In this document: positions 1 through 38,642 of the stretch, one piece after another
Numbering within the stretch: the first letter of the stretch is position 1
How the letters are laid out: each line of letters opens with the position of its first letter
DNA from: a virus
Virus genome (UHGV): UHGV-0115960
Length of the DNA: 38,642 nucleotides
Strand: one strand, 5' to 3'
Notes under the pieces: model-generated
The model's database searches: none
What the model saw: the letters and a program-made list of their open reading frames with translations, nothing else
Told to the model about the DNA's origin: nothing
Position numbers and translations under genes: made by a program

Positions 1-49
1 TGACGGGTAAAAAGTGGATAAAATAATTTTACCCACCGGATTTTTACCC
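1..49. promoter_or_regulatory. Repeat cluster upstream of int: GGGTAAAAA (about 5-13) and inverted copies TTTTACCC (about 27-34) and TTTTTACCC (about 41-49); candidate Int/AlpA binding sites or int promoter region
   Basis: Motif copies read directly; matching direct copies sit at the window 3' end (38587-38607). Confidence 0.5.
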
Positions 50-1207
50 ATGCTCACCGTTAAGCAGATTGAAGCAGCAAAGCCGAAAGAAAAACCATAC
101 CGCCTTCTCGATGGTAATGGCCTGTACCTTTATGTCCCTGTATCCGGGAAAAAGGTATGGCAGCTTCGCTACAAGATTGACGGTAAGGAAAAAATACTGA
201 CCGTAGGAAAATATCCGCTAATGACTTTGCAGGAGGCAAGAGATAAAGCATGGACCGCGAGGAAAGACATCTCGGTTGGCATCGATCCGGTAAAAGCGAA
301 AAAGGCTTCGTCTAACAACAATTCCTTTAGTGCGATTTACAAGGAATGGTACGAGCACAAGAAGCAAGTCTGGTCAGTAGGCTATGCAAACGAACTTGCC
401 AAAATGTTTGACGACGACATTTTACCCATCATCGGCGGCCTTGAAATTCAGGATATTGAGCCGATGCAACTGCTGGAAGTAATCCGCAGATTTGAAGATC
501 GCGGTGCAATGGAGCGAGCCAACAAAGCCCGCAGAAGATGCGGAGAGGTTTTCCGTTACGCTATTGTCACCGGAAGGGCTAAATATAACCCGGCACCTGA
601 CCTTGCAGACGCCATGAAAGGATACCGCAAGAAGAACTTCCCGTTTCTTCCTGCAGACCAGATCCATGCATTCAACAAAGCACTGGCAACATTTTCAGGA
701 AGTATCGTATCGCTCATTGCGACCAAAGTCTTACGCTACACAGCCCTAAGAACAAAAGAGCTTCGCTCCATGCAATGGAAGAACGTCGATTTTGAAAACA
801 GGATTATCACCATCGACGCCAATGTGATGAAGGGACGCAAGATTCATGTGGTTCCGATGTCAGACCAGGTGGTTGAACTTCTCACTACGCTAAGCTCAAT
901 CACCAAACCAGTCTCAGAGTTTGTTTTTGCCGGGCGCAACGATAAGAAGAAGCCAATCTGCGAGAACGCGGTATTACTTGTGATCAAACAAATCGGCTAT
1001 GAAGGTCTGGAAAGCGGTCACGGATTCAGGCATGAATTCAGCACGATTATGAACGAGCACGAATGGCCTGCTGACGCTATTGAAGTGCAACTGGCACATG
1101 CCAACGGCGGATCTGTGCGCGGGATTTACAACCATGCTCAGTATCTCGATAAGCGCAGAGAAATGATGCAGTGGTGGGCTGACTGGCTTGATGAAAAGGC
1201 GGAGTGA
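50..1207 (+). CDS. int: Tyrosine integrase, P4/CP4-57 type (arm-binding N-terminus plus catalytic R..HxxR..Y)
   Basis: N-terminus LTVKQIEAAKPKEKPYRLLDGNGLYLYV typical of P4-type integrases; catalytic LRTKELRSMQW, HGFRHEFST, RGIYNHAQYLDKRR. ORF track starts at a GTG at 14; ATG at 50 fits family N-termini better. Confidence 0.9.
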   Translation: MLTVKQIEAAKPKEKPYRLLDGNGLYLYVPVSGKKVWQLRYKIDGKEKILTVGKYPLMTLQEARDKAWTARKDISVGIDPVKAKKASSNNNSFSAIYKEWYEHKKQVWSVGYANELAKMFDDDILPIIGGLEIQDIEPMQLLEVIRRFEDRGAMERANKARRRCGEVFRYAIVTGRAKYNPAPDLADAMKGYRKKNFPFLPADQIHAFNKALATFSGSIVSLIATKVLRYTALRTKELRSMQWKNVDFENRIITIDANVMKGRKIHVVPMSDQVVELLTTLSSITKPVSEFVFAGRNDKKKPICENAVLLVIKQIGYEGLESGHGFRHEFSTIMNEHEWPADAIEVQLAHANGGSVRGIYNHAQYLDKRREMMQWWADWLDEKAE

Positions 1208-1412
1208 CAAAACTTGTATTCGTTTTACTTATTATCAAGCCAGAAGATAAGTCATAATGATCTGCACTCTTTTTCTACACTTTGCTTCTAATTATTTAGA
1301 AATGAATCTATTGTATTCTTTCACATTTACTATTAATCAACTATCATATATCATGCAAAAACATATATTACATTTTTTGCTTTACTTACAGATACTTAAG
1401 GAATAAGTTAGT

Positions 1413-2522
1413 ATGAGCGCTAGAAGGTATAGAGCAAATCTCGATTCCCAAAGTGGATCTTTTATTAGAGGCTGGTGTTGCAGTACAGATGCTACAGCTG
1501 CCAGCGTCACAGTTTTAATCAACGATGTTGCTGTAGCAATACTTCCCGCATATCAAGAGCGCCTTGATTTAAAAAAGCACAACATATGCTCTAAGGGGGG
1601 CGGTTTCGAAGCTGACATTTCCAGCTTTATAACACATGGTGAAAATACAATCAAAATTGTAGACCCTGACGGAATGATAATACCTAACGGCCAATTCACC
1701 ATCACAAGCAGGAAATGGATACAAGGAGAATCTGAGCATTTGTTTGATTCTTCACGCAAAAAAATTGGTATATACGGCAATAGAGATATTGCAACCAATA
1801 TGAAATATGGATTTGTTCTTCCACAATTAATACATTGTCTTAATCTTTCTATTTCTGATGGAATGGATGGAGATGAAGATTGCAATATTTGGTTTGATAT
1901 TCCATCAGGAAAAAAACCTGAGAACGTTAAAGGACTAATAAACAAAAACCTGAACGATATTCAAAAATCATCCATTGACCTACATCACAGAAAGGTATTT
2001 GGAAGAGGGGTTTGCGTAGATAAGAGTGAGATTATACCTGATCGGCTATATGTTTTAAAATCAGACGAAAATGCAGCACATGATGGTAAGGTTATTAAAG
2101 GAGAAGAAGCTCTATCTGGAGAATTTAAAGGTAGTGTAATACAAAACCTTATTGATAATAGGCTTAATGAGAATGAAGTGCTTGATATTCGCGTTCCTGT
2201 AATAGGAGGAAGCATTCCTTTTGCATACCTAAAAGTTCGTCCTATCTCTATTCGGTTCTCTAACCAGAACTCTCGCTGCAGCATAGTAATGGTTGATACT
2301 GTTTTCTCTAAAAAAGAGGTATCGCAAATAATTGAGTTTGCAAGACTTAATAACATTGACTATGCAGAGCTTGATATTTTAAGGGATGCAAATTCAAAGG
2401 ATATATGGATAGTTGATGTGAACAACACTCCAGCTGGACCGCCGAATGGTTTGCACAAAATAGAGAAGAACTTGGCTATCAGAGAGATGTCGTTGCTTTT
2501 CTATAAAAAATTTATAGCTTAA
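1413..2522 (+). CDS. Accessory (moron) protein, 369 aa, C-terminal ATP-grasp-like motif; at the int-tailspike lysogenic-conversion position
   Basis: AT-rich gene with AT-rich upstream region 1208-1412; ATG with AAGGAA upstream; motif AELDILRDANSKDIWIVDVNNTPAG resembles the ATP-grasp C-terminal signature (RimK-like); no similarity to gtr or oac recognised. Confidence 0.55.
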   Translation: MSARRYRANLDSQSGSFIRGWCCSTDATAASVTVLINDVAVAILPAYQERLDLKKHNICSKGGGFEADISSFITHGENTIKIVDPDGMIIPNGQFTITSRKWIQGESEHLFDSSRKKIGIYGNRDIATNMKYGFVLPQLIHCLNLSISDGMDGDEDCNIWFDIPSGKKPENVKGLINKNLNDIQKSSIDLHHRKVFGRGVCVDKSEIIPDRLYVLKSDENAAHDGKVIKGEEALSGEFKGSVIQNLIDNRLNENEVLDIRVPVIGGSIPFAYLKVRPISIRFSNQNSRCSIVMVDTVFSKKEVSQIIEFARLNNIDYAELDILRDANSKDIWIVDVNNTPAGPPNGLHKIEKNLAIREMSLLFYKKFIA

Positions 2523-2523
2523 A

Positions 2524-2558
2524 AAACAACCACCTCGCAAGAGGTGGTTATTTATAAC
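2524..2558. terminator. Bidirectional rho-independent terminator between the convergent 369-aa gene and tailspike
   Basis: Hairpin ACCACCTCgcaaGAGGTGGT flanked by A-run on one side and TATTTAT on the other. Confidence 0.75.
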
Positions 2559-2617
2559 GACAATAAATAGTATGCAGTATATTTTCCTTTGTCGTTGCTC
2601 TCCAATAATAATGGAAC

Positions 2618-4891
2618 TCATTTTTCTAACTCTGAAATACGAGACTCCAATTCTTCTAATCTTAACAACAAACGATCAAAATTCCTTCGCTGAAGTTTAG
2701 CTTCCAGTGCAAAAGCCTCCTCATAACGTATTCCATACTTAGAACCTGATTTTCTTTGTGGGATAATAACTTCATCGTAAGCCTGATAGCCAGGTATAAG
2801 TTCTCCATTTTCACTAATTCTGTCAGGTGCGGCATCGTGATGCTGGATGACCTCTTCCTGATCACCCCATTCGTCATGGCATGCAAATCCGAACTTAAAT
2901 GCATCAATTCCATGACGTTCAAATGCCTCAATAGCTCTCTGGGCCACAACACCAAAGTGCCATCTAGCTTTTTCACCTTTTTCTTCAACACTTTCCAAAA
3001 ATTTATACTGACACCAATTTACTTCAGACCAAGCATCAAGCATGGCATCTGAGATATCTATAGGTTTTGTTTTGTATGTTTCATCCGATGTAACTATGAA
3101 AGCGGTTTGGGTAAATCCGCCAGACCACGCAGATGCTGAATCTCCACACAAATATTTGTTTGTGGCTGACGGTTTTATAGTCTTAGTAACTGTTTCTTTG
3201 CAGGTAATCTCAGCAACGGCATCATTAGCAACACCATCCTCCCCACCAATAAAGCGAATTACTCCGCTTGGAATATTTGTGTTTAAACCGGTATGAGCGC
3301 GTATCTGACGTACACCGGAAGAGCCAAGCCTTGCTAGTTTTATATCACTAGTAAGGAAAGTGTTTGTATCTGAATCCATAACCCAATATCTGGTATTGGT
3401 GCCACTATCAATAATGTCATTATTTAACTGCACCCCGATTCTCTGATTACCATATACTTGATTGTTAATAGCGCCATTTGAAATTACCACTCCTCGCGTC
3501 ATTCTGTTAATTACGGGGTTTGCAATTGTATTGTTAGAAGCAGAACGAGTTCCAGTTGCATTTTGTCTTAATCTAGTGTGCGTAGCATCTTTTGTGAACC
3601 CTGTTAAAAGCACTTCATTAGAAGACAAAACATTATAATCAGAGCAAATATCAAACCCAATATATGGAGTACCAGAATCACCATCACGGTTAAAAACAAT
3701 GCAGAAGTTATTGGCAATCTTGCAATGATTGCTACCTAATCCAGCGCCCTCACCAAGCTCAACAGCAGAAATAGATGTATTTATATGGTTCCCAAGGATG
3801 AAAATCATATTCCCACCTGTATCGTGAGAGACGATACCTCGTTGACCTGCGATGATGTGGTTAAATGCTACCGTAACCCCCTCTGAACTGCTAGTTACAT
3901 CCATAAATTGAATAAAATCACTAGCGCAACCGTTCGTGAAATTGATATCCCTAGACTGGTTTGTCACCCTGATACAGCAGTTTGTTGGCATGTCATCAAG
4001 TCCGCTCATTGAGCAGTGATCCATAAATACCTGGCTTGCTTTATCTAGGTGGACGCAACAGTCCCATCCGAACATGCCAGTTTCATCATTCGCAAACAGG
4101 ACATCAGTTAGTTTTAATTGTTCGCCGTATTTTGCTGTATGTGTTCCGGTGAACATCAATGCTGTAGCATCTCGATCTCCTCTCGTTCGAAATGATGTGT
4201 TAATAATGCGCATTGCCTTCCTGGTTCCAGAGATAGATGAATTATCTACAATCATTCCAAACCCTGAATCAAATATTATTCCAGTATTACCTTGTGAAAG
4301 ACCAAATATGTCGGAAGTAAACGCAGTAAGCACTATATTTTGGGAGCATTTATATAGCCGGGATAACTTTACGCTTACACCCATTGTTTTTGCTGTCTCG
4401 AAGGCGTCAATAAGTGCTTGGGTATCTGATGATGATATTATATTAGTGGCACCATACATTTCTGGTGATACGTATGGCATTTCATTGTATAAATTAGATT
4501 TCCCTATTCCTACTAATGATGCGCCATGGTTACCTGCTAGTTCACTTCGCAGTTGATCAGGGTCATACTTCAGTATATTTGGAAAATAGAACTGCTGCGT
4601 ACCATACGCATCATAAACAGCCATAGAATGGCCTTGCACGGTTACGAATTTGGCAATCTGTCCGTTATATACCGGATATCCAGCAGCATTAATGATGATT
4701 GGTTGCGAAACAGGAACGTGAGAGCCGTCTTCGTTCTCTATATAAACCTGAATCTGGTTTTCAGGATTTACCGGGTCCGTGTCAATTTTACCGATATAAA
4801 TTTTGCCATTAGCTACAGCTTTAAAAGAACGCGCCATAGTGAAGAGTTGCGAAGGCATCGATACGATCACATTGGCTGTAATGTCTGTCAT
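2618..4891 (-). CDS. Tailspike protein: P22 gp9-like N-terminal head-binding domain, divergent central receptor-binding domain, C-terminal peptidase S74-like intramolecular chaperone
   Basis: N-terminus [13 protein letters not shown]...[38 protein letters not shown] closely matches recalled P22 tailspike; C-terminus [20 protein letters not shown]...RWHFGVVAQ resembles the autoproteolytic chaperone motif of endosialidase-type fibers; terminal coiled coil. Confidence 0.9.
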
Positions 4892-5055
4892 TTAATTTTC
4901 TCCAGACGTAGCAATGCGGAACAAGATGCAACTTGCCCGGCATTGCATTAATGTAAGTTATGATTTGTTAACTATGAGATGAGTCTATGCAAAAAGATCT
5001 GTTGAATATTGCGTTCTATATATTTGGTTTTTGCACATTTCTGGTGTTTGCAAAG

Positions 5056-7449
5056 CTATTCTGACAACGAATCAGACTTCGCACCCTGCGTCAGGGCGTT
5101 AATTGCCTTTTGTGCCTGCTGCATGGTTTTCTCAAACTCTGTTGATCCGCGTGTGGTGTTTGCCATTCGGAGCATTGCATTTCTGAATGGCTCGCTCTCA
5201 TAGGCGCGAGTAAGAAGTCCGTAGCTTACTGCTGCGCCAGTTGTCGCCGGGTTCATTGCCGTCCCATACCCAATAATGAACGGGATAGTTTGCTGCCCTG
5301 TGGGTGTTGTTACTGCCGCTTTTGCAGCCTGCTGCGTGGATTGTAGGTAGTTTTTTAATCCTTTCAGATAAGCAGCGTCATGCCCCTTAAATGTAATGCC
5401 AGTCTGGTTTTGCAGGATGTTAAGCTGCCGAAGGAACTGGTCAGGGGATCCGCCAGATTTCTCCATCGCCTTTCCAATGATGCCATTGCGCATCTGCGCC
5501 CTGCCAACACGCCCCACTGAATTATACAGCGCCTTAATTTCCGATTTGTTCTTGCTGAATAGCATGTTGTTGACAACTTCCGGAGTCAGGTCGCCTTTCA
5601 TGAGAACATTCTTCAACCTGGTATTCTTTAGTTTCGCTGCTTCGTCAGCGTAGACGGCATTGGCCTGCTGATATTTACGAAGAGTATCATTGCCAAGATT
5701 CTGACCAATGGCACCATTGATATCGTCGGTCATCGCCTTGTAAACGCGCTGTATGGCAGCATCGGAACGGTTTGGTAACACTGGTCGCTCACCCTTCACA
5801 TCCATTCTGAACTGGCTGCGCAGATCGCTTAATTGCTTCAAATCCAGATTTACCGGACCATCAGGACCAGCATTGCGAACAAGCTCATCACGATAGGACT
5901 GAAGTTTTGAAATAGTCTCGTTATCAGCAACCTTACCAAGCTTCTGCAGGTTAGATATTTCTGTATCAATCTGCTGAATTGCTCTTGCAGGCTGAATGTT
6001 TATTCCCGCCATAGCATTCTGAACCTGCTCCAGTCGATTACCGGCGGCACGACGAATTCCTGATGTTTTCGCTTTAAGGCTGTCAATAACAACCGCTGGA
6101 TCATACTCACCGAATTTATCAGCAAATCTCTGAACCAACTGGCTTCTCGCTTCCTGTTGCGTTGCTCTCATTCCGCTTGTGCCAGCCAGGGGGATATTTT
6201 CTGCTGTCGTTTGCGCCATTTTTCCGACGCGGGAAGTAGGCTGTAACAGGTCTGTGGTGTGCAGAGGAACTCCTTCACGCTCTGCAAATCTGATAGCCTG
6301 CTGCGCTTCTGGCGCAATAGCACCACGAACGCCACGATAAGCAGCACCTAATCCACGTCCGGCAGCGTTAATAGCACCGCCAGCCAGCACACCAACGCCT
6401 AAATCGGTGGCGAGTGCTTCCGCATCATCTTTCGCACTATTTGCAGCAAGTGATCCAACTGCGTTTTCTGCTAGAAGGCGAGTTGCCCCCTGAGCAATTC
6501 GACCAGCAAGTGTTGGTGCCTGTGCTGCCGCTCTCTCAACGCCAGCAGGAGTGAGGTAAGGCAATGCTTCAGCAAATACCCTTCCCTCTGTCGTTTGTGG
6601 AGTCAGCGCGCCTTGCTGAAGGCCAAAGTCCTGCTCTAATCCCTGCGTTGTTACTCGTGGCGCTGGTTGATATGTACCATCGCCAATGCCGAGTTTACCG
6701 CCAGCCCAAGCCGCCGCGCTTGTTACAGCATCAGTGAGTTCAGCAGGTATGTTCGCTACGTTGATTCCTGCCTGTAGTAAGCCGCGCCCGGTTTCAGCAA
6801 GTCCATTACCAAGGTCAGACATTATTCCGCCTTGCTGCTGAACAGGTTTCGGTGCGACAGAACTTACGGGTTGAGGTGGCTGCTGACTGGCTGCCTGCTG
6901 CTCAATCTGAGCAAATGGATTATTTGGGTCTGACTGCACGCCTGATGTCGATACTTGTTCGGATGACTGTGCTTCCAGTTGTGCAAACGGGTTGTTAGGG
7001 TCTTGCTGAGGATGTACCTTTGCAGAGGTGGCGCGCTGTTCGACTGTTGAGTCTGTCACCGGGTCACCCGCCCATTGAGCAAAGCGATCATCAACGTAAC
7101 CGCGGCCTTCAGGTCCTGGCGTATATTCACCACGCTTTGCCTTCATAACGTTGCCGGGACCGTCGTGATAAGCCTGAAGAGCGTCACGCCAGTTACCAAA
7201 CTGCTGGTACATCTTTGCCAGATAGCGCGCGCCAGCGTCAGCCTGATATTCGGGGTTTTGCATTTGCTCATCGGTATAACCCATATCACGCCATGTCCCA
7301 GGCATGACCTGAGTCAATCCTACAGCCCCGGCGGAGCTTACTGCGGCAGGGTTGTAAGAAGACTCCTTGGCACCCAGTGCAGTCATCAACCCTTCTGGCA
7401 CACCGTAACGTGCGCCAGCCTGCTCTAACAAATCACGGTAATTAGCCAT
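5056..7449 (-). CDS. Ejection/DNA-transfer protein (P22 gp16 position) with N-terminal soluble lytic transglycosylase domain
   Basis: SLT motifs ESSYNPAAVSSAGAVGLTQVMPGTW and AYHDGPGN; position after gp20-like; internal tandem peptide repeat DPNNPFAQ(L/I)E. Confidence 0.8.
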   Translation of the reverse strand: MANYRDLLEQAGARYGVPEGLMTALGAKESSYNPAAVSSAGAVGLTQVMPGTWRDMGYTDEQMQNPEYQADAGARYLAKMYQQFGNWRDALQAYHDGPGNVMKAKRGEYTPGPEGRGYVDDRFAQWAGDPVTDSTVEQRATSAKVHPQQDPNNPFAQLEAQSSEQVSTSGVQSDPNNPFAQIEQQAASQQPPQPVSSVAPKPVQQQGGIMSDLGNGLAETGRGLLQAGINVANIPAELTDAVTSAAAWAGGKLGIGDGTYQPAPRVTTQGLEQDFGLQQGALTPQTTEGRVFAEALPYLTPAGVERAAAQAPTLAGRIAQGATRLLAENAVGSLAANSAKDDAEALATDLGVGVLAGGAINAAGRGLGAAYRGVRGAIAPEAQQAIRFAEREGVPLHTTDLLQPTSRVGKMAQTTAENIPLAGTSGMRATQQEARSQLVQRFADKFGEYDPAVVIDSLKAKTSGIRRAAGNRLEQVQNAMAGINIQPARAIQQIDTEISNLQKLGKVADNETISKLQSYRDELVRNAGPDGPVNLDLKQLSDLRSQFRMDVKGERPVLPNRSDAAIQRVYKAMTDDINGAIGQNLGNDTLRKYQQANAVYADEAAKLKNTRLKNVLMKGDLTPEVVNNMLFSKNKSEIKALYNSVGRVGRAQMRNGIIGKAMEKSGGSPDQFLRQLNILQNQTGITFKGHDAAYLKGLKNYLQSTQQAAKAAVTTPTGQQTIPFIIGYGTAMNPATTGAAVSYGLLTRAYESEPFRNAMLRMANTTRGSTEFEKTMQQAQKAINALTQGAKSDSLSE

Positions 7450-8787
7450 TTACTGCCCCAAAGATGGAAGATATCCGTAGCGATTAATGAAGTCGATTGA
7501 CAGCTCGGGGTGCTGCTTCAGGTAATCTATAGAAGCCTGAGGCGCTTCCACTCGCTTGATACCGTTTTGCTGAACGTACTTACCAACCGCCTCATTACGC
7601 TTCTGGTTGAGCGTGTTCAGGATGACGCCAGCGTTGCGACGAAAGGACTCCTCGCTCTGCGAGTTCTGCAGCGAACCAACAGCCTGGTCGAGCTTTTTGC
7701 CCTCGGCATCAGAAAGTGCGCCCATGCCTCGCATGGCCTGAACCGCTGTCAGGTATGCTTGTGATTTAAAGGTATCAAGTCGTGCCTGAGTGTCTGCAGC
7801 CTGTGAGCCTGGAACGTTGGGGATTACTCCGCGTAAGCCTGTAATGCTCTTAAGTGAAGGAGAACTAACGATATCGTTCAGAGTGAACATGCTGGTTGTG
7901 AGGGTGTTGATGCCGTCTTTGTAGCCATCATTTAGCGCTTGCTGCTTCTGCTGCAACTGCTGGTTGTTGGCTGCTATGCGGCTCTGTATTTCCTGGCGCT
8001 TCAGGTCGTTAGTTTCTGCTGATAGCATCCGGTCAAGGCGCTTATTTTCGTTGTTAATGCGGTTTGTTTCTGCGTCCAGATTAATGCGCTGCTGACCTAA
8101 ATTCGCCTGGATATCCTGTCCGCGCATTGTGATTGCCTGATTCCGAGCGGCGGTTTGCGAATCCAGATCCTGACCGCGCATGGTAACCTGGCGACCCTGC
8201 ATTTTATCCTGTAGGTCAAAGTATTTTTCGGGCCCGAGACTGTTCATCCCCAGGTGATCGACAAATTCGCCGAACTGCCGCGGGTTATGTTGGTACATCT
8301 GAGCGACGTCATGAGGATTAACGCCAACACGAGCTAACTCACCTGCGTTGTTTTGCAGCCATGATTGCATTGCTTCTGGAGACGAGGCCGCAAGGCGTGC
8401 GCCAGCCGCCAAGGTGCCGATAGAATTGCGCTGGTCTTCGTCTGCCCACTTCATACCAGACTGAATCTTCTCTAATTGACCAGGATATTTGGTCATCAGA
8501 TCTCGAACCTGCTGTCGATCACCTGACTGGATGGCTGCCGCATATTCTTTTTGGAATGCAGCATCCGCTTCCTGTTGCTTTGCGGCTTGATATGTTTGAG
8601 CGACACTACCAAGCCCCTGCAACGCCTGAAGGCCGATGTTATTGCGACCTGAGCGCTCCATTTCGTTGTTCTGGCGAATATAGGCCAACGCCTCACTTAC
8701 ATCACTTGCCTTTGGCGCATTTGAGTTTTGCCCACCGATACCAGCAAGAAAGCCGCCTGAGTTGATTCCTTGTTGCCAAGTAGCCAT
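7450..8787 (-). CDS. Ejection protein, P22 gp20-like
   Basis: Size and position in conserved P22 order gp7-gp20-gp16; Q/N-rich low-complexity sequence typical of ejection proteins. Confidence 0.7.
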   Translation of the reverse strand: MATWQQGINSGGFLAGIGGQNSNAPKASDVSEALAYIRQNNEMERSGRNNIGLQALQGLGSVAQTYQAAKQQEADAAFQKEYAAAIQSGDRQQVRDLMTKYPGQLEKIQSGMKWADEDQRNSIGTLAAGARLAASSPEAMQSWLQNNAGELARVGVNPHDVAQMYQHNPRQFGEFVDHLGMNSLGPEKYFDLQDKMQGRQVTMRGQDLDSQTAARNQAITMRGQDIQANLGQQRINLDAETNRINNENKRLDRMLSAETNDLKRQEIQSRIAANNQQLQQKQQALNDGYKDGINTLTTSMFTLNDIVSSPSLKSITGLRGVIPNVPGSQAADTQARLDTFKSQAYLTAVQAMRGMGALSDAEGKKLDQAVGSLQNSQSEESFRRNAGVILNTLNQKRNEAVGKYVQQNGIKRVEAPQASIDYLKQHPELSIDFINRYGYLPSLGQ

Positions 8788-8796
8788 ATTCCCACC

Positions 8797-9471
8797 TTAA
8801 AACAATGATCCAAGACCACCGATAATACCGCCACCAATAGCGCCAACAGCTGTACCTATTCCTGGCACCACAGAGCCAATCATCGCCCCTGATGCCGCAC
8901 CGCTCATGGCACCTCCCAAGGCTGATTGCAGTCCTGATGGTCGGTTAGCATTAGCCGCAGATGCTGCTGCCTGCTGTTGATACAACTGGCTGACGTTATT
9001 GGCGTAGTTTTGTCCGGCGTTTGCCTGACCTGTAAGAGCACCAAGGCCGATATTTGCCAGATTGTTGTAGTTGTTCATCTGACCTGACAGCCAGTTTTGA
9101 CCGAGTGTAGGTGCGATTGCTGCTAACTGGTTTCCTGTTGCTGTAGAGCCTAATCCACCCGTTGCCTCTGCTGCTGCCAGACTCTGGTAACGCGCCTGCC
9201 CTGCAAGGTCTTTGTACTGCTGAGAGTTGTAATACTGGTTAAGAGCCTGACCTTGCCCCTGAAGAGAGGAAAGATTCTGCAACTCTGATACATACTGCTG
9301 AGCAAGTGGCGTGAACGGTGCAAGGTTTTGCATGTTCGTCTGCCACATTTCACGCTGCAGTTCGATGCCCTTTTCAGTTGCGCGTGCCTGGGCTTTAGAG
9401 CCGCCATCACTGCCACCTTTGCAGTAAACAGCTTTGCTGAGGTGCTTATTGGCAATCTGGAAAATTAACAT
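8797..9471 (-). CDS. Ejection protein, P22 gp7-like
   Basis: 224 aa, Gly/Ala-rich C-terminus, position after gp14-like. Confidence 0.7.
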   Translation of the reverse strand: MLIFQIANKHLSKAVYCKGGSDGGSKAQARATEKGIELQREMWQTNMQNLAPFTPLAQQYVSELQNLSSLQGQGQALNQYYNSQQYKDLAGQARYQSLAAAEATGGLGSTATGNQLAAIAPTLGQNWLSGQMNNYNNLANIGLGALTGQANAGQNYANNVSQLYQQQAAASAANANRPSGLQSALGGAMSGAASGAMIGSVVPGIGTAVGAIGGGIIGGLGSLF

Positions 9472-9925
9472 TCTTTAGCTCCTCGTATTTTGAGCGCGGT
9501 AACTGATAAATCGTGATGCCTACAGGCTTTCCATTGCTGGTATAAGCATCATCAAGGTGACCAACACGGGTAGCGCCAAGCAAACGGATAATTGACCGTC
9601 CGTATTTGGTGGTGTCAGGAACCATGGTGATGCTGTTAAGGAATGGTGAGTTTTCGAGAAGCCATTTGCAGAATAATCGATGCCCTTGCAGTGCATATTC
9701 ACCACGGAATCCGGGGTCGTACACCGCATGGCATTCCACAACGCTATGCCAGAAGTTACGCACTTCATGAACGCCAGCCAGCACTAATCCTTCGTAGATG
9801 CCGAGGTATACCGCATCAGGCTTGATGTAGTATTTATCTCCACTGTCTACGATATTTCCCGTGTTTTCTGGGTTGTTGAGGAATTCTGCAAGCTTCACCG
9901 GGTTATCGATGAGTTTTATGTGCAT
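9446..9925 (-). CDS. Head assembly/ejection-associated protein, P22 gp14-like
   Basis: 159 aa, position between tail needle and gp7-like as in P22. Confidence 0.65.
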   Translation of the reverse strand: MHIKLIDNPVKLAEFLNNPENTGNIVDSGDKYYIKPDAVYLGIYEGLVLAGVHEVRNFWHSVVECHAVYDPGFRGEYALQGHRLFCKWLLENSPFLNSITMVPDTTKYGRSIIRLLGATRVGHLDDAYTSNGKPVGITIYQLPRSKYEELKNVNFPDCQ

Positions 9926-10626
9926 TAGTTGATTAATCCATGTGCTCGTAAGGCGTCTTCCAGTGCTTTGATGCGCTGCCGCGCCTGCTCCAAACCTGTA
10001 GCGATAGCTGCGACTTCGGATTGTGTGTACGTAGTGCCGACCGTGTATGACTGGTTAGCGTTGAATGAGCCAAGAAGTGGCGTACCTGTGGCTGCAGTCC
10101 ATCCGGTATTTCTTGCTCCAACAACCTGAATTCCATCAACTGAATATGATGTTTTTACATCCAGCGGTGACGCAAGAGACTGCAATTTGGTTACGGTTTT
10201 CGATACGTAATCACTCTTAATGCCAGAGACATCGTTTTCTACGTCATCCAGTCTTTGGTCAACAGTGACCAGATGCGCCTGAATATCGATAACCTCATCC
10301 AGCAAGTAATCAACATCGCTACGCAGTACGACTATCTTCCCTTCGGCAGTTGTTAACCTGACCTCAAGTAGATTTATCGCTTTTGTGTTTGCGGTGATTC
10401 TTGCATCGTGATCTGCCAGTTCGACGTCCTGTTCATCGTTTTTTACCTGGGCATCGTAAGCGCCCTGACCAGCCTGATTTGCCTTCCCGGCAATTGCGCC
10501 AACATCAGCACCCTGATTTATGACATACAGCAGGTAAGACTGGCTGAATATATTGCGTGGCAAAATTGAAGCATCAAGGCGCGTAGCCTGAACCGCGACA
10601 GGATTATTCAGTGATGAATCAGCCAT
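9925..10626 (-). CDS. Tail needle protein (P22 gp26-like), trimeric coiled-coil plug
   Basis: [25 protein letters not shown]...[26 protein letters not shown] matches recalled P22 gp26; 233 aa. Confidence 0.9.
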
Positions 10627-12044
10627 TACTCAATCCTTATCTGGCAGCCAGACAGAGTGACAGGTGACTTCGTGATAACGCGCAATTTGAAGCCGACATT
10701 TTTCCTGATTCGCCCGACACGCTTCCACAAAACGCGTTTGTCGTAAACGAACGGTTCATTCTGCTCAATCATCTGCTCACGACCGTAATTTATGCCGTCA
10801 GTGGTTGCAGAGAGAAAAAGGCGGTCAGCGTACTGAGCAACGCCAGTTGAAGATTCAACTTCAAGGTCGAAAACTCTGGCGTTATCTGCTTTGAACAGTG
10901 GAGTAAACAGCAGGTGTTCCTGTTGCTTGTCGTACTGGCTGCTGATGTCGAACTGCAATTTCCCGGTCAGGGATTCCAGCTTATCGCCGCACGTTATCTG
11001 ATTACCTTCGTAAATGAAGTCGATAGCGCGGTACACATCGTCATACAGTCCTGTTTTCAGCACACACCATTGCGGACCATTAGCGCTTGAAGATGCGTCA
11101 TACACGAGGACGTGGCGCGTAAGATGGATAATCAGCAACTCATGAGCATCAAAGCGCAACGATTCCATCACGCCATCAGCCAGTTCATCAGCAGTGTAGG
11201 AGCGTAGTATTTTCTCAATGCTCGCGCTGGAGATTGGTGATACCTGACCGGAACCGATGATGTACACAGACGGCGCACCTGTTGCCGGATTGCTGATAAA
11301 CGCATAGGAATCAGCAAACGGCGTTTTGCAGTAAGTTCCGGCGATGCCTTTTTGCACCATCAGTGATGGCTGTGCGACATACAAAGCAGCACCAACGGTG
11401 GTTGCGCCAGTCAGGGAGAAATATTCAATCGTCGATGAACCAAAGCAGACGATGAAGTCTCGCCATGTGCCGATACCGATGATGCCGTCCGGCTGCGACT
11501 CGGCACGATATTGTGCGCTGTAACGGTCAGGATGCGATTCGTCTTCAAGGTCAGAGATAAACCATGAATCAGTGCCGTCTTTTGACCACGCATAACGCCC
11601 ACGCAAGCGCGTAATGTCACGAACCGAACCTAACTCATACTGAGTGAATCCGCTATCTGCAGGCCAGTTTGAGACGGTTTTAACCGTGCCATCATAGCGA
11701 TACTCTACCAGTTGACCATTAACGCCTACAGCCTGAGATGTCCGACCATGCGCCATTGATACGCGACCACTTCCAGCGACGTCACCGACTTCGCTTTCGC
11801 CCTTATACAGCTTGCCCCCACACACGCGATATACAGCACTCTGCGCCATGTTGTACTCGACGCCGCGCGATATACCGTTCACATCAGAACGTTTGGCAAT
11901 GCCAGGGAATGAGCGAAGATATCCGCTGCTGTTGAGGATTTCTTTGGGTGTAGCCAACATATTCACTGGCAGATAGTCGATATAGTCGGCGTTTCGAAAG
12001 TCTTTGCCGACACCTTTCATAAGCGGAAGTTGCTGAATCGGCAT
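10626..12044 (-). CDS. Tail accessory / packaged-DNA stabilisation protein (P22 gp10-like)
   Basis: 472 aa, conserved position between gp4 and gp26. Confidence 0.85.
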
Positions 12045-12053
12045 TTATTCACC

Positions 12054-12515
12054 TCACGTACTCGAATCATCTTTCTCGATGTAAAACCGATTCCACGTAA
12101 ACGCGCTTTTGTTACCACTACCGCGAGGCATGTCATTTCGCCGCTCAAGTGGTGGTATTTTGGTTAAAGCGATACAGATTGTTTGATATGCACTGTCAGC
12201 AGCGGTAAGGAGAGCGTCTGACGGCTGAATGACGTTATCCATGCACACTTGCACAGCGAGTTTCAAAGCGACACCATCATTTGCCCATGCAGGGATACCT
12301 GAATCATCGTCAGGTAACGGCATGATGCCGTTTTCTGTATCAGCAAACTGATACCCAAGCTCGATACCTTTCGCCTGCCATGCTGCCATCATGTCTTCGA
12401 GGTCATTAATGGCATCTTCAATTGCCTGAGGGTCAGCATCTGTCAACGTGGCATTGGAATACAGCCCGGCTTTTCGTAAAGCCTTAAGAACGAGATCACC
12501 CTTCGTTTTCGCCAT
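12054..12515 (-). CDS. Tail accessory / head completion protein (P22 gp4-like)
   Basis: 153 aa, position immediately after coat module; ATG with upstream SD. Confidence 0.8.
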   Translation of the reverse strand: MAKTKGDLVLKALRKAGLYSNATLTDADPQAIEDAINDLEDMMAAWQAKGIELGYQFADTENGIMPLPDDDSGIPAWANDGVALKLAVQVCMDNVIQPSDALLTAADSAYQTICIALTKIPPLERRNDMPRGSGNKSAFTWNRFYIEKDDSST

Positions 12516-12684
12516 CTTCTTCCGCCTTAGCCACTTTTTGCTTCGTTGCGGTTTCTTCAGGGGTTTTTACCCAACCTTTTTTCAGGTGAGATTTAACTTC
12601 TTCGTCATCAACAATGATGTAATCGACAGCAAACTGACCACAGGTGATCATGTTGCCAGGCTTATAGAGCATTGTTCGTGCCAT
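12496..12684 (-). CDS. Small hypothetical protein (62 aa from internal ATG) between coat and gp4
   Basis: ORF-track frame; ATG at 12684 preceded by GGAG; no recognised family. Confidence 0.4.
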   Translation of the reverse strand: MARTMLYKPGNMITCGQFAVDYIIVDDEEVKSHLKKGWVKTPEETATKQKVAKAEEDGENEG

Positions 12685-12725
12685 TGTCTTCTCCCAATAA
12701 AAATGGGGCCGAAGCCCCACCTAAA

Positions 12726-13979
12726 TTACTGCCCGGCAATAACGATGCCCGTATATTCAGGAACCAGTACAGAGCAACCGTACAGAGTGGTGAAACGCGC
12801 AGTGGTTACGCCTTTGATGTGGTCGAAGGCGTAAGACATGATCAGCGTAGCGCCCTGCTCGGTGGTTGCTGTCATTACCTGTGGCCCCTGACCAGTAGGG
12901 AACGCCAGTTTGCCGTACATCAGCTCAACAGAACCATCAGCCCAGAACAGGTTGGCCGGTGCGGCATTTTTGTTGAGAATGGTAATTGCTGCACCATTTG
13001 CCGCGTTAGCATCAACGTTTGCATATGGTCGGCTGGCGACATCCGCGTTGTCAGGCGGCAGAATTTTCGGGGAGATAGTTACTGTCGTTCCGCTTACTGC
13101 CAGAACGCGGAATACCTGCGGCTGCCCGGTGGTATCTTTGGTGATCTGGTGTACGGAATTCACCCCTGCAATGGTAAACGCATCGCCAACCTGCAAACCA
13201 GATGCAGATACCGTAATGGTCCCCTGTCGGTTATCCACTGGCATATCGTTGGCATCTTTCGCTTCAACCTTGTGCGCAGGTTCAGCCGCCAGCGTCAGGG
13301 AAGTTGCTGTACCCTTCGGAACACGACCAGAAATATCGGTCTTGTAGCTATCGAAGGACGCAACCGGAGGGATCTGCGCTTTTTCGTATGCTGTCAAGGT
13401 TGCGCCCTGAGCATAGGCACGGTGACCAAGCTCGCCAGCAAGGTCTTTGTAGTTGAAGGGGTTCCAGAAAGAGCGGCGGTTGATACCCTGCGGTACACCA
13501 ATCGCCGTCATAGTGGCATCAATACCTGCCGCACAGTTCCACAAATCACGGCCCTGTGAACCAGTGGTTGAGTCAGACATTGTGATCACGTTAGTAGCAC
13601 GCTGCGTAACCATGGAAATTAGGTCAGAGTCAATCTGTGCAGCAAGGCGCATACCTGCGGCGCGACCAGCTTCAGTTTTATGCTCAGGGTCACGCATTTC
13701 ACGCGCATCCAGAGTGTACAGAATGTTTTTCGGCTCCTTGAATACAGAAGGAACAAGGCGCTGAACCAGTGCTGTAGGCGTTTTTCCGCTGAGGTCGAGG
13801 CCTTCCTCAATGTTCATGTGGTAATGCTGCGGACGATACAGAACATCACCTGCTCGCTGCATTGCTGTATCACCGGGACGGAATTTTTTAGCGTTACGGG
13901 AAACTACGCAGGCGGCCTCAAAGCCTTCAACGTAGTTTTCGAACATGATTTCAAGGTCTTTTGCTAATTGGTTAGCCAT
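12726..13979 (-). CDS. Major capsid (coat) protein, P22/Sf6 gp5-like
   Basis: 417 aa, follows scaffold gene; HK97-fold coat of P22-like phages by size and position. Confidence 0.9.
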   Translation of the reverse strand: MANQLAKDLEIMFENYVEGFEAACVVSRNAKKFRPGDTAMQRAGDVLYRPQHYHMNIEEGLDLSGKTPTALVQRLVPSVFKEPKNILYTLDAREMRDPEHKTEAGRAAGMRLAAQIDSDLISMVTQRATNVITMSDSTTGSQGRDLWNCAAGIDATMTAIGVPQGINRRSFWNPFNYKDLAGELGHRAYAQGATLTAYEKAQIPPVASFDSYKTDISGRVPKGTATSLTLAAEPAHKVEAKDANDMPVDNRQGTITVSASGLQVGDAFTIAGVNSVHQITKDTTGQPQVFRVLAVSGTTVTISPKILPPDNADVASRPYANVDANAANGAAITILNKNAAPANLFWADGSVELMYGKLAFPTGQGPQVMTATTEQGATLIMSYAFDHIKGVTTARFTTLYGCSVLVPEYTGIVIAGQ

Positions 13980-13997
13980 GCTTAATGCTCCGATAGG

Positions 13998-14891
13998 TTA
14001 TTTTTTTGCCTTTTTAGCGGCGAAATACGGCGTCCAGTCACCAGTTTCCAGCGCCTTGGCTTTCAGTTTGTCGAGGTTATTGATTACTGCGCCGTTGCTC
14101 CCCTTAACTGTCGGGGTTGTGGCTGCCGTGGTTTTTGCTTTTGGCATGATTCTTGCCTTCGATTCGATACGTTCCAGCAGACGACCAATTGCTACGGGGT
14201 TGGTAGCTTCTGCCAGTTGCTTGCGCAGTTCAGCGTTGCGACCGAGCGCCAGAACAACGATTTCCGGCTTCTCTGACTCAAACAGGATCGCGTTTTGTGT
14301 CTCTATGGGGATTTCCTCGAGTACGGCCTGTTCAGCTTCCTGATAGCCAGGAACCTTGAGAGCCTTAACACGTTGCTGATATTTGGATAATCGCTCTTGA
14401 TAGGCAGCCTGAAGCTCCTGCTCCTTCTGCTTGCGAGCCATCTCCTGTTGCTGGTATTTGCCGTTGTCCTCCGCCCACTTAGCCATGCGTTGCTGGTAGA
14501 TTTCTTCATCGAAACCGATGTCCTCATCATCCAGTTTTGGCATTCGCGGTGGTTGAGTGATTACCGGCTGCTGCTCGACGGGTTTCTGAGACTGACGCAT
14601 CAGCTCTTTCAGCTCGCGGTCTTTCTCTTTAATCGTCTTGCGCAGGTGTTTTACCAGTCCATGCTCTGCGCTATCTTCGCTGGTTGGCGAATCCAGCTTT
14701 TCGTCACCAAAGTAGAATTCCTGTTCTGATTCGTCGTCATCAGTGTCAGTAGCTTCCTCTGCATCATTTCCTGAGGACTCACTGCCATCTGCTTTTTCGA
14801 CTTCTTCAGCCAGTTCGACATCATCAGGAATCTGCTCTGACGCGTCGGTTTCGATTTCAACTTCTGGTGTGTTTTCTGCCATCTGGTCCAT
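13998..14891 (-). CDS. Scaffolding protein (P22 gp8-like)
   Basis: 297 aa, acidic N-terminus, highly charged helical sequence, KK C-terminus; between portal and coat. Confidence 0.85.
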   Translation of the reverse strand: MDQMAENTPEVEIETDASEQIPDDVELAEEVEKADGSESSGNDAEEATDTDDDESEQEFYFGDEKLDSPTSEDSAEHGLVKHLRKTIKEKDRELKELMRQSQKPVEQQPVITQPPRMPKLDDEDIGFDEEIYQQRMAKWAEDNGKYQQQEMARKQKEQELQAAYQERLSKYQQRVKALKVPGYQEAEQAVLEEIPIETQNAILFESEKPEIVVLALGRNAELRKQLAEATNPVAIGRLLERIESKARIMPKAKTTAATTPTVKGSNGAVINNLDKLKAKALETGDWTPYFAAKKAKK

Positions 14892-14981
14892 TTGTTACCC
14901 CTGTTTACTCGATGTTCAGCCCATCGGAAGGCAATAGGGTGCCAGGCCTCATAAAGACAGCCATTGCACGTTATGGGTTAA

Positions 14982-17180
14982 TTACTGCTGTGGTTGTTGC
15001 TGGGTTGATTTTTGCAGGATGCTGCTGATGTCCATTCGTTGTGCATGGCCCTGTGCCTGACTTTTCAGGACAAGCTCTGCATCAGCACGGGCATTATCTC
15101 CTTGCTGTTGCTGGAACTGTCCGAGAAGTTTCAGAGCCTCGCGGATATCAGATTTCTGCTGGCTATCGGCAGATGCGAGGATTTTCACAACATTTGCCGC
15201 AGCAACCTGAGCATCAGTCTGTGCCTGGAATGCTTTAACCTGAATGGCTGCCTGTTCGTTCTGCGCTTTCTGTAATTCAGCCTGACCAGCAAGAAGCTGA
15301 CCTTGCGCTGCAACCATAGCCGGATCTGGCTGACTGGCCTGTTGTTGTTTCGCCTGTTCAACCATCTGCTGTTCTTCAGGCGTTCTCGGCTTGATAACGC
15401 CAGACAGAAGCAACTGATTGCGGTTGTATTCTTTCAGGTCGTCCATCCCTTCGCCGTCCATATTGTCGAGAATCATCGACGATACAAGGTCGTGCTTCGG
15501 CGTTCCTGGTGGGATAAGTGCCAGCATGGAAAGTAACGACTTAACCGTTGCATCACGGCGAGTAGCGAACGACTGACCGACATCGACAGTCACTTCATAG
15601 TTACCCTGCGAAAGGTCGTTAAGCGCGATAACCTGCCCTGTCTGACGGTCAACCACTTCACCAGTCATCAGCGCCACGTCATCGCTGCCGTCCTCATTAA
15701 CGATGCGCATTGGCGTATCGCTGCCATAGACTTCACGAGCCATAGAAAGCCACACAACGCCAGCGCGACGCATGGATTTAGCCATGTTGTCCATGTAGAT
15801 ATAGGACTGCGTATCCATCCGGTTAAAGATGCTATCAACGGTATCGGTGGCGACGTTGCTCGGCATGTTCTCAAGCTGCGACGCACCTGTAATTTGCTGA
15901 ATAGCCGTTCCGGTGTACTGCAATAGCCCGGCAAGAGCTGGAGGCATTTGTGTCGGAGGCGTATAACTGCTGACCTGAGCCTGCGCAGTAATATCTCCGT
16001 TTTTGTTTTTCAGACTGACCATCGGCAGGAACGCCGGGCGCTTTTTGTTGCGCTCCGCCCAATGATTGGCGAGAGGACCAGGAATCATGTCAACATCAAC
16101 TACAGGAATGCCATCACCGCCAGCCTGAGTAGCGTTATCTGCAATCATGGAAACCATCAGGTTCTCAAGACGCTGTGCATCCATCGCTTTTGCTGCGTGG
16201 CCTTCGATTCGCTCCTGATTATCAACAAATGAGCGACGCCCATATACCGGGATGAGAGGAATATGTTCGCCCGGAATACGCTTCGGTTCTTCCAGCCATT
16301 CAGCGCCAGACAGAAGACCGCAATAAACTCGGCGTTTCTTCACTGTCCGCTCACCAATCAGTTCGAATGCACCATCGGTCAGCTCGTCGACAATATCTTT
16401 GATTTGCTCTTCATCATAGATTGCCGTTTCTCCGCTGACAGGGTTACGCCATGCTGTGAGCTTCACCTTCTCTATGCGGACTTCGTAGTAACGTCCAACA
16501 TAGATGGCGTCAGGCGTTGACCAGTCATACTGAGTACCAGTGTCATCACGAGAAAGGCTTGCCGCGATGGAATCAGGGTATTCAGCCTCGAACGCTTTGG
16601 GCGTCATGGAGAACATTTCCATAGCCCACATAGCATCAGAGCGGTCATATTGCTTGCTGTCCTGATCAAAGAAGACGCATGTCGCTGGGTCGTAAACAGG
16701 GAGAAGGCTTATACGGCGTTGCTCGTTACTCGGATCCATTTCATCTTCGTAATCGGCACACATGCGGAAACAACCGAATCCGCCCGTTACGGCATCATCA
16801 AATGCGTTATCACACGCTTCGCCACCGGATGTTTCCTGATAGTCAGCGCGGAATTTGCCGTTCATTTTTTCGGCTAACGCTTCCGATGCCTTGTCATCCT
16901 TCGGCCTGAATTTAACGCTGATGCGATTCTGTCGATACTCGCCAATGATGCGATCACATTCACGGGCAATCTTATTCAGTTCAAAGCGCGGGTAATGCTC
17001 AAACCTGCCTTCATCAAATGAGTAACCAGCGTTTGTGCTGCCTTCCCACTGTGCGCCGGACACCCGGACGAAACGTTGAGCCTCAATAATCTGCTCACGC
17101 ATATCCTGCGTTGCTGACCAGGCATTATCAAAGTTGCACAGCACCTTGCGATGCCAGTCAGTCATCTTTTTTTCTGCCAT
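14982..17180 (-). CDS. Portal protein (P22 gp1-like)
   Basis: 732 aa; C-terminal AAQGQLLAGQAELQKAQNEQAA...RMDISSILQKS matches recalled P22 portal barrel; follows large terminase. Confidence 0.9.
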   Translation of the reverse strand: MAEKKMTDWHRKVLCNFDNAWSATQDMREQIIEAQRFVRVSGAQWEGSTNAGYSFDEGRFEHYPRFELNKIARECDRIIGEYRQNRISVKFRPKDDKASEALAEKMNGKFRADYQETSGGEACDNAFDDAVTGGFGCFRMCADYEDEMDPSNEQRRISLLPVYDPATCVFFDQDSKQYDRSDAMWAMEMFSMTPKAFEAEYPDSIAASLSRDDTGTQYDWSTPDAIYVGRYYEVRIEKVKLTAWRNPVSGETAIYDEEQIKDIVDELTDGAFELIGERTVKKRRVYCGLLSGAEWLEEPKRIPGEHIPLIPVYGRRSFVDNQERIEGHAAKAMDAQRLENLMVSMIADNATQAGGDGIPVVDVDMIPGPLANHWAERNKKRPAFLPMVSLKNKNGDITAQAQVSSYTPPTQMPPALAGLLQYTGTAIQQITGASQLENMPSNVATDTVDSIFNRMDTQSYIYMDNMAKSMRRAGVVWLSMAREVYGSDTPMRIVNEDGSDDVALMTGEVVDRQTGQVIALNDLSQGNYEVTVDVGQSFATRRDATVKSLLSMLALIPPGTPKHDLVSSMILDNMDGEGMDDLKEYNRNQLLLSGVIKPRTPEEQQMVEQAKQQQASQPDPAMVAAQGQLLAGQAELQKAQNEQAAIQVKAFQAQTDAQVAAANVVKILASADSQQKSDIREALKLLGQFQQQQGDNARADAELVLKSQAQGHAQRMDISSILQKSTQQQPQQ

Positions 17181-17181
17181 A

Positions 17182-18597
17182 TCAACCTACACCACAAGGA
17201 ATTGAGTAACTGGAATAGTCGGGTTGCGCAGCCGACTCCGGGCAATGCATACACATCATCAGCGCATCAGCCAGGTTAGGAGATGGAATACCGAGCTTCT
17301 GCTTCATTTCGACCTTAGTCATAAGCTCCAGCTTCCCGTTATTATTGAATTTGCGCTGAATCTGCGTCAGTTCTGCAAACAGCTTCTCCAGCATCTTCTC
17401 GCCTATTGCTTCTTTGTCGAAACTCAGCATGTCGTCGGGGTCTGCATACTCACCGTGGACAACCGCCCGATATGTCAGATACAGCCTGTCAGCCAGCGCG
17501 TAATAGAATTGCGCTCGCTTATTGCGGAACACATCGCCAATAGTGCGAACGTTGTCGCCCTGTACGACTTCATCAGCCCATGCTCCGGCCTGATACGGTG
17601 CATCTTCATCGAATGGCGATTCGCTGCCCTTGAACATCGTGGCGGTGATTTTCTTGCCGGAGAACGCTTCCGTTGTCTGTCTGCGTAGCCCGGCACCAAC
17701 ACCATCACCATCCCACAGGTAATGGTCAGCGCCGTCTTCAATCGCCAGCGAAGTAGCCCAGTCAGCACCCTCGTTGATGTCCATCAGCAGACCTTCGGCA
17801 ATGCGCTTAACAACCGAACCGTGGCGCGATGCATAACCTTTGGCATCCGGCCCTGTATCTGATGGGTCATGCGCAGAGACAACAGCACCTTTCGCTTTCC
17901 ATCCGAGTTTCTTGTGCGCATCGGTTGCGGCTTCAAGCCATTCACGTTTGATTATTGCCATATCACTTGCGCTTACTGGCTCACCAAGCCAGATGTGACG
18001 ATACAGTGTCGGATTTCTGCGTTTACACTCTTCCATCTCCAGACGGAGAACTTCAGGAAAGTGCGGGTTGTCGGTGTAGTTCACCGTCAGCAGACAAATA
18101 TCATCGGGAGGATTTACGACGAATCGCTGATAGGTATCGTCGAGGATGTTCTTAGGGTTAAAGCTCACCCATATTTCAGAGAACGGCTTACGGATGGTTG
18201 GTATCAGGATATCCCATGATTCCTTCGTTACCGCTTCCGCTTCCTCCACCCAGCAGATATCAATACCTTCTAGCGATTTAATCTTCGTCGGGTTGTTTTT
18301 GATGCCGTAGAACATGAACTCAGCATTCGTTCCGAGATGACGAATCATGGAACGCTGAATTTCAAACTCAGCCGAATACCCTTCACGCTCTATGGTGTCT
18401 TCAAGCAACCGGATTACCGAATCGCTGATACTGTTTTGCAGTTCACGAGCGCAGAGAATACGCACTGGCTGACGACGCGCCGCTTCAACAAGCAGCCTAG
18501 CAATTGCCCATGATTTACCGCTACCTCGACCGCCTTTGGCGACTTTGTAGCGATGCGCCTCAATGAACGGTTCAAAGATAGGATTAATCGAGGTCAT
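17182..18597 (-). CDS. Terminase large subunit
   Basis: Walker A KGGRGSGKSW near N-terminus; 471 aa; overlaps small terminase stop. Confidence 0.9.
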   Translation of the reverse strand: MTSINPIFEPFIEAHRYKVAKGGRGSGKSWAIARLLVEAARRQPVRILCARELQNSISDSVIRLLEDTIEREGYSAEFEIQRSMIRHLGTNAEFMFYGIKNNPTKIKSLEGIDICWVEEAEAVTKESWDILIPTIRKPFSEIWVSFNPKNILDDTYQRFVVNPPDDICLLTVNYTDNPHFPEVLRLEMEECKRRNPTLYRHIWLGEPVSASDMAIIKREWLEAATDAHKKLGWKAKGAVVSAHDPSDTGPDAKGYASRHGSVVKRIAEGLLMDINEGADWATSLAIEDGADHYLWDGDGVGAGLRRQTTEAFSGKKITATMFKGSESPFDEDAPYQAGAWADEVVQGDNVRTIGDVFRNKRAQFYYALADRLYLTYRAVVHGEYADPDDMLSFDKEAIGEKMLEKLFAELTQIQRKFNNNGKLELMTKVEMKQKLGIPSPNLADALMMCMHCPESAAQPDYSSYSIPCGVG

Positions 18598-19034
18598 TTT
18601 CCGAATAGAGTGCTCATCGGTGATGTTTCAATCTGAATTGCGCCGCCGTCTTTGCCTGTTAGCTCGTGATCAACCTTGTCGCGCCATTTATCCTTCTGTC
18701 GGTTCTTAAGCCAGAAAATGGCAGCGGTTGTATCAGGCGGGTAATACTTCTCAAGCGGAGTTTCGACAATTCTGTTTTCAATAACACGAATATCGATATC
18801 TGGAGCCACGAAGCCCATAGCGCGTTGATAAAGACGATCACTAACTTCTGCATCAGCGACGGCCTTACCCTTTTTTATGGACTCCGAAAACTTAGGATAA
18901 TCAAGCTTCCACTTGTTAATAGTTGACTCACTGACTTCAAAGAAATCAGCAAGTTCTGCATCGGTGTAGCCCAGCAAGCACAGTTTGCGTGCCTGTTCGG
19001 CATACGCCTCTTGATACTTTGTTGGGCGCGCCAT
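18594..19034 (-). CDS. Terminase small subunit (HTH DNA-binding)
   Basis: 146 aa immediately upstream of and overlapping large terminase; helix-turn-helix-like LGYTDAELADFFEVSESTINKW. Confidence 0.75.
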   Translation of the reverse strand: MARPTKYQEAYAEQARKLCLLGYTDAELADFFEVSESTINKWKLDYPKFSESIKKGKAVADAEVSDRLYQRAMGFVAPDIDIRVIENRIVETPLEKYYPPDTTAAIFWLKNRQKDKWRDKVDHELTGKDGGAIQIETSPMSTLFGK

Positions 19035-19036
19035 GT

Positions 19037-19279
19037 TTATGCTCCGGTGGTGAACAGGTCTAACGCTTCCTTCGATTTACGCACCGCTTCGATAGTGCGG
19101 GTCGTGATATCCGAATTAGCGCCGCCTGACTGGAAGTGAATTTTGAATAGCTCAAGCTTCAGCTCGTCAGTGCCAATGAACTGAAATGCTTCTTCTGCGG
19201 CTGCGTTCTGGTTCATGACCAGCTTGTAAATCTCTAACTGGAATTTCTGTTCTTCAGTCATGGGAATAATCTCTGCCAT
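19037..19279 (-). CDS. Hypothetical protein, 80 aa, upstream of terminase genes
   Basis: ATG with GGAG upstream; 2-nt spacing to small terminase start. Confidence 0.5.
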   Translation of the reverse strand: MAEIIPMTEEQKFQLEIYKLVMNQNAAAEEAFQFIGTDELKLELFKIHFQSGGANSDITTRTIEAVRKSKEALDLFTTGA

Positions 19280-19383
19280 TATTGGCTCCGTTTATCCGTT
19301 AAAAGGGATATCAGTTAAGTTATCCCGTGCAGGGTATAAGCCATTATCAAAGCCACTCTGTAGGGAATGGATTTTGTGATGGC

Positions 19384-19413
19384 AATAAAAAACCGCCCGT
19401 AGGCGGCAAAATT
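19384..19413 (-). terminator. Rho-independent terminator (minus strand) upstream of terminase block
   Basis: Reverse complement reads GCCGCCtacgGGCGG followed by TTTTTTATT. Confidence 0.6.
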
Positions 19414-19519
19414 AATGTTTCGTAATTGCGTCAGATCATTAACCATAGTTATTGTGTAGCTGCTTTGTGTCGTTGGGGTGAACGACGAAAAAGCGAACAA
19501 CATAATTAATGAGGTGACT

Positions 19520-20050
19520 ATGGAAGTCGAAAAAATGCTGGTCAAGGACCGGAAGTGTGGCTCTTGCTCAGTTTGCTGTGTTTCTTTGGCAATAGATGAG
19601 CCCGAATTGAAAAAAAAGCATGCGGTACCGTGTACCTATCTCAGGCCTCAGGGTGGTTGCTCGATCTATGCTGATCGACCGTCATTGTGCAAAACATGGC
19701 ACTGCGGATGGCGGATGATGCCTTTCATGGGGCCTGCGTTAAGACCAGATCGGTCCAATCTCCTAGTGCGCTTCACGGGAGAATGTTGGATTTTCGGTGA
19801 TGCTGACGACCAAAGGGAATCTGCATTAATGAATAATGATACTTTAAACGCAATGAGCGCTCTGGTCTCGCGTAATATGAAAGTTTCAGTATCAGTTCCA
19901 ACTAAGCCGGGTTATTGCGACGCTGAACATGTCATCAATGATGATATTATGGAGGCGGTAAAAGAACGGTCTTTGTCAAAAGTTAAAGAAATAATTTGGA
20001 CAGTAATTTGCCGGTGCAAAGTCTCCGCGACCAACCCGCGAAAGCAATAA
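19520..20050 (+). CDS. YkgJ-family cysteine-cluster protein (putative metal-binding), antisense to late operon
   Basis: Motif CGSCSVCC plus further Cys (C...C...C..HC) typical of the CxxCxxCC family; ATG at 19520 with GAGGTG upstream (track start 19478 is further upstream). Confidence 0.55.
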   Translation: MEVEKMLVKDRKCGSCSVCCVSLAIDEPELKKKHAVPCTYLRPQGGCSIYADRPSLCKTWHCGWRMMPFMGPALRPDRSNLLVRFTGECWIFGDADDQRESALMNNDTLNAMSALVSRNMKVSVSVPTKPGYCDAEHVINDDIMEAVKERSLSKVKEIIWTVICRCKVSATNPRKQ

Positions 20051-20059
20051 ATTAAGCTG

Positions 20060-20088
20060 AACGCCAAATTTATCCGAAATTTGGCGTT
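20060..20088. terminator. Hairpin terminator after the YkgJ-like gene
   Basis: Perfect inverted repeat AACGCCAAATTT atccg AAATTTGGCGTT. Confidence 0.6.
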
Positions 20089-20340
20089 ACATTAATTCAA
20101 ATGTCGGCATAGCCAACCAATCATCTGGTAAGCATGTGTTTTCGACAGACTGCATTAACCGCTCATCACTTCGACATGTGAAAGTTTCTTTGTGACCGAG
20201 CGAGCCCTGTGAAGAATTAGGGCAATCCATATCTTCACCTGTTTTTTTCACTAGTGCGTTATTAATCTCAATCATTGTGAGTTCCAGACCTCAGACTAAT
20301 TAATTTCAACCCCACTATTGCGAGGCCCAGTTTTCATTAG

Positions 20341-20529
<189 letters not shown>

Positions 20530-20629
20530 TAAGGCTGGAGGTTCATCTTTCAGTGGCTGCCAGTGTTATTTCCCCACTTTCTGGCTTGGGTTGTTTCGTG
20601 GTACTGCTGTTAATTAGTGAGTCCGGGGA

Positions 20630-21115
20630 TTATTTCAGTTCGTTACCAGGCATTTCTTTTAGCTCTTTCAAATGACAACGATTGAGACTAAACCACTCCC
20701 CGTGCGACCTATAGTTGTAATATTTTTGGTGCAATTTGGTTTCAAGCTCTCTATCGGCCGGAATCTTTGCAATTAGATTTAGCTTCCCACCACTCATGCG
20801 AGATATCTCTGAAATCCGTTTATTAACCCTGCGACTAAACCCTATTTTTGTTAGCCCACTATCTTCAGCATGCAGAACGTACACATATGATTTTTGCGAA
20901 GCACTGGGTGCGACTTTGTTGTAATTAATCATGTCAAACATGAAGCCTTGCTTTAGCAAAGTTTCAAAAAAGATAGAATTAACACACCCATTCCTTCTCA
21001 GCTCTGCACTTAGCTTGTCAATTTCCTCTATGATGTCGCCAGACCCCTTTCCACTTATAAGAAAATCTTGGTACATGCGACCAATTCTTGAGGTAATTTC
21101 AACAAAGTTATTCAT
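20630..21115 (-). CDS. T5orf172 / GIY-YIG-like domain protein (161 aa)
   Basis: C-terminal SYVYVLHAEDSGLTKIGFSRRVNKRISEI...ELETKLHQKYYNYRSHGEWFSL matches the T5orf172 signature; ATG with AAGGTAA upstream; AT-rich. Confidence 0.6.
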   Translation of the reverse strand: MNNFVEITSRIGRMYQDFLISGKGSGDIIEEIDKLSAELRRNGCVNSIFFETLLKQGFMFDMINYNKVAPSASQKSYVYVLHAEDSGLTKIGFSRRVNKRISEISRMSGGKLNLIAKIPADRELETKLHQKYYNYRSHGEWFSLNRCHLKELKEMPGNELK

Positions 21116-21459
21116 AGCGTTTACCTTTTAGAAAGATGAGCCTGTTCGCACAGAAAAGCCGTCCCCGAGATGGTCGCCACCATATACGGCAATTCTCAGG
21201 CTCAGCTTTCTGAAAGACTCGGGATTGTTACGCGCTGCGATGCGCGGTTTACTGCAGATGTAAAAAAGCCCCGCGAATACGAGGCTAAATCCTGGTATTT
21301 GTAATGACTGGCTCTTATCTCAACGCAGCCCCTTACCGCGCGCCAGATGCTCAATATCAAGCATCAGCAATGAGATGTTTAATCTGGATTTACTCCAGAA
21401 GTGATCACCACCCTGTCTACAGAGCCAGATGTGAAGGATGATGAGTAAAATTATCGCTA

Positions 21460-21897
21460 TCATCGAAGGCATTGCGTCCTGATGTACTCCTGCAGGTAGT
21501 TAACCTGCGCGGTTATCCTGTCGATTCCACTTCGGAGACGGTAATAATTGAGTTCAGCATCTGCTGTAAGTCTTGGGCTTTCTCCATCGCCCATGCTGCT
21601 GGCTCCGGTCGTTGACTTTGCACAGGTGGCGGCGACTTGCAGGCGTTTACGACCAGCAGAAACATCAGCACGGAGACTTTCGATAGTCGCGTTAGCATCA
21701 GCAAGCTCCTTTGTGTATCTGGCGTCGAGTTCTGCTACATCATGTTGCCGCTTCTGCATATCAGCGATAATAGATGTGGCTTTATCGCGCTGTTCTTTAT
21801 AGGTAATGGCGTTATCACGGTAATGATTAACAGCCCATGACAGGCAGACGATGATGCAGATAACCAGAGCGGAGATAATCGCGGTTACTCTGCTCAT
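21460..21897 (-). CDS. Rz: Rz i-spanin
   Basis: N-terminus [34 protein letters not shown] matches recalled lambda Rz. Confidence 0.9.
21513..21704 (-). CDS. Rz1: Rz1 o-spanin lipoprotein embedded in +1 frame of Rz
   Basis: Lipobox LVVNAC followed by proline-rich [12 protein letters not shown]; fully nested in Rz as in lambda. Confidence 0.8.
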
Positions 21898-22370
21898 ACC
21901 TCAATCTCTCTGACCGTTCCGCCAGCCTCTTTGAATTTTGCAATCAGGCTGTCAGCCTTATGCTCGAACTGACCATAACCAGCCCCCGGCAGTGAAGCCC
22001 AGATATTGCTGCAACGGTCGATAGCCTGACGGATATCACCGCGATCAATCATCGGCAAAGCGCCACGCTCCTTAATCTGCTGCAGCGCAACAGCGTCCTG
22101 GCTTTTGGGAGAGAAGTCTTTCAGTCCAAGCTGCTTGCGGTAAGCATCCCACCAGCGTGAAAGAAGCTGATAACGTCCGGCGGCTGTTGATTTAAGTTTC
22201 GGGTTTAGCGTGACAAGTTTGCGAGGATGATCGGAGTAATCAGTAAACAGTTCACCACCAACAATAACATCATAACCGTGGTTACGTGTCGGTTGTCGCC
22301 CGTTATCCGTTCCCTCTGACCACGCCAACATATCGAGGAAAGCTTTACGCTGAGGATTAAGATTTTGCAT
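21894..22370 (-). CDS. R: Endolysin, lambda R-type lytic transglycosylase
   Basis: 158 aa near-identical to recalled lambda R ([20 protein letters not shown]...). Confidence 0.95.
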
Positions 22371-22674
22371 TTTTCACCCCTGTCAGTCGTTCCCAGAAGT
22401 ACGTCAGTGCAACCGAACCCATCGCACCACTAATCCCCGCTGTCGCGAGAATCATGTAAATACTGAATCCACTTTCGATGCTGATCAGGCCACCAATAAC
22501 ACCGGTGAATCCTGATACCACTATCTGAGCCAGAGCATTTATCCAACTCCACGTTGCTTTACTCTGCTTCACATCTATCAGGTAGCGGACTAGACCGCCC
22601 CAACCTGCGATGATCAGCAAAACGAGCCAGAACGCTCCGGCAAGGCTCTCTTTTTCGTGCATATGAATAGCCAA
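22357..22674 (-). CDS. Holin (three predicted transmembrane segments)
   Basis: 105 aa, three hydrophobic helices, immediately upstream of and overlapping endolysin. Confidence 0.8.
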   Translation of the reverse strand: MAIHMHEKESLAGAFWLVLLIIAGWGGLVRYLIDVKQSKATWSWINALAQIVVSGFTGVIGGLISIESGFSIYMILATAGISGAMGSVALTYFWERLTGVKNAKS

Positions 22675-22983
22675 TGTTTCGCCGCCGACAAAAGGCCGGG
22701 ACGTTAAATGTCAGAAATCAGGCTCACGGGGTAATTTAACGACAAAGCACGGAGTTGATGCTCCCCGCAAGCCTGGAATAAAAAAGCCAGCATGTAGCTG
22801 GCAACAGAGGGTTAAGCAATATCAACTCAACAGTTGAAGACACCCTGGCTGGGGTAGGTTGGAAGGCTACTCACCGTCCAGAAACAGAAAAGCCCAAAGT
22901 TTTAAACCTCGGGCTTGAATTTGGATTACTGCCAGTGCGTACAACATTGGCAAAATATCAGATTTACACGAAATATATGCTTT
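22675..22983 (-). promoter_or_regulatory. Late promoter region (pR'-like) with putative Q-utilisation site and early terminator (tR'-like)
   Basis: 309-bp non-coding gap between Q-like gene and holin; minus-strand hairpin AAGCCC...GGGCTT followed by T-rich tract near 22880-22915. Confidence 0.5.
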
Positions 22984-23673
22984 TTAATCCAGTTTTGCAA
23001 TACTTTGCTGTGAAAATGTCGTCTTTTGTTTTGAACGTGTTTTCGTTAAAAGCAATAAAGCTTGGCTATCAAGCTGTAGAAAAATGTGCTTCATTGCAAC
23101 CCAGCGTTCAGTAAATGTCTCAGACCAGTTTTTTGATGTCACTCCCACCAGTGATGCCAGCTCCTGGTATTCATAGGTCTTACGCCCTGCCAGCTCGTTC
23201 TTCACATCCTGTGCCGCCAGCCAGATCAACTTCTTTAAGCGTTCCAGTGTCTTACTGGCAATTTTTCTTTTACCTAACAGAGACTTAAACTCGTTCCATG
23301 CCCACTGCGTTATGGCAACCTGATGCTCCCAGCGAACACTTTCGCTGTAACTCCACAGCAACCACGCTTTCTGGTGTTCTTCGAGAGACAGAACCGCGCG
23401 GCGCCATGAAGATGTTGAGAACTCAACCTGGCTGACCAGTGCAATGGATGAACCTTTTGCGTACGACTGCTTACCGAAAATCGGCGGATTATCCAGCGTA
23501 ATCATCCTGCCAGTTACCTCATCCAGAATGCGCGGCTTCTTTCGTTTGTATGTACCAGTATCAAATTGAGCATGCTCCAGCCAGGCTTCAAGCTGGCCTT
23601 TCGTTACTCCGCTCAAATCAGCGGTAGCCACCATGAGTTGCTCGCGAACATACTGTAAATATTGGATATTCAT
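22984..23673 (-). CDS. Late-gene antiterminator Q-like protein
   Basis: 229 aa directly upstream of late promoter and lysis genes; ATG with AAGGAG; not lambda Q type. Confidence 0.65.
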   Translation of the reverse strand: MNIQYLQYVREQLMVATADLSGVTKGQLEAWLEHAQFDTGTYKRKKPRILDEVTGRMITLDNPPIFGKQSYAKGSSIALVSQVEFSTSSWRRAVLSLEEHQKAWLLWSYSESVRWEHQVAITQWAWNEFKSLLGKRKIASKTLERLKKLIWLAAQDVKNELAGRKTYEYQELASLVGVTSKNWSETFTERWVAMKHIFLQLDSQALLLLTKTRSKQKTTFSQQSIAKLD

Positions 23674-23806
23674 GCGGCAGCTCCTTTCAGTGTTTTGGCG
23701 TAATTCTTCAGTATTCGGTAATCGGTCAAAACAGAACCGGGAAAACGATATAAGCGCAGGCGCACCCAGCGGCGGCGAAGACGTTCTGCCATATAAGACT
23801 CAAACA

Positions 23807-24169
23807 TCATTCATCTCCCAGTTCAGTGATGGTCAGTTCCAGCTTCCCACCTTTGGTAACGGGCATCTTCACAACACGGTAATCAACGACCTGAGCATCA
23901 TCCAGCCAGAAACCTGCTTTGGTGAGTGCGTCAAAAGCGGCTTTTTGCAGATTATCCAGGTCACGGCGACGGCGATCCGGCATGTGGCACTCAATACGGA
24001 TTTTCACTGGCATAGCCAGGCCGATATCCAGCATTGCGTTTTTAATGATTCGGGCGACGTTATCGCGGTATGCCTGCCCCTCTGCGCTGATGTGCGTGCG
24101 CCCGCGATTATGGCGGTAATAGCGATTATTGCTCGGAGGCCAGGGTAATGTGATGCTGTAAGTATTCAC
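23807..24169 (-). CDS. rusA: Holliday junction resolvase RusA
   Basis: 120 aa, [26 protein letters not shown]... matches recalled RusA; starts at GTG. Confidence 0.9.
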
Positions 24170-24456
24170 GCCTTAATAACCCCCTCTTTCAGCCAGATAA
24201 CCAGCGTTCTCGCCATACCTTCCAGCGCGCATTCTTTTGCATATCCAGCGTCAACAAAATGCGTGCGACGGTCGATCTCATCGTGACAGGCAGAACATGC
24301 AATGGTGGCAATCAGGTCTGGCGGTTTGGTACCGGTACCGCACAATCCAGCCAGCCGGATATGTGCCAGTACAGACGTTTCAGAATTGCCATTACATACG
24401 CCAGGGATTCTTACCTGGCATTCCCGACCACGCGCTGCTTTTCTCAAATCAGCCAT
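24166..24456 (-). CDS. nin-region protein, DUF1364-like (Cys-rich)
   Basis: ATG at 24456 with AAGGAGG upstream; [22 protein letters not shown] motif; location between NinB and RusA. Confidence 0.55.
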
Positions 24457-24619
24457 GATTCCTCCTTGCTGCCAGTCGCAACCATTTTTTATCAACCAGG
24501 CTGGCGGTATATCCGAGCAGAGTTGGTATTTCGGATGGCTTCAGCTCAGGTTTACGCTTACGACGATTTGGTACTTTGTAGATGTGTCCGTTCATGACAC
24601 GAATAAGCGGTGTAGCCAT
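24449..24619 (-). CDS. Small nin-region protein (NinE-like, 56 aa)
   Basis: ATG overlaps NinB stop (TAATG); basic KRKPELKPSEIPTL segment; assignment from memory only. Confidence 0.4.
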   Translation of the reverse strand: MATPLIRVMNGHIYKVPNRRKRKPELKPSEIPTLLGYTASLVDKKWLRLAARRNHG

Positions 24620-25074
24620 TACGCCTCCTGCTTGTCGCGCAGCAGCTGGAACTCGCAGCTCTGTGGAATAGTCAGGTGGCAACCAATATTCATCGCCCAG
24701 GCTTCAACCTTACACAGGAAGACATACATCTCTCCGGTATCAAGATCGGAGGTATGGCGTAACGACTGGATAGTGGTGATATCACCGGTTACGACATCAA
24801 CCAGGTCTTTGGTTTCATAACCGAGATATGTGTGTTTGAGAGCATCTTTTACCCAAGCTGGAGTGGCGAACGTTTTACCCCTGCTGATGAGGTATTCACT
24901 GATTTCGCTGTACCACATGTGGCTGAGTGCATTCTGGGAAAGACTGCGTCTCTCGCGCCACGGTTTAAGCACCATGCGAAAGCATTTGCCGTCCTCCAGA
25001 TAAGGCTGGATCTGCCGACCGATAGCGGTGAAGTTACCGCGATGCAATTTGATACCATCTTGTGGGAGGTTCAC
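24619..25074 (-). CDS. ninB: NinB/Orf-family recombination protein
   Basis: Motif [16 protein letters not shown] resembles NinB RSLDQN signature; GTG start with GGAGGTG upstream; first gene of nin block. Confidence 0.7.
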
Positions 25075-25349
25075 GCTTCACCTCCGCAGAGATCAAACGT
25101 TGGATGCAAGATATCGCAGGTGCATTTCTGCATCTGTGACTGGTTGAAAGGCGTTCTGATTGTCGTTTGCACTTTGAGTCCCCTCAAAGCGCAGAAGTCA
25201 CCGGAGTTGTTCAGGCTCCGATGACATGATTATGGCGAGTTGATTATGATGAATCAATAGGTTCTTATGTCAAATGAACACTAGATCCAAAGGAGGGTAA
25301 CAATTATCATAGCCAATGAGATTAATCTCATTTTTAATAAGGAAATTTC

Positions 25350-26768
25350 ATGAAATATTTCTCAACTGGTTTTTATGTTTCAAACTCCACATCTCTAGCT
25401 GAGATCTTTAATGAATGTTTTTCTTGGGTAAACGACTCACCACATACAACTTTTATTCCAGCACAATTAGTATGTGATTATAAAAGCGAGGAGTACTTCA
25501 TAGAGTCTAAAAATGAAAGAATTGATATAATAACTTATAAAAACAAAGATACTAGTTTAGGCTGTTTTAGGTATTCGAAAATATCTGAGCCACACAAATG
25601 GATAACAGATATTTCAATTAATAAAAATCTCAAAACTGATACCATGTGGATTCAGGTGGAATCTAGCGTTGTAAGCCAAGATGCAGCTTATCTAGCCCCG
25701 CAACCTAAGAAACCATTAGTTGTTATGAGATTGATTGATAAATTTCCTGGTGGTCTTGATGATATTTTCAAGGTGTCAGTCGAACCTCATTCCTTAGATG
25801 ATACTGATGAACATTTAAATATAGCAGCTAAAGTTATAAATGGTGAAACTGACAACAGACTACCAATAATATACGTTAGCTCCAAGTATTTTTTTAATGA
25901 ACATGCTCACAATATCATCCCAGAACGCCTTGCAAGAAAGGTATGCGGATTAGCACATGTATTAATTGAGCCTAGCAATAGACTATTTTCTATTAAGCTA
26001 AAAAATGAGACAAATGCTAAAAATGCCTATGCTGGTGCTGTTGGTATCTATTGGCCACGGGGTCAAAATATCAGTTTTTATCGCCGTGGTGAGAAAACCG
26101 CAAAAGAATTTGAAGATGAGTTATTTGATGATGTTGTAAGAGCTACGACTACAATGGCTCCTGTCTCAGATAGTGGATGGAGTGAGATACAAACCAGAAA
26201 AACGAAAGACTCTATTAACTCACTCAAAGAAAGAGGAGAATACACACGCGAACTGATGGCGCTTTACGAAGCCGATAATGTTGCGAAAGATGACCAAATA
26301 GAAGATCTTAAGCATAAGATCTCCTCTTTAGAGCACAGAGTACGCACTCTTCAATCACAAGCTTCAGCCCAAGGAAGCATTGCGCTTAATGCTGGTGAAG
26401 AGACTGACTTTTTTGATGGAGAAATCAAAAATATAATTATTGACGCACTAAAAACTGCCATAAAAAATAAAAATGAATTTGGTAGAAGCTACCATATCTT
26501 ATCATCCCTAATTGCCAATAATGAATACAATAAAGAAACCGAGAGTCGCCGCCAATTACTTAAAAGGACTTTAACAGGTTACAGAAGCATGGATAGCGCA
26601 ACACAAAGAAATTTAAAGGACTTAGGTTTCAGTGCGTCAAGCGATGGAAAACACTGGAAGTTAACATATAATGAAGACCCTCGATATTCCTATATTTTAC
26701 CTAAAACAGGAAGTGACCACAGAGGTTCTTTAAATGCTATCTCGGATATAGCAAACATTATTTTCTAA
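25350..26768 (+). CDS. Uncharacterised 472-aa protein, AT-rich moron antisense to the early-right operon
   Basis: Long ORF with strongly AT-biased codons, own upstream AT-rich region and downstream hairpin; central coiled-coil segment; no recognised family. Confidence 0.8.
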   Translation: MKYFSTGFYVSNSTSLAEIFNECFSWVNDSPHTTFIPAQLVCDYKSEEYFIESKNERIDIITYKNKDTSLGCFRYSKISEPHKWITDISINKNLKTDTMWIQVESSVVSQDAAYLAPQPKKPLVVMRLIDKFPGGLDDIFKVSVEPHSLDDTDEHLNIAAKVINGETDNRLPIIYVSSKYFFNEHAHNIIPERLARKVCGLAHVLIEPSNRLFSIKLKNETNAKNAYAGAVGIYWPRGQNISFYRRGEKTAKEFEDELFDDVVRATTTMAPVSDSGWSEIQTRKTKDSINSLKERGEYTRELMALYEADNVAKDDQIEDLKHKISSLEHRVRTLQSQASAQGSIALNAGEETDFFDGEIKNIIIDALKTAIKNKNEFGRSYHILSSLIANNEYNKETESRRQLLKRTLTGYRSMDSATQRNLKDLGFSASSDGKHWKLTYNEDPRYSYILPKTGSDHRGSLNAISDIANIIF

Positions 26769-26777
26769 TAAATTTCA

Positions 26778-26803
26778 ATAGCACTCACAAATGAGTGCTA
26801 TTG
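26778..26803. terminator. Hairpin terminator after the 472-aa gene
   Basis: Inverted repeat ATAGCACTCA caaa TGAGTGCTAT. Confidence 0.6.
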
Positions 26804-26819
26804 TTGCCACTGAATTACT

Positions 26820-26981
26820 CTATTTAAATTCAACTTTTATCCCTTTGTTTAGCAGGGCATCAGAAACTGCCTTTTTTGTAACATTTATCCCTGCAAGCAA
26901 TGCTTTATGCATTGGTCCCTTAAAAATCTCTACTTCTTCTTCAGTGAGTTTAGGCAATGTAATATAAATAACATCTTTCAT
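26820..26981 (-). CDS. Small hypothetical protein (53 aa from ATG; track ORF extends to a GTG at 27074)
   Basis: ORF only; weak SD; AT-rich; convergent with 472-aa gene. Confidence 0.3.
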   Translation of the reverse strand: MKDVIYITLPKLTEEEVEIFKGPMHKALLAGINVTKKAVSDALLNKGIKVEFK

Positions 26982-27138
26982 CTGCTTGTTTTTATAGCAT
27001 GAGCTTCTTGTGTGCTTACAATCGATATTTTCTTTATTTCCCAAAACATCATCCCCTTTATAATTCAGTTCCACACATCAATTATTTAGTTATCACGAAT
27101 GTCGTAAAACTAAAATTAGTAACAATAATTGCTCATAC

Positions 27139-27426
27139 CTACTCTCTTCCATATAAAGCCAACACCCGCTTCATCGCGGCACTTTGACGACACTCCTTAA
27201 AAATCAGATTCGTGCTCACCTTTCCTTCCCGTTCTTCTCTGGTAGCGAACCGGTAATACACCGTTCGCCAGACCTTACCATCAACGACCAGGATTCCTGC
27301 CCGCGCCATTTTAGCCGCAGCCTGATTTATGCTGGTTACGGTTGCGCCTGTTACCGCGGCAACGTCCTGCGCACAGAAGTTCTTATGAGTCCCCAGGTAA
27401 TGAATAATTGCCTCTTTGCCCGTCAT
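27139..27426 (-). CDS. ren: Ren protein
   Basis: MTGKEAIIHYLGTH...AAVTGATVTSINQAAAKMARAG matches recalled lambda Ren; ATGA overlap with P stop. Confidence 0.85.
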   Translation of the reverse strand: MTGKEAIIHYLGTHKNFCAQDVAAVTGATVTSINQAAAKMARAGILVVDGKVWRTVYYRFATREEREGKVSTNLIFKECRQSAAMKRVLALYGRE

Positions 27427-28124
27427 ACACTTGCTCCTTTCAGCCCAAACTTCGCTTTGATTTCTGCGATCTTCGCCAGAGACTGAACACGATTAAGCGG
27501 TCTCCCGCCCATAACAGGAAGTTGTTTTACTGGTTCAGGTATCGCCTCACCACGGTTAATTCGCGCTGTCATACAGGCCAGTTCATCGGCAGCCTTGCGC
27601 CGTAATTCCGCATCAGTCAGCGCATTGGCCCGCATGTTCTGATACAGGTTGGTAACCAGCCAGTAGTGCGCGTTTGATTTCCACGGATAAGACTCTGCAT
27701 CCGGATACAGGCCACGTTTCCGGCAATACTCGTAAACCATATCAACCAGCTCGCTGGCGTTTGGCAGCCCGGCGGTAACGGATGCTTCTTCCCGGCACCA
27801 GGCAACAAACTGCCCGGGTGATGGCAGGAATGGTCGATTCTGCCGACGGGCTACGCGCATTCCTGCATTAACCTGTTCCATCGTGGTGATCCCGTTTTCC
27901 CGGAAAGCCAGAACCCACTGGCGGCGGATTTCGTTCAGTTCGTTCTGGTCCCGGTTAGCCAGGCTCGCCGGGAAAGTTGCCAGTAACTGGCTGAACACAC
28001 CATTGATGATCTGCGCTACCTGTTGTACCTGCGGCTTTTCGTCGTACTGTTCCGGCATGTTGTTGGCGATCCGGCGCATCTGCTCACGGTCAAAGTTAAC
28101 CATCTGTGCGGCGATGTTTTTCAT
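27423..28124 (-). CDS. P: Replication protein P (DnaB helicase loader)
   Basis: 233 aa near-identical to recalled lambda P (MKNIAAQMVNFDREQMRRIANNMPEQ...). Confidence 0.95.
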   Translation of the reverse strand: MKNIAAQMVNFDREQMRRIANNMPEQYDEKPQVQQVAQIINGVFSQLLATFPASLANRDQNELNEIRRQWVLAFRENGITTMEQVNAGMRVARRQNRPFLPSPGQFVAWCREEASVTAGLPNASELVDMVYEYCRKRGLYPDAESYPWKSNAHYWLVTNLYQNMRANALTDAELRRKAADELACMTARINRGEAIPEPVKQLPVMGGRPLNRVQSLAKIAEIKAKFGLKGASV

Positions 28125-29050
28125 AAATCCACCCCGTAAATCCAGTCAGTGTTTGTCAGGTCGAGTTTTGATTTTCCGGCTGTCACGCCAGCCTGTTGCT
28201 TGTTACGGTTGATTTCGAGTTGGGTCCACTTGTCGCGGAGTTTGGCCGGACTTAGCACGTTACCGGACCAGAAGTTGTCCTGGCATGCCCAGCGGAACAG
28301 CACGCACATGTCGCGGTGGTTACGGCCGTCACGTTCACGCATCAGGCGGATATCGTTAGCCCACCCTGCAAAATTCGGTTTTCTGGCTGATGGCGCGATG
28401 GTCTTCACCATGTCAAACATCCACTCTGCGGCGGTCAGGTCTTCTGCTGTCCCCCACCTGCTGCCGCTCTGAATTGCAGCATCTGGTTTCTCCACAGGAA
28501 GATCGTTTTCTGGTTGGTCAGAGGATTCGCCAGAATTCTCGGACGAAAAAGGTTTTATATTGTCTTTTGTTAGTTTGTCTTTTGTGTTTACCTGATTCGG
28601 GTAAACGCCTTTACCTGATTTGGGTAAACTTTTCTTACCTGATTCAGGTAAATTTACCTCTTTCAGGTAAACTTTATTTTTCTTACCTGATTCGGGTAAT
28701 GTTGACCATTCACTGACCACATTATTAATGCCTATATTCCGCCCGCTCTGAATAAAAATCCCACGCTTTACCAGAGCACTTTTTGCAGCAGAACACTTGT
28801 GCGGCAATATCCCGGTCAACTCGGAAAGTTGCTCGTTGCTCACCCAATCCAGTTTTTTATTAAAGCCATATGTTTTGCGCATGACAGCCAGGAAGACCAG
28901 AAGCTGGTGCTGTGTTAATCCGGCCAGCATCACAGCTTCCAGCAACTCATTTGCAATGCGCGTATAACCATCATCGAGATCTGCCACGCGCGGCTCCTTT
29001 TGTGCCACATCCGGCACTGGAAAATTGAATATCTCAGCAGTGTTTGCCAT
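28121..29050 (-). CDS. O: Replication initiator O
   Basis: C-terminal half near-identical to recalled lambda O (SDQPENDLPVEKPDAAIQSGS...DWIYGVDL); N-terminal domain divergent; ATG at 29050 (MANTAEIFNF) with GGAGG upstream preferred over track start 29140. Confidence 0.95.
   Translation of the reverse strand: MANTAEIFNFPVPDVAQKEPRVADLDDGYTRIANELLEAVMLAGLTQHQLLVFLAVMRKTYGFNKKLDWVSNEQLSELTGILPHKCSAAKSALVKRGIFIQSGRNIGINNVVSEWSTLPESGKKNKVYLKEVNLPESGKKSLPKSGKGVYPNQVNTKDKLTKDNIKPFSSENSGESSDQPENDLPVEKPDAAIQSGSRWGTAEDLTAAEWMFDMVKTIAPSARKPNFAGWANDIRLMRERDGRNHRDMCVLFRWACQDNFWSGNVLSPAKLRDKWTQLEINRNKQQAGVTAGKSKLDLTNTDWIYGVDL
28540..28700. repeat. Replication origin: five about 17-bp iterons TACCTGATT(C/T)(G/A)GGTAAA plus adjacent AT-rich tract, inside the O gene
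   Basis: Iterons read at about 28589-28605, 28612-28628, 28636-28652, 28654-28670, 28684-28699; AT-rich 28540-28588. Confidence 0.8.
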
Positions 29051-29136
29051 AATTCCTCCCGCAATGAGTGTGTTACGATTTGCACCTGAAAGTCGGTTCT
29101 GTTCGCGCAGACCGGCTTTCGCCATTTCTGAACCTG

Positions 29137-29676
29137 TCATATTGCCCCCAGCATGGTGGTGACCATCGCCATCAATGGACCAGCCAGGTCCGGGTCCACA
29201 CGAAACATCGACACAATGCCTTCACTCATCTCCTTCAGTTTCTGGTGGCGTGGTGCGTTGAGAATGACAGCCTGTTTTGCCTCACTGAGTTCCTTTTCCA
29301 TTTCAGCCAGCCGAGCCATGAAGCTATCCTGCTCAACCAAGTGGCCGCGATATTCCAGCGGTAGTACCGCCAGAATTGCCGGGGTCAATTCACGCACGTT
29401 ATTTCGGTATTTTTCAGAATCGAATTTGTTATCGAGGAAGCGGAACAGCTTCTGGCGTGCACGGCTGACATCATCAGGGAAATCGATGGTGCCGCCGCCC
29501 TGTGCTCGATACTCATTCACAATGAGTGCGGCAACGACATCCTGATTATCTTCAGCCGACCAGGCGCGGACGGCATCACGGATTTTTTCGTGGCCTGGCA
29601 CCTGTTTTGTTTGAGAACGATTTATCACCGCTGTCGGGGTAAATCCGCTAGTCTGTTGGTATGTAAGTGGTTGCAT
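29137..29676 (-). CDS. YdaT-family protein at the cII position
   Basis: Segments IVNEYRAQGGGTIDFP and LTPAILAVLPLEYRGHL resemble recalled Rac YdaT; ATG with AAGGAG. Confidence 0.65.
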   Translation of the reverse strand: MQPLTYQQTSGFTPTAVINRSQTKQVPGHEKIRDAVRAWSAEDNQDVVAALIVNEYRAQGGGTIDFPDDVSRARQKLFRFLDNKFDSEKYRNNVRELTPAILAVLPLEYRGHLVEQDSFMARLAEMEKELSEAKQAVILNAPRHQKLKEMSEGIVSMFRVDPDLAGPLMAMVTTMLGAI

Positions 29677-29745
29677 AATTGACTCCTTTAGTTTGAATTG
29701 ACTGTTAAGTTGATTGCTTATTGTTAAAGAGCGTGAAATGGAAAT

Positions 29746-29976
29746 TTAAGCTGCGTTCTTTTCGGTGTGTGGAAACAACTTCGGAAGATCCGGGCGAATC
29801 TGGTATGCCTTCACTACTCCACCAGTAGCCGTAACAATGCTGCCGACATGTTCAGGGGATACCTTTGCTTTGTTGTGAAGCCACTTATAGACGGCCTGCT
29901 GCGAAACTTCACAGGCAGCGCCCAGTTTCTTTTGTGAACCAACGATATTGATCGCTGTTTTGATAGCTGGGTTCAT
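29746..29976 (-). CDS. Cro-like HTH regulator (YdaS-family)
   Basis: 76 aa, HTH GSQKKLGAACEVSQQAVYKW; divergent from cI across operator region; ATG with GGAGG. Confidence 0.75.
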   Translation of the reverse strand: MNPAIKTAINIVGSQKKLGAACEVSQQAVYKWLHNKAKVSPEHVGSIVTATGGVVKAYQIRPDLPKLFPHTEKNAA

Positions 29977-30080
29977 AACAACCTCCGTGGTTAATTTGAA
30001 TCAAGATTAAAACTATGGTTGTTTTTAGTCAACAACCATTTTCGTTTGATGGAATAAAACCTTGGTTGTACATTTGGACT
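29977..30080. promoter_or_regulatory. cI/cro divergent promoter-operator region (oR/pR/pRM equivalent)
   Basis: Perfect palindrome ATGGTTGTT-n7-AACAACCAT at about 30015-30039 plus additional AACAACC/GGTTGT half-sites. Confidence 0.65.
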
Positions 30081-30770
30081 ATGAAAACAACACTCTCAGA
30101 AAGACTTAAAGAAGCCAGATTAGCGCGAGGCCTTACACAAAAGGCGCTTGGGGATTTGGTCGGGGTTAGCCAAGCTGCTATTCAGAAAATCGAAACAGGG
30201 AAAGCTAACCAAACAACTAAAATCGTGGAGATCGCGAACGCTTTGGGTGTGCGCGCAGAATGGTTATCTTCTGGCGTTGGAAATATGTCAGACAGTACAG
30301 TGCAACCAATACAATCCACTGTCAGCCATTCCAAATACTTCAAGATTGACGTTCTTGATATAGAAGTGAGTGCCGGGCCGGGAGTCATCAACCGTGAGTT
30401 TGTAGAAGTCCTACGCTCGGTTGAGTACTCGTTTGACGATGCTCGTCACATGTTCGATGGCAGGAAGGCAGAAAATATCCGCATCATTAACGTACGCGGT
30501 GACAGCATGTCAGGAACGATCGAACCAGGTGATCTTTTGTTCGTTGATATCACTGTTAAATCTTTCGACGGTGATGGTATCTATGCGTTTCTGTACGACG
30601 ACACAGCCCATGTAAAGCGCCTGCAAATGATGAAGGATAAGCTGCTGGTTATCTCTGATAACAAGAGCTACTCACCGTGGGACCCGATCGAGAAAGACGA
30701 GATGAACCGGGTGTTTATCTTCGGTAAGGTTATTGGGAGCATGCCGCAGACATATAGGAAGCATGGTTAA
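30081..30770 (+). CDS. cI: CI-type prophage repressor (HTH plus LexA/S24-like autocleavage domain)
   Basis: HTH LTQKALGDLVGVSQAAIQKIE; C-terminal GDSMSGTIEPGDLLFVD...VKRL S24 peptidase motifs; track ORF start at 30015 lies inside operator, ATG 30081 preferred. Confidence 0.9.
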   Translation: MKTTLSERLKEARLARGLTQKALGDLVGVSQAAIQKIETGKANQTTKIVEIANALGVRAEWLSSGVGNMSDSTVQPIQSTVSHSKYFKIDVLDIEVSAGPGVINREFVEVLRSVEYSFDDARHMFDGRKAENIRIINVRGDSMSGTIEPGDLLFVDITVKSFDGDGIYAFLYDDTAHVKRLQMMKDKLLVISDNKSYSPWDPIEKDEMNRVFIFGKVIGSMPQTYRKHG

Positions 30771-30889
30771 AGTGAGGCTAAAAAACAGTTACAGCAATAG
30801 GCCTGTTGTTTTTCTTTAAACACGCAGTGTTAAACCGCTCTTTGAGATGCGGAGTAATGAGATGGAAGACTTGAATCACATAAGGGTTA

Positions 30890-31642
30890 GTGATGGAGTG
30901 CGTAGCGAGCAGCAATAGTGCAATACCTAATGTCGTTGAGGTAATACGTCGCATCAATGAAGGTTCCACTCAGCCATTTCTTTGCAAATGTGATGATGGG
31001 CAGTTGTATGTTTTGAAGTCAAAACCATCAATGCCCCCGAAAAATCTCTTAGCTGAGTTCATTTCGGCGTGTTTGGCTAATGATATCGGCCTTCCTTTAC
31101 CTGACTTTAAAATCGTATTTGTGCCAGAGGAACTTATAGAGTACTCACCTGATCTGCAGCAACAAATTTGTACAGGATATGCCTTTGCTTCATTGTTCAT
31201 TGACGGTGCAATAGCGTTAACGTTTACGCAGTCAAGAAACGAAACGATCATCCCAGTCGAACAGCAAAAATTAATCTATGTTTTTGATAAATGGATATTA
31301 AATGCAGACAGAACGCTTACTGACAAAGGTGGAAACGTTAACATCCTTTATGACATCAGTAACGATAAGTATTATCTGATTGACCATAATCTCTCATTTG
31401 ATCAGAATGCTGGACCTGAAGATTTTTCTGTGCACGTGTACGGCCCTGGTAACCGCAAATGGCAATATGATTTAGTGGATCGCGTAGAGTACCGCCAGAG
31501 GGTCGTTAACAGTTTACACAAGCTTCCTGCTATCCTTGACGAAATTCCAGAAGAGTGGATAGTAGATGAGGAGTTTTTACCTTTTGTCTGCACTACGCTA
31601 GACAAAGGTGATTGTGATGAATTTTGGAGCGCAATAGAATGA
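30890..31642 (+). CDS. Protein-kinase-like fold protein (HipA/aminoglycoside-phosphotransferase-like catalytic motifs), 250 aa, downstream of cI
   Basis: Candidate catalytic loop TDKGGNVNIL and downstream LIDHNLSFD about 20 residues later; candidate ATP-binding Lys in LYVLKSK; lower GC than backbone. Confidence 0.55.
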   Translation: MMECVASSNSAIPNVVEVIRRINEGSTQPFLCKCDDGQLYVLKSKPSMPPKNLLAEFISACLANDIGLPLPDFKIVFVPEELIEYSPDLQQQICTGYAFASLFIDGAIALTFTQSRNETIIPVEQQKLIYVFDKWILNADRTLTDKGGNVNILYDISNDKYYLIDHNLSFDQNAGPEDFSVHVYGPGNRKWQYDLVDRVEYRQRVVNSLHKLPAILDEIPEEWIVDEEFLPFVCTTLDKGDCDEFWSAIE

Positions 31643-32466
31643 CAACTCCATGCCTATATAGCATCGTTCGCTATGCGCCTTATGCGGAGACTGAAGAGTT
31701 CGCAAACATAGGCGTACTTCTGTGCGCGCCAAAAGAAAATTACTTTGATTTCCAGCTCACAAAGCGAAATGACTCTCGTGTAAAGAATTTTTTCCATGAT
31801 GATTGTATTTTCCCTGTAGCAAAAGACTCAATACAAAGAGAACTACAGTTCGCAAAAATGCATGCGACCCAGATTGTTGGACATCAACAACTTGCACAAT
31901 TCTTCAGATATTTTACAAACAAAAAAGAATCAATTTTTCAGTTCAGTTCTACGAGAGTGATTCTCAGCGAAAACCCAAAAGAAGAGCTGGCCCGCATTTA
32001 CAATAAATATGTAAACCACTCTGACTACACAAAAGAGCGCCGTGAAGATGTTCTAGCCAGAGAGCTAAAACGAAGTATCGATAGAATAGATGGATTGAAG
32101 AACCTCTTCAAACAAGCAACCATTGATGGGTATTTCGCAAAGTTCTCAATGCCATTGGTCGCCAAGAAGCATGACAGGATCCAATGTGCCATCAAACCTC
32201 TGGCATTCACTCAAGCTGAACCAGGAAAAATGATGGAGCATAGTGATACTTGGGTGATGAGAATAACTCGAGCAGCAGAAGAAAACCTGCTTTCACTTGA
32301 TGACATTTTATTCACAATTGAAACTCCTGAATCACCAAACTCAGGCCAAAGCAAAGTTATTGACATCATAAAGAGAACTATGGATGCTAAGAAAATAAAT
32401 CATATACCTGCATCCAACCACAAAGAAACTATTGATTTTGCAAAAAAAATACTTCCCCAAGTTTAA
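31639..32466 (+). CDS. DUF3037-like protein (275 aa), translationally coupled to the kinase-like gene
   Basis: N-terminal YSIVRYAPYAETEEFANIGVLL resembles DUF3037 signature (from memory); ATGA start/stop overlap with upstream gene. Confidence 0.6.
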   Translation: MTTPCLYSIVRYAPYAETEEFANIGVLLCAPKENYFDFQLTKRNDSRVKNFFHDDCIFPVAKDSIQRELQFAKMHATQIVGHQQLAQFFRYFTNKKESIFQFSSTRVILSENPKEELARIYNKYVNHSDYTKERREDVLARELKRSIDRIDGLKNLFKQATIDGYFAKFSMPLVAKKHDRIQCAIKPLAFTQAEPGKMMEHSDTWVMRITRAAEENLLSLDDILFTIETPESPNSGQSKVIDIIKRTMDAKKINHIPASNHKETIDFAKKILPQV

Positions 32467-32500
32467 AATTTATTTTTGTATGTGATATTCCTTATTAATA

Positions 32501-32530
32501 ACCCGGCCACCGTGCCGGGTTTTCTTTTGC
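32501..32530 (+). terminator. Rho-independent terminator ending the cI-kinase-DUF3037 operon (tImm equivalent)
   Basis: CCCGGCcaccgtGCCGGG followed by TTTTCTTTT. Confidence 0.75.
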
Positions 32531-32599
32531 CTCCCCTCATCACACACACCGTTCAAAAAACCACCACAACCTCGCTTCAGTTATCGCTATGCAATTCAA

Positions 32600-32770
32600 G
32601 TCACAAAATAAATCCATCCCAAATACAACCAGTTATATCTAAAACAACCAATAAAACAACTTATGTTGTTGACGATAATACAACTATAGTTTTAAATAAG
32701 TTCATCGCAACAACACAATCATACGGCAACCACCTGATTCACCGTTGCGATGACCGCTTAGATCCGCAGC
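32600..32770 (+). promoter_or_regulatory. pL/oL-like region: operator half-sites and putative promoter
   Basis: Palindrome AACAACttatGTTGTT at about 32655-32670 and further AACAACC copies match oR half-site; TTGACG-17-TTAAAT about 32669-32697. Confidence 0.45.
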
Positions 32771-33181
32771 TTGAATTTCAGCAGGCTTCGGGGAGTGCGA
32801 GGGGTGAAACGGACGCGTGAACGTCGGTGTGACCAGCTGAAATCAACACAACACTTTATACCTCAGTCGCTTCAAGGAGGCGGCTTAGTTATGACAACCG
32901 GCGGCCATCCACCGCCTGAATACGCGCAGAAGTCTCTATATGTTCAGCAGCCCAGCTTACGGGCAGGAGTTTTTATGGTTCATCAACATTACGGAACGCA
33001 GACCGTTAATCGCGGTGCGGTCATGCCAGGAATGCTGGTCAAACACAAAGATGGTACCTGGACTGCATCAGCTAATTTACGCGGACGGCTTTATCTGCAT
33101 CGCGGCATCGAGCGCACTTATACCCGTGACTTGCTCGTGGAAGTTTTTCTCGACGGACGCGGCAACGGCCTGAATCACTAA
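32771..33181 (+). CDS. N-like antiterminator (arginine-rich motif near N-terminus); start uncertain (TTG 32771, GTG 32795 or 32804)
   Basis: Arg-rich motif [14 protein letters not shown] resembles N-protein ARMs; first gene after pL-like region. Confidence 0.5.
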
Positions 33182-33256
33182 CCCCCTTTCCTGTTTTCCT
33201 AATCAGCCTGGCATTTCGCGGGCGATATTTTCACAGCCATTTTCAGGAGTTCAGCC

Positions 33257-33553
33257 ATGAACGCTTATTACATTCAGGATCGTCTTGAGGCTCAGAGCTG
33301 GGCGCGTCACTACCAGCAGATCGCCCGTGAAGAGAAAGAGGCAGAACTGGCAGACGACATGGAAAAAGGCCTGCCCCAGCACCTGTTTGAATCGCTATGC
33401 ATCGATCATTTGCAACGCCACGGGGTCAGCAAAAAAGCCATTACCCGTGCGTTCGATGACGATGTTGAGTTTCAGGAGCGCATGGCAGAACACATCCGGT
33501 ACATGGTTGAAACCATTGCTCACCACCAGGTTGATATTGATTCAGAGGTATAA
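33257..33553 (+). CDS. gam: Gam (short GamS form, RecBCD inhibitor)
   Basis: 98 aa near-identical to recalled C-terminal portion of lambda Gam starting at [21 protein letters not shown]. Confidence 0.9.
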
Positions 33554-33558
33554 AACGG

Positions 33559-34344
33559 ATGAGTACAGCACTCGCAACGCTGGCTGGGAAGCTGGCTGAA
33601 CGTGTCGGCATGGATTCTGTCGACCCACAGGAACTGATCACCACTCTTCGCCAGACGGCATTTAAAGGTGATGCCAGCGATGCGCAGTTCATCGCATTGT
33701 TGATCGTCGCCAACCAGTACGGCCTTAATCCGTGGACGAAAGAAATTTACGCCTTCCCTGACAAGCAGAACGGCATCGTTCCGGTGGTGGGCGTTGATGG
33801 CTGGTCCCGCATCATCAATGAAAACCAGCAGTTTGATGGCATGGACTTTGAGCAGGACAATGAATCCTGCACATGCCGGATTTACCGCAAAGACCGCAAT
33901 CATCCGATCTGCGTTACCGAGTGGATGGATGAATGCCGCCGCGAACCATTCAAAACCCGCGAAGGCAGAGAAATCACGGGGCCGTGGCAGTCGCATCCCA
34001 AACGGATGTTACGACATAAAGCCATGATTCAGTGTGCCCGTCTCGCCTTCGGATTTGCTGGTATCTATGACAAGGATGAAGCCGAGCGCATTGTCGAAAA
34101 TACCGCATACACTGCAGAACGTCAGCCGGAACGCGACATCACTCCGGTTAACGATGAAACCATGCAGGAGATTAACACTCTGCTGATTGCCCTGGATAAA
34201 ACATGGGATGACGACTTATTGCCGCTCTGTTCCCAGATATTTCGCCGCGACATTCGCGCATCGTCAGAACTGACACAGGCCGAAGCAGTGAAAGCTCTTG
34301 GATTCCTGAAACAGAAAGCCACTGAGCAGAAGGTGGCAGCATGA
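33559..34344 (+). CDS. bet: Bet (Red-beta single-strand annealing protein)
   Basis: 261 aa near-identical to recalled lambda Bet ([48 protein letters not shown]...). Confidence 0.97.
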
Positions 34345-35021
34345 CACCGGACATTATACTGCAGCGTACCGGGATCGACGTGAGAGCTGTCGAACAGGGG
34401 GATGATGCATGGCACAAATTACGGCTCGGCGTCATCACCGCTTCAGAAGTTCACAACGTGATAGCAAAGCCCCGATCAGGAAAGAAGTGGCCTGACATGA
34501 AAATGTCCTACTTCCACACCCTGCTGGCTGAGGTTTGCACCGGTGTGGCTCCGGAAGTTAACGCTAAAGCGCTGGCCTGGGGAAAACAGTACGAGAACGA
34601 CGCCAGAACCCTGTTTGAGTTCACTTCCGGCGTAAATGTTATTGAATCCCCGATCATCTATCGCGACGAAAGTATGCGCACCGCCTGCTCTCCCGATGGT
34701 TTATGCAGTGACGGCAATGGCCTTGAGCTGAAATGCCCGTTTACCTCCCGGGATTTCATGAAATTCCGGCTCGGTGGTTTCGAGGCCATAAAGTCGGCTT
34801 ACATGGCCCAGGTGCAGTACAGCATGTGGGTGACGCGAAAAGATGCCTGGTACTTTGCCAACTATGACCCGCGTATGAAGCGTGAAGGCCTGCATTATGT
34901 CGTGATTGAGCAGGATGAAAAGTACATGGCGAGTTTTGACGAGATGGTGCCGGAGTTCATCGAAAAAATGGACGAGGCACTGGCTGAAATTGGTTTTGTA
35001 TTTGGGGAGCAATGGCGATGA
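34341..35021 (+). CDS. exo: Exo (lambda exonuclease, Red-alpha)
   Basis: 226 aa near-identical to recalled lambda Exo ([40 protein letters not shown]...). Confidence 0.97.
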
Positions 35022-35176
35022 AGCATCCTCACGATAATATCCGGGTAGGCACGATCACTTTCGTCTACTCCGTTACGAAGCGAGGCTGGGTATTTCCCGG
35101 CCTTTCTGTTATCCGAAATCCCCTGAAAGCACAGCGGCTGGCTGAGGAGATAAATAATAAACGGGGAGCTGTATGA
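35018..35176 (+). CDS. Small protein (52 aa), DUF1317-like, translationally coupled to exo and to the methyltransferase
   Basis: Not in ORF track (<60 aa); ATGA overlaps at both ends; sequence [52 protein letters not shown]. Confidence 0.5.
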
Positions 35177-35730
35177 CTGATTTCACCGGAAGCAATACTC
35201 CTGCCGAACATCGCGACAGCTGGCGCACACCACCAGAGATTTTTGCTGCGCTTAATGCAGAGTTCGTTTTTCAACTTGATGCTGCCGCCAGCGAAAAAAA
35301 CCGACTATGTCGGCTTTTTATCTCACAGGAGCAGAACACATTAACCACTTCATGGCCTGAAGCAATGGGATATGCCTCTGGTTATGTCTGGTTGAATCCA
35401 CCATACAGCAATATTTCCCCTTTTGTGAAAAAGGCAGCCACTGAAAACAAATTCAGCAGTGTGGGATGTGTAATGTTATTACCTGCTGACACATCTGTCG
35501 GATGGTTTCATGAAGCGATACAAACCGCCAGTGAGGTCAGATTCATCACGGCAGGACGACTGGCATTTATTAACCCACTCACCGGGAAACACGTCAGTGG
35601 AAATAATAAAGGCTCGATGCTCATTATCTGGCACCCATACCCCCGTACACACTGCCACTTTACGACCGTTGATCGTGGAGAGTTGATGGCGTTCGGCTCA
35701 AGGATTCTTGCCCGTCGGGAGGCTGCATGA
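35173..35730 (+). CDS. DNA N6-adenine methyltransferase (phage Dam family)
   Basis: Catalytic NPPY motif (VWLNPPYSN) and N-terminal WRTPPEIF. Confidence 0.85.
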   Translation: MTDFTGSNTPAEHRDSWRTPPEIFAALNAEFVFQLDAAASEKNRLCRLFISQEQNTLTTSWPEAMGYASGYVWLNPPYSNISPFVKKAATENKFSSVGCVMLLPADTSVGWFHEAIQTASEVRFITAGRLAFINPLTGKHVSGNNKGSMLIIWHPYPRTHCHFTTVDRGELMAFGSRILARREAA

Positions 35731-35810
35731 CAACCACGGAATGCATTTTTCTGGCAGCGGGCTTCATATTCTGTGTGCTTATGCTTGCCGACATGGGACT
35801 TGTTCAATGA
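35727..35810 (+). CDS. Putative 27-aa hydrophobic membrane micro-protein
   Basis: Not in ORF track; MTTTECIFLAAGFIFCVLMLADMGLVQ; ATGA overlaps with upstream and downstream genes. Confidence 0.35.
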   Translation: MTTTECIFLAAGFIFCVLMLADMGLVQ

Positions 35811-36022
35811 CACCTCAGCAGGAAAACGCCCTTCGCAGCATTGCCCGTCAGGCTAATTCTGAAATCAAAAAAGCCAGACAGCAGTTTCCGGATAAAAACG
35901 TCGATGACATTTGCCGTAGCGTACTGAAGAAGCACCGCGAAACGGTAACGCTGATGGGATTCACACCGACTCATTTAAGCCTGGCGATCGGCATGTTAAA
36001 CGGCGTCTTTAAGGAGCGATGA
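35807..36022 (+). CDS. Hypothetical protein (71 aa from ATG at 35807)
   Basis: ORF-track frame; ATG overlapping stop of the micro-ORF; no family recognised. Confidence 0.5.
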   Translation: MTPQQENALRSIARQANSEIKKARQQFPDKNVDDICRSVLKKHRETVTLMGFTPTHLSLAIGMLNGVFKER

Positions 36023-36043
36023 ACATGAAAAGCAAAATCATCA

Positions 36044-36068
36044 GGGAGCTACAGGCTCCTTTTTTATT
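36044..36068 (+). terminator. Rho-independent terminator within early-left operon (tL-like)
   Basis: GGAGCtacagGCTCC followed by TTTTTTATTATT. Confidence 0.6.
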
Positions 36069-36120
36069 ATTCGCATTCACCCTCAAGCGTATTAACCAAC
36101 AATTCAGGGATTAATGGAAG

Positions 36121-36342
36121 ATGGCAGACATCATTGATTCAGCATCAGAAATCGAAGAATTACAGCGCAATACAGCAATAAAAATGCGCCGCCTGAACCA
36201 CCAGGCTATATCTGCCACTCATTGTTGTGAGTGTGGCGATCCCATAGATGAGCGAAGACGCCTGGCCGTTCAGGGTTGGCGGACTTGTGCAAGTTGCCAG
36301 GAAGATCTGGAGCTTATCAGTAAACAGAGAGGTTCGAAGTGA
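36121..36342 (+). CDS. TraR/DksA-family C4 zinc-finger protein
   Basis: CCECGDPIDERRRLAVQGWRTCASCQ four-cysteine motif in a 73-aa protein. Confidence 0.8.
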   Translation: MADIIDSASEIEELQRNTAIKMRRLNHQAISATHCCECGDPIDERRRLAVQGWRTCASCQEDLELISKQRGSK

Positions 36343-36983
36343 GCGAAATTAACTCTCAGGCACTGCGTGAAGCGGCAGAGCAGGCAATGCATGACAACTG
36401 GGGATTTGACGCGGACCTTTTCCATGAGCTGGTAACACCATCGATTGTGCTGGCACTGCTGGATGAACGGGAAAGAAACCAGCAATACGTCAAACGCCGC
36501 GACAATGAGAACGAGGATATTGCACTAACGGTAGGGAGGCTGAGAGTTGAGCTGGAAGGCAAAGACAGCAAGATAGCCAATCTTACCGCCGAACGCGATG
36601 CTCTTCGTGAAGGTGAGATGGGCGACGCTAGGCATAGCAACACACGGGCCGCAGCTGATATCTACTTCCAACTGGTCGAGGAGTGCGAAATTCCTGCTGG
36701 CGGATCTCTGGTCGAGTACGTTGACGATATGCGCGAGAAGCTGGAAGCCGCAGAGAAGCGCATTGCAGAGTTAGAAAGTGGTTCTCAGGCACAAAAGTTA
36801 GTTGAAGCAATCATTGTTGCGATAGAAAACGAACAGGAAAGGCTTTTTGATGAAGATTACCTAATGGATTCGAAAGAATGCATTGACGTAATTCGTGAAG
36901 AAGTAAAGCGATGGAATGATTCCCGTGCCGCTGGCATTCGCATCAAAGGAGACGCAGGAGAACAAAACGATGAAAAACCGTAA
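36339..36983 (+). CDS. Ead/Ea22-like protein (coiled coil)
   Basis: N-terminus MSEINSQALREAAEQAMHDNWGFD typical of Ea22-like prophage proteins (from memory); heptad-rich middle. Confidence 0.65.
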   Translation: MSEINSQALREAAEQAMHDNWGFDADLFHELVTPSIVLALLDERERNQQYVKRRDNENEDIALTVGRLRVELEGKDSKIANLTAERDALREGEMGDARHSNTRAAADIYFQLVEECEIPAGGSLVEYVDDMREKLEAAEKRIAELESGSQAQKLVEAIIVAIENEQERLFDEDYLMDSKECIDVIREEVKRWNDSRAAGIRIKGDAGEQNDEKP

Positions 36984-37158
36984 AGCAAAAATTCTTTTGA
37001 CCTGTAGAAATGCTCGCGGCATCCAGCAATGGTTAAAACTCAGTAACCGCAGAATGGGGCTGTTCACAAATACGGCTGATATTGTGATGTGTTCACTTAA
37101 CAAGCCCAGCGCGGCGCAAAACCGCTGGAAAAACCACTTTCGCACTAAAGGAGAGTGA
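36970..37158 (+). CDS. Small basic hypothetical protein (62 aa from internal ATG)
   Basis: ORF-track frame; overlaps end of Ea22-like gene. Confidence 0.4.
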   Translation: MKNRKAKILLTCRNARGIQQWLKLSNRRMGLFTNTADIVMCSLNKPSAAQNRWKNHFRTKGE

Positions 37159-37159
37159 T

Positions 37160-37984
37160 ATGACCACTTTCACCGACAAAGAACTGATTAAAGAAATCAA
37201 AGAGCGTATCAGCAGCCTGGACGTTCGAGACAATATTGAACGCCGGGCTTATGAAATTGCACTGGCATCGCTGGAAGCAGATCCAGTTGCTTATATTTTC
37301 AAACATCCGGCTGGGAAATTATTCTGGTCTTTAACGGATAAAAGCAATAAAGAGCAAGCGGACGTTATTCCTGTTTATGCTGCCGCGCCTGCGTCGGTTG
37401 TGCCGGATAATGCATCAGAGCCTCTTGCTTATGCTTACAAAGAGCTTACGCCTGAGATTATGCGCAACCATTTAGCTGTATTCGAGCGATATGGAATAGC
37501 CCCAAACGATAGCTCTACCACAATTCATGCACTGCGAATCGCGCTGGATGGCATAGAGCGGAGCGACGCCATGCTTCATGGTGCCGAACCTGTAAGCCAA
37601 ACTTACAAGTTGCCAGTTAATACACCTTGCCAAGATGCGCCAGCCCATATCTGGCTGCAAACGGCTGGAGTATGGCCAGAAGATGGCGAGTTAAGCGAAT
37701 TAACGTGGTGCAGCCACAATCAGCACCATGATGACACGCTATATGTTCGAGCTGACTTGGTAAATGGCAACTCTCCGGTAACTCCGGATGGTTGGATAAG
37801 CTGTAGTGAGCTAATGCCAGATGATGGTCAGCACGTAATTATTTTATGTGATGGCGCATTCGTTCTTTATGCGCAATATCGAGACGGAGAGTTTTTCGAT
37901 ATTGTCCGCAATGGTGATGAATTTTTCGAAACACAGAGTCGCAATGTAACCGACTGGATGCAACTACCAGAACCTCCTCTTTGA
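37160..37984 (+). CDS. DUF551 domain protein
   Basis: C-terminal PDGWISCSELMPDDGQHVIILCDG...WMQLPEPP resembles DUF551. Confidence 0.65.
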   Translation: MTTFTDKELIKEIKERISSLDVRDNIERRAYEIALASLEADPVAYIFKHPAGKLFWSLTDKSNKEQADVIPVYAAAPASVVPDNASEPLAYAYKELTPEIMRNHLAVFERYGIAPNDSSTTIHALRIALDGIERSDAMLHGAEPVSQTYKLPVNTPCQDAPAHIWLQTAGVWPEDGELSELTWCSHNQHHDDTLYVRADLVNGNSPVTPDGWISCSELMPDDGQHVIILCDGAFVLYAQYRDGEFFDIVRNGDEFFETQSRNVTDWMQLPEPPL

Positions 37985-38080
37985 TAGCTAAGCTTATACA
38001 TATCTTTTACATCAGCAATCTATTGTTAATCTCCAATCAATGTTACGTTGTCATCTCTCTCATGCTTTGGAGGTAGTGAT

Positions 38081-38260
38081 ATGTCTTGTCCAAAATGCGG
38101 TTCTGGAAATATTGCAAAAGAAAAAACAATGCGTGGATGGTCTGATGATTATGTGTGCTGCGATTGCGGATACAACGACTCTAAAGACGCATTTGGAGAG
38201 CGTGGTAAAAACGATTTTGTCAAAATTAATAAAGAACGCGAAGGCAACGAAAAAAGCTAA
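38081..38260 (+). CDS. Small zinc-ribbon protein (59 aa)
   Basis: CPKCGS...CCDCGY pairs; ATG at 38081 with GGAGG upstream. Confidence 0.55.
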   Translation: MSCPKCGSGNIAKEKTMRGWSDDYVCCDCGYNDSKDAFGERGKNDFVKINKEREGNEKS

Positions 38261-38323
38261 TTTATTTATTCATATATGAAAACAATGTAACCAATATTCG
38301 AATTGAAGAACTGAAAGAACACC

Positions 38324-38347
38324 AAGCCGCCTGATGGCGGTTTTTTA
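38324..38347 (+). terminator. Rho-independent terminator
   Basis: GCCGCCtgatGGCGG followed by TTTTTTATT. Confidence 0.7.
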
Positions 38348-38391
38348 TTGCCTGATTTGCAGGTTCGATTCCCTATTCGGAGATAGCACTC

Positions 38392-38592
38392 ATGCAACAC
38401 GAACTACAGCCTGATTCACTGGTTGATTTGAAATTCATCATGGCCGATACTGGCTTCGGTAAGACCTTCATCTATGACCGGATTAAGTCCGGCGACCTGC
38501 CTAAAGCCAAAGTTATACACGGGCGAGCAAGATGGTTATATCGTGACCATTGTGAATTCAAAAATAAGCTCTTAAGCCGCGCCAATGGGTAA
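38392..38592 (+). CDS. AlpA/Vis-family excisionase-like regulator
   Basis: 66 aa; LVDLKFIMADTGFGKTFIYDRIKSGDLPKAKVIHGRARWLYRD fits AlpA family pattern; lies immediately upstream of int if window ends are joined. Confidence 0.8.
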   Translation: MQHELQPDSLVDLKFIMADTGFGKTFIYDRIKSGDLPKAKVIHGRARWLYRDHCEFKNKLLSRANG

Positions 38593-38642
38593 AATAGCGG
38601 GTAAAATATTTCTCACATCTAAAAAACACCATTCCAATCAAT
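38587..38642. promoter_or_regulatory. Two direct GGGTAAAAT copies (about 38587-38595 and 38599-38607) downstream of alpA-like gene; part of a repeat cluster that continues at window start
   Basis: Read directly; same 8-mer core as the copies at 5-13, 27-34 and 41-49. Confidence 0.5.

Follow-up and report, generated by a model that had tools for sequence, protein, structure and literature searches.

Here we describe a 369-aa gene, lodged between the integrase and tailspike genes of an E. coli P22-like prophage, that is probably a new way for a prophage to change the surface sugar of its host. Our reading, to which we assign a probability of roughly 0.5, is that it encodes a lysogenic-conversion enzyme that amidates the carboxylate of a uronic acid in a surface polysaccharide, masking the receptor of the tailspike to which the gene is linked. 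The window, that is, the whole 38,642-nt stretch of DNA analysed, had earlier been read from its letters as holding an ATP-grasp-like enzyme at this position; beyond that sequence-only reading, we add an N-terminal Ig-like domain, a cassette structure and a link to uronic acids. The features on which the argument turns are the following.

14..1207, + strand: tyrosine integrase (Pfam Phage_integrase 2.5e-39, Phage_int_M, Arm-DNA-bind_3)
1319..1412, + strand: conserved 5' region of the cassette (promoter scan, conservation, BLASTN)
1413..2522, + strand: ATP-grasp ligase gene, 369 aa, product predicted to be cytoplasmic
1413..1712, + strand: Ig/FN3-like beta-sandwich, N-terminal domain, aa 1-100, restricted to long-form family members
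1755..2519, + strand: ATP-grasp catalytic region, aa ~115-369 (60-sequence alignment, superposition, HMM and hhalign)
2529..2550, no strand assigned: stem-loop terminator between the convergent genes (RNA fold; flanks read from the sequence)
2618..4891, - strand: tailspike, 757 aa, whole gene (Head_binding 1.1e-66 and Peptidase_S74)
2618..4550, - strand: tailspike receptor-binding domain and C-terminal Peptidase_S74 intramolecular chaperone, aa ~114-757, the cassette's second half
4551..4891, - strand: P22-type head-binding (virion adaptor) domain, tailspike aa 1-113 (Pfam Head_binding)

The gene begins with an ATG and, stop codon included, occupies 1413..2522 within the span 1208..2558, with the integrase gene upstream on the same strand and the tailspike gene downstream in convergent orientation. 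Its GC content is 37.0%, where the window as a whole has 47.0% and the integrase gene 47.5%, in agreement with the earlier description of a single AT-rich gene in this slot. The independent promoter-like region proposed at the same time corresponds to the conserved block at 1319..1412, where promoter activity is predicted from TTCACA-16-TATCAT at 1320..1347 (10/12 positions matching; -35 at 1320-1325, -10 at 1342-1347); an AGGA ribosome-binding site lies ~10 nt 5' of the ATG. Taken on its own, the promoter-like match is not above chance, because the scan found 5 such sites and shuffles gave an expected 5.5 +/- 2.2. The block is nevertheless kept in three diverged copies of the gene (that of the window, a Leclercia copy and a lambdoid copy) while the sequence farther upstream is unrelated, and BLASTN homology with two copies, L001 and L086, begins exactly at 1319.

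Downstream, the hairpin AACCACCUC-GCAA-GAGGUGGUU at 2529..2550 folds at -16.1 kcal/mol (z = -5.1; 0/200 shuffles fold as well); it was missing from the output of the consensus scan. An A6 stretch lies just before it, reading as a T6 run after the tailspike gene on the minus strand, and it is followed on the plus strand by a weaker AUUUAU; the hairpin is therefore plausibly bidirectional and stronger for the tailspike strand. Of the bidirectional terminator claimed before, the strong hairpin is thus retained, with termination in both directions plausible and unequal between strands. The conserved promoter-like block, this terminator, the low GC content and the strand opposite the tailspike are all features of a moron, and the convergent orientation, own promoter-like element and intervening terminator place the gene outside the late operon.

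The encoded protein is predicted to be cytoplasmic. As had been remarked from the sequence, no membrane segment is evident in it: its top Kyte-Doolittle 19-residue window reaches 1.66 at aa 26-46, a stretch that the predicted structure resolves with high confidence into two beta-strands, and no signal peptide was found at its polar N-terminus. All the named database entries checked for it read "hypothetical"; Pfam, PHROGs and PADLOC, from which its family is likewise absent, and phmmer against the PDB gave no match. The structure model (pLDDT 94.1, pTM 0.86), used as query in two structural searches, returned only ATP-grasp enzymes among the top matches of both, with 229 PDB matches at E <= 1e-3 in Foldseek, headed by PsnB, ArgX, RimK and Ddl; the nearest folds include the protein and peptide ligases RimK, PsnB, CdnC and TTLL. 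The three-domain ATP-grasp fold is recognizable in the model, ~225 residues of which superpose on ArgX and RimK at an identity of 12-16%.

The predicted active site is conserved across the family. In an alignment of 60 homologues, N177, K185, K216, D258, R260, R281, D321, D335, P340 and G342 are invariant, and E319 and N337 nearly so. The Mg2+-site motifs are ELDILRD at 2367..2387 and IWIVDVNNTPAG at 2403..2438. In HMM and hhalign alignments with RimK, which span residues 244-341 only, D321, D335 and N337 pair with the RimK Mg2+ ligands D248, E260 and N262, D258-I-R260 pairs with DIR, and R281-F-S-N with F-R-S-N, giving both the acidic-acidic-Asn triad for Mg2+/ATP and a conserved Arg at the acyl-phosphate site. 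K185 and K216, candidates for the two lysines that contact the ATP phosphates, may occupy the positions of RimK K100 and K141. The C-terminal motif that the sequence-only reading had called ATP-grasp-like therefore aligns with the RimK Mg2+ ligands and contains the invariant D321, D335, P340 and G342.

Similarity to named families is distant. The protein scores 15.4 bits with the RimK family (TIGR00768 / PF08443; cut-off 143.4), 17.9 bits with the MptN model (cut-off 350) and 15.0 bits with PRK10446 (cut-off 331); the best of these sub-threshold matches, MptN and RimK, are carboxylate-amine ligases that add amino acids. RimK is matched weakly by only 8/60 family members, YheCD is also weak among members, and a family profile run against the PDB found only RimK, at E about 1.8. 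Of the checks suggested earlier, structure prediction thus matched ATP-grasp enzymes and the HMM search gave sub-threshold scores; we regard the protein as a genuine cytoplasmic ATP-grasp ligase.

What such a ligase might act on is suggested by its relatives. Full-length homologues (41-47% identity) are found either at the ends of prophages or within polysaccharide clusters, and in five locus types the homologue is directly beside Ugd (UDP-glucose 6-dehydrogenase): one in Pseudomonas fulva (L003-5), a species in which GCA_040805115.1 carries the Ugd-linked homologue, and those represented by L091/92, L101 (where a 4-bp overlap is seen), L104 and L105. The Ugd-linked loci also hold RgpF/GT2 giant glycosyltransferases, rmlBDAC and GT92, and one further homologue locus has an ABC-2 permease. 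A 385-aa neighbour in L091 was considered as an ATP-grasp paralogue and proved not to be one. The association with uronic-acid supply and a polymerising glycosyltransferase belongs to the chromosomal homologues and not to the phage copy; neither Ugd nor a glycosyltransferase was found beside phage copies of the gene. Among short-form members, a scan of 126 neighbouring ORFs found glycosyltransferases commonest, yet in heterogeneous contexts, and plasmids yielded two distant short-form matches only. One relative (P0069) is fused to a WecB/TagA-type glycosyltransferase. The Ig-like beta-sandwich of the N-terminal 100 aa is also found fused to glycosyltransferases. This domain was taken through an exhaustive phmmer search; its fold is a generic one, occurring in proteases as well.

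These neighbourhoods also bear on whether a conversion enzyme at this locus might use some other chemistry, such as kinase-type phosphorylation of a sugar hydroxyl, ligation of an amino acid through its carboxylate onto an amino sugar, or action on the nucleotide sugar UDP-GlcA in place of the lipid-linked glycan. We consider this unlikely: the nearest sequence models are the amino-acid-adding ligases MptN and RimK, the recurrence of Ugd as a neighbour suggests a carboxylate, and, were UDP-GlcA the substrate, host glycosyltransferases would have to accept an altered donor.

The second line of evidence for receptor masking by amidation comes from the tailspike. Its N-terminus is 87-93% identical to those of HK620, CUS-3 and N7, whereas aa 114-757 share 77% identity with a tail fibre (781 aa) encoded by a lambdoid prophage of the siphovirus type, the homology to this lambdoid copy ending at the head-binding domain; the receptor-binding part is also 82% identical to a Leclercia P22-like tailspike and 60% identical to the fibre of L106. 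From these comparisons, the head-binding domain is assigned to the phage backbone, outside the cassette. The receptor-binding domain has a GC content of 40%, and the central domain of the tailspike, aa ~190-500, is essentially unmatched in 50,697 phage records, the sole overlap being a Stutzerimonas phage (32% identity, aa 1-331). The unit shared by the P22-like podovirus and lambdoid siphovirus-type prophages runs from 1319 to ~4513 and comprises the promoter-like element, the gene, the terminator and the receptor-binding domain. Gene and receptor-binding domain diverge together across copies (88/82, 87/77 and 83/60% identity, respectively), and in each of the 16 enterobacterial loci retrieved a homologue of the gene lies next to a homologue of the receptor-binding-domain gene. 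The comparison of this locus across related prophages, as had been suggested, thus uncovered a cassette shared and co-diverging between virion types, and, judged by sequence comparison, the gene, promoter-like element and receptor-binding domain form one mobile cassette.

Relatives of the gene also lie at the ends of other prophages. In a Daeguia prophage, a relative of the gene comes directly after the integrase, and in the L090 prophage a relative lies beside an RgpF-GT2 gene with a tailspike gene two genes further. The L090 tailspike was considered as part of the same cassette and rejected as unrelated to that of the window; L090 therefore supports a link between enzyme and phage, not a shared cassette. 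No such tail fibre was found near homologues in the Pseudomonas-type glycan clusters or in the Daeguia prophage.

Joint travel with a receptor-binding domain would also be explained if the tailspike itself were what the enzyme modifies or matures, perhaps through post-translational ligation to its receptor-binding domain or S74 chaperone; the strict co-inheritance across the 16 enterobacterial loci would fit such a role, and the ATP-grasp enzymes RimK and the TTLLs do modify proteins. We nevertheless judge it very improbable, given that the gene faces the tailspike gene from the opposite strand, carries a conserved promoter-like element of its own and is separated from that gene by a terminator, and that the homologues in Pseudomonas-type clusters and Daeguia do without such a fibre nearby.

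The sequence-only reading had left the choice between a conversion and a defence function. Prophage ends and positions next to tail fibres are common sites of defence morons, and an anti-phage or other fitness role on a cytoplasmic, non-glycan target (through RimK-like ligation of peptides or proteins, or the synthesis of a small molecule) would accord with the protein and peptide ligases among the nearest folds, the heterogeneous contexts of the short forms, and the defence-like matches carried by the same prophage. We favour a putative conversion function, and consider defence distinctly less probable even than conversion by another chemistry, because the gene co-transfers and co-diverges with a receptor-binding domain across virion types, for which a defence gene would have no reason, because chromosomal relatives adjoin Ugd within glycan clusters in five locus types, and because PADLOC-DB 2.0 returned 0 families at E <= 1.

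The prophage itself belongs to E. coli. The host DNA that flanks it matches E. coli chromosomes at 100% identity, its integrase end adjoins tRNA-Arg argW, and E. coli assemblies L095-L100 have the same arrangement, after yfdC and a tRNA; the argW region beside yfdC is the site of Sf6 and of the K-12 CPS-53 element with its gtr genes. Although the flank is that of E. coli, the gene had no match in 5,426 complete E. coli genomes (megablast, sensitive blastn), and the prophage must therefore be rare; megablast and tblastn searches of 50,697 phage records with the gene were likewise without a match. Over 100 E. coli assemblies encode exactly this protein, among them GCA_017722375.1, GCA_026539485.1, GCA_025609375.1, GCA_041221355.1 and GCA_041878675.1. 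Elsewhere, the prophage also carries a HipA_2 kinase / PDC-M66A match and a weak HEC-07 match, both defence-like.

By position, the closest known system is CUS-3, a P22-like prophage of E. coli K1 with a single conversion gene, neuO, between integrase and tailspike, a layout that bears out the earlier view of this slot as the conversion locus of P22-like phages. CUS-3 is ~95% identical in nucleotide sequence over the aligning 56% of a 20-kb structural-gene query, and both tailspikes carry the S74 chaperone. NeuO is a soluble enzyme acting on a capsule assembled in the cytoplasm; it differs from the predicted ATP-grasp ligase in being an acetyl-CoA-dependent polysialic acid O-acetyltransferase regulated by heptanucleotide repeats, and no tract of that type was noticed on reading the sequence of the gene. 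As integral membrane proteins, Gtr and Oac use lipid-linked glucose or acetyl donors and do their work at, or across, the inner membrane, whereas the protein described here is predicted to be soluble, cytoplasmic and ATP-dependent. The genes for them, gtrABC of P22 and oac of Sf6, occupy the same slot with the same presumed purpose, namely O-antigen receptor masking, as the Kapi1 preprint sets out. From the alpha-L-glutamate ligases RimK, MptN and LysX-ArgX, the protein is separated by its low scores (15-18 bits against cut-offs of 143-350; identity 12-16%), its extra N-terminal Ig-like domain and its genomic context.

In function, the nearest parallel is the C-terminal ATP-grasp domain of Cj1438 in Campylobacter jejuni HS:2, which uses ATP to amidate the C6 carboxylate of GlcA in the capsule (PMC11800379). 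The putative function proposed here shares with it an ATP-grasp fold and cytoplasmic action on a surface polysaccharide with Ugd-supplied GlcA, and the chromosomal relatives likewise adjoin Ugd and multi-domain GT2 enzymes. The Cj1438 domain belongs to the TupA-like family PF14305, and the present protein to another sequence family, since none of 60 members matches PF14305 at E <= 1. Whereas the Cj1438 domain is fused to GT2 and supplied with ethanolamine-P or serinol-P by dedicated neighbouring enzymes, the protein of the window is stand-alone and phage-borne, with an N-terminal Ig-like domain and no amine-synthesis genes alongside. We thus regard it as a putative functional analogue of the Cj1438 domain and a positional one of NeuO. 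In Vibrio, cells become phage-resistant once an ATP-grasp amidoligase gene is deleted from a capsule locus (PMC11382117). Our literature search found no paper joining ATP-grasp, prophage and tailspike, nor one linking ATP-grasp with amide-linked uronic acid in O-antigens.

Under the amidation reading, the gene would be expressed in the lysogen from its own predicted promoter, on the strand opposite the late operon. With ATP and Mg2+, the enzyme would activate a sugar carboxylate of the surface polysaccharide, most likely C6 of a glucuronic or another uronic acid residue, to an acyl-phosphate, and would then form an amide between that carboxylate and an amine common in the cytoplasm, most probably an amino acid. 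The reaction would take place on the cytoplasmic face, where the glycan may be a lipid-linked repeat unit or a polymer of an ABC-transporter pathway, and binding of the glycan, or of a partner glycosyltransferase, may be assisted by the Ig-like domain at the N-terminus. The neutralised, bulkier residue would alter the epitope bound and cleaved by the co-inherited tailspike, so that the lysogen would be poorly infected by this phage or by any other that shares its receptor-binding domain, and would change serotype.

A fuller, joint reading, which we hold more tentatively and at somewhat less than even odds, is that this would be the first phage-encoded seroconversion in which an acidic sugar is amidated at the expense of ATP, a chemistry that lysogenic conversion is not known to use, through an undescribed ATP-grasp family; that the long form (Ig-like and ATP-grasp) would also be the as yet unassigned enzyme that puts amino-acid amides on uronic acids of proteobacterial ABC-transporter-type O and K polysaccharides; and that gene and receptor-binding domain are a self-contained 'bind it / mask it' cassette hopping between podovirus- and siphovirus-type prophages. 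The close linkage of gene and receptor-binding domain is a clear case in which a receptor-binding module and a gene presumed to mask the receptor are transferred as a unit between virion types, and gene neighbourhood could serve to match depolymerases to the glycans they target.

Many O and K antigens bear amino acids joined to uronic acids by amide bonds, among them E. coli K40, K54, O91 and O143 and the O-antigens of Proteus and Providencia; to our knowledge, the enzymes behind these amides are mostly unassigned, and the present family offers a testable candidate for the linkage. In enteric prophages, seroconversion is known to us only through membrane glucosyltransferases, acetyltransferases or polymerase switches. 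Conversion by a soluble ATP-grasp ligase would, if true, add a new chemical class, in which an anionic sugar becomes a neutral or zwitterionic amide, and would matter for serotyping, for phage therapy and the host range of phages, and for recognition by complement or antibodies.

A P22-like (Lederbergvirus) prophage, to all appearances complete, makes up the window. Its virion genes share ~95% identity with those of the E. coli phages 720R6, CUS-3, and Kapi1, and it carries the gene in question in the integrase-tailspike slot where the sequence-only reading had placed it:

14..1207, + strand: tyrosine integrase, left end of the window
1320..1347, + strand: -35/-10-like pair upstream of the ORF
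1413..2522, + strand: the ORF in question, 369 aa
2529..2550: stem-loop between the convergent ORF and tailspike (fold -16.1 kcal/mol, z = -5.1)
2618..4891, - strand: tailspike, 757 aa, convergent with the ORF; head-binding domain of P22 type, Peptidase_S74 chaperone at the C-terminus

The ORF has a GC content of 37%, compared with 47% for the window. No membrane segment or signal peptide was found in its product, and the sole hydrophobic stretch forms two confident beta-strands in the predicted structure. Taken alone, the -35/-10-like pair is no better than chance given the AT-rich DNA, yet it falls within a block conserved across three diverged copies of the gene, with unrelated sequence farther upstream. 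Given this conserved block, the stem-loop, the low GC and the lack of a membrane segment, the earlier description of an AT-rich gene for a soluble protein, with its own promoter-like region and a terminator shared with the tailspike, is confirmed in all parts.

Sequence searches of the protein against Pfam, PHROGs, PADLOC, and PDB gave no match, and the matches returned by NCBIfam, over aa 225-353 and to glutamate ligases of the MptN and RimK types, were all below threshold. HMM and hhalign alignments pair D258-I-R260 with the D-I-R of RimK, R281-F-S-N with its F-R-S-N, and D321, D335, and N337 with D248, E260, and N262, which are Mg2+/ATP ligands; the C-terminal motif from which an ATP-grasp enzyme had been proposed holds these last three residues. 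Every aligned residue is invariant or nearly invariant among family members, as are K185 and K216. The protein is a genuine ATP-grasp enzyme, and its family has not been described before: Pfam has no model for it, a few of 60 members weakly match RimK, YheCD, or Ins134_P3_kin, none of the 60 matches the TupA-like model (PF14305), and every named database entry for the window protein reads "hypothetical protein [Escherichia coli]". RimK, LysX, and ArgX are structurally nearest, although the protein scores far below their family cut-offs, and fold similarity to kinase-type ATP-grasp enzymes is nearly as high.

Close copies of the gene occur beside related receptor-binding proteins in prophages of two virion types.

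Identity of cassette copies to the window
L001 (Leclercia adecarboxylata), P22-like: ATP-grasp 88%; tailspike 82%, full length
L086-L089, lambdoid, siphovirus-type (GpJ, tape measure): ATP-grasp 87%; fibre 77% over aa 114-757
L106-L108, lambdoid, siphovirus-type: ATP-grasp 83%; fibre 60%

The 781-aa fibre of L086, convergent with its ATP-grasp gene, differs from the window tailspike solely in the N-terminal virion adaptor. DNA homology of the other copies starts precisely at the promoter-like element (1319), and in a lambdoid copy stops near 4513, where the adaptor meets the receptor-binding domain. It follows that one mobile unit, promoter - ATP-grasp - terminator - receptor-binding domain plus chaperone, passes between virion types, and its two genes co-diverge. 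We regard the ATP-grasp fold and the cassette as solid. The co-divergence, along with an empty PADLOC result, makes defence or another cytoplasmic target an unlikely role. Tailspike maturation is less probable still, as the two genes are convergent and separately terminated, and some relatives have no tail fibre nearby. The central receptor-binding region of the tailspike has essentially no relative among deposited phages, so its glycan target is not readable by homology. Two small conserved genes precede the cassette directly, on the opposite strand, in the Leclercia and lambdoid copies (L001:7241..7797, L086:7168..7796, L106:6478..7037). They encode 79 aa and 105-129 aa, and the longer product weakly matches Peptidase_S24; in the window the integrase occupies that place and the pair is missing.

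More distant full-length relatives (41-47% identity) reside in two settings, polysaccharide gene clusters and other prophages. In the former, UDP-glucose 6-dehydrogenase is the immediate neighbour of the homologue in Pseudomonas fulva (loci L003-5), adjoins it in L091/92, L104, and L105, and overlaps its reading frame by 4 bp in L101. These loci also hold rmlBDAC, GT92, methyltransferases, and 800-1100-aa RgpF/GT2 multi-domain glycosyltransferases, and an ABC-2 permease occurs with sulfate-activation genes in locus L103. Both RgpF-type enzymes and ABC-2 permeases are hallmarks of pathways in which the whole polymer is assembled in the cytoplasm, within reach of a soluble enzyme. Among prophages, the unrelated L090 (9032..16529) encodes, in order, a methyltransferase, the homologue (44% identity), an 869-aa RgpF+GT2 protein, a 138-aa ORF, and a pectate-lyase-like tailspike, a series that may form a larger module for glycan remodelling carried by phages. 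In the alphaproteobacterium Daeguia caeni (L006:8446..11254), ERF - YqaJ - HTH_17 - integrase is directly followed by a full-length homologue, an independent capture at a prophage end, while in L093 the homologue lies amid IS elements and an integrase fragment, with an RgpF-GT2 gene ~8 kb away.

The short form of the family, which lacks the N-terminal Ig/FN3-like domain, was found at 309 loci in species-representative genomes. Its neighbours are heterogeneous; glycosyltransferases are the commonest family (about 10/126), a share we judge several-fold above our expectation for a typical genome. One short-form relative, P0069, is fused to a WecB/TagA/CpsF-type glycosyltransferase (PF03808), and others to SAM methyltransferase or metallo-beta-lactamase-fold domains (P0094, P0101/P0102/P0104). 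When 1.84 billion representative proteins were searched exhaustively with phmmer, the N-terminal domain itself had only 59 relatives, often as tandem repeats. Among ten scanned for fusion partners, it is joined to a GT4 glycosyltransferase in P0123 and GT2+GT4 in P0153, to a GT2-type model (P0143) and a sulfotransferase (P0124) below the Pfam cut-off, and to two secreted proteases, fusions loosely compatible with glycan or partner binding.

In the assembly collection, the exact protein turns up in at least 104 blocks, and the same 757-aa tailspike adjoins it in 6/6 places among the matches listed. The gene was found in none of 5,426 complete E. coli genomes, even by sensitive blastn, and the protein was absent from 50,697 phage records searched at the protein level. 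The host flank matches E. coli at 100% identity, and the prophage sits after fadL - mlaA - yfdC and a tRNA, which we take to be the argW site used by Sf6 and the K-12 CPS-53 element; the latter carries gtr genes. Elsewhere in the window, several other genes were noted:

19478..20050, + strand: 190-aa ORF without matches
20630..21115, - strand: 161-aa T5orf172/MUG113 (GIY-YIG-like) protein; like the preceding, opposite-strand ORF, between the packaging genes and the region upstream of Q
25350..26768, + strand: 472-aa ORF, opposite to the surrounding nin/Q region; weak PADLOC match to candidate system HEC-07 (E 1e-9)
30015..30770, + strand: CI-type repressor (HTH_3 + Peptidase_S24), directly upstream of the kinase
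30890..31642, + strand: HipA_2 HipA-like kinase (Pfam E 1e-76; PADLOC candidate PDC-M66A, E 6e-15)
31624..32466, + strand: 280-aa ORF that overlaps, then follows, the kinase

The 472-aa ORF, which has no Pfam match, may be a second moron, and the repressor-adjacent kinase and 280-aa ORF resemble a module for prophage defence or abortive infection within the immunity region.

Together, the observations on the ATP-grasp gene indicate a lysogenic-conversion function, in which the soluble enzyme would act in the cytoplasm to amidate a carboxylate on a uronic acid of a surface polysaccharide, and phages would have recruited it to mask the receptor of the linked tailspike. Candidate E. coli polymers would be the O-antigen unit, K-antigen, ECA, and colanic acid. 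Four observations converge on this reading: the enzyme is soluble and its nearest models are amino-acid-adding carboxylate-amine ligases; its relatives repeatedly adjoin the enzyme making UDP-glucuronic acid; the genes reside within glycan clusters or at the ends of prophages; and the phage gene is strictly linked to a tailspike receptor-binding domain. Neither the phage copy nor its chromosomal homologues are accompanied by a gene for making a special amine, so the simplest guess for the nucleophile is a common amino acid. A different glycan-modifying chemistry, or action on UDP-GlcA itself, is a possible but distinctly less probable alternative. Precedents support parts of the amidation and conversion reading. 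CUS-3, a close backbone relative, has the acetyltransferase gene neuO in exactly the same slot. The NeuO enzyme is likewise soluble, and the capsule that it modifies is built in the cytoplasm. Furthermore, the C-terminal ATP-grasp domain of Campylobacter jejuni Cj1438 amidates capsule GlcA using ATP (PMC11800379), and in Vibrio alginolyticus, cells from which an ATP-grasp amidoligase gene of a capsule locus was deleted become resistant to a capsule-dependent phage (PMC11382117).

By analogy, the protein is predicted to work like the Cj1438 domain, although it falls outside that domain's Pfam family (0/60 members); it shares its placement with NeuO, Oac, and Gtr, but is a soluble protein of a different enzyme class. 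Lysogenic conversion at the integrase-tailspike slot would thus be of a known kind, whereas the enzyme family and its predicted chemistry would be new, and the amidation and conversion hypothesis is directly testable.

What the first reader, a model, noticed from the sequence alone, without database searches (positions are those of the whole stretch)
20630..21115. T5orf172/GIY-YIG-like gene between lysis cassette and terminase
A 161-aa AT-rich gene sits in the late operon between Rz and the terminase genes, a known accessory hot spot in P22-like phages. Its C-terminal half matches the T5orf172 signature, a GIY-YIG-related domain seen in defence and nucleic-acid-targeting contexts; the N-terminal 75 residues are unassigned.
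Basis: partly seen in the sequence, partly recalled or inferred. Interest (0 to 1): 0.5.

Follow-up and report, generated by a model that had tools for sequence, protein, structure and literature searches.

The report
Late-operon T5orf172 nuclease gene, already annotated
The gene is real and encodes a small GIY-YIG-type nuclease sitting in a swap-in accessory slot behind the lysis genes of a P22-like prophage, but the identical protein is already annotated in known phages, so the finding is correct yet ordinary; the conserved RNA hairpin that gates the slot is the more interesting by-product.

Summary

The protein is 100% identical to Salmonella phage epsilon34 gp68 and g341c gp64. It occurs in 58 of 5426 complete E. 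coli genomes, annotated 'GIY-YIG nuclease family protein', so it is already known as an annotation. Its function has not been tested.

The ORF is one of several cargos (Rha, KilA-N) exchanged from start codon to stop codon in a conserved slot. The slot consists of a terminator, then a 94-nt covariation-supported hairpin that pairs with the Shine-Dalgarno sequence (the recently reported P22 sncRNA 'P22F'), then the ORF, then a conserved spacer ('P22G').

Most likely it is a late, tightly limited DNA endonuclease used in homing-like or inter-phage competition. A role in prophage defence is not supported. Interest is low to moderate.

The parts
20630..21115 (-). CDS of the 161-aa two-domain protein (identical to epsilon34 gp68), stop codon included
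   Evidence: ORF list; 100% tblastn identity to epsilon34, g341c and NM-3; phrog_4284 at 1.4e-75; purifying selection.
20912..21115 (-). N-terminal domain, residues 1-68: three long helices (3-21, 25-41, 47-68), family-specific, net acidic, no invariant residue
20654..20887 (-). C-terminal T5orf172/MUG113 (GIY-YIG superfamily) nuclease domain, residues 77-154, with conserved Y79, K90-I-G92, R100, E125, H129 and G139-E-W-F142
21124..21217 (-). Structured leader: a ~94-nt hairpin of 31 base pairs whose basal helix pairs UCUUU with the Shine-Dalgarno AAAGG (21124-21128) of the cargo ORF. It is homologous to P22 sncRNA 'P22F'.
   Evidence: RNA fold z=-2.67; RNAalifold and pair counts give 97% paired and 16-20 of 31 pairs with compensatory change, against 37-56% paired in slid controls; the covariance model finds it upstream of all full-length homologues; P22F sequence from PMC13397905.
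21261..21286 (-). Rho-independent terminator between the lysis genes and the slot (stem 21267-21286, followed by a T-run)
   Evidence: Terminator scan; annotated as a terminator at the homologous place in epsilon34 and HK106.
20472..20629 (-). Conserved spacer downstream of the cargo ORF. It forms the right-hand boundary of slot A, is homologous to P22 sncRNA 'P22G', and contains a 29-aa ORF remnant (20457-20546).
   Evidence: blastn boundaries against epsilon34, CUS-3, Sf6, Huey, HK106 and Chlobot; P22G sequence; epsilon34 note 'similar to N-terminus of ST64T orf118'.
19359..20471 (.). Second variable slot (slot B). It holds a 1.1-kb insert absent from epsilon34 and CUS-3, with a + strand 190-aa Cys-rich ORF (19478-20050), a - strand 62-aa ORF (20087-20275) and an IS100/IS21-end-like repeat fragment (about 20391-20470). 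It is not part of the gp68 unit, only its neighbour.

Best explanation
The ORF encodes an active single-site DNA endonuclease of the T5orf172/MUG113 branch of the GIY-YIG superfamily. It is fused to a small, fast-evolving three-helix N-domain that probably provides oligomerisation or partner/target recognition. It is a non-essential cargo gene plugged, from start codon to stop codon, into a conserved expression slot of lambdoid late operons. The order is: lysis genes, rho-independent terminator, SD-sequestering hairpin, cargo ORF, conserved spacer, terminase. It can therefore be transcribed only by Q-antiterminated late transcription, and its translation is held down by the hairpin. I infer that it cuts the DNA of co-resident related phages or prophages that carry a different allele at this slot. 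Repair by recombination through the conserved flanks would then copy the gene in (homing-like spread / inter-phage competition). Shown: the gene, its domains, its fold, the conserved catalytic residues, the slot architecture, the RNA structure, its sporadic distribution and a low-divergence tract. Inferred: nuclease activity, late and limited expression, target and homing.
For: The domain and fold are established. Catalytic-type residues are invariant in 86 relatives. E125, R100, Y79, K90 and H129 align with E180, R148, Y127, K138 and H184 of ICP1 Odn at hhalign probability 90.5%. Odn's E180A mutant is nuclease-dead in vitro and in vivo (PMC8263062). Both domains are under purifying selection.

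The gene is slot-specific. The 100%, 61%, 49% and 31% homologues all lie directly after Rz and before the terminase in phages with different holins, Q proteins and terminases. All are preceded by the same hairpin, ending at the ATG.

Boundaries are exact. Homology to the Rha-carrying CUS-3 stops at 20632 and resumes at 21111, and sequences diverge immediately after the shared ATGAA.

Distribution is sporadic: 5 of about 389 phage records that share this region and 58 of 5426 E. coli genomes.

The gene is 99.6-100% identical in nucleotides between the window and epsilon34, NM-3 and an E. coli prophage. The spacer, DUF2560 and Rz are 95.6-97.5% identical, and the endolysin is 90%. This indicates a recent transfer tract.

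T5orf172 genes in phages are regarded as homing endonuclease genes and are most often found next to terminase genes (PMC10448857).

An upstream terminator plus RBS sequestration matches how free-standing phage homing endonuclease genes are restrained. This last point rests on my recollection of the Gibb and Edgell work on mobE and I-TevI, not on anything checked here.
Against: No recognisable sequence-specific DNA-binding module is present. Of the T5orf172 HEGs surveyed by Barth et al., 87% carry CapR/DUF723/DUF4397 zinc fingers, whereas this N-domain is acidic, has no conserved Cys/His pattern and gives no HTH hit.

The canonical second Tyr of the YIG motif is replaced by Lys90, though this is also so in Odn.

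The conserved flanks and ORF-exact boundaries are also what ordinary lambdoid mosaic recombination produces, and the same leader serves non-nuclease cargo such as Rha and KilA-N. The slot's features therefore do not argue specifically for homing.

No cleavage site, target or biased inheritance could be tested. The low-divergence tract also covers the small upstream ORF at 21320-21472, so it could be a plain recombination patch.
Confidence: 0.4

Rival explanations
1. It is a conflict nuclease aimed at something other than its own empty allele. Like ICP1 Odn, it would cut a competing element (a satellite/PICI, an unrelated superinfecting phage or a plasmid) or host DNA late in infection, with the N-domain recognising a foreign protein or structure. 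It would not home.
For: The only biochemically characterised T5orf172 protein, Odn, works this way, and all core residues are shared with it. Other cargos in this region include conflict genes, for example a Tad2-like anti-Thoeris domain in phage Huey at the same place. The N-domain evolves quickly and has no invariant residues, as expected for an arms-race recognition module.
Against: No target is identifiable. The N-domain resembles no known replication, DNA-binding or sensor domain. Strictly late expression leaves little time to stop a competitor.
Confidence: 0.25
2. It is a non-catalytic DNA-binding or regulatory protein of the Rha / KilA-N / Bro class. The T5orf172 domain would serve as a DNA-binding module, filling the same unknown role as the Rha and KilA-N proteins that occupy the same slot.
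For: It is positionally interchangeable with Rha (Phage_pRha + ORF11CD3) and KilA-N proteins behind the same leader. [quoted passage not shown] The C-domain is basic, about +7 net charge by my count from the sequence. PLE CapR is a precedent for a homing-endonuclease relative turned repressor.
Against: All catalytic-type residues (Y79, R100, E125, H129) are invariant across 86 relatives at 30-65% identity. That is not expected if catalysis had been lost. CapR's precedent involves the zinc-finger domain, not the T5orf172 domain.
Confidence: 0.12
3. It is a prophage-encoded defence or superinfection-exclusion nuclease expressed in the lysogen (a classical moron).
Against: There is no sigma-70-like promoter between the terminator and the ATG. 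The gene lies on the late strand directly behind a rho-independent terminator. Its Shine-Dalgarno sequence is sequestered in a conserved hairpin. The same leader serves Rha and KilA-N cargos in lytic-cycle operons.
Confidence: 0.08

Closest known systems
Salmonella phage epsilon34 gp68 (YP_002533529.1), g341c gp64, NM-3 and the E. coli prophage protein WP_001058931.1
   Same: The 161-aa protein is 100% identical and sits in the same position between gp67/Rz and DUF2560/terminase. RefSeq names it 'GIY-YIG nuclease family protein'.
   Different: Nothing differs in the protein. The window additionally carries a 1.1-kb insert in the neighbouring slot B. The passages of the epsilon34 genome paper retrieved by my term search (gene 68, gp68, orf118, Rz1, terminator, moron) do not mention the gene (PMC2629481).
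Escherichia phage HK106 gp64 (YP_007151734.1) and phage Chlobot CDS0088
   Same: They have the same two-domain architecture, at 31-33% identity over residues 26-155. HK106 has the same slot after Rz with the same terminator, leader hairpin and downstream spacer.
   Different: These are highly diverged alleles in HK97-like siphoviruses. DNA similarity is confined to the flanks (84-95%) and is absent in the ORF.
Vibrio phage ICP1 Odn (Gp88), an origin-directed T5orf172 nuclease
   Same: It shares the T5orf172 core, with Y, K-[IV]-G, R, E and H at equivalent positions. E125 aligns with the catalytic E180.
   Different: Odn's specificity comes from a RepA_N-like N-domain acquired from its target satellite. 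The protein here has an unrelated three-helix N-domain and no known target. Sequence identity is only about 23% over 64 columns.
ICP1/T5-type T5orf172 homing endonuclease genes and T4 GIY-YIG Seg / I-TevI endonucleases
   Same: It has a GIY-YIG-type nuclease domain at one terminus, is free-standing between conserved genes next to the terminase, and is sporadic among close relatives.
   Different: It lacks the zinc-finger (CapR/DUF723/DUF4397) or NUMOD/HTH DNA-binding modules of those enzymes. At 161 aa it is shorter than Odn (226 aa), which carries a separate targeting domain. Homing has not been shown.
Rha (Phage_pRha) and KilA-N proteins of P22, CUS-3, Stx2 phages, HK620, SPN3UB
   Same: They occupy the identical slot, preceded by the same terminator, hairpin leader, SD and ATG.
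   Different: There is no sequence or domain relationship. Those proteins carry winged-helix or KilA-N DNA-binding domains, not a nuclease fold.

Membership tests
Pfam T5orf172 (PF10544) / MUG113 (PF13455) | HMM score above the curated gathering threshold | tested here: met
   MUG113 scores 50.1 bits against 22.3, and T5orf172 scores 39.2 bits against 20.
GIY-YIG nuclease superfamily | Core beta-beta-alpha-beta-alpha fold | tested here: met
GIY-YIG nuclease superfamily | First-motif Tyr ('GIY') and catalytic Arg in helix 1 | tested here: met
   Y79 and R100 are invariant in 86 sequences. They align with I-TevI Y6 and R27 (weak hhalign), with BH0048 and EndoII, and with Odn Y127 and R148.
GIY-YIG nuclease superfamily | Second-motif Tyr ('YIG') | tested here: not met
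   The position holds Lys90 (K-I-G), invariant in the family, and aligns with I-TevI Y17. The same K-[IV]-G occurs in the active nuclease Odn (K138). This is therefore a T5orf172 trait, not evidence of inactivity.
GIY-YIG nuclease superfamily / T5orf172 nucleases | Catalytic Glu (I-TevI E75, Odn E180) | tested here: met
   E125 is invariant and aligns with Odn E180 at hhalign probability 90.5%. E180A abolishes cleavage (PMC8263062).
GIY-YIG nuclease superfamily | Mg2+-dependent phosphodiester cleavage | not testable with these tools
   This needs a nuclease assay with the wild-type protein and E125A.
Free-standing homing endonuclease gene | A separate sequence-specific DNA-binding domain joined to the nuclease domain | tested here: not met
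   There is no zinc-finger, NUMOD or HTH hit. The N-domain is an acidic three-helix bundle without conserved Cys/His, and fold searches give only generic helical matches.
Free-standing homing endonuclease gene | Sporadic presence among close relatives at one fixed site, with sharp boundaries and less divergence than the flanks | tested here: met
   These features are also compatible with ordinary mosaic exchange.
Free-standing homing endonuclease gene | Cleavage of the allele lacking the gene, and super-Mendelian inheritance in mixed infection | not testable with these tools
   This requires in vitro cleavage mapping and phage crosses.
Anti-phage defence system (PADLOC models) | Significant match to a defence-system model and expression from the prophage | tested here: not met
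   The best match is a partial one to candidate PDC-S57 at E=4e-4. There is no promoter-like site, and an upstream terminator and sequestered SD are present.
Rha / KilA-N / Bro-N regulators | Phage_pRha, KilA-N or Bro-N DNA-binding domain | tested here: not met
   Pfam gives no such hit. Only the genomic slot is shared.

The most novel reading that the evidence does not exclude
The gp68 family may be a dedicated 'allele-replacement' nuclease of a previously undescribed, translationally gated cargo slot common to lambdoid phages, Stx2a-converting phages included. The covariation-supported leader hairpin (equal to P22 sncRNA P22F, no Rfam family) would act as a cis-regulatory RNA that keeps toxic cargo (nuclease, Rha, KilA-N) silent until a specific late event. 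The nuclease would cut rival alleles of the same slot, driving itself through phage populations without a classical DNA-binding domain, for example through dimerisation by its helical N-domain or through recognition of the hairpin-forming DNA.
Probability: 0.12. Interest if true: 0.6.

Novelty: already known. Interest (0 to 1): 0.25.

Why it matters
The gene itself adds little. It is an already annotated, sporadic accessory nuclease of P22-like and HK97-like phages with no tested function.

If its nuclease and homing-like activities were shown, it would be the first T5orf172 mobile nuclease described in temperate enterobacterial phages. It would also give a mechanism for the well-known mosaic joint between the lysis and packaging modules.

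The by-product may matter more. A strongly covarying, SD-sequestering leader hairpin precedes Rha, KilA-N and T5orf172 cargo in at least 163 phage records, including 73 from Stx2a-converting phages. It offers a testable explanation for how potentially toxic late accessory genes are restrained, and a function for the recently reported but unexplained P22 sncRNA P22F.

Tried and rejected

(2) A PDB sequence search gave designed pentatricopeptide-repeat proteins at E=3e-6. Each repeat scores only about 5 bits (i-Evalue above 200), and the total is inflated by summing over 8-10 identical repeats. I rejected it as helical-hairpin similarity.

(3) My first reading was that the 5' end of a Rha ORF survives upstream of gp68 as a 19-codon uORF, based on the CUS-3 annotation and the 183-aa P0010. 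I rejected this after the multiple alignment showed that all cargos share the same SD and ATG. The longer annotated starts run through the hairpin and are probably mis-called.

(4) I looked for an IHF site (WATCAANNNNTTR, up to 1 mismatch) in 20400-21330 because rha is IHF-related in the literature I recall. None was found.

(5) Rfam at E<=1 over 19000-22000 gave no family.

(6) A profile search with the N-domain alone, looking for other architectures, returned only truncated copies of the same gene. tblastn of the N-domain against phages returned only identical genes plus noise.

(7) P0014 (YbcO + Rz + the gp68 C-terminus) looked like a fusion, but it is a single-contig chimera and I excluded it.

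(8) The search for related loci with the 21-sequence alignment failed because it had no conserved 7-10-mer. I repeated it with the closer alignment.

(9) The passages of the epsilon34 genome paper returned by my term search do not mention gene 68.

Full report
OBSERVATION. The window carries an ATG-initiated 161-codon ORF at exactly 20630-21115 on the minus strand. It is co-oriented with a holin (22357-22674, Phage_holin_3_3), an endolysin-sized ORF (21894-22370), Rz (21460-21897, Phage_lysis 5e-36), DUF2560 (19037-19279), terS (18594-19034) and terL (17182-18597). GC is 0.41 over the ORF and 0.48-0.52 in the neighbouring late genes. Pfam matches MUG113 (4.2e-13, residues 90-154) and T5orf172 (1.1e-9, residues 77-154), both well above their gathering scores. 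Residues 1-75 get no Pfam or NCBIfam assignment. PHROGs matches the whole length to phrog_4284 (1.4e-75, unknown function) and residues 2-60 to phrog_875 (1.4e-6).

IT IS AN ALREADY ANNOTATED PROTEIN. tblastn finds 100% identical copies in Salmonella phages epsilon34 (gp68), g341c (gp64) and NM-3, and 31-33% identical full-length relatives in coliphages HK106 (gp64) and Chlobot. RefSeq calls epsilon34 gp68 and HK106 gp64 'GIY-YIG nuclease family protein'. Fifty-eight of 5426 complete E. coli genomes carry the gene once, always on the chromosome, with the same product name. IMG/VR holds dozens more identical copies. The passages of the epsilon34 genome paper that my term search returned do not mention the gene (PMC2629481). 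I found no experimental work on it.

THE C-TERMINAL DOMAIN IS A GIY-YIG-FOLD NUCLEASE DOMAIN WITH AN INTACT ACTIVE SITE. A profile search of 1.84 billion representatives returned 15,416 relatives at E<=1e-3, most matching only residues ~70-155. In an alignment of 86 of them, Y79, K90, G92, R100, E125, H129, E140 and W141 are invariant, and I91, R136, G139 and F142 nearly so.

Weak sequence-profile hits to PDB also go only to GIY-YIG proteins and align the GIY/YIG/Arg block.

The profile also aligns with ICP1 Odn (Gp88), the one T5orf172 protein with demonstrated nuclease activity, at 90.5% probability. This places E125 on Odn E180, whose E180A substitution abolishes cleavage in vitro and in vivo. 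It also places Y79, K90, R100 and H129 on Y127, K138, R148 and H184 (PMC8263062). The canonical second Tyr ('YIG') is Lys in both proteins, so this deviation belongs to the active T5orf172 branch.

GENOMIC ANATOMY: A CARGO SLOT. blastn against related phages defines sharp joints. Against CUS-3 and phiv205-1, which carry a Phage_pRha + ORF11CD3 protein here, homology ends at window 20620-20632 (the stop codon region) and resumes at 21108-21111 (just before the ATG). The multiple alignment shows all versions sharing the leader, the SD and ATGAA, and diverging immediately afterwards. HK106 has the same flanks (84% and 95% identical) around its 31%-identical allele. Sf6 has 115 bp in place of window 20610-21298, so it is effectively empty there, and Huey carries a Tad2-like protein.

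Homologues at 61% identity sit directly after Rz and before the terminase in lambdoid phages with different holins, Q proteins and terminases.

A second variable slot lies between the conserved spacer (20472-20629) and DUF2560. It is empty in epsilon34 and CUS-3, holds Phage_gp49_66 in Sf6 and Huey, and holds a 1.1-kb insert in this window.

Upstream of the cargo there is a rho-independent terminator (21267-21286), also annotated in epsilon34 and HK106. There is no promoter-like site. Transcription must therefore come from Q-antiterminated late RNA polymerase. This step is inferred from lambdoid late-operon biology.

A CONSERVED RNA HAIRPIN GATES THE SLOT (by-product). The 94 nt between the terminator and the ATG fold into a long hairpin (z=-2.67). 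The leader occurs in 163 phage records, among them Stx2a-converting (73), Escherichia, Salmonella, Klebsiella, Enterobacter, Erwinia and Hafnia phages. It lies in front of Rha, KilA-N or T5orf172 ORFs.

An 11-sequence alignment gives 31 pairs with 97% of cells paired and 16 pairs with compensatory changes. Slid controls give 42-56% paired and 0-5 such pairs, and 0 of 500 shuffles reach the observed values. A covariance model then found the element immediately upstream of every full-length gp68 homologue down to 49% identity. It found none upstream of the distant T5orf172-only relatives, and none in the Sf6, Huey or Chlobot loci. The enlarged 19-sequence alignment keeps 97% pairing, with 20 of 31 compensatory pairs.

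The basal helix pairs UCUUU with the AAAGG of the Shine-Dalgarno sequence (21124-21128), so translation of the cargo should be restrained. This is an inference. Rfam has no matching family.

The element is homologous to 'P22F', an 89-nt species ending 6 nt before the rha start. It was reported in 2026 as a P22 small RNA of unknown function. The downstream spacer matches 'P22G' (PMC13397905).

WHAT IT MOST LIKELY DOES. T5orf172 genes in phages are treated as homing endonuclease genes. They cluster next to terminase genes, and their domains recombine modularly (PMC10448857).

Several features here fit a mobile, self-promoting nuclease cassette: a fixed site, sporadic distribution, ORF-exact boundaries, restrained late expression, and a gene that is 99.6-100% identical between backgrounds whose flanks differ by 2.5-4.4% (endolysin 10%).

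Against this, the protein lacks the zinc-finger or other DNA-binding domains found in 87% of surveyed T5orf172 HEGs. The slot architecture also serves non-nuclease cargos equally well, and ordinary mosaic recombination explains the joints.

My confidences are as follows:
- About 0.7 that it is an active nuclease.
- About 0.4 for the full homing-like / inter-phage competition scenario.
- 0.25 for an Odn-like conflict nuclease with another target.
- 0.12 for a non-catalytic Rha/KilA-like DNA binder.
- 0.08 for lysogen-expressed defence, which the terminator, the missing promoter and the sequestered SD argue against.

VERDICT. The observation and interpretation are correct, but the gene is already annotated in reference phages and genomes. 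It is a known kind of domain in a known hot spot, so novelty is 'already known' and interest is low to moderate (0.25). The structured leader is the item most worth a follow-up.

Noticed in passing
window 21124-21217 (-), with terminator 21267-21286 (-): A conserved ~94-nt hairpin lies between the late-operon terminator and the cargo ATG, and its basal helix pairs with the Shine-Dalgarno sequence. It is present in 163 phage records (73 of them Stx2a-converting phages) in front of Rha, KilA-N or T5orf172 ORFs. Pairing is 97% and 20 of 31 pairs show compensatory change. There is no Rfam family. It corresponds to the functionally unexplained P22 sncRNA 'P22F'.
   Followed up: yes
window 20472-20629 (-): The conserved spacer downstream of the cargo ORF is 95-97% identical in epsilon34, CUS-3, Sf6, HK106 and Chlobot. 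It matches the 3' two-thirds of P22 sncRNA 'P22G' and contains the start of a truncated ORF (29 aa, 20457-20546), noted in epsilon34 as similar to the N-terminus of ST64T orf118.
   Followed up: partly
window 19359-20471: A 1.1-kb insert is absent from epsilon34 and CUS-3, which have 10 bp there. It holds an opposite-strand 190-aa Cys-rich ORF (19478-20050; weak Pfam CxxCxxCC 0.006; phrog_9155 1.6e-16) bracketed by terminator-like hairpins, and a 62-aa minus-strand ORF (20087-20275). Positions 19360-20326 occur in only 4 of 5426 complete E. coli genomes.
   Followed up: partly
window ~20391-20470 (and 20325-20470): The right edge of that insert is a multi-copy sequence: 3907 E. coli records match, with up to 25 places per genome, on chromosomes and plasmids. 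In phage records it lies next to the IS100/IS21-family istB gene. It looks like an IS-end remnant marking how the insert arrived.
   Followed up: partly
window 20630-21472 compared with L001, L002, L012: There is a low-divergence tract. gp68 (0-2 mismatches in 486 nt), the leader and the small ORF 21320-21472 (0-1 in 153) are nearly identical to epsilon34, NM-3 and an E. coli prophage. The spacer, DUF2560 and Rz differ by 2.5-4.4%, the endolysin by 10%, and terS and the holin are non-homologous.
   Followed up: partly
L006 (phage Huey) 997-1497 and 382-762; L003 (Sf6) 547-927: Other cargos occupy the same two slots. Huey slot A holds a Tad2-like (Thoeris anti-defence 2) domain protein at 1.7e-24, which the record labels 'anti-CRISPR'. 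Slot B of Huey and Sf6 holds Phage_gp49_66 family proteins. The region therefore also collects counter-defence genes.
   Followed up: partly
L004 (CUS-3) 1308-1919; P0010 (L009 5001-5552): The annotated or called starts of the Rha ORF in CUS-3 and of the 183-aa gp68 homologue P0010 lie 22-24 codons upstream of the conserved SD/ATG and run through the leader hairpin. They are probably mis-called starts.
   Followed up: partly
gp68 residues 17-56 (window ~20948-21067): One helix-turn-helix stretch resembles a single designed pentatricopeptide repeat (PDB 4wsl and others). The significance comes only from summing 8-10 identical repeats, so this is probably just helical-hairpin similarity.
   Followed up: partly
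P0014 (Logan contig, 165 aa): A predicted protein joins YbcO-like and Rz-like N-terminal sequence to the last ~45 residues of gp68. It comes from a single contig and is likely an assembly or frameshift chimera.
   Followed up: no
L012 = NZ_CP026085.1 1456191-1462676: A complete genome labelled 'E. coli DH5alpha' (4.83 Mb) carries a P22-like prophage with this gene. From my own knowledge this is unexpected for DH5alpha, so the strain may be mislabelled or may have acquired a lysogen.
   Followed up: no

Follow-up and report, generated by a model that had tools for sequence, protein, structure and literature searches.

The closest described relative of the protein analysed here is HEC-07, Hma-embedded candidate 07 (Payne et al. 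2024, bioRxiv 10.1101/2024.01.29.577857, preprint). Of nine candidates tested in that work, seven, HEC-07 included, reduced the plaquing of phages on expression in E. coli. The C-terminus of HEC-07 is a RelE-family RNase domain with a conserved histidine, H543, near its end (bioRxiv 10.1101/2024.01.29.577857). HEC-07 proteins are 549-588 residues in length and are embedded in Hma systems, whereas the protein described below has 472 residues and its gene occupies prophage, satellite-like and plasmid cargo slots. A second point of reference is provided by the HicA toxins, which cleave RNA independently of the ribosome and in which the histidine of a G-x-H turn is catalytic. Lastly, CapRel(SJ46), said to have been described by Zhang et al. 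(2022, Nature), is reportedly a single prophage-encoded polypeptide whose toxin domain is inhibited in cis until a phage protein releases it, leading to abortive infection.

We analysed a window of 38,642 nucleotides, the virus genome UHGV-0115960, an E. coli prophage, in which the following features lie in and around the interval between ninB and ren:

24619-25074, minus strand: ninB, the left neighbour of the interval
25075-25262, no strand assigned: conserved lambdoid junction, the left edge of the cargo slot, outside the foreign block
25221-25250, plus strand: candidate sigma-70 promoter, ATGACA-18-TATGAT, from a consensus scan and only promoter-like
25263-27138, no strand assigned: foreign AT-rich cargo block, recognised by its GC minimum and its rarity in genomes
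25350-26768, plus strand: gene of the 472-residue protein, an HEC-07-related, single-protein candidate defence factor, called from the open reading frame list, a Shine-Dalgarno sequence and dN/dS
26776-26803, no strand assigned: perfect hairpin with a 12-bp stem between the convergent genes, terminator-like on both strands
26820-27074, minus strand: small convergent open reading frame, 84 residues as listed, with a conserved core at 26820-26981
27139-27426, minus strand: ren, the right neighbour of the interval

The foreign block measures about 1.9 kb (~25263-27138), from the ninB junction to the ren stop codon. Over 25258-27138 the GC content is 0.347, compared with 0.477 in the remaining window, and the global GC minimum in a scan with a sliding window of 1,881 bp falls on this stretch (lowest at 25251; z = -3.2 relative to non-overlapping windows). 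Local GC is 0.32-0.41 across ~25200-27100 and ~0.50 in the flanks; GC3 is 0.275 in the 472-codon reading frame versus 0.592 in ninB. The sequence-only reading had placed the drop in GC across a full 2 kb; the drop itself is borne out, but the left 183-190 bp (25075-25262) belong to the conserved lambdoid junction. Sequence identity between this junction and many lambdoid phages is 81-86%, and over 2,500 records of E. coli contain it; it includes one promoter-like site as well as the palindrome GCAGGTGCATTTCTGCATCTGT. In the alignment, similarity to Lambda_4C10, HK639 and an Edwardsiella prophage fades past ~25262. Among 5,426 complete E. coli genomes, 24 contain the block in full; the copy in a prophage of E. 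coli NCTC9066 is 100% identical, and none of 50,697 phage records has the block. Searches of sequenced phages with megablast and tblastn did not find the 472-codon gene. An Rfam scan of the block gave no match. Elsewhere, the NCTC9066 prophage has an annotated kinase/PP2C pair at the place where the window carries HipA_2 and DUF3037.

The long plus-strand reading frame proposed from the sequence alone encodes 472 residues at 25350-26768, antisense to the early operon between the minus-strand genes ninB and ren, and the hairpin seen downstream of it is likewise confirmed (26776-26803, perfect 12-bp stem, -17 kcal/mol, z = -5.6). An AAGGA Shine-Dalgarno sequence precedes the ATG. Besides the candidate promoter listed above, a second candidate -10 element, TATCAT, at ~25310-25315 lies within a stretch that the alignment shows to be conserved in the Edwardsiella cassette; it too is only promoter-like, and the assignment of a putative promoter between the two candidates is ambiguous. 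The hairpin stem is maintained in the Edwardsiella cassette through two compensatory pair substitutions, and the copy of the gene in an integrase/DUF927 element has an unrelated hairpin at the same position. Relative to the 81%-identical Edwardsiella homolog, the dN/dS of the gene is 0.128, a value that points to strong purifying selection.

From AlphaFold models, alignment and profile searches, the protein can be divided into five segments:

25350-25754, plus strand: N-terminal domain, residues 1-~135, of beta-alpha-alpha-beta5-alpha topology, the presumed sensor
25755-26174, plus strand: thioredoxin-like domain without CxxC, residues ~136-275, bearing the motifs given below
26178-26354, plus strand: helical/coiled-coil segment, residues 277-335, from Pfam and AlphaFold
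26421-26573, plus strand: three-helix region before the effector, residues 358-408, from AlphaFold models and alignment
26574-26765, plus strand: C-terminal HicA-like module, residues ~409-472, of alpha-beta-beta-beta-alpha topology, the presumed RNase effector

The N-terminal domain is predicted to be either helix-grip (START/Bet v 1)-like or AdoMetDC-like. In the thioredoxin-like domain, LP172, G200-x-A-H203-V-x-x-E207 and P236 are invariant, as are E351, E358, R379 and N391 in and around the three-helix region. Direct family assignment with Pfam and NCBIfam returned coiled-coil noise alone, the Pfam matches being confined to coiled-coil families at residues 281-347, and a profile search of PDB sequences likewise returned coiled coils alone. 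AlphaFold places helices at residues 277-294 and, as one long helix, at 300-335, and this segment, which probably serves oligomerisation, aligns with the start of the HEC-07 coiled coil ('ELLGLYEQDN'). The central coiled coil of the sequence-only reading is thus upheld by both the Pfam matches and the long helix; its statement that no other motif could be assigned is superseded by three recognisable fold modules and a HicA-like C-terminus. The C-terminal module is the most conserved portion of the protein, with invariant G-K-H435-x-K437, D443-x-R445-Y446 and K452-T453-x-S455. All eight numbered residues are invariant down to 23% identity, and H435 is unchanged across the 31 aligned sequences.

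The HMM and structure-based homology search that had been proposed for this protein returned a remote HEC-07 homolog: the family profile aligns with the tested HEC-07, WP_033943166.1, at 95.8% hhalign probability (E 7.8e-9, 292 columns) and with a full-length Rhodanobacter HEC-07 at E 4.5e-5. Of the four PADLOC models for HEC-07 (PDLC04158-04161), one, PDLC04161, matches the protein, at E 1.1e-9 over residues 83-340 and profile positions 107-372 of 553. The bona fide Rhodanobacter HEC-07, in contrast, matches all four models full-length (E 1.9e-97 to 6e-33). The N-terminal two-thirds of the 472-residue protein are remotely homologous to HEC-07, and by PADLOC criteria, with no full-length profile match, the protein falls outside HEC-07. 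Identity to the tested HEC-07 is ~25%. Both proteins have the AdoMetDC-like N-terminal domain (PDB 3C6K-like in HEC-07), a second, thioredoxin-like domain without CxxC, the coiled coil and the G-x-A-H-V part of the motif. They part at the C-terminus, where the last 130 residues here show no similarity to those of HEC-07 (hhalign probability 1.3%), the RelE-like domain being replaced by the HicA-like, alpha-beta-beta-beta-alpha module. The conserved histidine lies 37 residues from the C-terminus here, compared with about six for H543 in the tested HEC-07 of 549 residues.

Five independent signals, each weak, point to HicA for this module. Pfam HicA_toxin was the sole recurrent family among 25 C-termini of the family, seven of which matched it at E<=10 (best E 0.0048); the window protein itself does not match HicA_toxin (PF07927). 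The protein matches phrog_2053 (E 8.9e-8), as does genuine E. coli HicA (E 0.01), and hhalign against HicA gives E 5.5e-5, with H435 paired to the histidine of 'GSNH' in E. coli HicA. Foldseek ranks HicA 5yrz_B first for the C-terminal module (probability 0.69, TM 0.57). The module shares the dsRBD-like alpha-beta-beta-beta-alpha fold of HicA (PF07927; for example, PDB 5yrz), and H435 matches the conserved histidine of its G-x-H turn. It differs in that the family C-termini score under the Pfam gathering threshold, whereas genuine E. coli HicA, with 30.9 bits, exceeds the cut-off of 27. In addition, HicA is a free protein of ~60 residues with a partner hicB gene; here, the module is fused behind a 400-residue N-terminal region and no gene for a HicB antitoxin is adjacent. 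To our knowledge, the invariants D443, R445, Y446, K452, T453 and S455 lie outside the HicA signature.

A dsRBD-like fold is able to bind RNA without cutting it, which counts against an RNase effector. The protein might then be a defence protein whose C-terminus is an RNA-binding sensor, with catalysis in the thioredoxin-like domain (H203, E207) or by a recruited host factor. The invariance of G-x-A-H-V-x-x-E and P236, with G-x-A-H-V common to HEC-07, fits this assignment of roles, and the evidence for HicA consists of a fold and one histidine, not activity. HEC-07, however, has a RelE-type RNase at this place, so that a swap of one RNase toxin fold for another is the simpler account, and invariant polar residues are most densely clustered in the C-terminal module, as is typical of an active site. 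We regard an RNA-sensing C-terminus as unlikely.

At E<=1e-3, the family of the 472-residue protein comprises 3,472 cluster representatives (clusters at 50% identity), 1,036 of them at E<=1e-30 and nearly all of ~465 residues. It spans Proteobacteria and Firmicutes, with individual variants on hundreds of enterobacterial contigs; the family is named in no database, and searching the literature by accession and by keyword turned up no paper on it. With the N-terminal module alone as query, the best 120 matches all had the 465-residue architecture, so that no fusion other than HEC-07 was found. We sampled nine genomic neighbourhoods. These include two lambdoid prophages with the gene in the identical antisense slot, an integrase/DUF927 element that occurs at two chromosomal sites and has the gene at its cargo end, a P2/HP1-like prophage with the gene at its edge, 5.9-kb ColE1 plasmids of which the gene is the main cargo, and loci resembling defence islands, with NERD, DUF2357, Schlafen-like ATPase or vWA-PP2C-kinase-helicase genes. 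No neighbour gene is conserved across the nine; the reading frame alone is common to them, each copy with its own hairpin. The lambdoid slot between ren and ninB holds unrelated cargo in other phages, namely four unrelated same-strand genes in HK639 and, in the Lambda_4C10 group, an antisense alpha/beta-hydrolase gene after the same conserved junction; the present gene was found in none of the 50,697 phage records. These observations support horizontally acquired cargo, antisense to the early-right operon. The earlier suggestion of an antisense accessory gene, of a kind frequently used for exclusion or abortive infection, is borne out in part, by acquired cargo in a slot with other cargo elsewhere, by the remote homology to HEC-07 and by the relatives in prophage, satellite-like and plasmid cargo positions and in loci resembling defence islands.

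The same distribution bears on a second alternative, in which the protein would be a fused toxin-antitoxin-type addiction module, with the HicA-like toxin restrained in cis and serving maintenance of the element over phage defence. Its HicA-like C-terminus, the presence of the gene on small ColE1 plasmids and integrative elements, and the want of a separate antitoxin all agree with such a module. Post-segregational killing, on the other hand, needs a toxin and an antitoxin of unequal stability, which a single polypeptide does not provide. Moreover, the same ColE1 plasmid already has a RelE/ParE pair, many family members are chromosomal, in defence-like islands, and the nearest characterised relative, HEC-07, acts on phages. 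We consider an addiction module still less likely than an RNA-sensing C-terminus.

The sequence-only reading had also listed a small convergent minus-strand reading frame. It is present at 26820-27074, but conservation is limited to its last 53 codons (26820-26981), which begin at an internal methionine (MKDVIYI...). This core is 68% identical to a 65-residue reading frame of the Edwardsiella cassette, with the internal methionine start in both; it is the sole frame open in both cassettes, and dN/dS in this single pairwise comparison is 0.36. The reading frame is probably a gene of 53 rather than 84 residues, limited to the lambdoid cassettes. Among 5.8 billion proteins it has only near-identical homologs, and no match was obtained in Pfam, PADLOC, PHROG or PDB. 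One RefSeq name would make it a phospholipase-D remnant, which we rejected for the lack of any Pfam match at E<=1, an HKD motif, homologs beyond near-identical ones and a PDB relative. As a general antitoxin partner it was rejected because it is missing outside the lambdoid cassettes, specifically beside the homologs in the integrase/DUF927 element and in the Pseudomonas, Caulobacter and metagenomic loci scanned; the Klebsiella plasmid has no partner of similar size annotated. Nor does its placement, convergent, separated by the hairpin and confined to lambdoid cassettes, correspond to the co-oriented partner of a type II toxin-antitoxin pair.

A third alternative makes the 53-residue core a functional partner in a two-gene unit, for example a neutraliser on the lytic strand that lets the prophage finish its own lytic cycle. 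For BstA, a prophage-encoded defence protein, cognate self-immunity is documented (PMC8585504). In the two lambdoid cassettes the core has been inherited along with the large gene; it is open in that frame only at a dN/dS of 0.36, and lies on the strand of the early-right operon. Its absence from the other loci scanned, the lack of an annotated partner of similar size on the Klebsiella plasmid, the failure to find homologs past close copies or any fold or family match, and a constraint that is only moderate, in one pairwise comparison, speak against such a unit, and we judge a two-gene unit improbable, more so than an addiction module. Lastly, an ordinary structural, replicative or lytic function, or a decaying remnant, is scarcely credible in spite of the location within a prophage early region, given a gene antisense to the operon, with its own hairpin and a GC content 13 points under the flanks, found in 0 of 50,697 phage records yet on plasmids and chromosomal islands, with a dN/dS of 0.128 and a large family uniform in length.

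The 472-codon gene encodes a distant relative of HEC-07 whose predicted RNA-cutting domain is of another kind, and it is therefore most likely a stand-alone phage-defence gene. We put at roughly 55% the probability that it is autonomous mobile cargo (a moron) whose product, a relative of HEC-07, acts as a single chain in anti-phage defence or conflict. Judged from its sequence and models, it is probably a self-contained abortive-infection protein with an RNase effector, probably expressed in the lysogen. In such a mechanism, the gene would be driven by its own promoter in the lysogen, and the N-terminal domains would act as sensor and cis-inhibitor, holding the protein silent in a coiled-coil oligomer. 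Infection by a phage would supply the signal that frees the HicA-like domain, which would then cut RNA independently of the ribosome and halt translation, so that infection would be aborted ahead of progeny formation.

Were this defence reading to hold, a large family without a name, with over 1,000 clusters at the 50% identity level and currently missed by PADLOC 2.0, Pfam and NCBIfam, would gain a testable function. The HEC-07 sensor scaffold would prove modular and able to bear a HicA-type effector; as far as we found, no stand-alone defence protein with a fused HicA-like effector would precede it. Mutagenesis could be aimed directly at H435, K437 and R445 and at the G-x-A-H203 motif, all of them invariant. 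Antisense cargo recurs in the ren-ninB interval of lambdoid prophages, which is therefore a place to seek further systems.

Of the known single-chain systems, CapRel(SJ46) serves as a working analogy only. Its toxin is a RelA/SpoT-like tRNA pyrophosphokinase, compared with a presumed RNase here, the folds and chemistry are unrelated, and its domain order is the reverse of that in the 472-residue protein; homology was neither detected nor expected. The likeness would lie in a toxin domain restrained by a sensor within one prophage-encoded chain. With HEC-07 the relation is one of remote homology over a shared scaffold, and its RelE domain, set against the HicA-like module here, suggests that effectors have been exchanged on a sensor common to both. 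We speculate, with more doubt than conviction, that a widespread class of modular single-chain immune sensors has the 465-residue family as one branch and HEC-07 as another. Its conserved scaffold would detect infection and drive interchangeable RelE-like and HicA-like RNases, a helix-grip pocket may bind a small ligand and, in the lambdoid cassettes, the 53-residue gene on the lytic strand would give the prophage self-immunity.

The AT-rich block between ren and ninB, in which the sequence-only reading had proposed a long plus-strand ORF, a 3' hairpin and a small convergent minus-strand ORF, contains all three:

24619-25074, minus strand: ninB, flanking the two block ORFs on one side
25221-25250: sigma-70-like consensus match, a candidate promoter
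25350-26768, plus strand: 472-aa ORF (ORF listing)
26776-26803: perfect 12-bp hairpin between the convergent genes (-17 kcal/mol, z = -5.6)
26820-27074, minus strand: small 84-aa ORF (ORF listing)
27139-27426, minus strand: ren, the other flank

The GC profile lies at 0.32-0.41 in the block versus ~0.50 either side. The interval 25258-27138 has a GC of 0.347, against 0.477 for the remaining window, and is the lowest of all 1,881-bp windows (z = -3.2); GC3 is 0.275 for the 472-aa ORF versus 0.592 for ninB. An AAGGA Shine-Dalgarno precedes the ATG of the 472-aa gene. The proposed GC-poor block therefore stands, except that its first ~183-190 bp (25075-25262) are not foreign: this ninB-upstream junction is shared with many lambdoid phages and present in over 2,500 E. 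coli records. Because similarity to other phages stops near 25262, we place the foreign block at ~25263-27138. The junction includes the palindrome GCAGGTGCATTTCTGCATCTGT; in the phage 82 record, the corresponding stretch bears annotations for orf33, a -10 signal and a possible regulator-binding site.

Other occupants of the interval include four unrelated same-strand genes in HK639 and, directly after the same junction in Lambda_4C10-group phages, a different cargo, an antisense alpha/beta-hydrolase gene; these comparisons indicate that ren-ninB is a variable slot. The full-length block occurs in 24 of 5,426 complete E. coli genomes and is 100% identical in the NCTC9066 prophage, and DNA and protein searches found it in none of 50,697 phage records. 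In E. coli G4/9 (NZ_CP060073.1 3604405-3607700, match H25), an IS3-family transposase insertion splits the cassette into two pieces.

A first-pass search with the 472-aa protein recovered 73 homologs of ~470 aa from Enterobacterales, Pseudomonas and Caulobacter. Exhaustive profile searching at E<=1e-3 yielded 3,472 cluster representatives, the weakest of which may include coiled-coil noise; a cut-off of E<=1e-30 leaves 1,036. Nearly all of the 150 best matches are full-length. The family reaches Firmicutes, all its database names are 'hypothetical protein', and a literature search by family accession numbers found no citing paper. Comparison with an Edwardsiella homolog of 81% identity gives a dN/dS of 0.128.

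Homologs occur in diverse settings:

lambdoid prophages of E. coli and Edwardsiella: antisense, between replication genes and downstream late-regulation genes (ninB...Q in E. coli, pRha/DUF968/antiterminator in Edwardsiella)
an integrase/DUF927 element at two different chromosomal sites: at the cargo end
a P2/HP1-like Pseudomonas prophage: at the edge, beside a HipA-like kinase
5.9-kb ColE1-type Klebsiella plasmids: the main cargo
Caulobacter: adjoining uvrB and HTH genes
loci with Hsp70-like, radical SAM, Schlafen-like ATPase and Fic genes
loci with DUF2357, MYG1 exonuclease and NERD genes
loci with vWA, PP2C, kinase and Upf1-like helicase genes

Only the ORF is common to different contexts: flanks of the two lambdoid cassettes are ~78% identical, and those of the integrase/DUF927-element copy are unrelated. 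A stable hairpin directly follows the stop codon in every copy (z = -5.6, -8.8 and -3.8 in the three compared), with the stem kept between E. coli and Edwardsiella by two compensatory pair changes. No neighbour gene is conserved across nine neighbourhoods, a distribution typical of stand-alone conflict genes. The 472-aa gene is thus real, constrained and autonomous.

On the mobilizable ColE1-type 5.9-kb Klebsiella plasmid NZ_CP028803.2 (L023, 3836-5257), where the homolog is 48% identical, the only other genes carried are Rop, an HTH gene and a RelE/ParE-TraY pair. In three loci of a Firmicutes-type clade (L029 7801-8004, L030 5721-5924, L031 5084-5308), an ORF of 67-74 aa overlaps the homolog start by 4 bp and could be a clade-specific partner.

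For the 84-aa ORF, a search of 5.8 billion proteins returned near-identical homologs only, and no family or structural relative was found. Its C-terminal 53 codons are 68% identical to a 65-aa ORF of the Edwardsiella cassette, and this conserved part opens at an internal Met in both. It is the sole frame open in both cassettes (dN/dS 0.36), and the small ORF is missing beside homologs in other contexts. The conserved part is thus probably a genuine gene of 53 aa, carried by the lytic strand of the phage and confined to the lambdoid cassette; its putative product may serve in self-immunity. In E. coli MB20 (L002, 5745-5999), the RefSeq name of the 84-aa ORF is 'phospholipase D-like domain-containing protein', and in the remaining genomes it is 'hypothetical protein'; no search we made supports a phospholipase D identity.

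The window holds further candidate cargo:

1413-2522, plus strand: 369-aa ORF in a low-GC stretch (~0.38)
19478-20050, plus strand: 190-aa ORF, antisense among minus-strand genes
30890-32466, plus strand: HipA_2-like kinase (PF20613, E 1e-76) and DUF3037 protein

The kinase pair, 4 kb from the 472-aa gene, lies directly 3' of a cI-like repressor (30015-30770) on the lysogen strand; the same slot of the related NCTC9066 prophage holds a Ser/Thr kinase and a PP2C phosphatase. It matches PDC-M66A/B (E 6e-15 and 4e-16), PADLOC candidates rather than validated systems, and is a candidate second defence cargo of the prophage. A Pseudomonas metagenomic contig (L009, 4114-5839) likewise has a homolog directly 3' of a HipA_C kinase gene and a 235-aa gene; the proximity of HipA kinases in both may be coincidence within cargo hotspots. 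The 369-aa ORF, which has no Pfam match, lies between an integrase (14-1207) and a P22-type tailspike (2618-4891; Head_binding and Peptidase_S74 domains), the position in which P22 carries its O-antigen conversion genes. The 190-aa ORF has no Pfam or PADLOC match and may be another moron or spurious.

Modelled separately, residues 343-472 (pLDDT 84.9) fold as three helices and then an alpha-beta-beta-beta-alpha unit. HicA_toxin is the sole Pfam family recurring among the C-termini (7 of 25, best E 0.0048). The C-terminus matches phrog_2053 (E 8.9e-8), as does genuine E. coli HicA (E 0.01), a query whose identity Pfam confirms (30.9 bits, cut-off 27). By hhalign to HicA (E 5.5e-5), H435 lies opposite the HicA histidine, and HicA 5yrz_B is the top Foldseek hit among 350,542 chains (probability 0.69, TM 0.57, E 0.43). 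In a set of 31 sequences with identities as low as 23%, invariant polar residues are densest in this module: H435, K437, D443, R445, Y446, K452, T453 and S455. The signals are individually weak but in agreement, and the C-terminus is predicted to be HicA-like. We infer that the gene would act as a self-contained unit, probably expressed in the lysogen, whose N-terminal domains, together with the coiled coil, would detect infection and hold the HicA-like RNase in check; once activated, the RNase would cut RNA and abort infection.

HEC-07 is a single-protein system and one of seven, out of nine candidates, to lower plaquing; AdoMetDC-like and thioredoxin-like folds are cited for it, with structure 3c6k (Payne et al., bioRxiv 10.1101/2024.01.29.577857). 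The AlphaFold model of the 472-aa protein (mean pLDDT 83.7, 41-sequence alignment) likewise shows both folds and a resemblance to 3c6k. Compared over the first 399 residues of the tested HEC-07 (WP_033943166.1, 549 aa; Table S2), the family profile aligns with 95.8% probability (E 7.8e-9, 292 columns), sharing the G-x-A-H-V motif and the coiled-coil start; pairwise identity is ~25%. The PADLOC HEC-07 match of the 472-aa protein is weak (E 1.1e-9, profile positions 107-372 of 553), whereas a genuine full-length HEC-07 from a Rhodanobacter plasmid matches each of the four PADLOC models over its whole length (E 1.9e-97). With the latter, the N-terminal and thioredoxin-like domains of the family align (E 4.5e-5), and the C-termini do not (hhalign probability 1.3%). 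In the Rhodanobacter C-terminus (L024, ~5280-5400), TYQGRRYTLDQHVSGSSSRDRRRG resembles TYNEDPRYSYILPKTGSDHRG of the 472-aa family, a likeness that could be chance or shared substructure. With neither a full-length match nor a RelE effector, the protein falls outside HEC-07. The HMM and structure-based searches proposed earlier thus yield a remote HEC-07 homolog with a different predicted effector, from a large unannotated family; the suggested exclusion or abortive-infection function points in the right direction. The scaffold, joined to RelE in HEC-07 and to a HicA-like domain here, suggests effector swapping.

Follow-up and report, generated by a model that had tools for sequence, protein, structure and literature searches.

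A HipAD (DS-6) gene pair in the cargo slot of a lambdoid prophage, between its repressor gene and tIMM-like terminator

Introduction

The genes that adjoin the repressor gene cI in lambda and in phage 933W, rexAB and stk respectively, are lysogen-expressed exclusion genes, and the Stk protein is a kinase. A two-gene anti-phage system that also encodes a kinase is HipAD, the primary description of which is reportedly that of Brenes and Laub (Cell Host Microbe 2025, 33:1004). The same system came out of DefensePredictor as DS-6 (DeWeirdt et al., Science 2026), where Brenes and Laub are credited with an independent discovery and with the new name HipAD (PMC13092281). Carried on a low-copy plasmid under its native promoter, DS-6 protects against phage Bas1 by ∼10^4-10^5-fold, the wild type giving −log10 EOP values of 3.9 and 5.2; when the predicted catalytic residue is mutated (D139A) the value is 0.88 and defence is lost (Table S7, PMC13092281). 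AlphaFold3 models of the DS-6A:DS-6B complex have ipTM values of 0.76-0.79, DNA binding by DS-6B being predicted more weakly (ipTM 0.67), and abortive infection has been put forward by the authors as a hypothesis (PMC13092281). In the literature found, the primary HipAD paper aside, no substrate of the kinase, no triggering phage component and no abortive-infection phenotype is reported, nor is a role for the putative degenerate nuclease-fold domain of HipD.

A homologous pair, comprising a HipA-like and a DUF3037 gene, lies beside Retron-Sda1 and defends against phage Bas51 independently of the retron; deletion of its kinase gene abolishes defence and deletion of its DUF3037 gene is toxic (PMC12548924). 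For this homolog it has thus been shown that the kinase behaves as a toxin that is neutralised by the DUF3037 protein. A remote relation is the canonical HipBA module of E. coli K-12, a type II toxin-antitoxin (TA) system recognised by a HipA_C/Couple_hipA toxin and an upstream helix-turn-helix (HTH) protein, HipB.

Here we analyse a pair of genes in the virus genome UHGV-0115960, the whole 38,642-nucleotide stretch of which is referred to below as the window. An initial annotation, made by reading the DNA alone, had singled out the pair as a candidate phage-exclusion system, made up of a kinase-like and a DUF3037-like protein and lying in the position equivalent to that of rexAB, and had not recognised it as a characterised, named system. 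The comparisons described below identify it as HipAD.

Results

Organisation of the locus

As the initial annotation had described, the two genes lie directly downstream of a CI-type repressor gene and on the same strand (Table 1). The repressor carries HTH_3 and Peptidase_S24 domains (E-values of 5e-13 and 1e-18, respectively, in Pfam). Its start at position 30081 is likelier than the ATG at 30015 because the longer reading frame would overlap the OR-like palindrome (30015-30039), and PGAP gives a 690-bp gene for the repressor in E. coli CP131. For hipA the candidate starts are a GTG at 30890 and an ATG at 30893, of which the ATG is preferred because the resulting 249-residue product matches the database proteins. 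The ATGA overlap that had been taken as a sign of translational coupling is present between hipA and hipD, and is kept in every one of 11 homologous loci compared, which range from E. coli as far as Pseudomonas and Sphingomonas.

Table 1. Features of the hipAD locus, in window coordinates.
Feature	Coordinates	Strand	Evidence
OR-like operator palindrome GTTGT-N9-ACAAC, in the cro/cI interval	30018..30036	.	Motif scan
cI-type prophage repressor (HTH_3 + Peptidase_S24)	30081..30770	+	Pfam; context, outside the cassette
Exchangeable cargo cassette (rexAB-equivalent slot) with hipA and hipD	30771..32500	+	Sibling-phage alignment, GC content
cI-hipA spacer, 122 bp	30771..30892	+	Terminator scan, folding
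hipA, 249-residue Ser/Thr-kinase-like toxin of the HipA_2 family	30893..31642	+	Pfam, identity to DS-6A
ATGA stop/start overlap, hipA/hipD translational coupling	31639..31642	+	Sequence; conserved across three bacterial orders
hipD, 275-residue two-domain partner/antitoxin	31639..32466	+	Pfam, identity to DS-6B
Intrinsic terminator, AACCCGGC-loop-GCCGGGTT + TTTTCTTTT; tIMM-like	32500..32530	+	Scan, fold
OL/pL-like operator GTTGT-N10-ACAAC, with a TTGACG −35-like hexamer inside	32665..32684	+	Motif scan

The motif GTTGT-N8-11-ACAAC occurs twice in the 38.6-kb window, compared with 0.10 copies expected by chance, and since the two copies look like OR-like and OL/pL-like operators, the hipA-hipD pair can be placed between cI and pL. 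The spacer that separates cI from hipA contains no terminator-like site in a consensus scan, and its RNA is predicted to fold no better than shuffled sequences (z-score +1.4). A spacer of this kind would permit read-through of the cI transcript, and it probably also holds a promoter of the cassette's own. At the other end of the pair, the strong terminator that had been expected just before the pL-like region is indeed found; its hairpin (32500-32521) has an 8-bp stem with six G-C pairs, followed by the TTTTCTTTT tail, and its fold has a z-score of −2.3. A scan of 29500-33600 against Rfam returned no RNA family.

An exchangeable cassette

The limits of the cassette were defined by comparison with PhiR47_2 and PhiR26_1, sibling phages of one GenBank series that share the backbone of the window. 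Both align with the window up to 30769/30770, at the cI stop codon, and again from 32501/32502, in the terminator stem, and between these junctions they carry other cargo: GevT/GevA in PhiR47_2 and a lipoprotein gene in PhiR26_1. The terminator is kept after the cargo of each sibling phage, and at another locus (L006) a 49%-identical hipAD pair is likewise followed by the hairpin (94% over 34 nt). Its conservation behind different cargos shows the terminator to be part of the phage backbone, where it marks the right-hand junction of the slot; the exchangeable cassette thus spans 30771-32500. The finding of different cargos between the same junctions, taken with the cI/pL placement, bears out the proposal of a rexAB-equivalent slot. 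The GC content of the pair is 0.38-0.42, compared with 0.51-0.54 for the flanking recombination and replication genes; this AT-richness, together with the exchange of cargo between sibling phages, agrees with the earlier suggestion that the pair was acquired as a cassette.

Identity of the gene pair

The kinase encoded in the window is identical to DS-6A (WP_000389051.1) at 249 of 249 residues, and its partner is identical to DS-6B (WP_000210934.1) at 274 of 275, the reference sequences being those of Table S8 of PMC13092281. The single difference, Leu156 in the window and Val in DS-6B, is conservative and falls at a position where several different residues are found in other homologs. The two genes have the same order and the same overlap as DS-6, and both pairs are borne by E. 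coli prophages. In PADLOC-DB they correspond to the candidate system PDC-M66, the adjacent genes, with their 4-bp overlap, matching the PDC-M66A and PDC-M66B HMMs with E-values of 6e-15 (HipA) and 3.4e-16 (HipD). A megablast search of GenBank phages with positions 30780-32540 found a full-length match, at 99.8% identity, in Escherichia phage PhiR5_1 (PV340545.1), whose record labels the two genes "HipA toxin" and "HipD antitoxin"; the flanking prophage, however, is another mosaic, since only 42% of window positions 14000-38642 align with it, at 97% identity. The pair is HipAD, which is also DS-6 and the PADLOC candidate PDC-M66. It is thus already known, named and validated, a characterised system that the initial annotation had not recognised as such.

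The HipA kinase

HipA matches the Pfam family HipA_2 (PF20613, "HipA-like kinase") with an E-value of 9.7e-77 and a score of 257.9 bits, against a gathering cut-off of 27, and covers positions 1-239 of the 240 in the model. NCBIfam has no model for HipA or HipD, and PHROGs lists both families under 'unknown function'. Comparison of HipA, HipD and their profiles with PDB chains gave best E-values of 0.2-2, to unrelated proteins; because no meaningful PDB match could be obtained by sequence or profile, folds were assigned by way of AF2 models, built for both proteins on alignments of their homologs. The HipA model has a pLDDT of 89 and a pTM of 0.88. Its Foldseek matches are PI4KII-alpha (E = 1.3e-6, TM 0.60) and the H. 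pylori Ser/Thr kinase CtkA (E = 4.9e-6), followed by HipA from Shewanella (E = 4e-4), HipA from E. coli (E = 3e-3) and HipT (E = 5e-3). Profile and structural comparisons thus agree with the kinase-like fold that had been proposed from motifs, and HipA is a small kinase of the PI3/4-kinase/HipA superfamily. The relation to canonical HipA is remote, an hhalign comparison with the K-12 protein giving a probability of 17% over 25 columns, so that "HipA-like" should be read as meaning the same superfamily.

Among 31 HipA homologs the invariant residues are Lys42, Asp132, Asn137, Asp139, Arg140, Gly146, Gly147, Asn148, Asn150 and the sequence Asp164-His165-Asn166. The lysine of the VLK motif (Lys42) and the IDHN segment (164-166), both of which had been picked out as kinase motifs, are therefore confirmed as conserved elements. 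The placing of the catalytic aspartate in TDKGGN is not, and we reject that candidate; the residue concerned, Asp144, varies among the 31 homologs, whereas Asp139, in the sequence NADRTL, is invariant, and we conclude that Asp139 is the catalytic aspartate. The catalytic loop is presumably of the DR...N type, as in PI3/4-kinases and in contrast to canonical HipA. Asp139 is also the residue that is changed in the published loss-of-defence mutant. In the AF2 model, read with these conserved positions, HipA has a predicted bilobal kinase fold in which Lys42 would be the ATP-binding lysine, Asp139 the catalytic-loop aspartate and Asp164 the metal-binding aspartate.

In some copies of the pair hipA alone is disrupted, by a frameshift in phage SW-37 and, in E. 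coli 1335KP, by an inserted IS3 element. Disruptions restricted to hipA fit a toxic kinase, as expected of a toxin.

The HipD partner

The second protein had been noted to begin with a DUF3037-like signature, and the HMM comparison confirms this: HipD residues 7-125 match Pfam DUF3037 (PF11236) along the entire model (positions 1-118 of 118), with an E-value of 7.2e-24 and a score of 84.7 bits, against a gathering cut-off of 22.6. The C-terminal part (residues ∼132-275) is predicted to form a restriction-endonuclease-like domain, although all Foldseek matches of HipD are weak, with E-values of 0.02 or higher.

In this domain only Glu136, Pro172 and Lys186 are invariant among 35 HipD homologs, and the canonical acidic residues of the PD-(D/E)XK motif are absent from all 35. 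Pro172 is followed by Leu or Phe, and the position of the ExK element is occupied by (A/V/T/I/L)-I-K186. Given the loss of these acidic residues, we read the C-terminal domain, with moderate confidence, as a degenerate and probably non-catalytic nuclease fold. Such a domain would be expected to bind nucleic acid, in a sensing or autoregulatory role, sooner than to cut it. No HTH domain is matched in HipD by Pfam.

Distribution and genomic context

Among 5,426 complete genomes of E. coli, 284 carry the hipA-hipD pair, each of them in one chromosomal copy, and identity is at least 99% for 282 of these copies; PGAP names the products "HipA family kinase" and "DUF3037 domain-containing protein". 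In all E. coli contexts examined the gene order is cro - cI - hipA - hipD - kil - gam - bet - exo, and this order is found even in an IS1-truncated prophage remnant without replication and late genes. One E. coli copy (L003) is accompanied by a cI gene with a different N-terminal region and a different cro region. In Klebsiella phage Kp4864-1 an 84%-identical HipD is encoded downstream of a mosaic cI, and in P22-like prophages and Salmonella phage SW-37 a 49-52%-identical pair again lies downstream of the repressor gene.

The initial annotation had proposed a survey of the neighbourhoods of homologs for two signs, co-occurrence of the two genes and linkage to prophage cI. Co-occurrence holds throughout, the pairing of HipA_2 with DUF3037 being strict in all loci examined. 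Linkage to a prophage repressor holds in the four enterobacterial contexts examined but not in Pseudomonas and Sphingomonas, whose distant pairs keep the HipA_2-DUF3037 order and are found, one in the chromosome and the other in an integrase-linked island, away from any cI. The two genes thus form a mobile module, and linkage to cI is the form in which enterobacterial lambdoid phages carry it.

Comparison with related systems

The pair beside Retron-Sda1 has the same arrangement as that in the window, a HipA_2 kinase gene followed by a DUF3037 gene, and both PADLOC HMMs match the window genes; the relation is distant, however, with HMM E-values of only 1e-15. The genomic setting also differs, in that the Sda1 copy adjoins the retron reverse transcriptase, whereas the window copy is linked to cI in a lambdoid prophage.

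Like canonical HipBA of K-12, the window pair encodes a toxin kinase, whose fold is broadly that of HipA (Foldseek E-values of 4e-4 to 3e-3), together with a neutralising partner for which DNA binding is predicted. The differences are substantial. The window kinase has 249 residues, compared with 440, and lacks the N-terminal subdomains of HipA; neither window protein matches Pfam HipA_C or Couple_hipA at E ≤ 1, and no PDB HipA is matched by the kinase by sequence or profile. The partner is a DUF3037, non-HTH protein encoded 3' of the kinase gene, whereas in K-12 hipB precedes hipA. The window pair accordingly falls outside the canonical HipBA type II TA family.

The likeness to RexAB and Stk is one of place and expected role: a slot between cI and the terminator that precedes pL, and a repressor-linked, lysogen-expressed function directed against superinfecting phages. 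Neither HipA nor HipD matches RexA, RexB or eukaryotic Pkinase families in Pfam, PHROG or PADLOC, so that there is no sequence relationship and only the genomic position is common.

Discussion

Published data on an identical kinase and on a partner that differs at one residue, which together protect against Bas1 (PMC13092281), support the view that the window pair is an anti-phage system, in line with the phage-exclusion function suggested in the initial annotation. We assign a probability of roughly 0.92 to the reading that the window carries a prophage-borne HipAD anti-phage system, as cargo of a lambdoid prophage that lies between cI and a tIMM-like terminator.

A mechanism can be proposed on this basis. 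In the lysogen, hipAD would be transcribed by read-through from cI, from a promoter of its own in the 122-bp spacer, or by both routes, and the ATGA coupling would ensure that HipA and HipD are made in a fixed ratio. HipD would bind HipA and keep the kinase inactive, as the published AlphaFold3 ipTM of 0.76-0.79 suggests. Infection by a sensitive phage would then release or activate HipA, which would phosphorylate an essential host target, or possibly a phage target, such that the infection aborts. The C-terminal domain of HipD, as a probably catalytically dead nuclease fold, may serve as a nucleic-acid-binding sensor or autoregulator.

A more specific version, which we put forward tentatively and consider unlikely as it stands, is that HipAD is a sensor-effector complex rather than a classical TA system with a labile antitoxin; the dead domain of HipD would recognise a phage nucleic-acid structure and release the PI4K-like kinase, whose target might be other than a GltX-type one. 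Phage nucleic-acid structures that suggest themselves for sensing by HipD are injected or replicating DNA.

Other functions have to be weighed against defence. The pair could serve mainly as a TA addiction module, by which the prophage, or what is left of it, is kept stable in the chromosome, with phage defence as an incidental laboratory phenotype. The homologous pair is TA-like, in that deletion of its DUF3037 gene is toxic (PMC12548924); the E. coli pair persists in the IS1-truncated remnant, from which replication and late genes are gone; and another TA pair, GevT/GevA, fills the same slot in sibling phages. Yet the protection against Bas1, observed under the native promoter on a low-copy plasmid, is strong (10^4-10^5-fold) and dependent on the kinase (PMC13092281), the slot is a classical position for lysogen-expressed exclusion genes, and the copy is nearly invariant in 284 genomes. 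Since addiction and defence are compatible, addiction may be an extra role; as the main function, which would leave the strong kinase-dependent defence unexplained, we think it very improbable. The proximity of hipA to cI, which places it for expression in the lysogen, and the precedent of canonical HipA, which phosphorylates GltX and causes persistence (PMC13092281), could instead point to a kinase that alters the physiology of the lysogen, for instance by causing persistence or arresting growth, as chromosomal HipA does, or by regulating prophage induction, and that is not anti-phage. This is the least probable of the alternatives considered here, given the anti-phage phenotype that has been demonstrated (PMC13092281), the hhalign probability of only 17% over 25 columns to canonical HipA, and a kinase model that resembles PI4KII and CtkA best, not HipA.

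A further alternative makes HipD the effector; it would cleave phage DNA as an active PD-(D/E)XK nuclease, and the kinase would have only a regulatory part. Without the canonical acidic residues in any of the 35 homologs, and with no Foldseek E-value below 0.02, an active nuclease is rejected. The genetics point the same way; it is the kinase whose deletion abolishes defence in the homologous pair, where loss of the DUF3037 protein is toxic (PMC12548924), and whose D139A mutation abolishes it in DS-6 (PMC13092281). The probability of a nuclease effector is slightly below even that of addiction as the main role. We therefore retain the reading of the pair as a prophage-borne anti-phage system.

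The locus is no discovery, in that the same proteins have already been cloned, challenged with phage, mutated and named, and are labelled in GenBank and PADLOC. A real defence system was nevertheless picked from raw sequence by its position and motifs, and as such it provides a positive control for reading of this kind. For the phages themselves, the comparison with sibling genomes defines, with base-pair precision, the interval from the cI stop codon to the tIMM-like terminator as a swappable slot for defence genes and other cargo in this lambdoid lineage.

Cargo slot and terminator hairpin

Cargo is exchanged at an exact site, which runs from the cI stop codon to the stem of the terminator. 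In the comparison with loci L013 and L014 from the sibling phages PhiR47_2 and PhiR26_1, backbone homology stops at 30769/30770 and restarts at 32501/32502, the slot being occupied in the siblings by GevT/GevA or a lipoprotein gene. The terminator hairpin is 94% identical over 34 nt to that of a P22-like prophage (L006), where it lies directly 3' of a hipAD pair that is only ~49% identical; this hairpin may be a recombination junction for cargo exchange.

Positions of the features compared
Feature	Window	Compared locus
Swap site	30771-32500	L013, PV340567.1 3500-11500; L014, PV340555.1 3500-11500
Terminator hairpin	32499-32532	L006 6817-6849
hipAD	30880-32470	L002, NZ_CP053720.1 3530351-3543941
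Frameshifted hipA		L004 4268-5001
Region with OL/pL-like operator, up to kil	32540-32880
cI start region with palindrome	30015-30081
ATG, longest cI ORF	30015
Shorter cI start	30081
cII/YdaT-labelled gene	29137-29676 (-)

Flanking regions

The longest cI open reading frame starts at an ATG within a perfect 9-bp palindrome, ATGGTTGTT-N7-AACAACCAT, whose sequence looks operator-like. Annotations differ as to this start, with PGAP placing it at the position equivalent to 30081 (229 aa) and the PhiR5_1 record using a 251-aa form; the shorter is probably correct. In E. coli genomes PGAP calls the product of the minus-strand gene 'toxin YdaT domain-containing protein'; the PhiR5_1 record labels the gene 'cII', and the two names conflict for one and the same protein.

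Between the OL/pL-like operator and kil the window has no recognisable N-antiterminator open reading frame, and none is annotated in the PhiR5_1 record. P22-like relatives (L006) carry an N36-family gene at this position. Rfam found no RNA family in the same interval of the window.

Copies of hipAD elsewhere

A prophage remnant in E. coli CP131_Sichuan (L002), truncated by IS1 and lacking replication and late genes, retains cro-cI-hipAD-kil-gam-bet-exo-int, its hipAD being 100% identical to the window across 30880-32470. In Salmonella phage SW-37 (L004) hipA is frameshifted around codons 37-46, and in E. coli 1335KP (NZ_CM173848.1) the kinase gene is split by an IS3 insertion; hipD is intact in both. 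A toxic kinase would be expected to leave this pattern, with hipA alone disrupted and hipD spared.

Follow-up and report, generated by a model that had tools for sequence, protein, structure and literature searches.

The genes of bacteriophage lambda that lie between exo and xis, the so-called 'bin' region (orf60a-orf63-orf61-orf73-ea22), have reportedly been studied by Sergueev in 2002 and by the Wegrzyn and Donaldson laboratories. The phenotypes credited to orf61 or to 'bin' concern host survival, lysogenisation frequency, the timing of prophage induction and a block of host replication or of the cell cycle. The Klebsiella phages RothD, KpnBHU6 and 6 LV-2017 also have, in the operon of exo and downstream of it, an orf61-like gene of 72-73 aa. 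It is directly coupled by ATGA to an upstream gene that ends in ...(R/T)EAA and its stop codon, and GGAGGCAGC precedes the ATG. This upstream gene carries the annotation of N6-adenine methyltransferase in RothD. Overlaps of stop and start codons (AUGA or UGAUG) couple the translation of successive cistrons in trpE-trpD, trpB-trpA and many phage operons.

We have analysed a stretch of 38,642 nt from the virus genome UHGV-0115960 (hereafter the window). Sequence comparison places the region described here in a lambda-like E. coli prophage and identifies it as the early exo-xis region, located in the same position as in lambda (after gam-bet-exo and before xis/int), on the same strand and in the same operon. 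Outside the methyltransferase gene the DNA is 97-99% identical to that of lambda, and both have orf60a, orf61, a 31-aa ORF, orf73 and ea22. However, in the window a 185-aa methyltransferase of the Dam family takes the place of orf63, orf60a is cut to 52 aa and orf61 is an intact gene of 71 aa, whereas lambda has a frameshifted 61-aa annotation. [quoted passage not shown] The features of the region are as follows.

33559..34344, + strand: bet (RecT-like annealing protein), annotated in relatives; its stop overlaps the start of exo (ATGA)
34341..35021, + strand: exo (lambda exonuclease), 226 aa, from the exonuclease annotation in relatives
35018..35176, + strand: orf60a homologue (DUF1317), 52 aa, from PF07026, phrog_1998 and alignment to lambda
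35082..35104, + strand: terminator-like hairpin inside orf60a, equivalent by coordinate mapping to lambda ca. 31287-31265; by position we take it to be lambda tL3
35173..35730, + strand: phage N6-adenine DNA methyltransferase (Dam family), 185 aa, replacing lambda orf63, from profiles and the NPPY motif
35727..35810, + strand: orf27, hydrophobic ORF of 27 codons (MTTTECIFLAAGFIFCVLMLADMGLVQ) with ATGA at both ends, a probable gene absent from curated annotations
35807..36022, + strand: orf61 in its true 71-aa form, a three-helix protein, from RefSeq (71 aa), the starts of remote homologues and AlphaFold
36019..36114, + strand: 31-aa ORF (29 aa from 36025), identical to lambda 30715-30620
36043..36071, + strand: hairpin and T-run resembling an intrinsic terminator, inside the 31-aa ORF (-10.2 kcal/mol, z=-2.4), predicted 't2'
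36114..36137, + strand: 7-codon ORF (MEDGRHH), overlapping the stop of the 31-aa ORF (TAATG) and the start of orf73
36121..36342, + strand: orf73, TraR/DksA-type zinc-finger regulator (PF01258, E=1.7e-8), annotated in relatives
36339..36983, + strand: ea22-like gene (PF13935, E=1.4e-19), coupled to orf73 by GTGA

An earlier note, made from the window alone, had described a chain of genes overlapping by ATGA from exo onward, and all of these overlaps are present: exo with the 52-aa ORF (35018-35021), the latter with the methyltransferase (35173), the methyltransferase with the 27-aa ORF (35727) and this with the 71-aa ORF (35807). The chain extends beyond that version in both directions, upstream through the bet/exo junction (ATGA at 34341) and downstream through the junctions between the 71-aa and 31-aa ORFs (ATGA at 36019, with a better Shine-Dalgarno spacing for the ATG at 36025), between the 31-aa and 7-aa ORFs (TAATG, 36112-36116) and between orf73 and ea22 (GTGA at 36339). 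Mononucleotide shuffles of the window produced ca. 10 isolated ATGA/GTGA junctions per strand between ORFs that both had at least 25 codons; a series of six or seven ORFs, in which each stop meets the next start, cannot be chance. Four-base overlaps are common across the whole phage, so that the chain is an ordinary feature of a phage operon. It resembles the trp type of coupling in the four-base overlaps between successive cistrons and in the weak or misplaced Shine-Dalgarno sequences at downstream starts (orf61, and orf27 in lambda), and differs from it in being unusually long, in having several micro-ORFs as links (27, 31 and 7 codons) and in that the coupling is here read from the sequence alone. 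The evidence supports the proposal of a translationally coupled chain in the early left (pL) operon. In this lambda-type E. coli prophage the interval is the exo-xis ('bin') block, part of the pL operon that is antiterminated by N. It comprises orf60a, the Dam-family methyltransferase, the 27-codon ORF, the 71-aa orf61, the 31-aa ORF, orf73 and ea22, and ribosomes ending one cistron would restart on the next via the AUGA. Since the stop codon overlaps the next start, such a restart would be possible without a strong ribosome-binding site. Taken as a whole, we consider it rather probable that this is a coupled exo-xis block containing a genuine, lineage-specific orf27 and an orf61 of 71 aa.

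Four of the five genes named in the earlier note were already known, and ATGA overlaps of this kind are commonplace in phages; the new element is orf27. The 52-aa ORF had been regarded as an unannotated micro-protein, but it is orf60a of lambda: it is located directly after exo, has the same ATGA overlap with the exo stop and matches PF07026 (DUF1317) with 118 bits (cut-off 22.3, E=1.5e-34, profile positions 1-52 of 60) and phrog_1998 with E=3e-33. Its exact sequence is found on 562 contigs, RefSeq annotates an allele of 53 aa and the gene has already been studied genetically (PMC6213356). The C-terminus is shorter than in the 60-aa lambda protein because the methyltransferase module starts there. 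The ATGA at this junction is specific to the allele: in 23 of 25 relatives bearing the methyltransferase a G-run is one base shorter, giving an orf60a of 53 aa and an overlap of 8 nt. The methyltransferase itself matches PF05869 (191 bits, cut-off 28.1, E=1.7e-56) and TIGR01712 (169 bits, cut-off 97), is classed as an orphan MTase by PADLOC and has the catalytic (D/N)PPY motif in its predicted translation as NPPY (...GYVWLNPPYSNISPF...). It replaces orf63 in ca. 244 of 5,426 complete E. coli genomes.

The 71-aa ORF was also listed among the small ORFs of the chain, some of which were called unannotated; it is the known orf61, with a match to phrog_303 (E=5e-36), 100% identity to proteins of Stx phages, a synonymous enrichment in its frame (p=3e-6) and an AlphaFold model with a pLDDT of 87.8. 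The start of this protein has been annotated in different ways. Published versions have 61 aa in lambda (103 aa without the frameshift), 93 aa in Phi24B (vb_24B_7c) and 104 aa in E. coli B. Twenty remote homologues of 69-89 aa, with 32-65% identity and with a length of 69-78 aa in 18 of 19, all start at the position of MTPQQ and align from residue 1 of the 71-aa form; remote orf61 loci were located in phage records by tblastn. MTPQQ is the true start of Orf61, and the published annotations extend the protein at its N-terminus by reading the orf27 segment in a wrong frame. The lambda gene carries an additional frameshift in an A-run. One relative of Orf61, P0133, has 65% identity. Other proteins that look divergent (51-73%) are artefacts, coming from two indel-rich assemblies (L229, with deletions every 60 nt, and L230) and from an IS insertion (L231). 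Matches in genomes other than Escherichia mostly carry the frameshift allele of the lambda type, several of them on contigs of ca. 48 kb, which fits contamination with lambda DNA. Many 71-aa copies are named ZapA by NCBI, a name that we rejected, as the match to PF05164 reaches 16.1 bits, below the cut-off of 23.8, and there is no NCBIfam match. A homeodomain assignment of Orf61 was likewise discarded; the Foldseek matches of Orf61 in the PDB all have E>1 and none is ZapA. We found no sequence relative of Orf61 with a solved structure.

Between the methyltransferase and orf61, the 27 codons of orf27 are preceded by a GGGAGG Shine-Dalgarno sequence with a 5-nt spacer. The same peptide is encoded in Phi24B and in lambda (31008-30925), where its ATG has a poor Shine-Dalgarno upstream and the ORF is joined by ATGA to the stop of orf63 and to the ORF starting with MTPQQ. 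The ORF is in none of the curated annotations inspected, and the peptide sequence was not found in the literature searched; according to the summary in PMC8614690, ribosome profiling of lambda gave additional ORFs of 7 and 31 aa in the block and none of 27 aa. The hydrophobic 27-aa ORF, which the earlier note had counted among unannotated micro-proteins, is indeed one that annotation usually overlooks. The orf27 ATG and its ATGA junction are preserved behind each of four upstream 3' ends, those of two orf63 alleles, of the methyltransferase and of the gene in Escherichia sp. E1V33, and the breakpoint in homology between lambda and the methyltransferase-bearing form falls exactly at the orf27 ATG. 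The ORF is intact, with 27 codons and ATGA at both ends, in 208 of 210 loci, and the peptide is identical in 181 of the 210. It is free of indels in ca. 295 usable related sequences with the exception of E1V33, where a 14-nt deletion destroys it and places the coupled ATG in frame with orf61; for comparison, the A-run insertion of lambda orf61 is found in ca. 20 sequences. The loss in E1V33 indicates that the peptide is dispensable in that lineage. A DNA search down to ca. 65% identity returned matches at 95-99% and none below 95%, and the remote orf61 loci of Klebsiella, Vibrio and Enterobacter phages have no 27-codon ORF, from which it follows that orf27 is a lineage-specific insert. It is an insert of ca. 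80 nt specific to the lambda/Stx lineage of E. coli, placed between orf61 and a variable upstream gene and retaining AUGA coupling on both sides.

Polymorphism in the segment was analysed in 274 sequences (103 haplotypes); the module is carried by roughly 3,600 complete E. coli genomes. In the orf27 frame 14 events were synonymous and 13 non-synonymous, against 25% synonymous expected (p=0.0024), a test made on 27 events from sequences that are 95-99% identical, so that the events are not phylogenetically independent, with some loci entered twice. Changes were distributed 6:6:15 over the three codon positions, the ratio among variants seen at least twice was 11:7 (p=0.001) and summed allele counts were 380 synonymous versus 40 non-synonymous. 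Every common allele is silent, and the crude omega (ca. 0.3) is the same as that of orf61. The other two sense frames showed no synonymous enrichment (p=0.7-0.8), whereas the phase-matched antisense frame had a weaker excess (10/27, p=0.05). RNA structure as the cause of conservation was ruled out, as the segment showed no excess over shuffled sequence (z=0.06). The conservation of the frame in related prophages and the synonymous pattern, which the earlier note had put forward as a check on the 27-aa ORF, were therefore both found. From these patterns of variation, orf27 most likely codes for a real protein and is subject to purifying selection.

There are three other ways in which the segment might be understood. 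In the first, orf27 would be a relay cistron, of which only the translation matters while the peptide has no function and is degraded. This would be consistent with the ATGA retained at both ends in every upstream context, with the weak Shine-Dalgarno of orf61 (GGGA, 8-nt spacer), with E1V33, which lost the peptide and kept the coupling, and with the lack of any significant match of the peptide in Pfam, NCBIfam, PHROGs and PADLOC. The direct coupling of orf61 to the upstream gene in the Klebsiella phages points the same way, since it implies that any inserted DNA must preserve coupling. However, a relay requires only an open frame, and the amino acids of orf27 are conserved as strongly as those of Orf61, the common alleles being all silent and the peptide identical in most loci; we regard this explanation as unlikely. 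A coding orf27 would in any case also pass ribosomes on to orf61.

The second is that the 84-nt segment is no separate gene and that a longer Orf61 has its N-terminus there, like the long forms of lambda, Phi24B and E. coli B. The +2 frame is open from an internal ATG (35741) in all sequences, the long form is used by several GenBank records and PHROG profiles, and the E1V33 deletion does fuse the coupled ATG to the orf61 frame. Nevertheless, the events in this frame were 6 synonymous, 20 non-synonymous and 1 stop (p=0.71). G35738T, which is located upstream of the internal ATG and is found in 47% of the sequences, is a stop in the long frame, and the upstream ATG of lambda orf61 is AAC in ca. 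20% of the sequences and is absent in the window. Against it are also the common start of the remote homologues, the confident AlphaFold model of the 71-aa form, the RefSeq/PGAP annotation of 71 aa and the unreliable modelling of residues 1-23 of the long Orf61, for which predictors are inconsistent (PMC8614690). Moreover, the segment, with 0.35 events per nt versus 0.26 in the 71-aa ORF and 0.37 in the 31-aa ORF, does not vary less than the adjacent ORFs, and this counts against dual coding. A longer Orf61 is accordingly very improbable. Least credible of all is a chance frame in a conserved spacer, or a constraint exerted by an RNA or DNA element or by an antisense ORF at 35660-35794 on the minus strand, since, in spite of the shortness of the ORF, of two more hydrophobic ORFs of 20-40 aa in the window, of the weak antisense excess and of a weak sigma-70-like match on the minus strand (35733-35704), the signal is strongest in the sense frame (p=0.002 versus 0.05) and antisense frames sharing third positions are expected to echo it, the antisense ORF would enter the 3' end of an upstream gene that differs between phages, folding is no better than in shuffled sequence, and neither the length nor either ATGA junction varies among the ca. 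295 sequences compared, E1V33 excepted.

Returning to orf27 as a protein-coding gene, its product has a Kyte-Doolittle 19-residue mean of 2.33, the third highest of the 173 ATG-initiated ORFs of 20-40 aa in the window, and the two that exceed it are both inside larger ORFs. The uninterrupted apolar stretch is 15 residues long (C6-L20), or 21 counting D22. There are no K or R residues, E5 and D22 are present, the net charge is ca. -2 and the charges do not follow the positive-inside rule. With such a short stretch and no basic residues it would be an atypical membrane anchor. The product would be a small and very hydrophobic peptide, probably embedded in the membrane. E. coli has small single-helix membrane proteins such as YohP (27 aa) and type I toxin peptides such as IbsC, ShoB, DinQ and TisB. 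Orf27 has in common with them the length (19-30 aa), the dominant apolar core and the fact of being missed by gene callers, but differs in having no sequence similarity, family match or basic flanking residues, and, apart from the weak promoter-like match on the minus strand mentioned above, there is no sign of an antisense RNA of the kind that accompanies type I toxins. The suggestion of a Kil-like or toxic function for the peptide found no support: there was no match to a Kil (PF06301 in the Pfam scan), toxin or defence family, and basic residues are lacking. The cell-division inhibitor annotated in the closest relative matches positions 32975-33181 of the window, a gene separate from orf27; as it lies directly upstream of gam, it is presumably Kil. 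Like orf27, lambda Kil is a small product of the pL operon, but this host-killing FtsZ inhibitor is not known to be a membrane peptide.

Downstream of orf61 the chain continues with even smaller ORFs. The 31-aa ORF has a weak coding signature (10 of 31 events synonymous, p=0.19). Its identical lambda counterpart is the only 31-aa ATG ORF in the lambda block, and a translated 31-aa ORF has been described there (PMC8614690), so that it is probably 'orf2313' of the ribosome profiling, a link of names made from size alone. A 7-aa ORF is mentioned in the same review, and the 7-codon ORF of the window is possibly lambda 'orf2311'. The hairpin inside the 31-aa ORF lies where a terminator has been predicted, between orf61 and orf73 (PMC4195576), and a function of lambda Orf73 has been shown (PMC9239242).

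If orf27 is real, the orf61 annotations of lambda, Phi24B and 933W-type phages are wrong at their 5' end, the lambda copy is additionally a frameshift pseudogene, and structural modelling of "Orf61" should take the 71-aa form. The consequences reach the genetics as well. In lambda orf27 lies wholly inside the annotated orf61, while vb_24B_7c of Phi24B covers its codons 6-27, and the published delta-orf61 constructs all remove orf27 too, so that the phenotypes of these mutants could then not be assigned to Orf61 alone. That orf27 is a functional membrane micro-protein of lambda and Stx phages, accounting for part of the orf61/'bin' phenotypes, is a tentative and at present doubtful proposal. 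More generally, the locus illustrates that a cassette of ca. 80 nt can enter a coupled operon with the stop/start overlaps kept on both sides. Lambda is the reference temperate phage. Shiga-toxin phages have conserved its exo-xis block, which in them affects prophage induction and, through it, the release of toxin.

The window represents an E. coli prophage of the lambda type. The interval under study is the "exo-xis" block of its pL operon, which shares 97-99% identity with lambda and the Stx phages outside a 558-bp methyltransferase missing from lambda. The chain of ATGA overlaps described by the earlier note, from exo through a 52-aa ORF, a Dam methyltransferase and a 27-aa ORF (here orf27) to a 71-aa ORF, is present in the sequence, and it also extends beyond that interval, to bet/exo on the 5' side and to the 71-aa/31-aa ORF junction on the 3' side.

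Genes of the chain and its surroundings (window coordinates)
33559-34344, + strand: bet, ATGA overlap with exo
34341-35021, + strand: exo, ATGA overlap with the 52-aa ORF
35018-35176, + strand: 52-aa ORF (orf60a), ATGA overlap with the 185-aa ORF
35173-35730, + strand: 185-aa ORF (methyltransferase), ATGA overlap with orf27
35727-35810, + strand: 27-aa ORF (orf27), ATGA overlap with the 71-aa ORF
35807-36022, + strand: 71-aa ORF (orf61), ATGA overlap with the 31-aa ORF
36019-36114, + strand: 31-aa ORF, TAATG overlap with the 7-codon ORF
36114-36137, + strand: 7-codon ORF (MEDGRHH), TAATG with the 31-aa ORF stop, spanning the orf73 start
36121-36342, + strand: orf73, GTGA junction with ea22
36339-36983, + strand: ea22, start GTGA-coupled to orf73

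Isolated stop/start junctions of the ATGA type occur ca. 10 times per strand in shuffled sequence; the unbroken series of ORF ends and starts is, unlike them, no product of chance. Four-base overlaps are abundant throughout the phage, so there is nothing unusual in such an arrangement within a phage operon, and translational coupling is textbook knowledge. The orf60a/methyltransferase junction is not conserved: 23 of the 25 methyltransferase-bearing relatives have one G fewer in the run ahead of the methyltransferase start, placing the orf60a stop 8 nt inside the methyltransferase instead of at the ATGA. The chain, orf60a, the methyltransferase, orf61, the 31-aa ORF, orf73 and ea22 were already known.

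A terminator-like hairpin within orf60a (35082-35104, + strand) coincides with a misc_recomb feature at lambda 31266-31267, and by position we take it to be lambda tL3. The 52-aa ORF had been presented as an unannotated micro-protein. It is orf60a, which is annotated in RefSeq, matches the Pfam DUF1317 profile (E=1.5e-34), is found as the exact sequence on 562 contigs and has already been studied genetically (PMC6213356). The Dam assignment of the 185-aa ORF stood up, since this phage N6-adenine methyltransferase exceeds both curated profile cut-offs and has an NPPY motif in its translation. In alignment with lambda it substitutes for orf63 exactly from the orf60a 3' end to the orf27 ATG, an arrangement found in ca. 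244 of 5,426 complete E. coli genomes. The 31-aa ORF is identical to lambda 30715-30620, the sole 31-aa ATG ORF of the lambda block. Lambda ribosome profiling, according to a review, revealed additional translated ORFs in the block, "orf2311" with 7 aa and "orf2313" with 31 aa (PMC8614690); from its size we infer that the 31-aa ORF is orf2313, and the 7-codon ORF (MKDGRHH in lambda) may be orf2311. The 31-aa ORF gave a weak coding signature in the polymorphism analysis and encloses an 8-bp hairpin and T-run resembling an intrinsic terminator (36043-36071, + strand), predicted before as "t2" (PMC4195576), so that a terminator overlaps a coding sequence reportedly translated in lambda.

The 71-aa ORF corresponds to a known gene and is the true orf61. 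In the lambda reference an A-run is longer by one base (A7, versus A6 in the window and most relatives; window equivalent 35866-35872, lambda locus L001 2045-2131 = lambda ~30925-30839), shifting the orf61 frame after 22 codons. The annotated 61-aa lambda "orf61" is thus chimeric: it starts at an upstream ATG with an N-terminus in the wrong frame, continues through 22 true codons and ends in the shifted tail. We see the insertion in ca. 20 of ca. 295 sequences, namely lambda itself, lambda imm434, a few viral contigs and lambda-type contigs of unrelated genome assemblies. Assemblies labelled Shewanella, Bradyrhizobium, Pseudomonas, Paenibacillus, Kitasatospora, Oceanobacillus and others contain such lambda-type sequence with the frameshift allele (L008-L021), several of the contigs being ca. 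48 kb, as expected if lambda control DNA had contaminated them. Another locus (L229; GCA_002230785.1, NLPJ01000020.1) has single-base deletions relative to the window at exact ~60-nt spacing, which looks like a line-wrap or file-handling artefact of the deposited assembly. Elsewhere orf61 is annotated with 93 aa from an internal ATG (Phi24B) or with 104 aa (E. coli B). By comparison, all 19 remote homologues in a representative protein library (32-65% identity) have their first residue aligned with M1 of MTPQQ, and all but one are 69-78 aa long (the exception, P0138, has 89 aa); tblastn locates such homologues in Klebsiella, Vibrio, Enterobacter and Yersinia phages. Given the alignment of these homologues, AlphaFold models the 71-aa protein as a confident three-helix fold (pLDDT 87.8), with nothing significantly similar in the PDB by structure or by sequence. 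Many NCBI records (e.g., NC_011356, NC_004913, NC_008464) name it "cell division protein ZapA", a name that appears unfounded because the Pfam ZapA match is sub-threshold (16.1 vs. 23.8 bits) and the model has no ZapA-like match.

Beneath the mis-extended orf61 lies orf27, which is probably, on comparative grounds, a genuine protein-coding gene. Its 27 codons and both terminal ATGAs are retained in 208 of 210 loci, it is free of indels across ca. 295 sequences with the exception of one lineage, its 5' ATGA is kept behind four different upstream 3' ends, and the lambda/methyltransferase mosaic breakpoint is exactly its ATG. Within a sample of closely related, non-independent and partly duplicated sequences, 14 of the 27 distinct substitutions among 103 haplotypes are synonymous in its own frame (25% expected, p=0.0024), so the frame conservation with a synonymous pattern that was sought in related prophages is indeed found. 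Substitutions fall 6:6:15 by codon position, all common alleles are silent (allele counts 380 synonymous vs. 40 non-synonymous) and a crude omega of ca. 0.3 equals that of orf61 treated identically (30/55 synonymous, p=3e-6). The phase-matched antisense frame reaches only p=0.05. The other two sense frames show no synonymous enrichment (p=0.7-0.8), and that of the long orf61 forms has a stop codon in 47% of the sequences. RNA folding of the segment is no better than that of shuffled sequence. In the window a Shine-Dalgarno-like GGGAGG lies 5 nt before the ATG.

Following established principles of translational coupling, N-modified RNA polymerase would first pass the terminator-like hairpins in orf60a and the 31-aa ORF, and terminating ribosomes would then re-initiate at the AUGA overlaps, so that the small cistrons would be expressed in step with exo. 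Here translation of orf27 would begin at the stop of the gene before it and finish on the start of orf61, whose Shine-Dalgarno is weak (GGGA, 8-nt spacer), which fits a ribosome relay. Because the amino-acid sequence of orf27 is conserved, the peptide itself probably matters as well. It is strongly hydrophobic, as had been claimed (Kyte-Doolittle mean over 19 residues 2.33; 15-21 apolar residues), a composition that suggests membrane insertion, less than certain given an embedded Asp and no basic residue. A toxic or Kil-like activity is speculation: we found no match to toxin, Kil or defence families in Pfam, NCBIfam, PHROGs or PADLOC, and a separate cell-division inhibitor, presumably Kil, is annotated in the closest relative (L233) just upstream of gam, matching window 32975-33181. 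The annotated order there is S24 repressor, HipA-kinase/DUF3037 pair, cell-division inhibitor, gam, bet and exo. The HipA-family kinase and DUF3037 genes (window ~30890-32466, + strand, from L233 7394-8967), between the S24 repressor and kil/gam, may be a toxin- or defence-type moron of the immunity region. As to kind, orf27 is a small hydrophobic, translationally coupled phage micro-ORF.

The sole lineage found without orf27 is Escherichia sp. E1V33 (L007 1395-1525), in which a 14-nt deletion abolishes it and brings the coupled ATG into frame with orf61 (a 93-aa fusion), behind a different upstream gene ending ...LTEAA-stop. Remote orf61 loci lack orf27 entirely, and in three Klebsiella phages orf61 directly follows the upstream gene, its ATGA coming after ...(R/T)EAA-stop in the same GGAGGCAGC context, so that orf27 is a young insert of ca. 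80 nt that is specific to the E. coli lambda/Stx module. The upstream genes of these phages (L234 848-1722, L235/L236 965-1719) share with the window methyltransferase the 3' end ...(R/T)EAA-stop, GGAGGC(A/T)GCATGAC, pointing to an "upstream gene - ATGA - orf61" junction that is ancestral and older than the insertion.

Lambda (31008-30925, with ATGA coupling to the stop of orf63) and Phi24B (4347-4264) encode the same peptide. That it is unannotated holds for the curated and RefSeq records checked (lambda, 434, lambda imm434, PhiR30_1, PhiR47_2, Phi24B and two PGAP genomes) and not for one UniRef entry and some automatic annotations of older date, where it is a "hypothetical protein"; on ca. 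980 contigs the exact sequence has been picked up by gene callers. The peptide sequence was not found in the literature searched, and its recognition as a probable gene that lies beneath the mis-extended orf61 of lambda and Stx phages appears to be new. Since the annotated lambda orf61 (31024-30839) wholly contains orf27, and Phi24B vb_24B_7c (4052-4333) spans its codons 6-27, the published delta-orf61 mutants delete orf27 as well.

Follow-up and report, generated by a model that had tools for sequence, protein, structure and literature searches.

The IntS–TorI recombination module of a probable HK620/Sf6-type Escherichia coli prophage at argW, trimmed inside attL and attR

The window analysed in this study is the whole 38,642-nucleotide sequence of the virus genome UHGV-0115960. 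Its plus strand opens with the integrase gene intS and closes with the small gene torI, and copies of a short repeat lie at both ends (Table 1). The intS reading frame starts with the ATG at position 50, not 51, and ends at 1207. The Pfam architecture of its product is Arm-DNA-bind_3 (DUF4102), Phage_int_M and Phage_integrase (E = 2e-25, 4e-28 and 2e-39), that is, the N-terminal arm domain, the central domain and the catalytic domain of a P4-like, arm-binding tyrosine integrase, and the protein is 33% identical to IntA of CP4-57. The label "P4-type integrase", which an original prediction made from the bare sequence had given to this gene, is therefore right.

The gene at the other end had been called an AlpA-family gene in the same prediction. 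On its product the Pfam model Phage_AlpA (PF05930) scores 12.7 bits (E = 0.12), below the gathering threshold of 21, and HTH_17 scores 16.9 bits, below the cut-off of 27. In a BLASTP comparison with K-12 AlpA only 20 residues align, with 6/20 identities. Membership in the AlpA family was rejected on the Pfam score, and the protein is instead TorI, identical in 66 of 66 residues both to the K-12 protein and to PDB 1Z4H chain A, "Tor inhibition protein". The term AlpA-family is valid for TorI only loosely, in the sense of small winged-helix recombination directionality factors (RDFs). AlpA is described as an activator of intA, in contrast to TorI, which is a repressor of intS. A scan of positions 38000–38642 for consensus promoters found none upstream of torI.

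Exact-protein look-ups led to contigs that are 100% identical to window positions 1–14891 and 31160–38642, referred to below as the identical contigs. The early and lysis genes of the window comprise cI, a cro-like and a cII-like gene, O, P, nin genes, Q and lysis genes, and the late genes encode terminase, P22 portal, scaffold, coat, gp4, gp10, gp26, ejection proteins and tailspike. According to Pfam matches on the identical contigs, the P22 portal, the coat, gp4, gp10, gp26, the ejection proteins and the head-binding domain of the tailspike place the phage with the P22-like (Lederbergvirus-type) phages, and the virion module matches Kapi1, CUS-3 and Sf101 at the DNA level. The P22-like/lambdoid set is complete, which bears out the earlier view of a whole-phage gene complement whose map closes to a circle.

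Several further genes were noted along the way. A 369-aa ORF (1413–2522, plus strand) occupies the usual seroconversion or moron slot between int and the tailspike gene, with a GC content of 34–36% compared with 47% for the phage. It has no Pfam match, and its homologues are rare and unnamed save for one UniRef entry, "ATP-grasp domain-containing protein". Its AlphaFold model (pLDDT 92.8) resembles the ATP-grasp ligases RimK, LysX/ArgX, Ddl and PsnB in Foldseek (E ~1e-7, TM 0.42–0.56), and the ORF is thus a predicted ATP-grasp-fold gene. A 40-mer taken from this ORF has no match in either IMG/VR or the GTDB representative genomes. Against complete E. coli genomes, window positions 1–5000 are covered to at most 33% in any record, owing to the rarity of the tailspike and of the ORF beside it.

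Just downstream of the cI-like repressor gene, a HipA_2 kinase-like gene (30890–31642, plus strand) overlaps a DUF3037 gene (31624–32466, plus strand), and the pair matches the PADLOC candidate defence system PDC-M66 (component A, E = 6e-15; component B, E = 4e-16). Antisense to the nin-region genes around it is a 472-aa ORF (25350–26768, plus strand) without a Pfam match; it matches HEC-07 of PADLOC weakly (E = 1e-9) and may be a moron or a defence gene. Between the lysis genes and the small terminase gene, a protein with a T5orf172/MUG113 (GIY-YIG-like) domain is encoded on the minus strand (20630–21115), with a weak PADLOC match to PDC-S57.

Table 1. Features of the integration module in the window, with arm-type sites as assigned in this study.
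Feature	Position	Strand	Remarks
Distal P' arm of attL/attP: intS promoter -10 box, transcription start and 5' leader	1..49	+	100% identical to K-12 KplE1 attL and HK620 attP
IntS arm-type site P'1, GGGTAAAAA	5..13	+	TAAAAA at 8-13 is the PintS -10 box
Degenerate direct arm-type copy, one mismatch, GGATAAAA	16..23	+	overlaps mapped intS transcription starts, window 19/20
Inverted IntS arm-type site, GGGTAAAAT on minus strand	26..34 (8-mer 27-34)	-	HK620 repeat_region L001 972-997; invariant in relatives
Inverted IntS arm-type site, GGGTAAAAA on minus strand	41..49 (8-mer 42-49)	-	immediately adjoins int ATG; annotated in HK620; invariant
intS, P4-like heterobivalent tyrosine integrase, 385 aa	50..1207	+	380/385 identical to K-12 IntS
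Further exact GGGTAAAA copy inside int, candidate site	420..427	-	"attP" repeat in HK620 record, L001 1365-1375
Further exact GGGTAAAA copy	12565-12572	-	from motif count
Further GGGTAAAA pair, 26 nt apart	24847-24854, 24873-24880	-	different reading frames of NinB-like ORF 24619-25074
Intrinsic-terminator-like hairpin and T-run	38324..38343	+	closes upstream eag-like gene, before torI
16-nt exact copy of argW T-arm, TTGCAGGTTCGATTCC	38357..38372	+	argW positions 46-61; 20 nt upstream of torI
torI (= HK620 hkaC), winged-helix recombination directionality factor (excisionase), 66 aa	38392..38592	+	66/66 identical to K-12 TorI
P-arm arm-type site, GGGTAAAAT	38587..38595	+	HK620 "attP" repeat_region L001 741-763; invariant
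Distal P arm of attR/attP	38593..38642	+	window end 23 nt short of crossover core
Second direct P-arm arm-type site, GGGTAAAAT	38599..38607	+	12 nt from first; annotated in HK620; invariant

Reading both ends and counting the motif confirmed the five repeat copies that had been proposed to lie there, at the same coordinates. The exact 8-mer GGGTAAAA occurs nine times in the window on both strands, compared with 0.86 ± 0.82 copies expected from 100 dinucleotide shuffles, a roughly tenfold enrichment; a count of nine or more was reached in 0 of the 100 shuffles. The clustering of five copies within ~105–255 nt has a scanning-corrected Poisson probability of ~1e-8 to 1e-6. The first P-arm copy overlaps the Gly66 codon and the stop codon of torI (GGG TAA), and the degenerate copy on the P' side lies inside an "attP" repeat_region of the HK620 record (L001 951–972). 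Across 12 attP sequences 21 columns are variable, and none of them falls among the 95 motif columns of arm sites, core, TorI motifs and -35 box (P = 3e-5); P'1 is invariant in all 12. Additional IntS operators are conceivable at the copy within int (420) and at the pair within the ninB-like gene (24847 and 24873).

Because the att portions of the window, its terminal 49 and 50 nt, are 100% identical to attL and attR of K-12 KplE1, as well as to HK620 attP, the published KplE1 experiments apply to them directly. In KplE1 the core is duplicated and 16 nt long, the IntS arm-type P' sites have TAAA in common, P'1 overlaps the intS -10 box (TAaAAa), the -35 box is TTGACA and the intS transcripts start at K-12 positions 2464536/7 (PMC2951348, Panis et al. 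2010). The same paper locates five TorI sites with the motifs GTTCG, GATCG or GTCCG in two blocks between the core and the -35 box, and reports repression of PintS by both IntS and TorI (PMC2951348). The KplE1 sites have been mapped and mutated. Converted from K-12 coordinates, the intS transcription starts fall at window positions 19/20, and by identity to K-12 the TAAA-containing arm site P'1 lies over the -10 box. The TTGACA lies 18 nt upstream of this box, 12–17 nt upstream of window base 1 and thus outside the window. The assignment of sites to proteins and the autorepression of intS are accordingly taken over from experiments on identical KplE1 DNA, whereas the identity itself and the conservation of the sites were observed here.

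An alternative assignment is that the repeats are sites of the winged-helix RDF TorI and not of the integrase. Two direct copies 12 nt apart right after the RDF gene do resemble a typical RDF site array, and TorI binds att DNA cooperatively (PMC3509656). Against this, the KplE1 TorI sites are the GTTCG/GATCG/GTCCG motifs on attL, from the core to the -35 box, and all five of these fall in a 150-bp piece outside the window, with none in its att portions, whereas the TAAA-containing sites are described as IntS arm-type sites in the identical KplE1 sequence. Binding of TorI to the repeats is thus very improbable, and by their sequence the GGGTAAAA(A/T) repeats are assigned as IntS arm-type sites, not RDF sites. 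Of the suggestion that they are candidate Int or AlpA sites, the recombinase half stood and the RDF half fell, since the TorI motifs differ from the repeats. Panis 2007 (J Biol Chem) and Panis 2010 (Virology) reportedly footprinted the attR (P-arm) sites, and from this together with motif identity and the HK620 annotation we infer that the two P-arm copies after torI are bound by IntS like the P' copies.

The two ends, which carry the RDF gene, the att arms and the int gene, do form one integration module, as had been predicted. The prediction had also taken the last and first bases to be directly contiguous, and the last 500 and first 500 bases of the window were fused into a 1000-nt end-join query. 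Against HK620, HK633, Sf6 and others this query matched with 97–98% identity, always in at least two pieces and with at least 150 bp of extra span, and against 17 E. coli records, including 39-kb circular replicons, it was likewise split by at least 150 bp. Exactly 150 bp separate the last and first bases of the window in HK620, HK633, Sf6 and 10 IMG/VR genomes. In the HK620 alignment the last 257 nt of the window stop at attP offset 257 and the first bases resume at offset 407. The absent piece begins with 23 bp of P arm and ends with 111 bp of P' arm. Between them lies the crossover core CTGCAGGGGACACCAT, 16 bp long and identical to the 3' end of tRNA-Arg argW; besides the core, the piece holds the five TorI-binding motifs and the intS -35 box. 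A 32-mer spanning a direct join of 38642 to 1 gave 0 matches in 2.9 M viral contigs (IMG/VR) and 185,579 species genomes, whereas the control, a 66-mer of intact attP, was present in 10 viral contigs of 25–41 kb.

A full, circularly permuted genome, with its last and first bases adjacent and the five repeats in one unbroken array, would account for the halves of one module at the two ends and for the complete gene set, and relatives have been assembled as 39-kb circles (H40, H42). Yet every record that has both halves has at least 150 bp more in between, and the join 32-mer is absent from both large collections. In addition, 49 nt of the window precede the int ATG and 50 nt follow the torI stop codon, margins that point to a cut by gene coordinates (±50, off by one) and not to biological ends. 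Direct contiguity of the ends is thereby contradicted, and an adjacent-ends genome is very improbable. What holds of the "full, circularly permuted genome" is that the P22-like gene set is whole and the map closes to a circle; the ends are 150 bp apart. ARAGORN found no tRNA within the window, and the core is likewise absent from it. With no tRNA present, the window by itself does not reveal where att lies.

The identical contigs supply the missing context. Outward from window base 1 they carry the 111 bp of P' arm, followed by the core, here forming the 3' end of tRNA-Arg(CCT), and by yfdC and mlaA; argW/yfdC/mlaA start 127 bp upstream of base 1. Beyond base 38642 they carry 23 bp, the core and then host DNA with sucrose (csc) genes, which begins 38 bp after the last base of the window. 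The core thus stands between the RDF gene and int, and is found at both prophage borders beside tRNA-Arg(CCT), and int and torI lie at opposite prophage ends with host DNA past each of them; this layout and this integration context are direct observations of the present analysis. For the ORF next to int, the order mlaA–yfdC–int, integrated at argW, was found in 10 of the 10 loci listed. The 150 bp rebuilt from the flanks of the identical contigs are identical to HK620 at 145 of 150 positions. Host DNA flanking the ends, which the original prediction had itself named as the observation that would speak against it, was thus largely found, on contigs 100% identical to the window, and this argues equally against adjacent ends.

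Since the identical contigs are integrated, the gene set is complete and exactly 150 bp are lacking, the sequence is an att-opened prophage permutation of a genome of ~38,792 bp minus 150 bp, and not a closed circle. With a probability of about 0.93, the window is a complete HK620/Sf6-type (P22-like, lambdoid-mosaic) E. coli prophage at argW (tRNA-Arg(CCU)) that was trimmed inside attL and attR, with the repeats as IntS arm sites. All six features that define the argW recombination module of the KplE1/HK620/Sf6 type were found, three of them (core, TorI motifs and host flanks) on the identical contigs outside the window. A prophage of this kind would have ...GGTTCGATTCCTGCAGGGGACACCATTTATCAGTTCG... 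upstream of base 1 and CCCCTGCTGCTTCAAGTAGATGTCTGCAGGGGACACCA downstream of base 38642, followed by host DNA.

A natural variant in which a deletion removed the attP core, and with it the ability to integrate, would be another explanation, in keeping with the lack of any core or tRNA sequence inside the window. The 100%-identical sequence is integrated with intact attL and attR, though, and the missing piece is bounded exactly by the 49- and 50-nt margins around the first and last coding sequences, which makes such a variant highly improbable. In principle the window could also stem from a free-phage assembly with an attP deletion. Repeats that arose by chance as A/T-rich, promoter-like sequence and bind no protein would fit a short motif of which one copy coincides with a -10 box, but this reading has next to no probability given the shuffle counts, the invariance of the sites while the spacers vary, and the conservation of their positions in a divergent Klebsiella module.

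The closest known system is KplE1 (CPS-53), with intS, torI and attL–attR at argW. TorI is 100% and IntS 99% identical to the proteins of the window, the arm sequences are identical, int and the RDF gene lie at opposite prophage ends, the intS promoter is inside attL and the target is argW. KplE1 differs in being a 10-kb defective remnant and not a full P22-like genome, and the window differs in lacking the core, the TorI sites and the -35 box. The phages HK620 (AF335538), HK633 and Sf6 (AF547987) share the xis(hkaC)–attP–int region at 97–98% identity and the P22-like morphogenesis genes. The HK620 record gives the attP core at L001 821–836, annotates the repeats of the window as "attP" repeat regions and lists two promoters. 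Unlike the window, these records are free-phage permutations with an intact attP. As mosaicism leads one to expect, they also have a different tailspike and a different gene in the int–tailspike interval, and diverge over much of the early region.

The Klebsiella phage vB_Kpn_Chronis (MN013086; L025 1101–1560) has the same layout of xis, P arm, core, P' arm and int at a greater distance, with ~76% DNA identity in the int segment and 86% identity in the RDF. GRGTAAAR arm sites, GTTCG-type motifs and TTGACA are all kept in position, and the core is the variant ATGCAGGGGACAC. The Chronis module is a useful outgroup for the site consensus.

The logic of the module is that of lambda attP, with its arm sites P1, P2 and P'1–P'3 and its Xis sites: a heterobivalent integrase spans arm and core sites, and bending of one arm by an RDF directs the reaction towards excision. 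In lambda, int and xis are co-transcribed on one side of attP, whereas here attP lies between int and the RDF gene, the int promoter is autorepressed inside attL and the RDF sites are on the int-side arm. CP4-57 alpA/intA and P4 vis/int share the integrase family, the Arm-DNA-bind_3 domain, a tRNA or tmRNA target and a small winged-helix partner. The arrangement had been called typical of CP4-57-type modules; this comparison failed on layout, as in K-12 one side of att carries both intA and alpA (order intA–yfjH–alpA), whereas here att is between the two genes.

By homology to these systems, the N-terminal arm-binding domain of IntS would bind the GGGTAAAA(A/T) repeats, of which the P arm has two direct copies and the P' arm one direct, one degenerate direct and two inverted copies. 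IntS would connect the arm-type sites with the core sites on either side of the overlap within the 3' end of argW, with strand exchange within the 16-bp core. The intasome would consist of IntS on arms and core, plus TorI for excision, where TorI would coat the five sites of the int-side arm and thereby set the excision direction. With attP between torI and intS, integration would part the two genes to opposite ends of the prophage and leave intS with its own promoter inside attL; the excised circle would measure ~38,792 bp and have the order torI, P arm, core, P' arm, intS. The P' sites extend from the intS -10 box, where P'1 lies, across the transcription start into the leader, so that IntS bound there also represses its own gene, and TorI represses intS from the sites beside the -35 box. 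Binding and repression are published for identical DNA, and for the other steps the scheme should be read as probable by homology.

A further trace of argW lies upstream of torI in the form of the T-arm copy TTGCAGGTTCGATTCC, for which the chance expectation of a 16-nt argW match is ~1e-3. It ends where the att core starts in the tRNA. Because TTGCAGGTTCGATTCC and the core are contiguous in argW, torI and the P arm are enclosed by neighbouring parts of this tRNA gene. The copy is also found in K-12 KplE1 and in HK620, where it falls within a stretch annotated as a cII-dependent "phage integration" promoter. A T-arm relic as a general feature of such modules was considered, but the divergent Klebsiella phage Chronis has none. 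One might read the split argW 3' half around torI and the P arm as a fossil of the insertion of an RDF gene into a longer tRNA-derived attP, or as a relic with a present role, be it within the cII-dependent promoter or as a secondary site of recombination. We regard this proposal, which also counts the extra GGGTAAAA copies as IntS operators, as speculative and rather unlikely.

The module, its core, the arm-type and RDF sites and the autoregulation of int are already known from KplE1 (2005–2012) and from the HK620 record (2001). Work on the KplE1 module is reportedly that of Panis, Mejean and Ansaldi from 2007 to 2012. The identical sequence having been worked out in KplE1 and annotated in HK620, the finding carries little biological weight. 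A prophage window bounded by int and xis should not be circularised by a plain end-to-end join, which here would remove the crossover site together with the RDF operators, and margins of 49 and 50 nt are a flag of a coordinate-based cut. The true excised genome can be rebuilt as the window plus the 150 bp.
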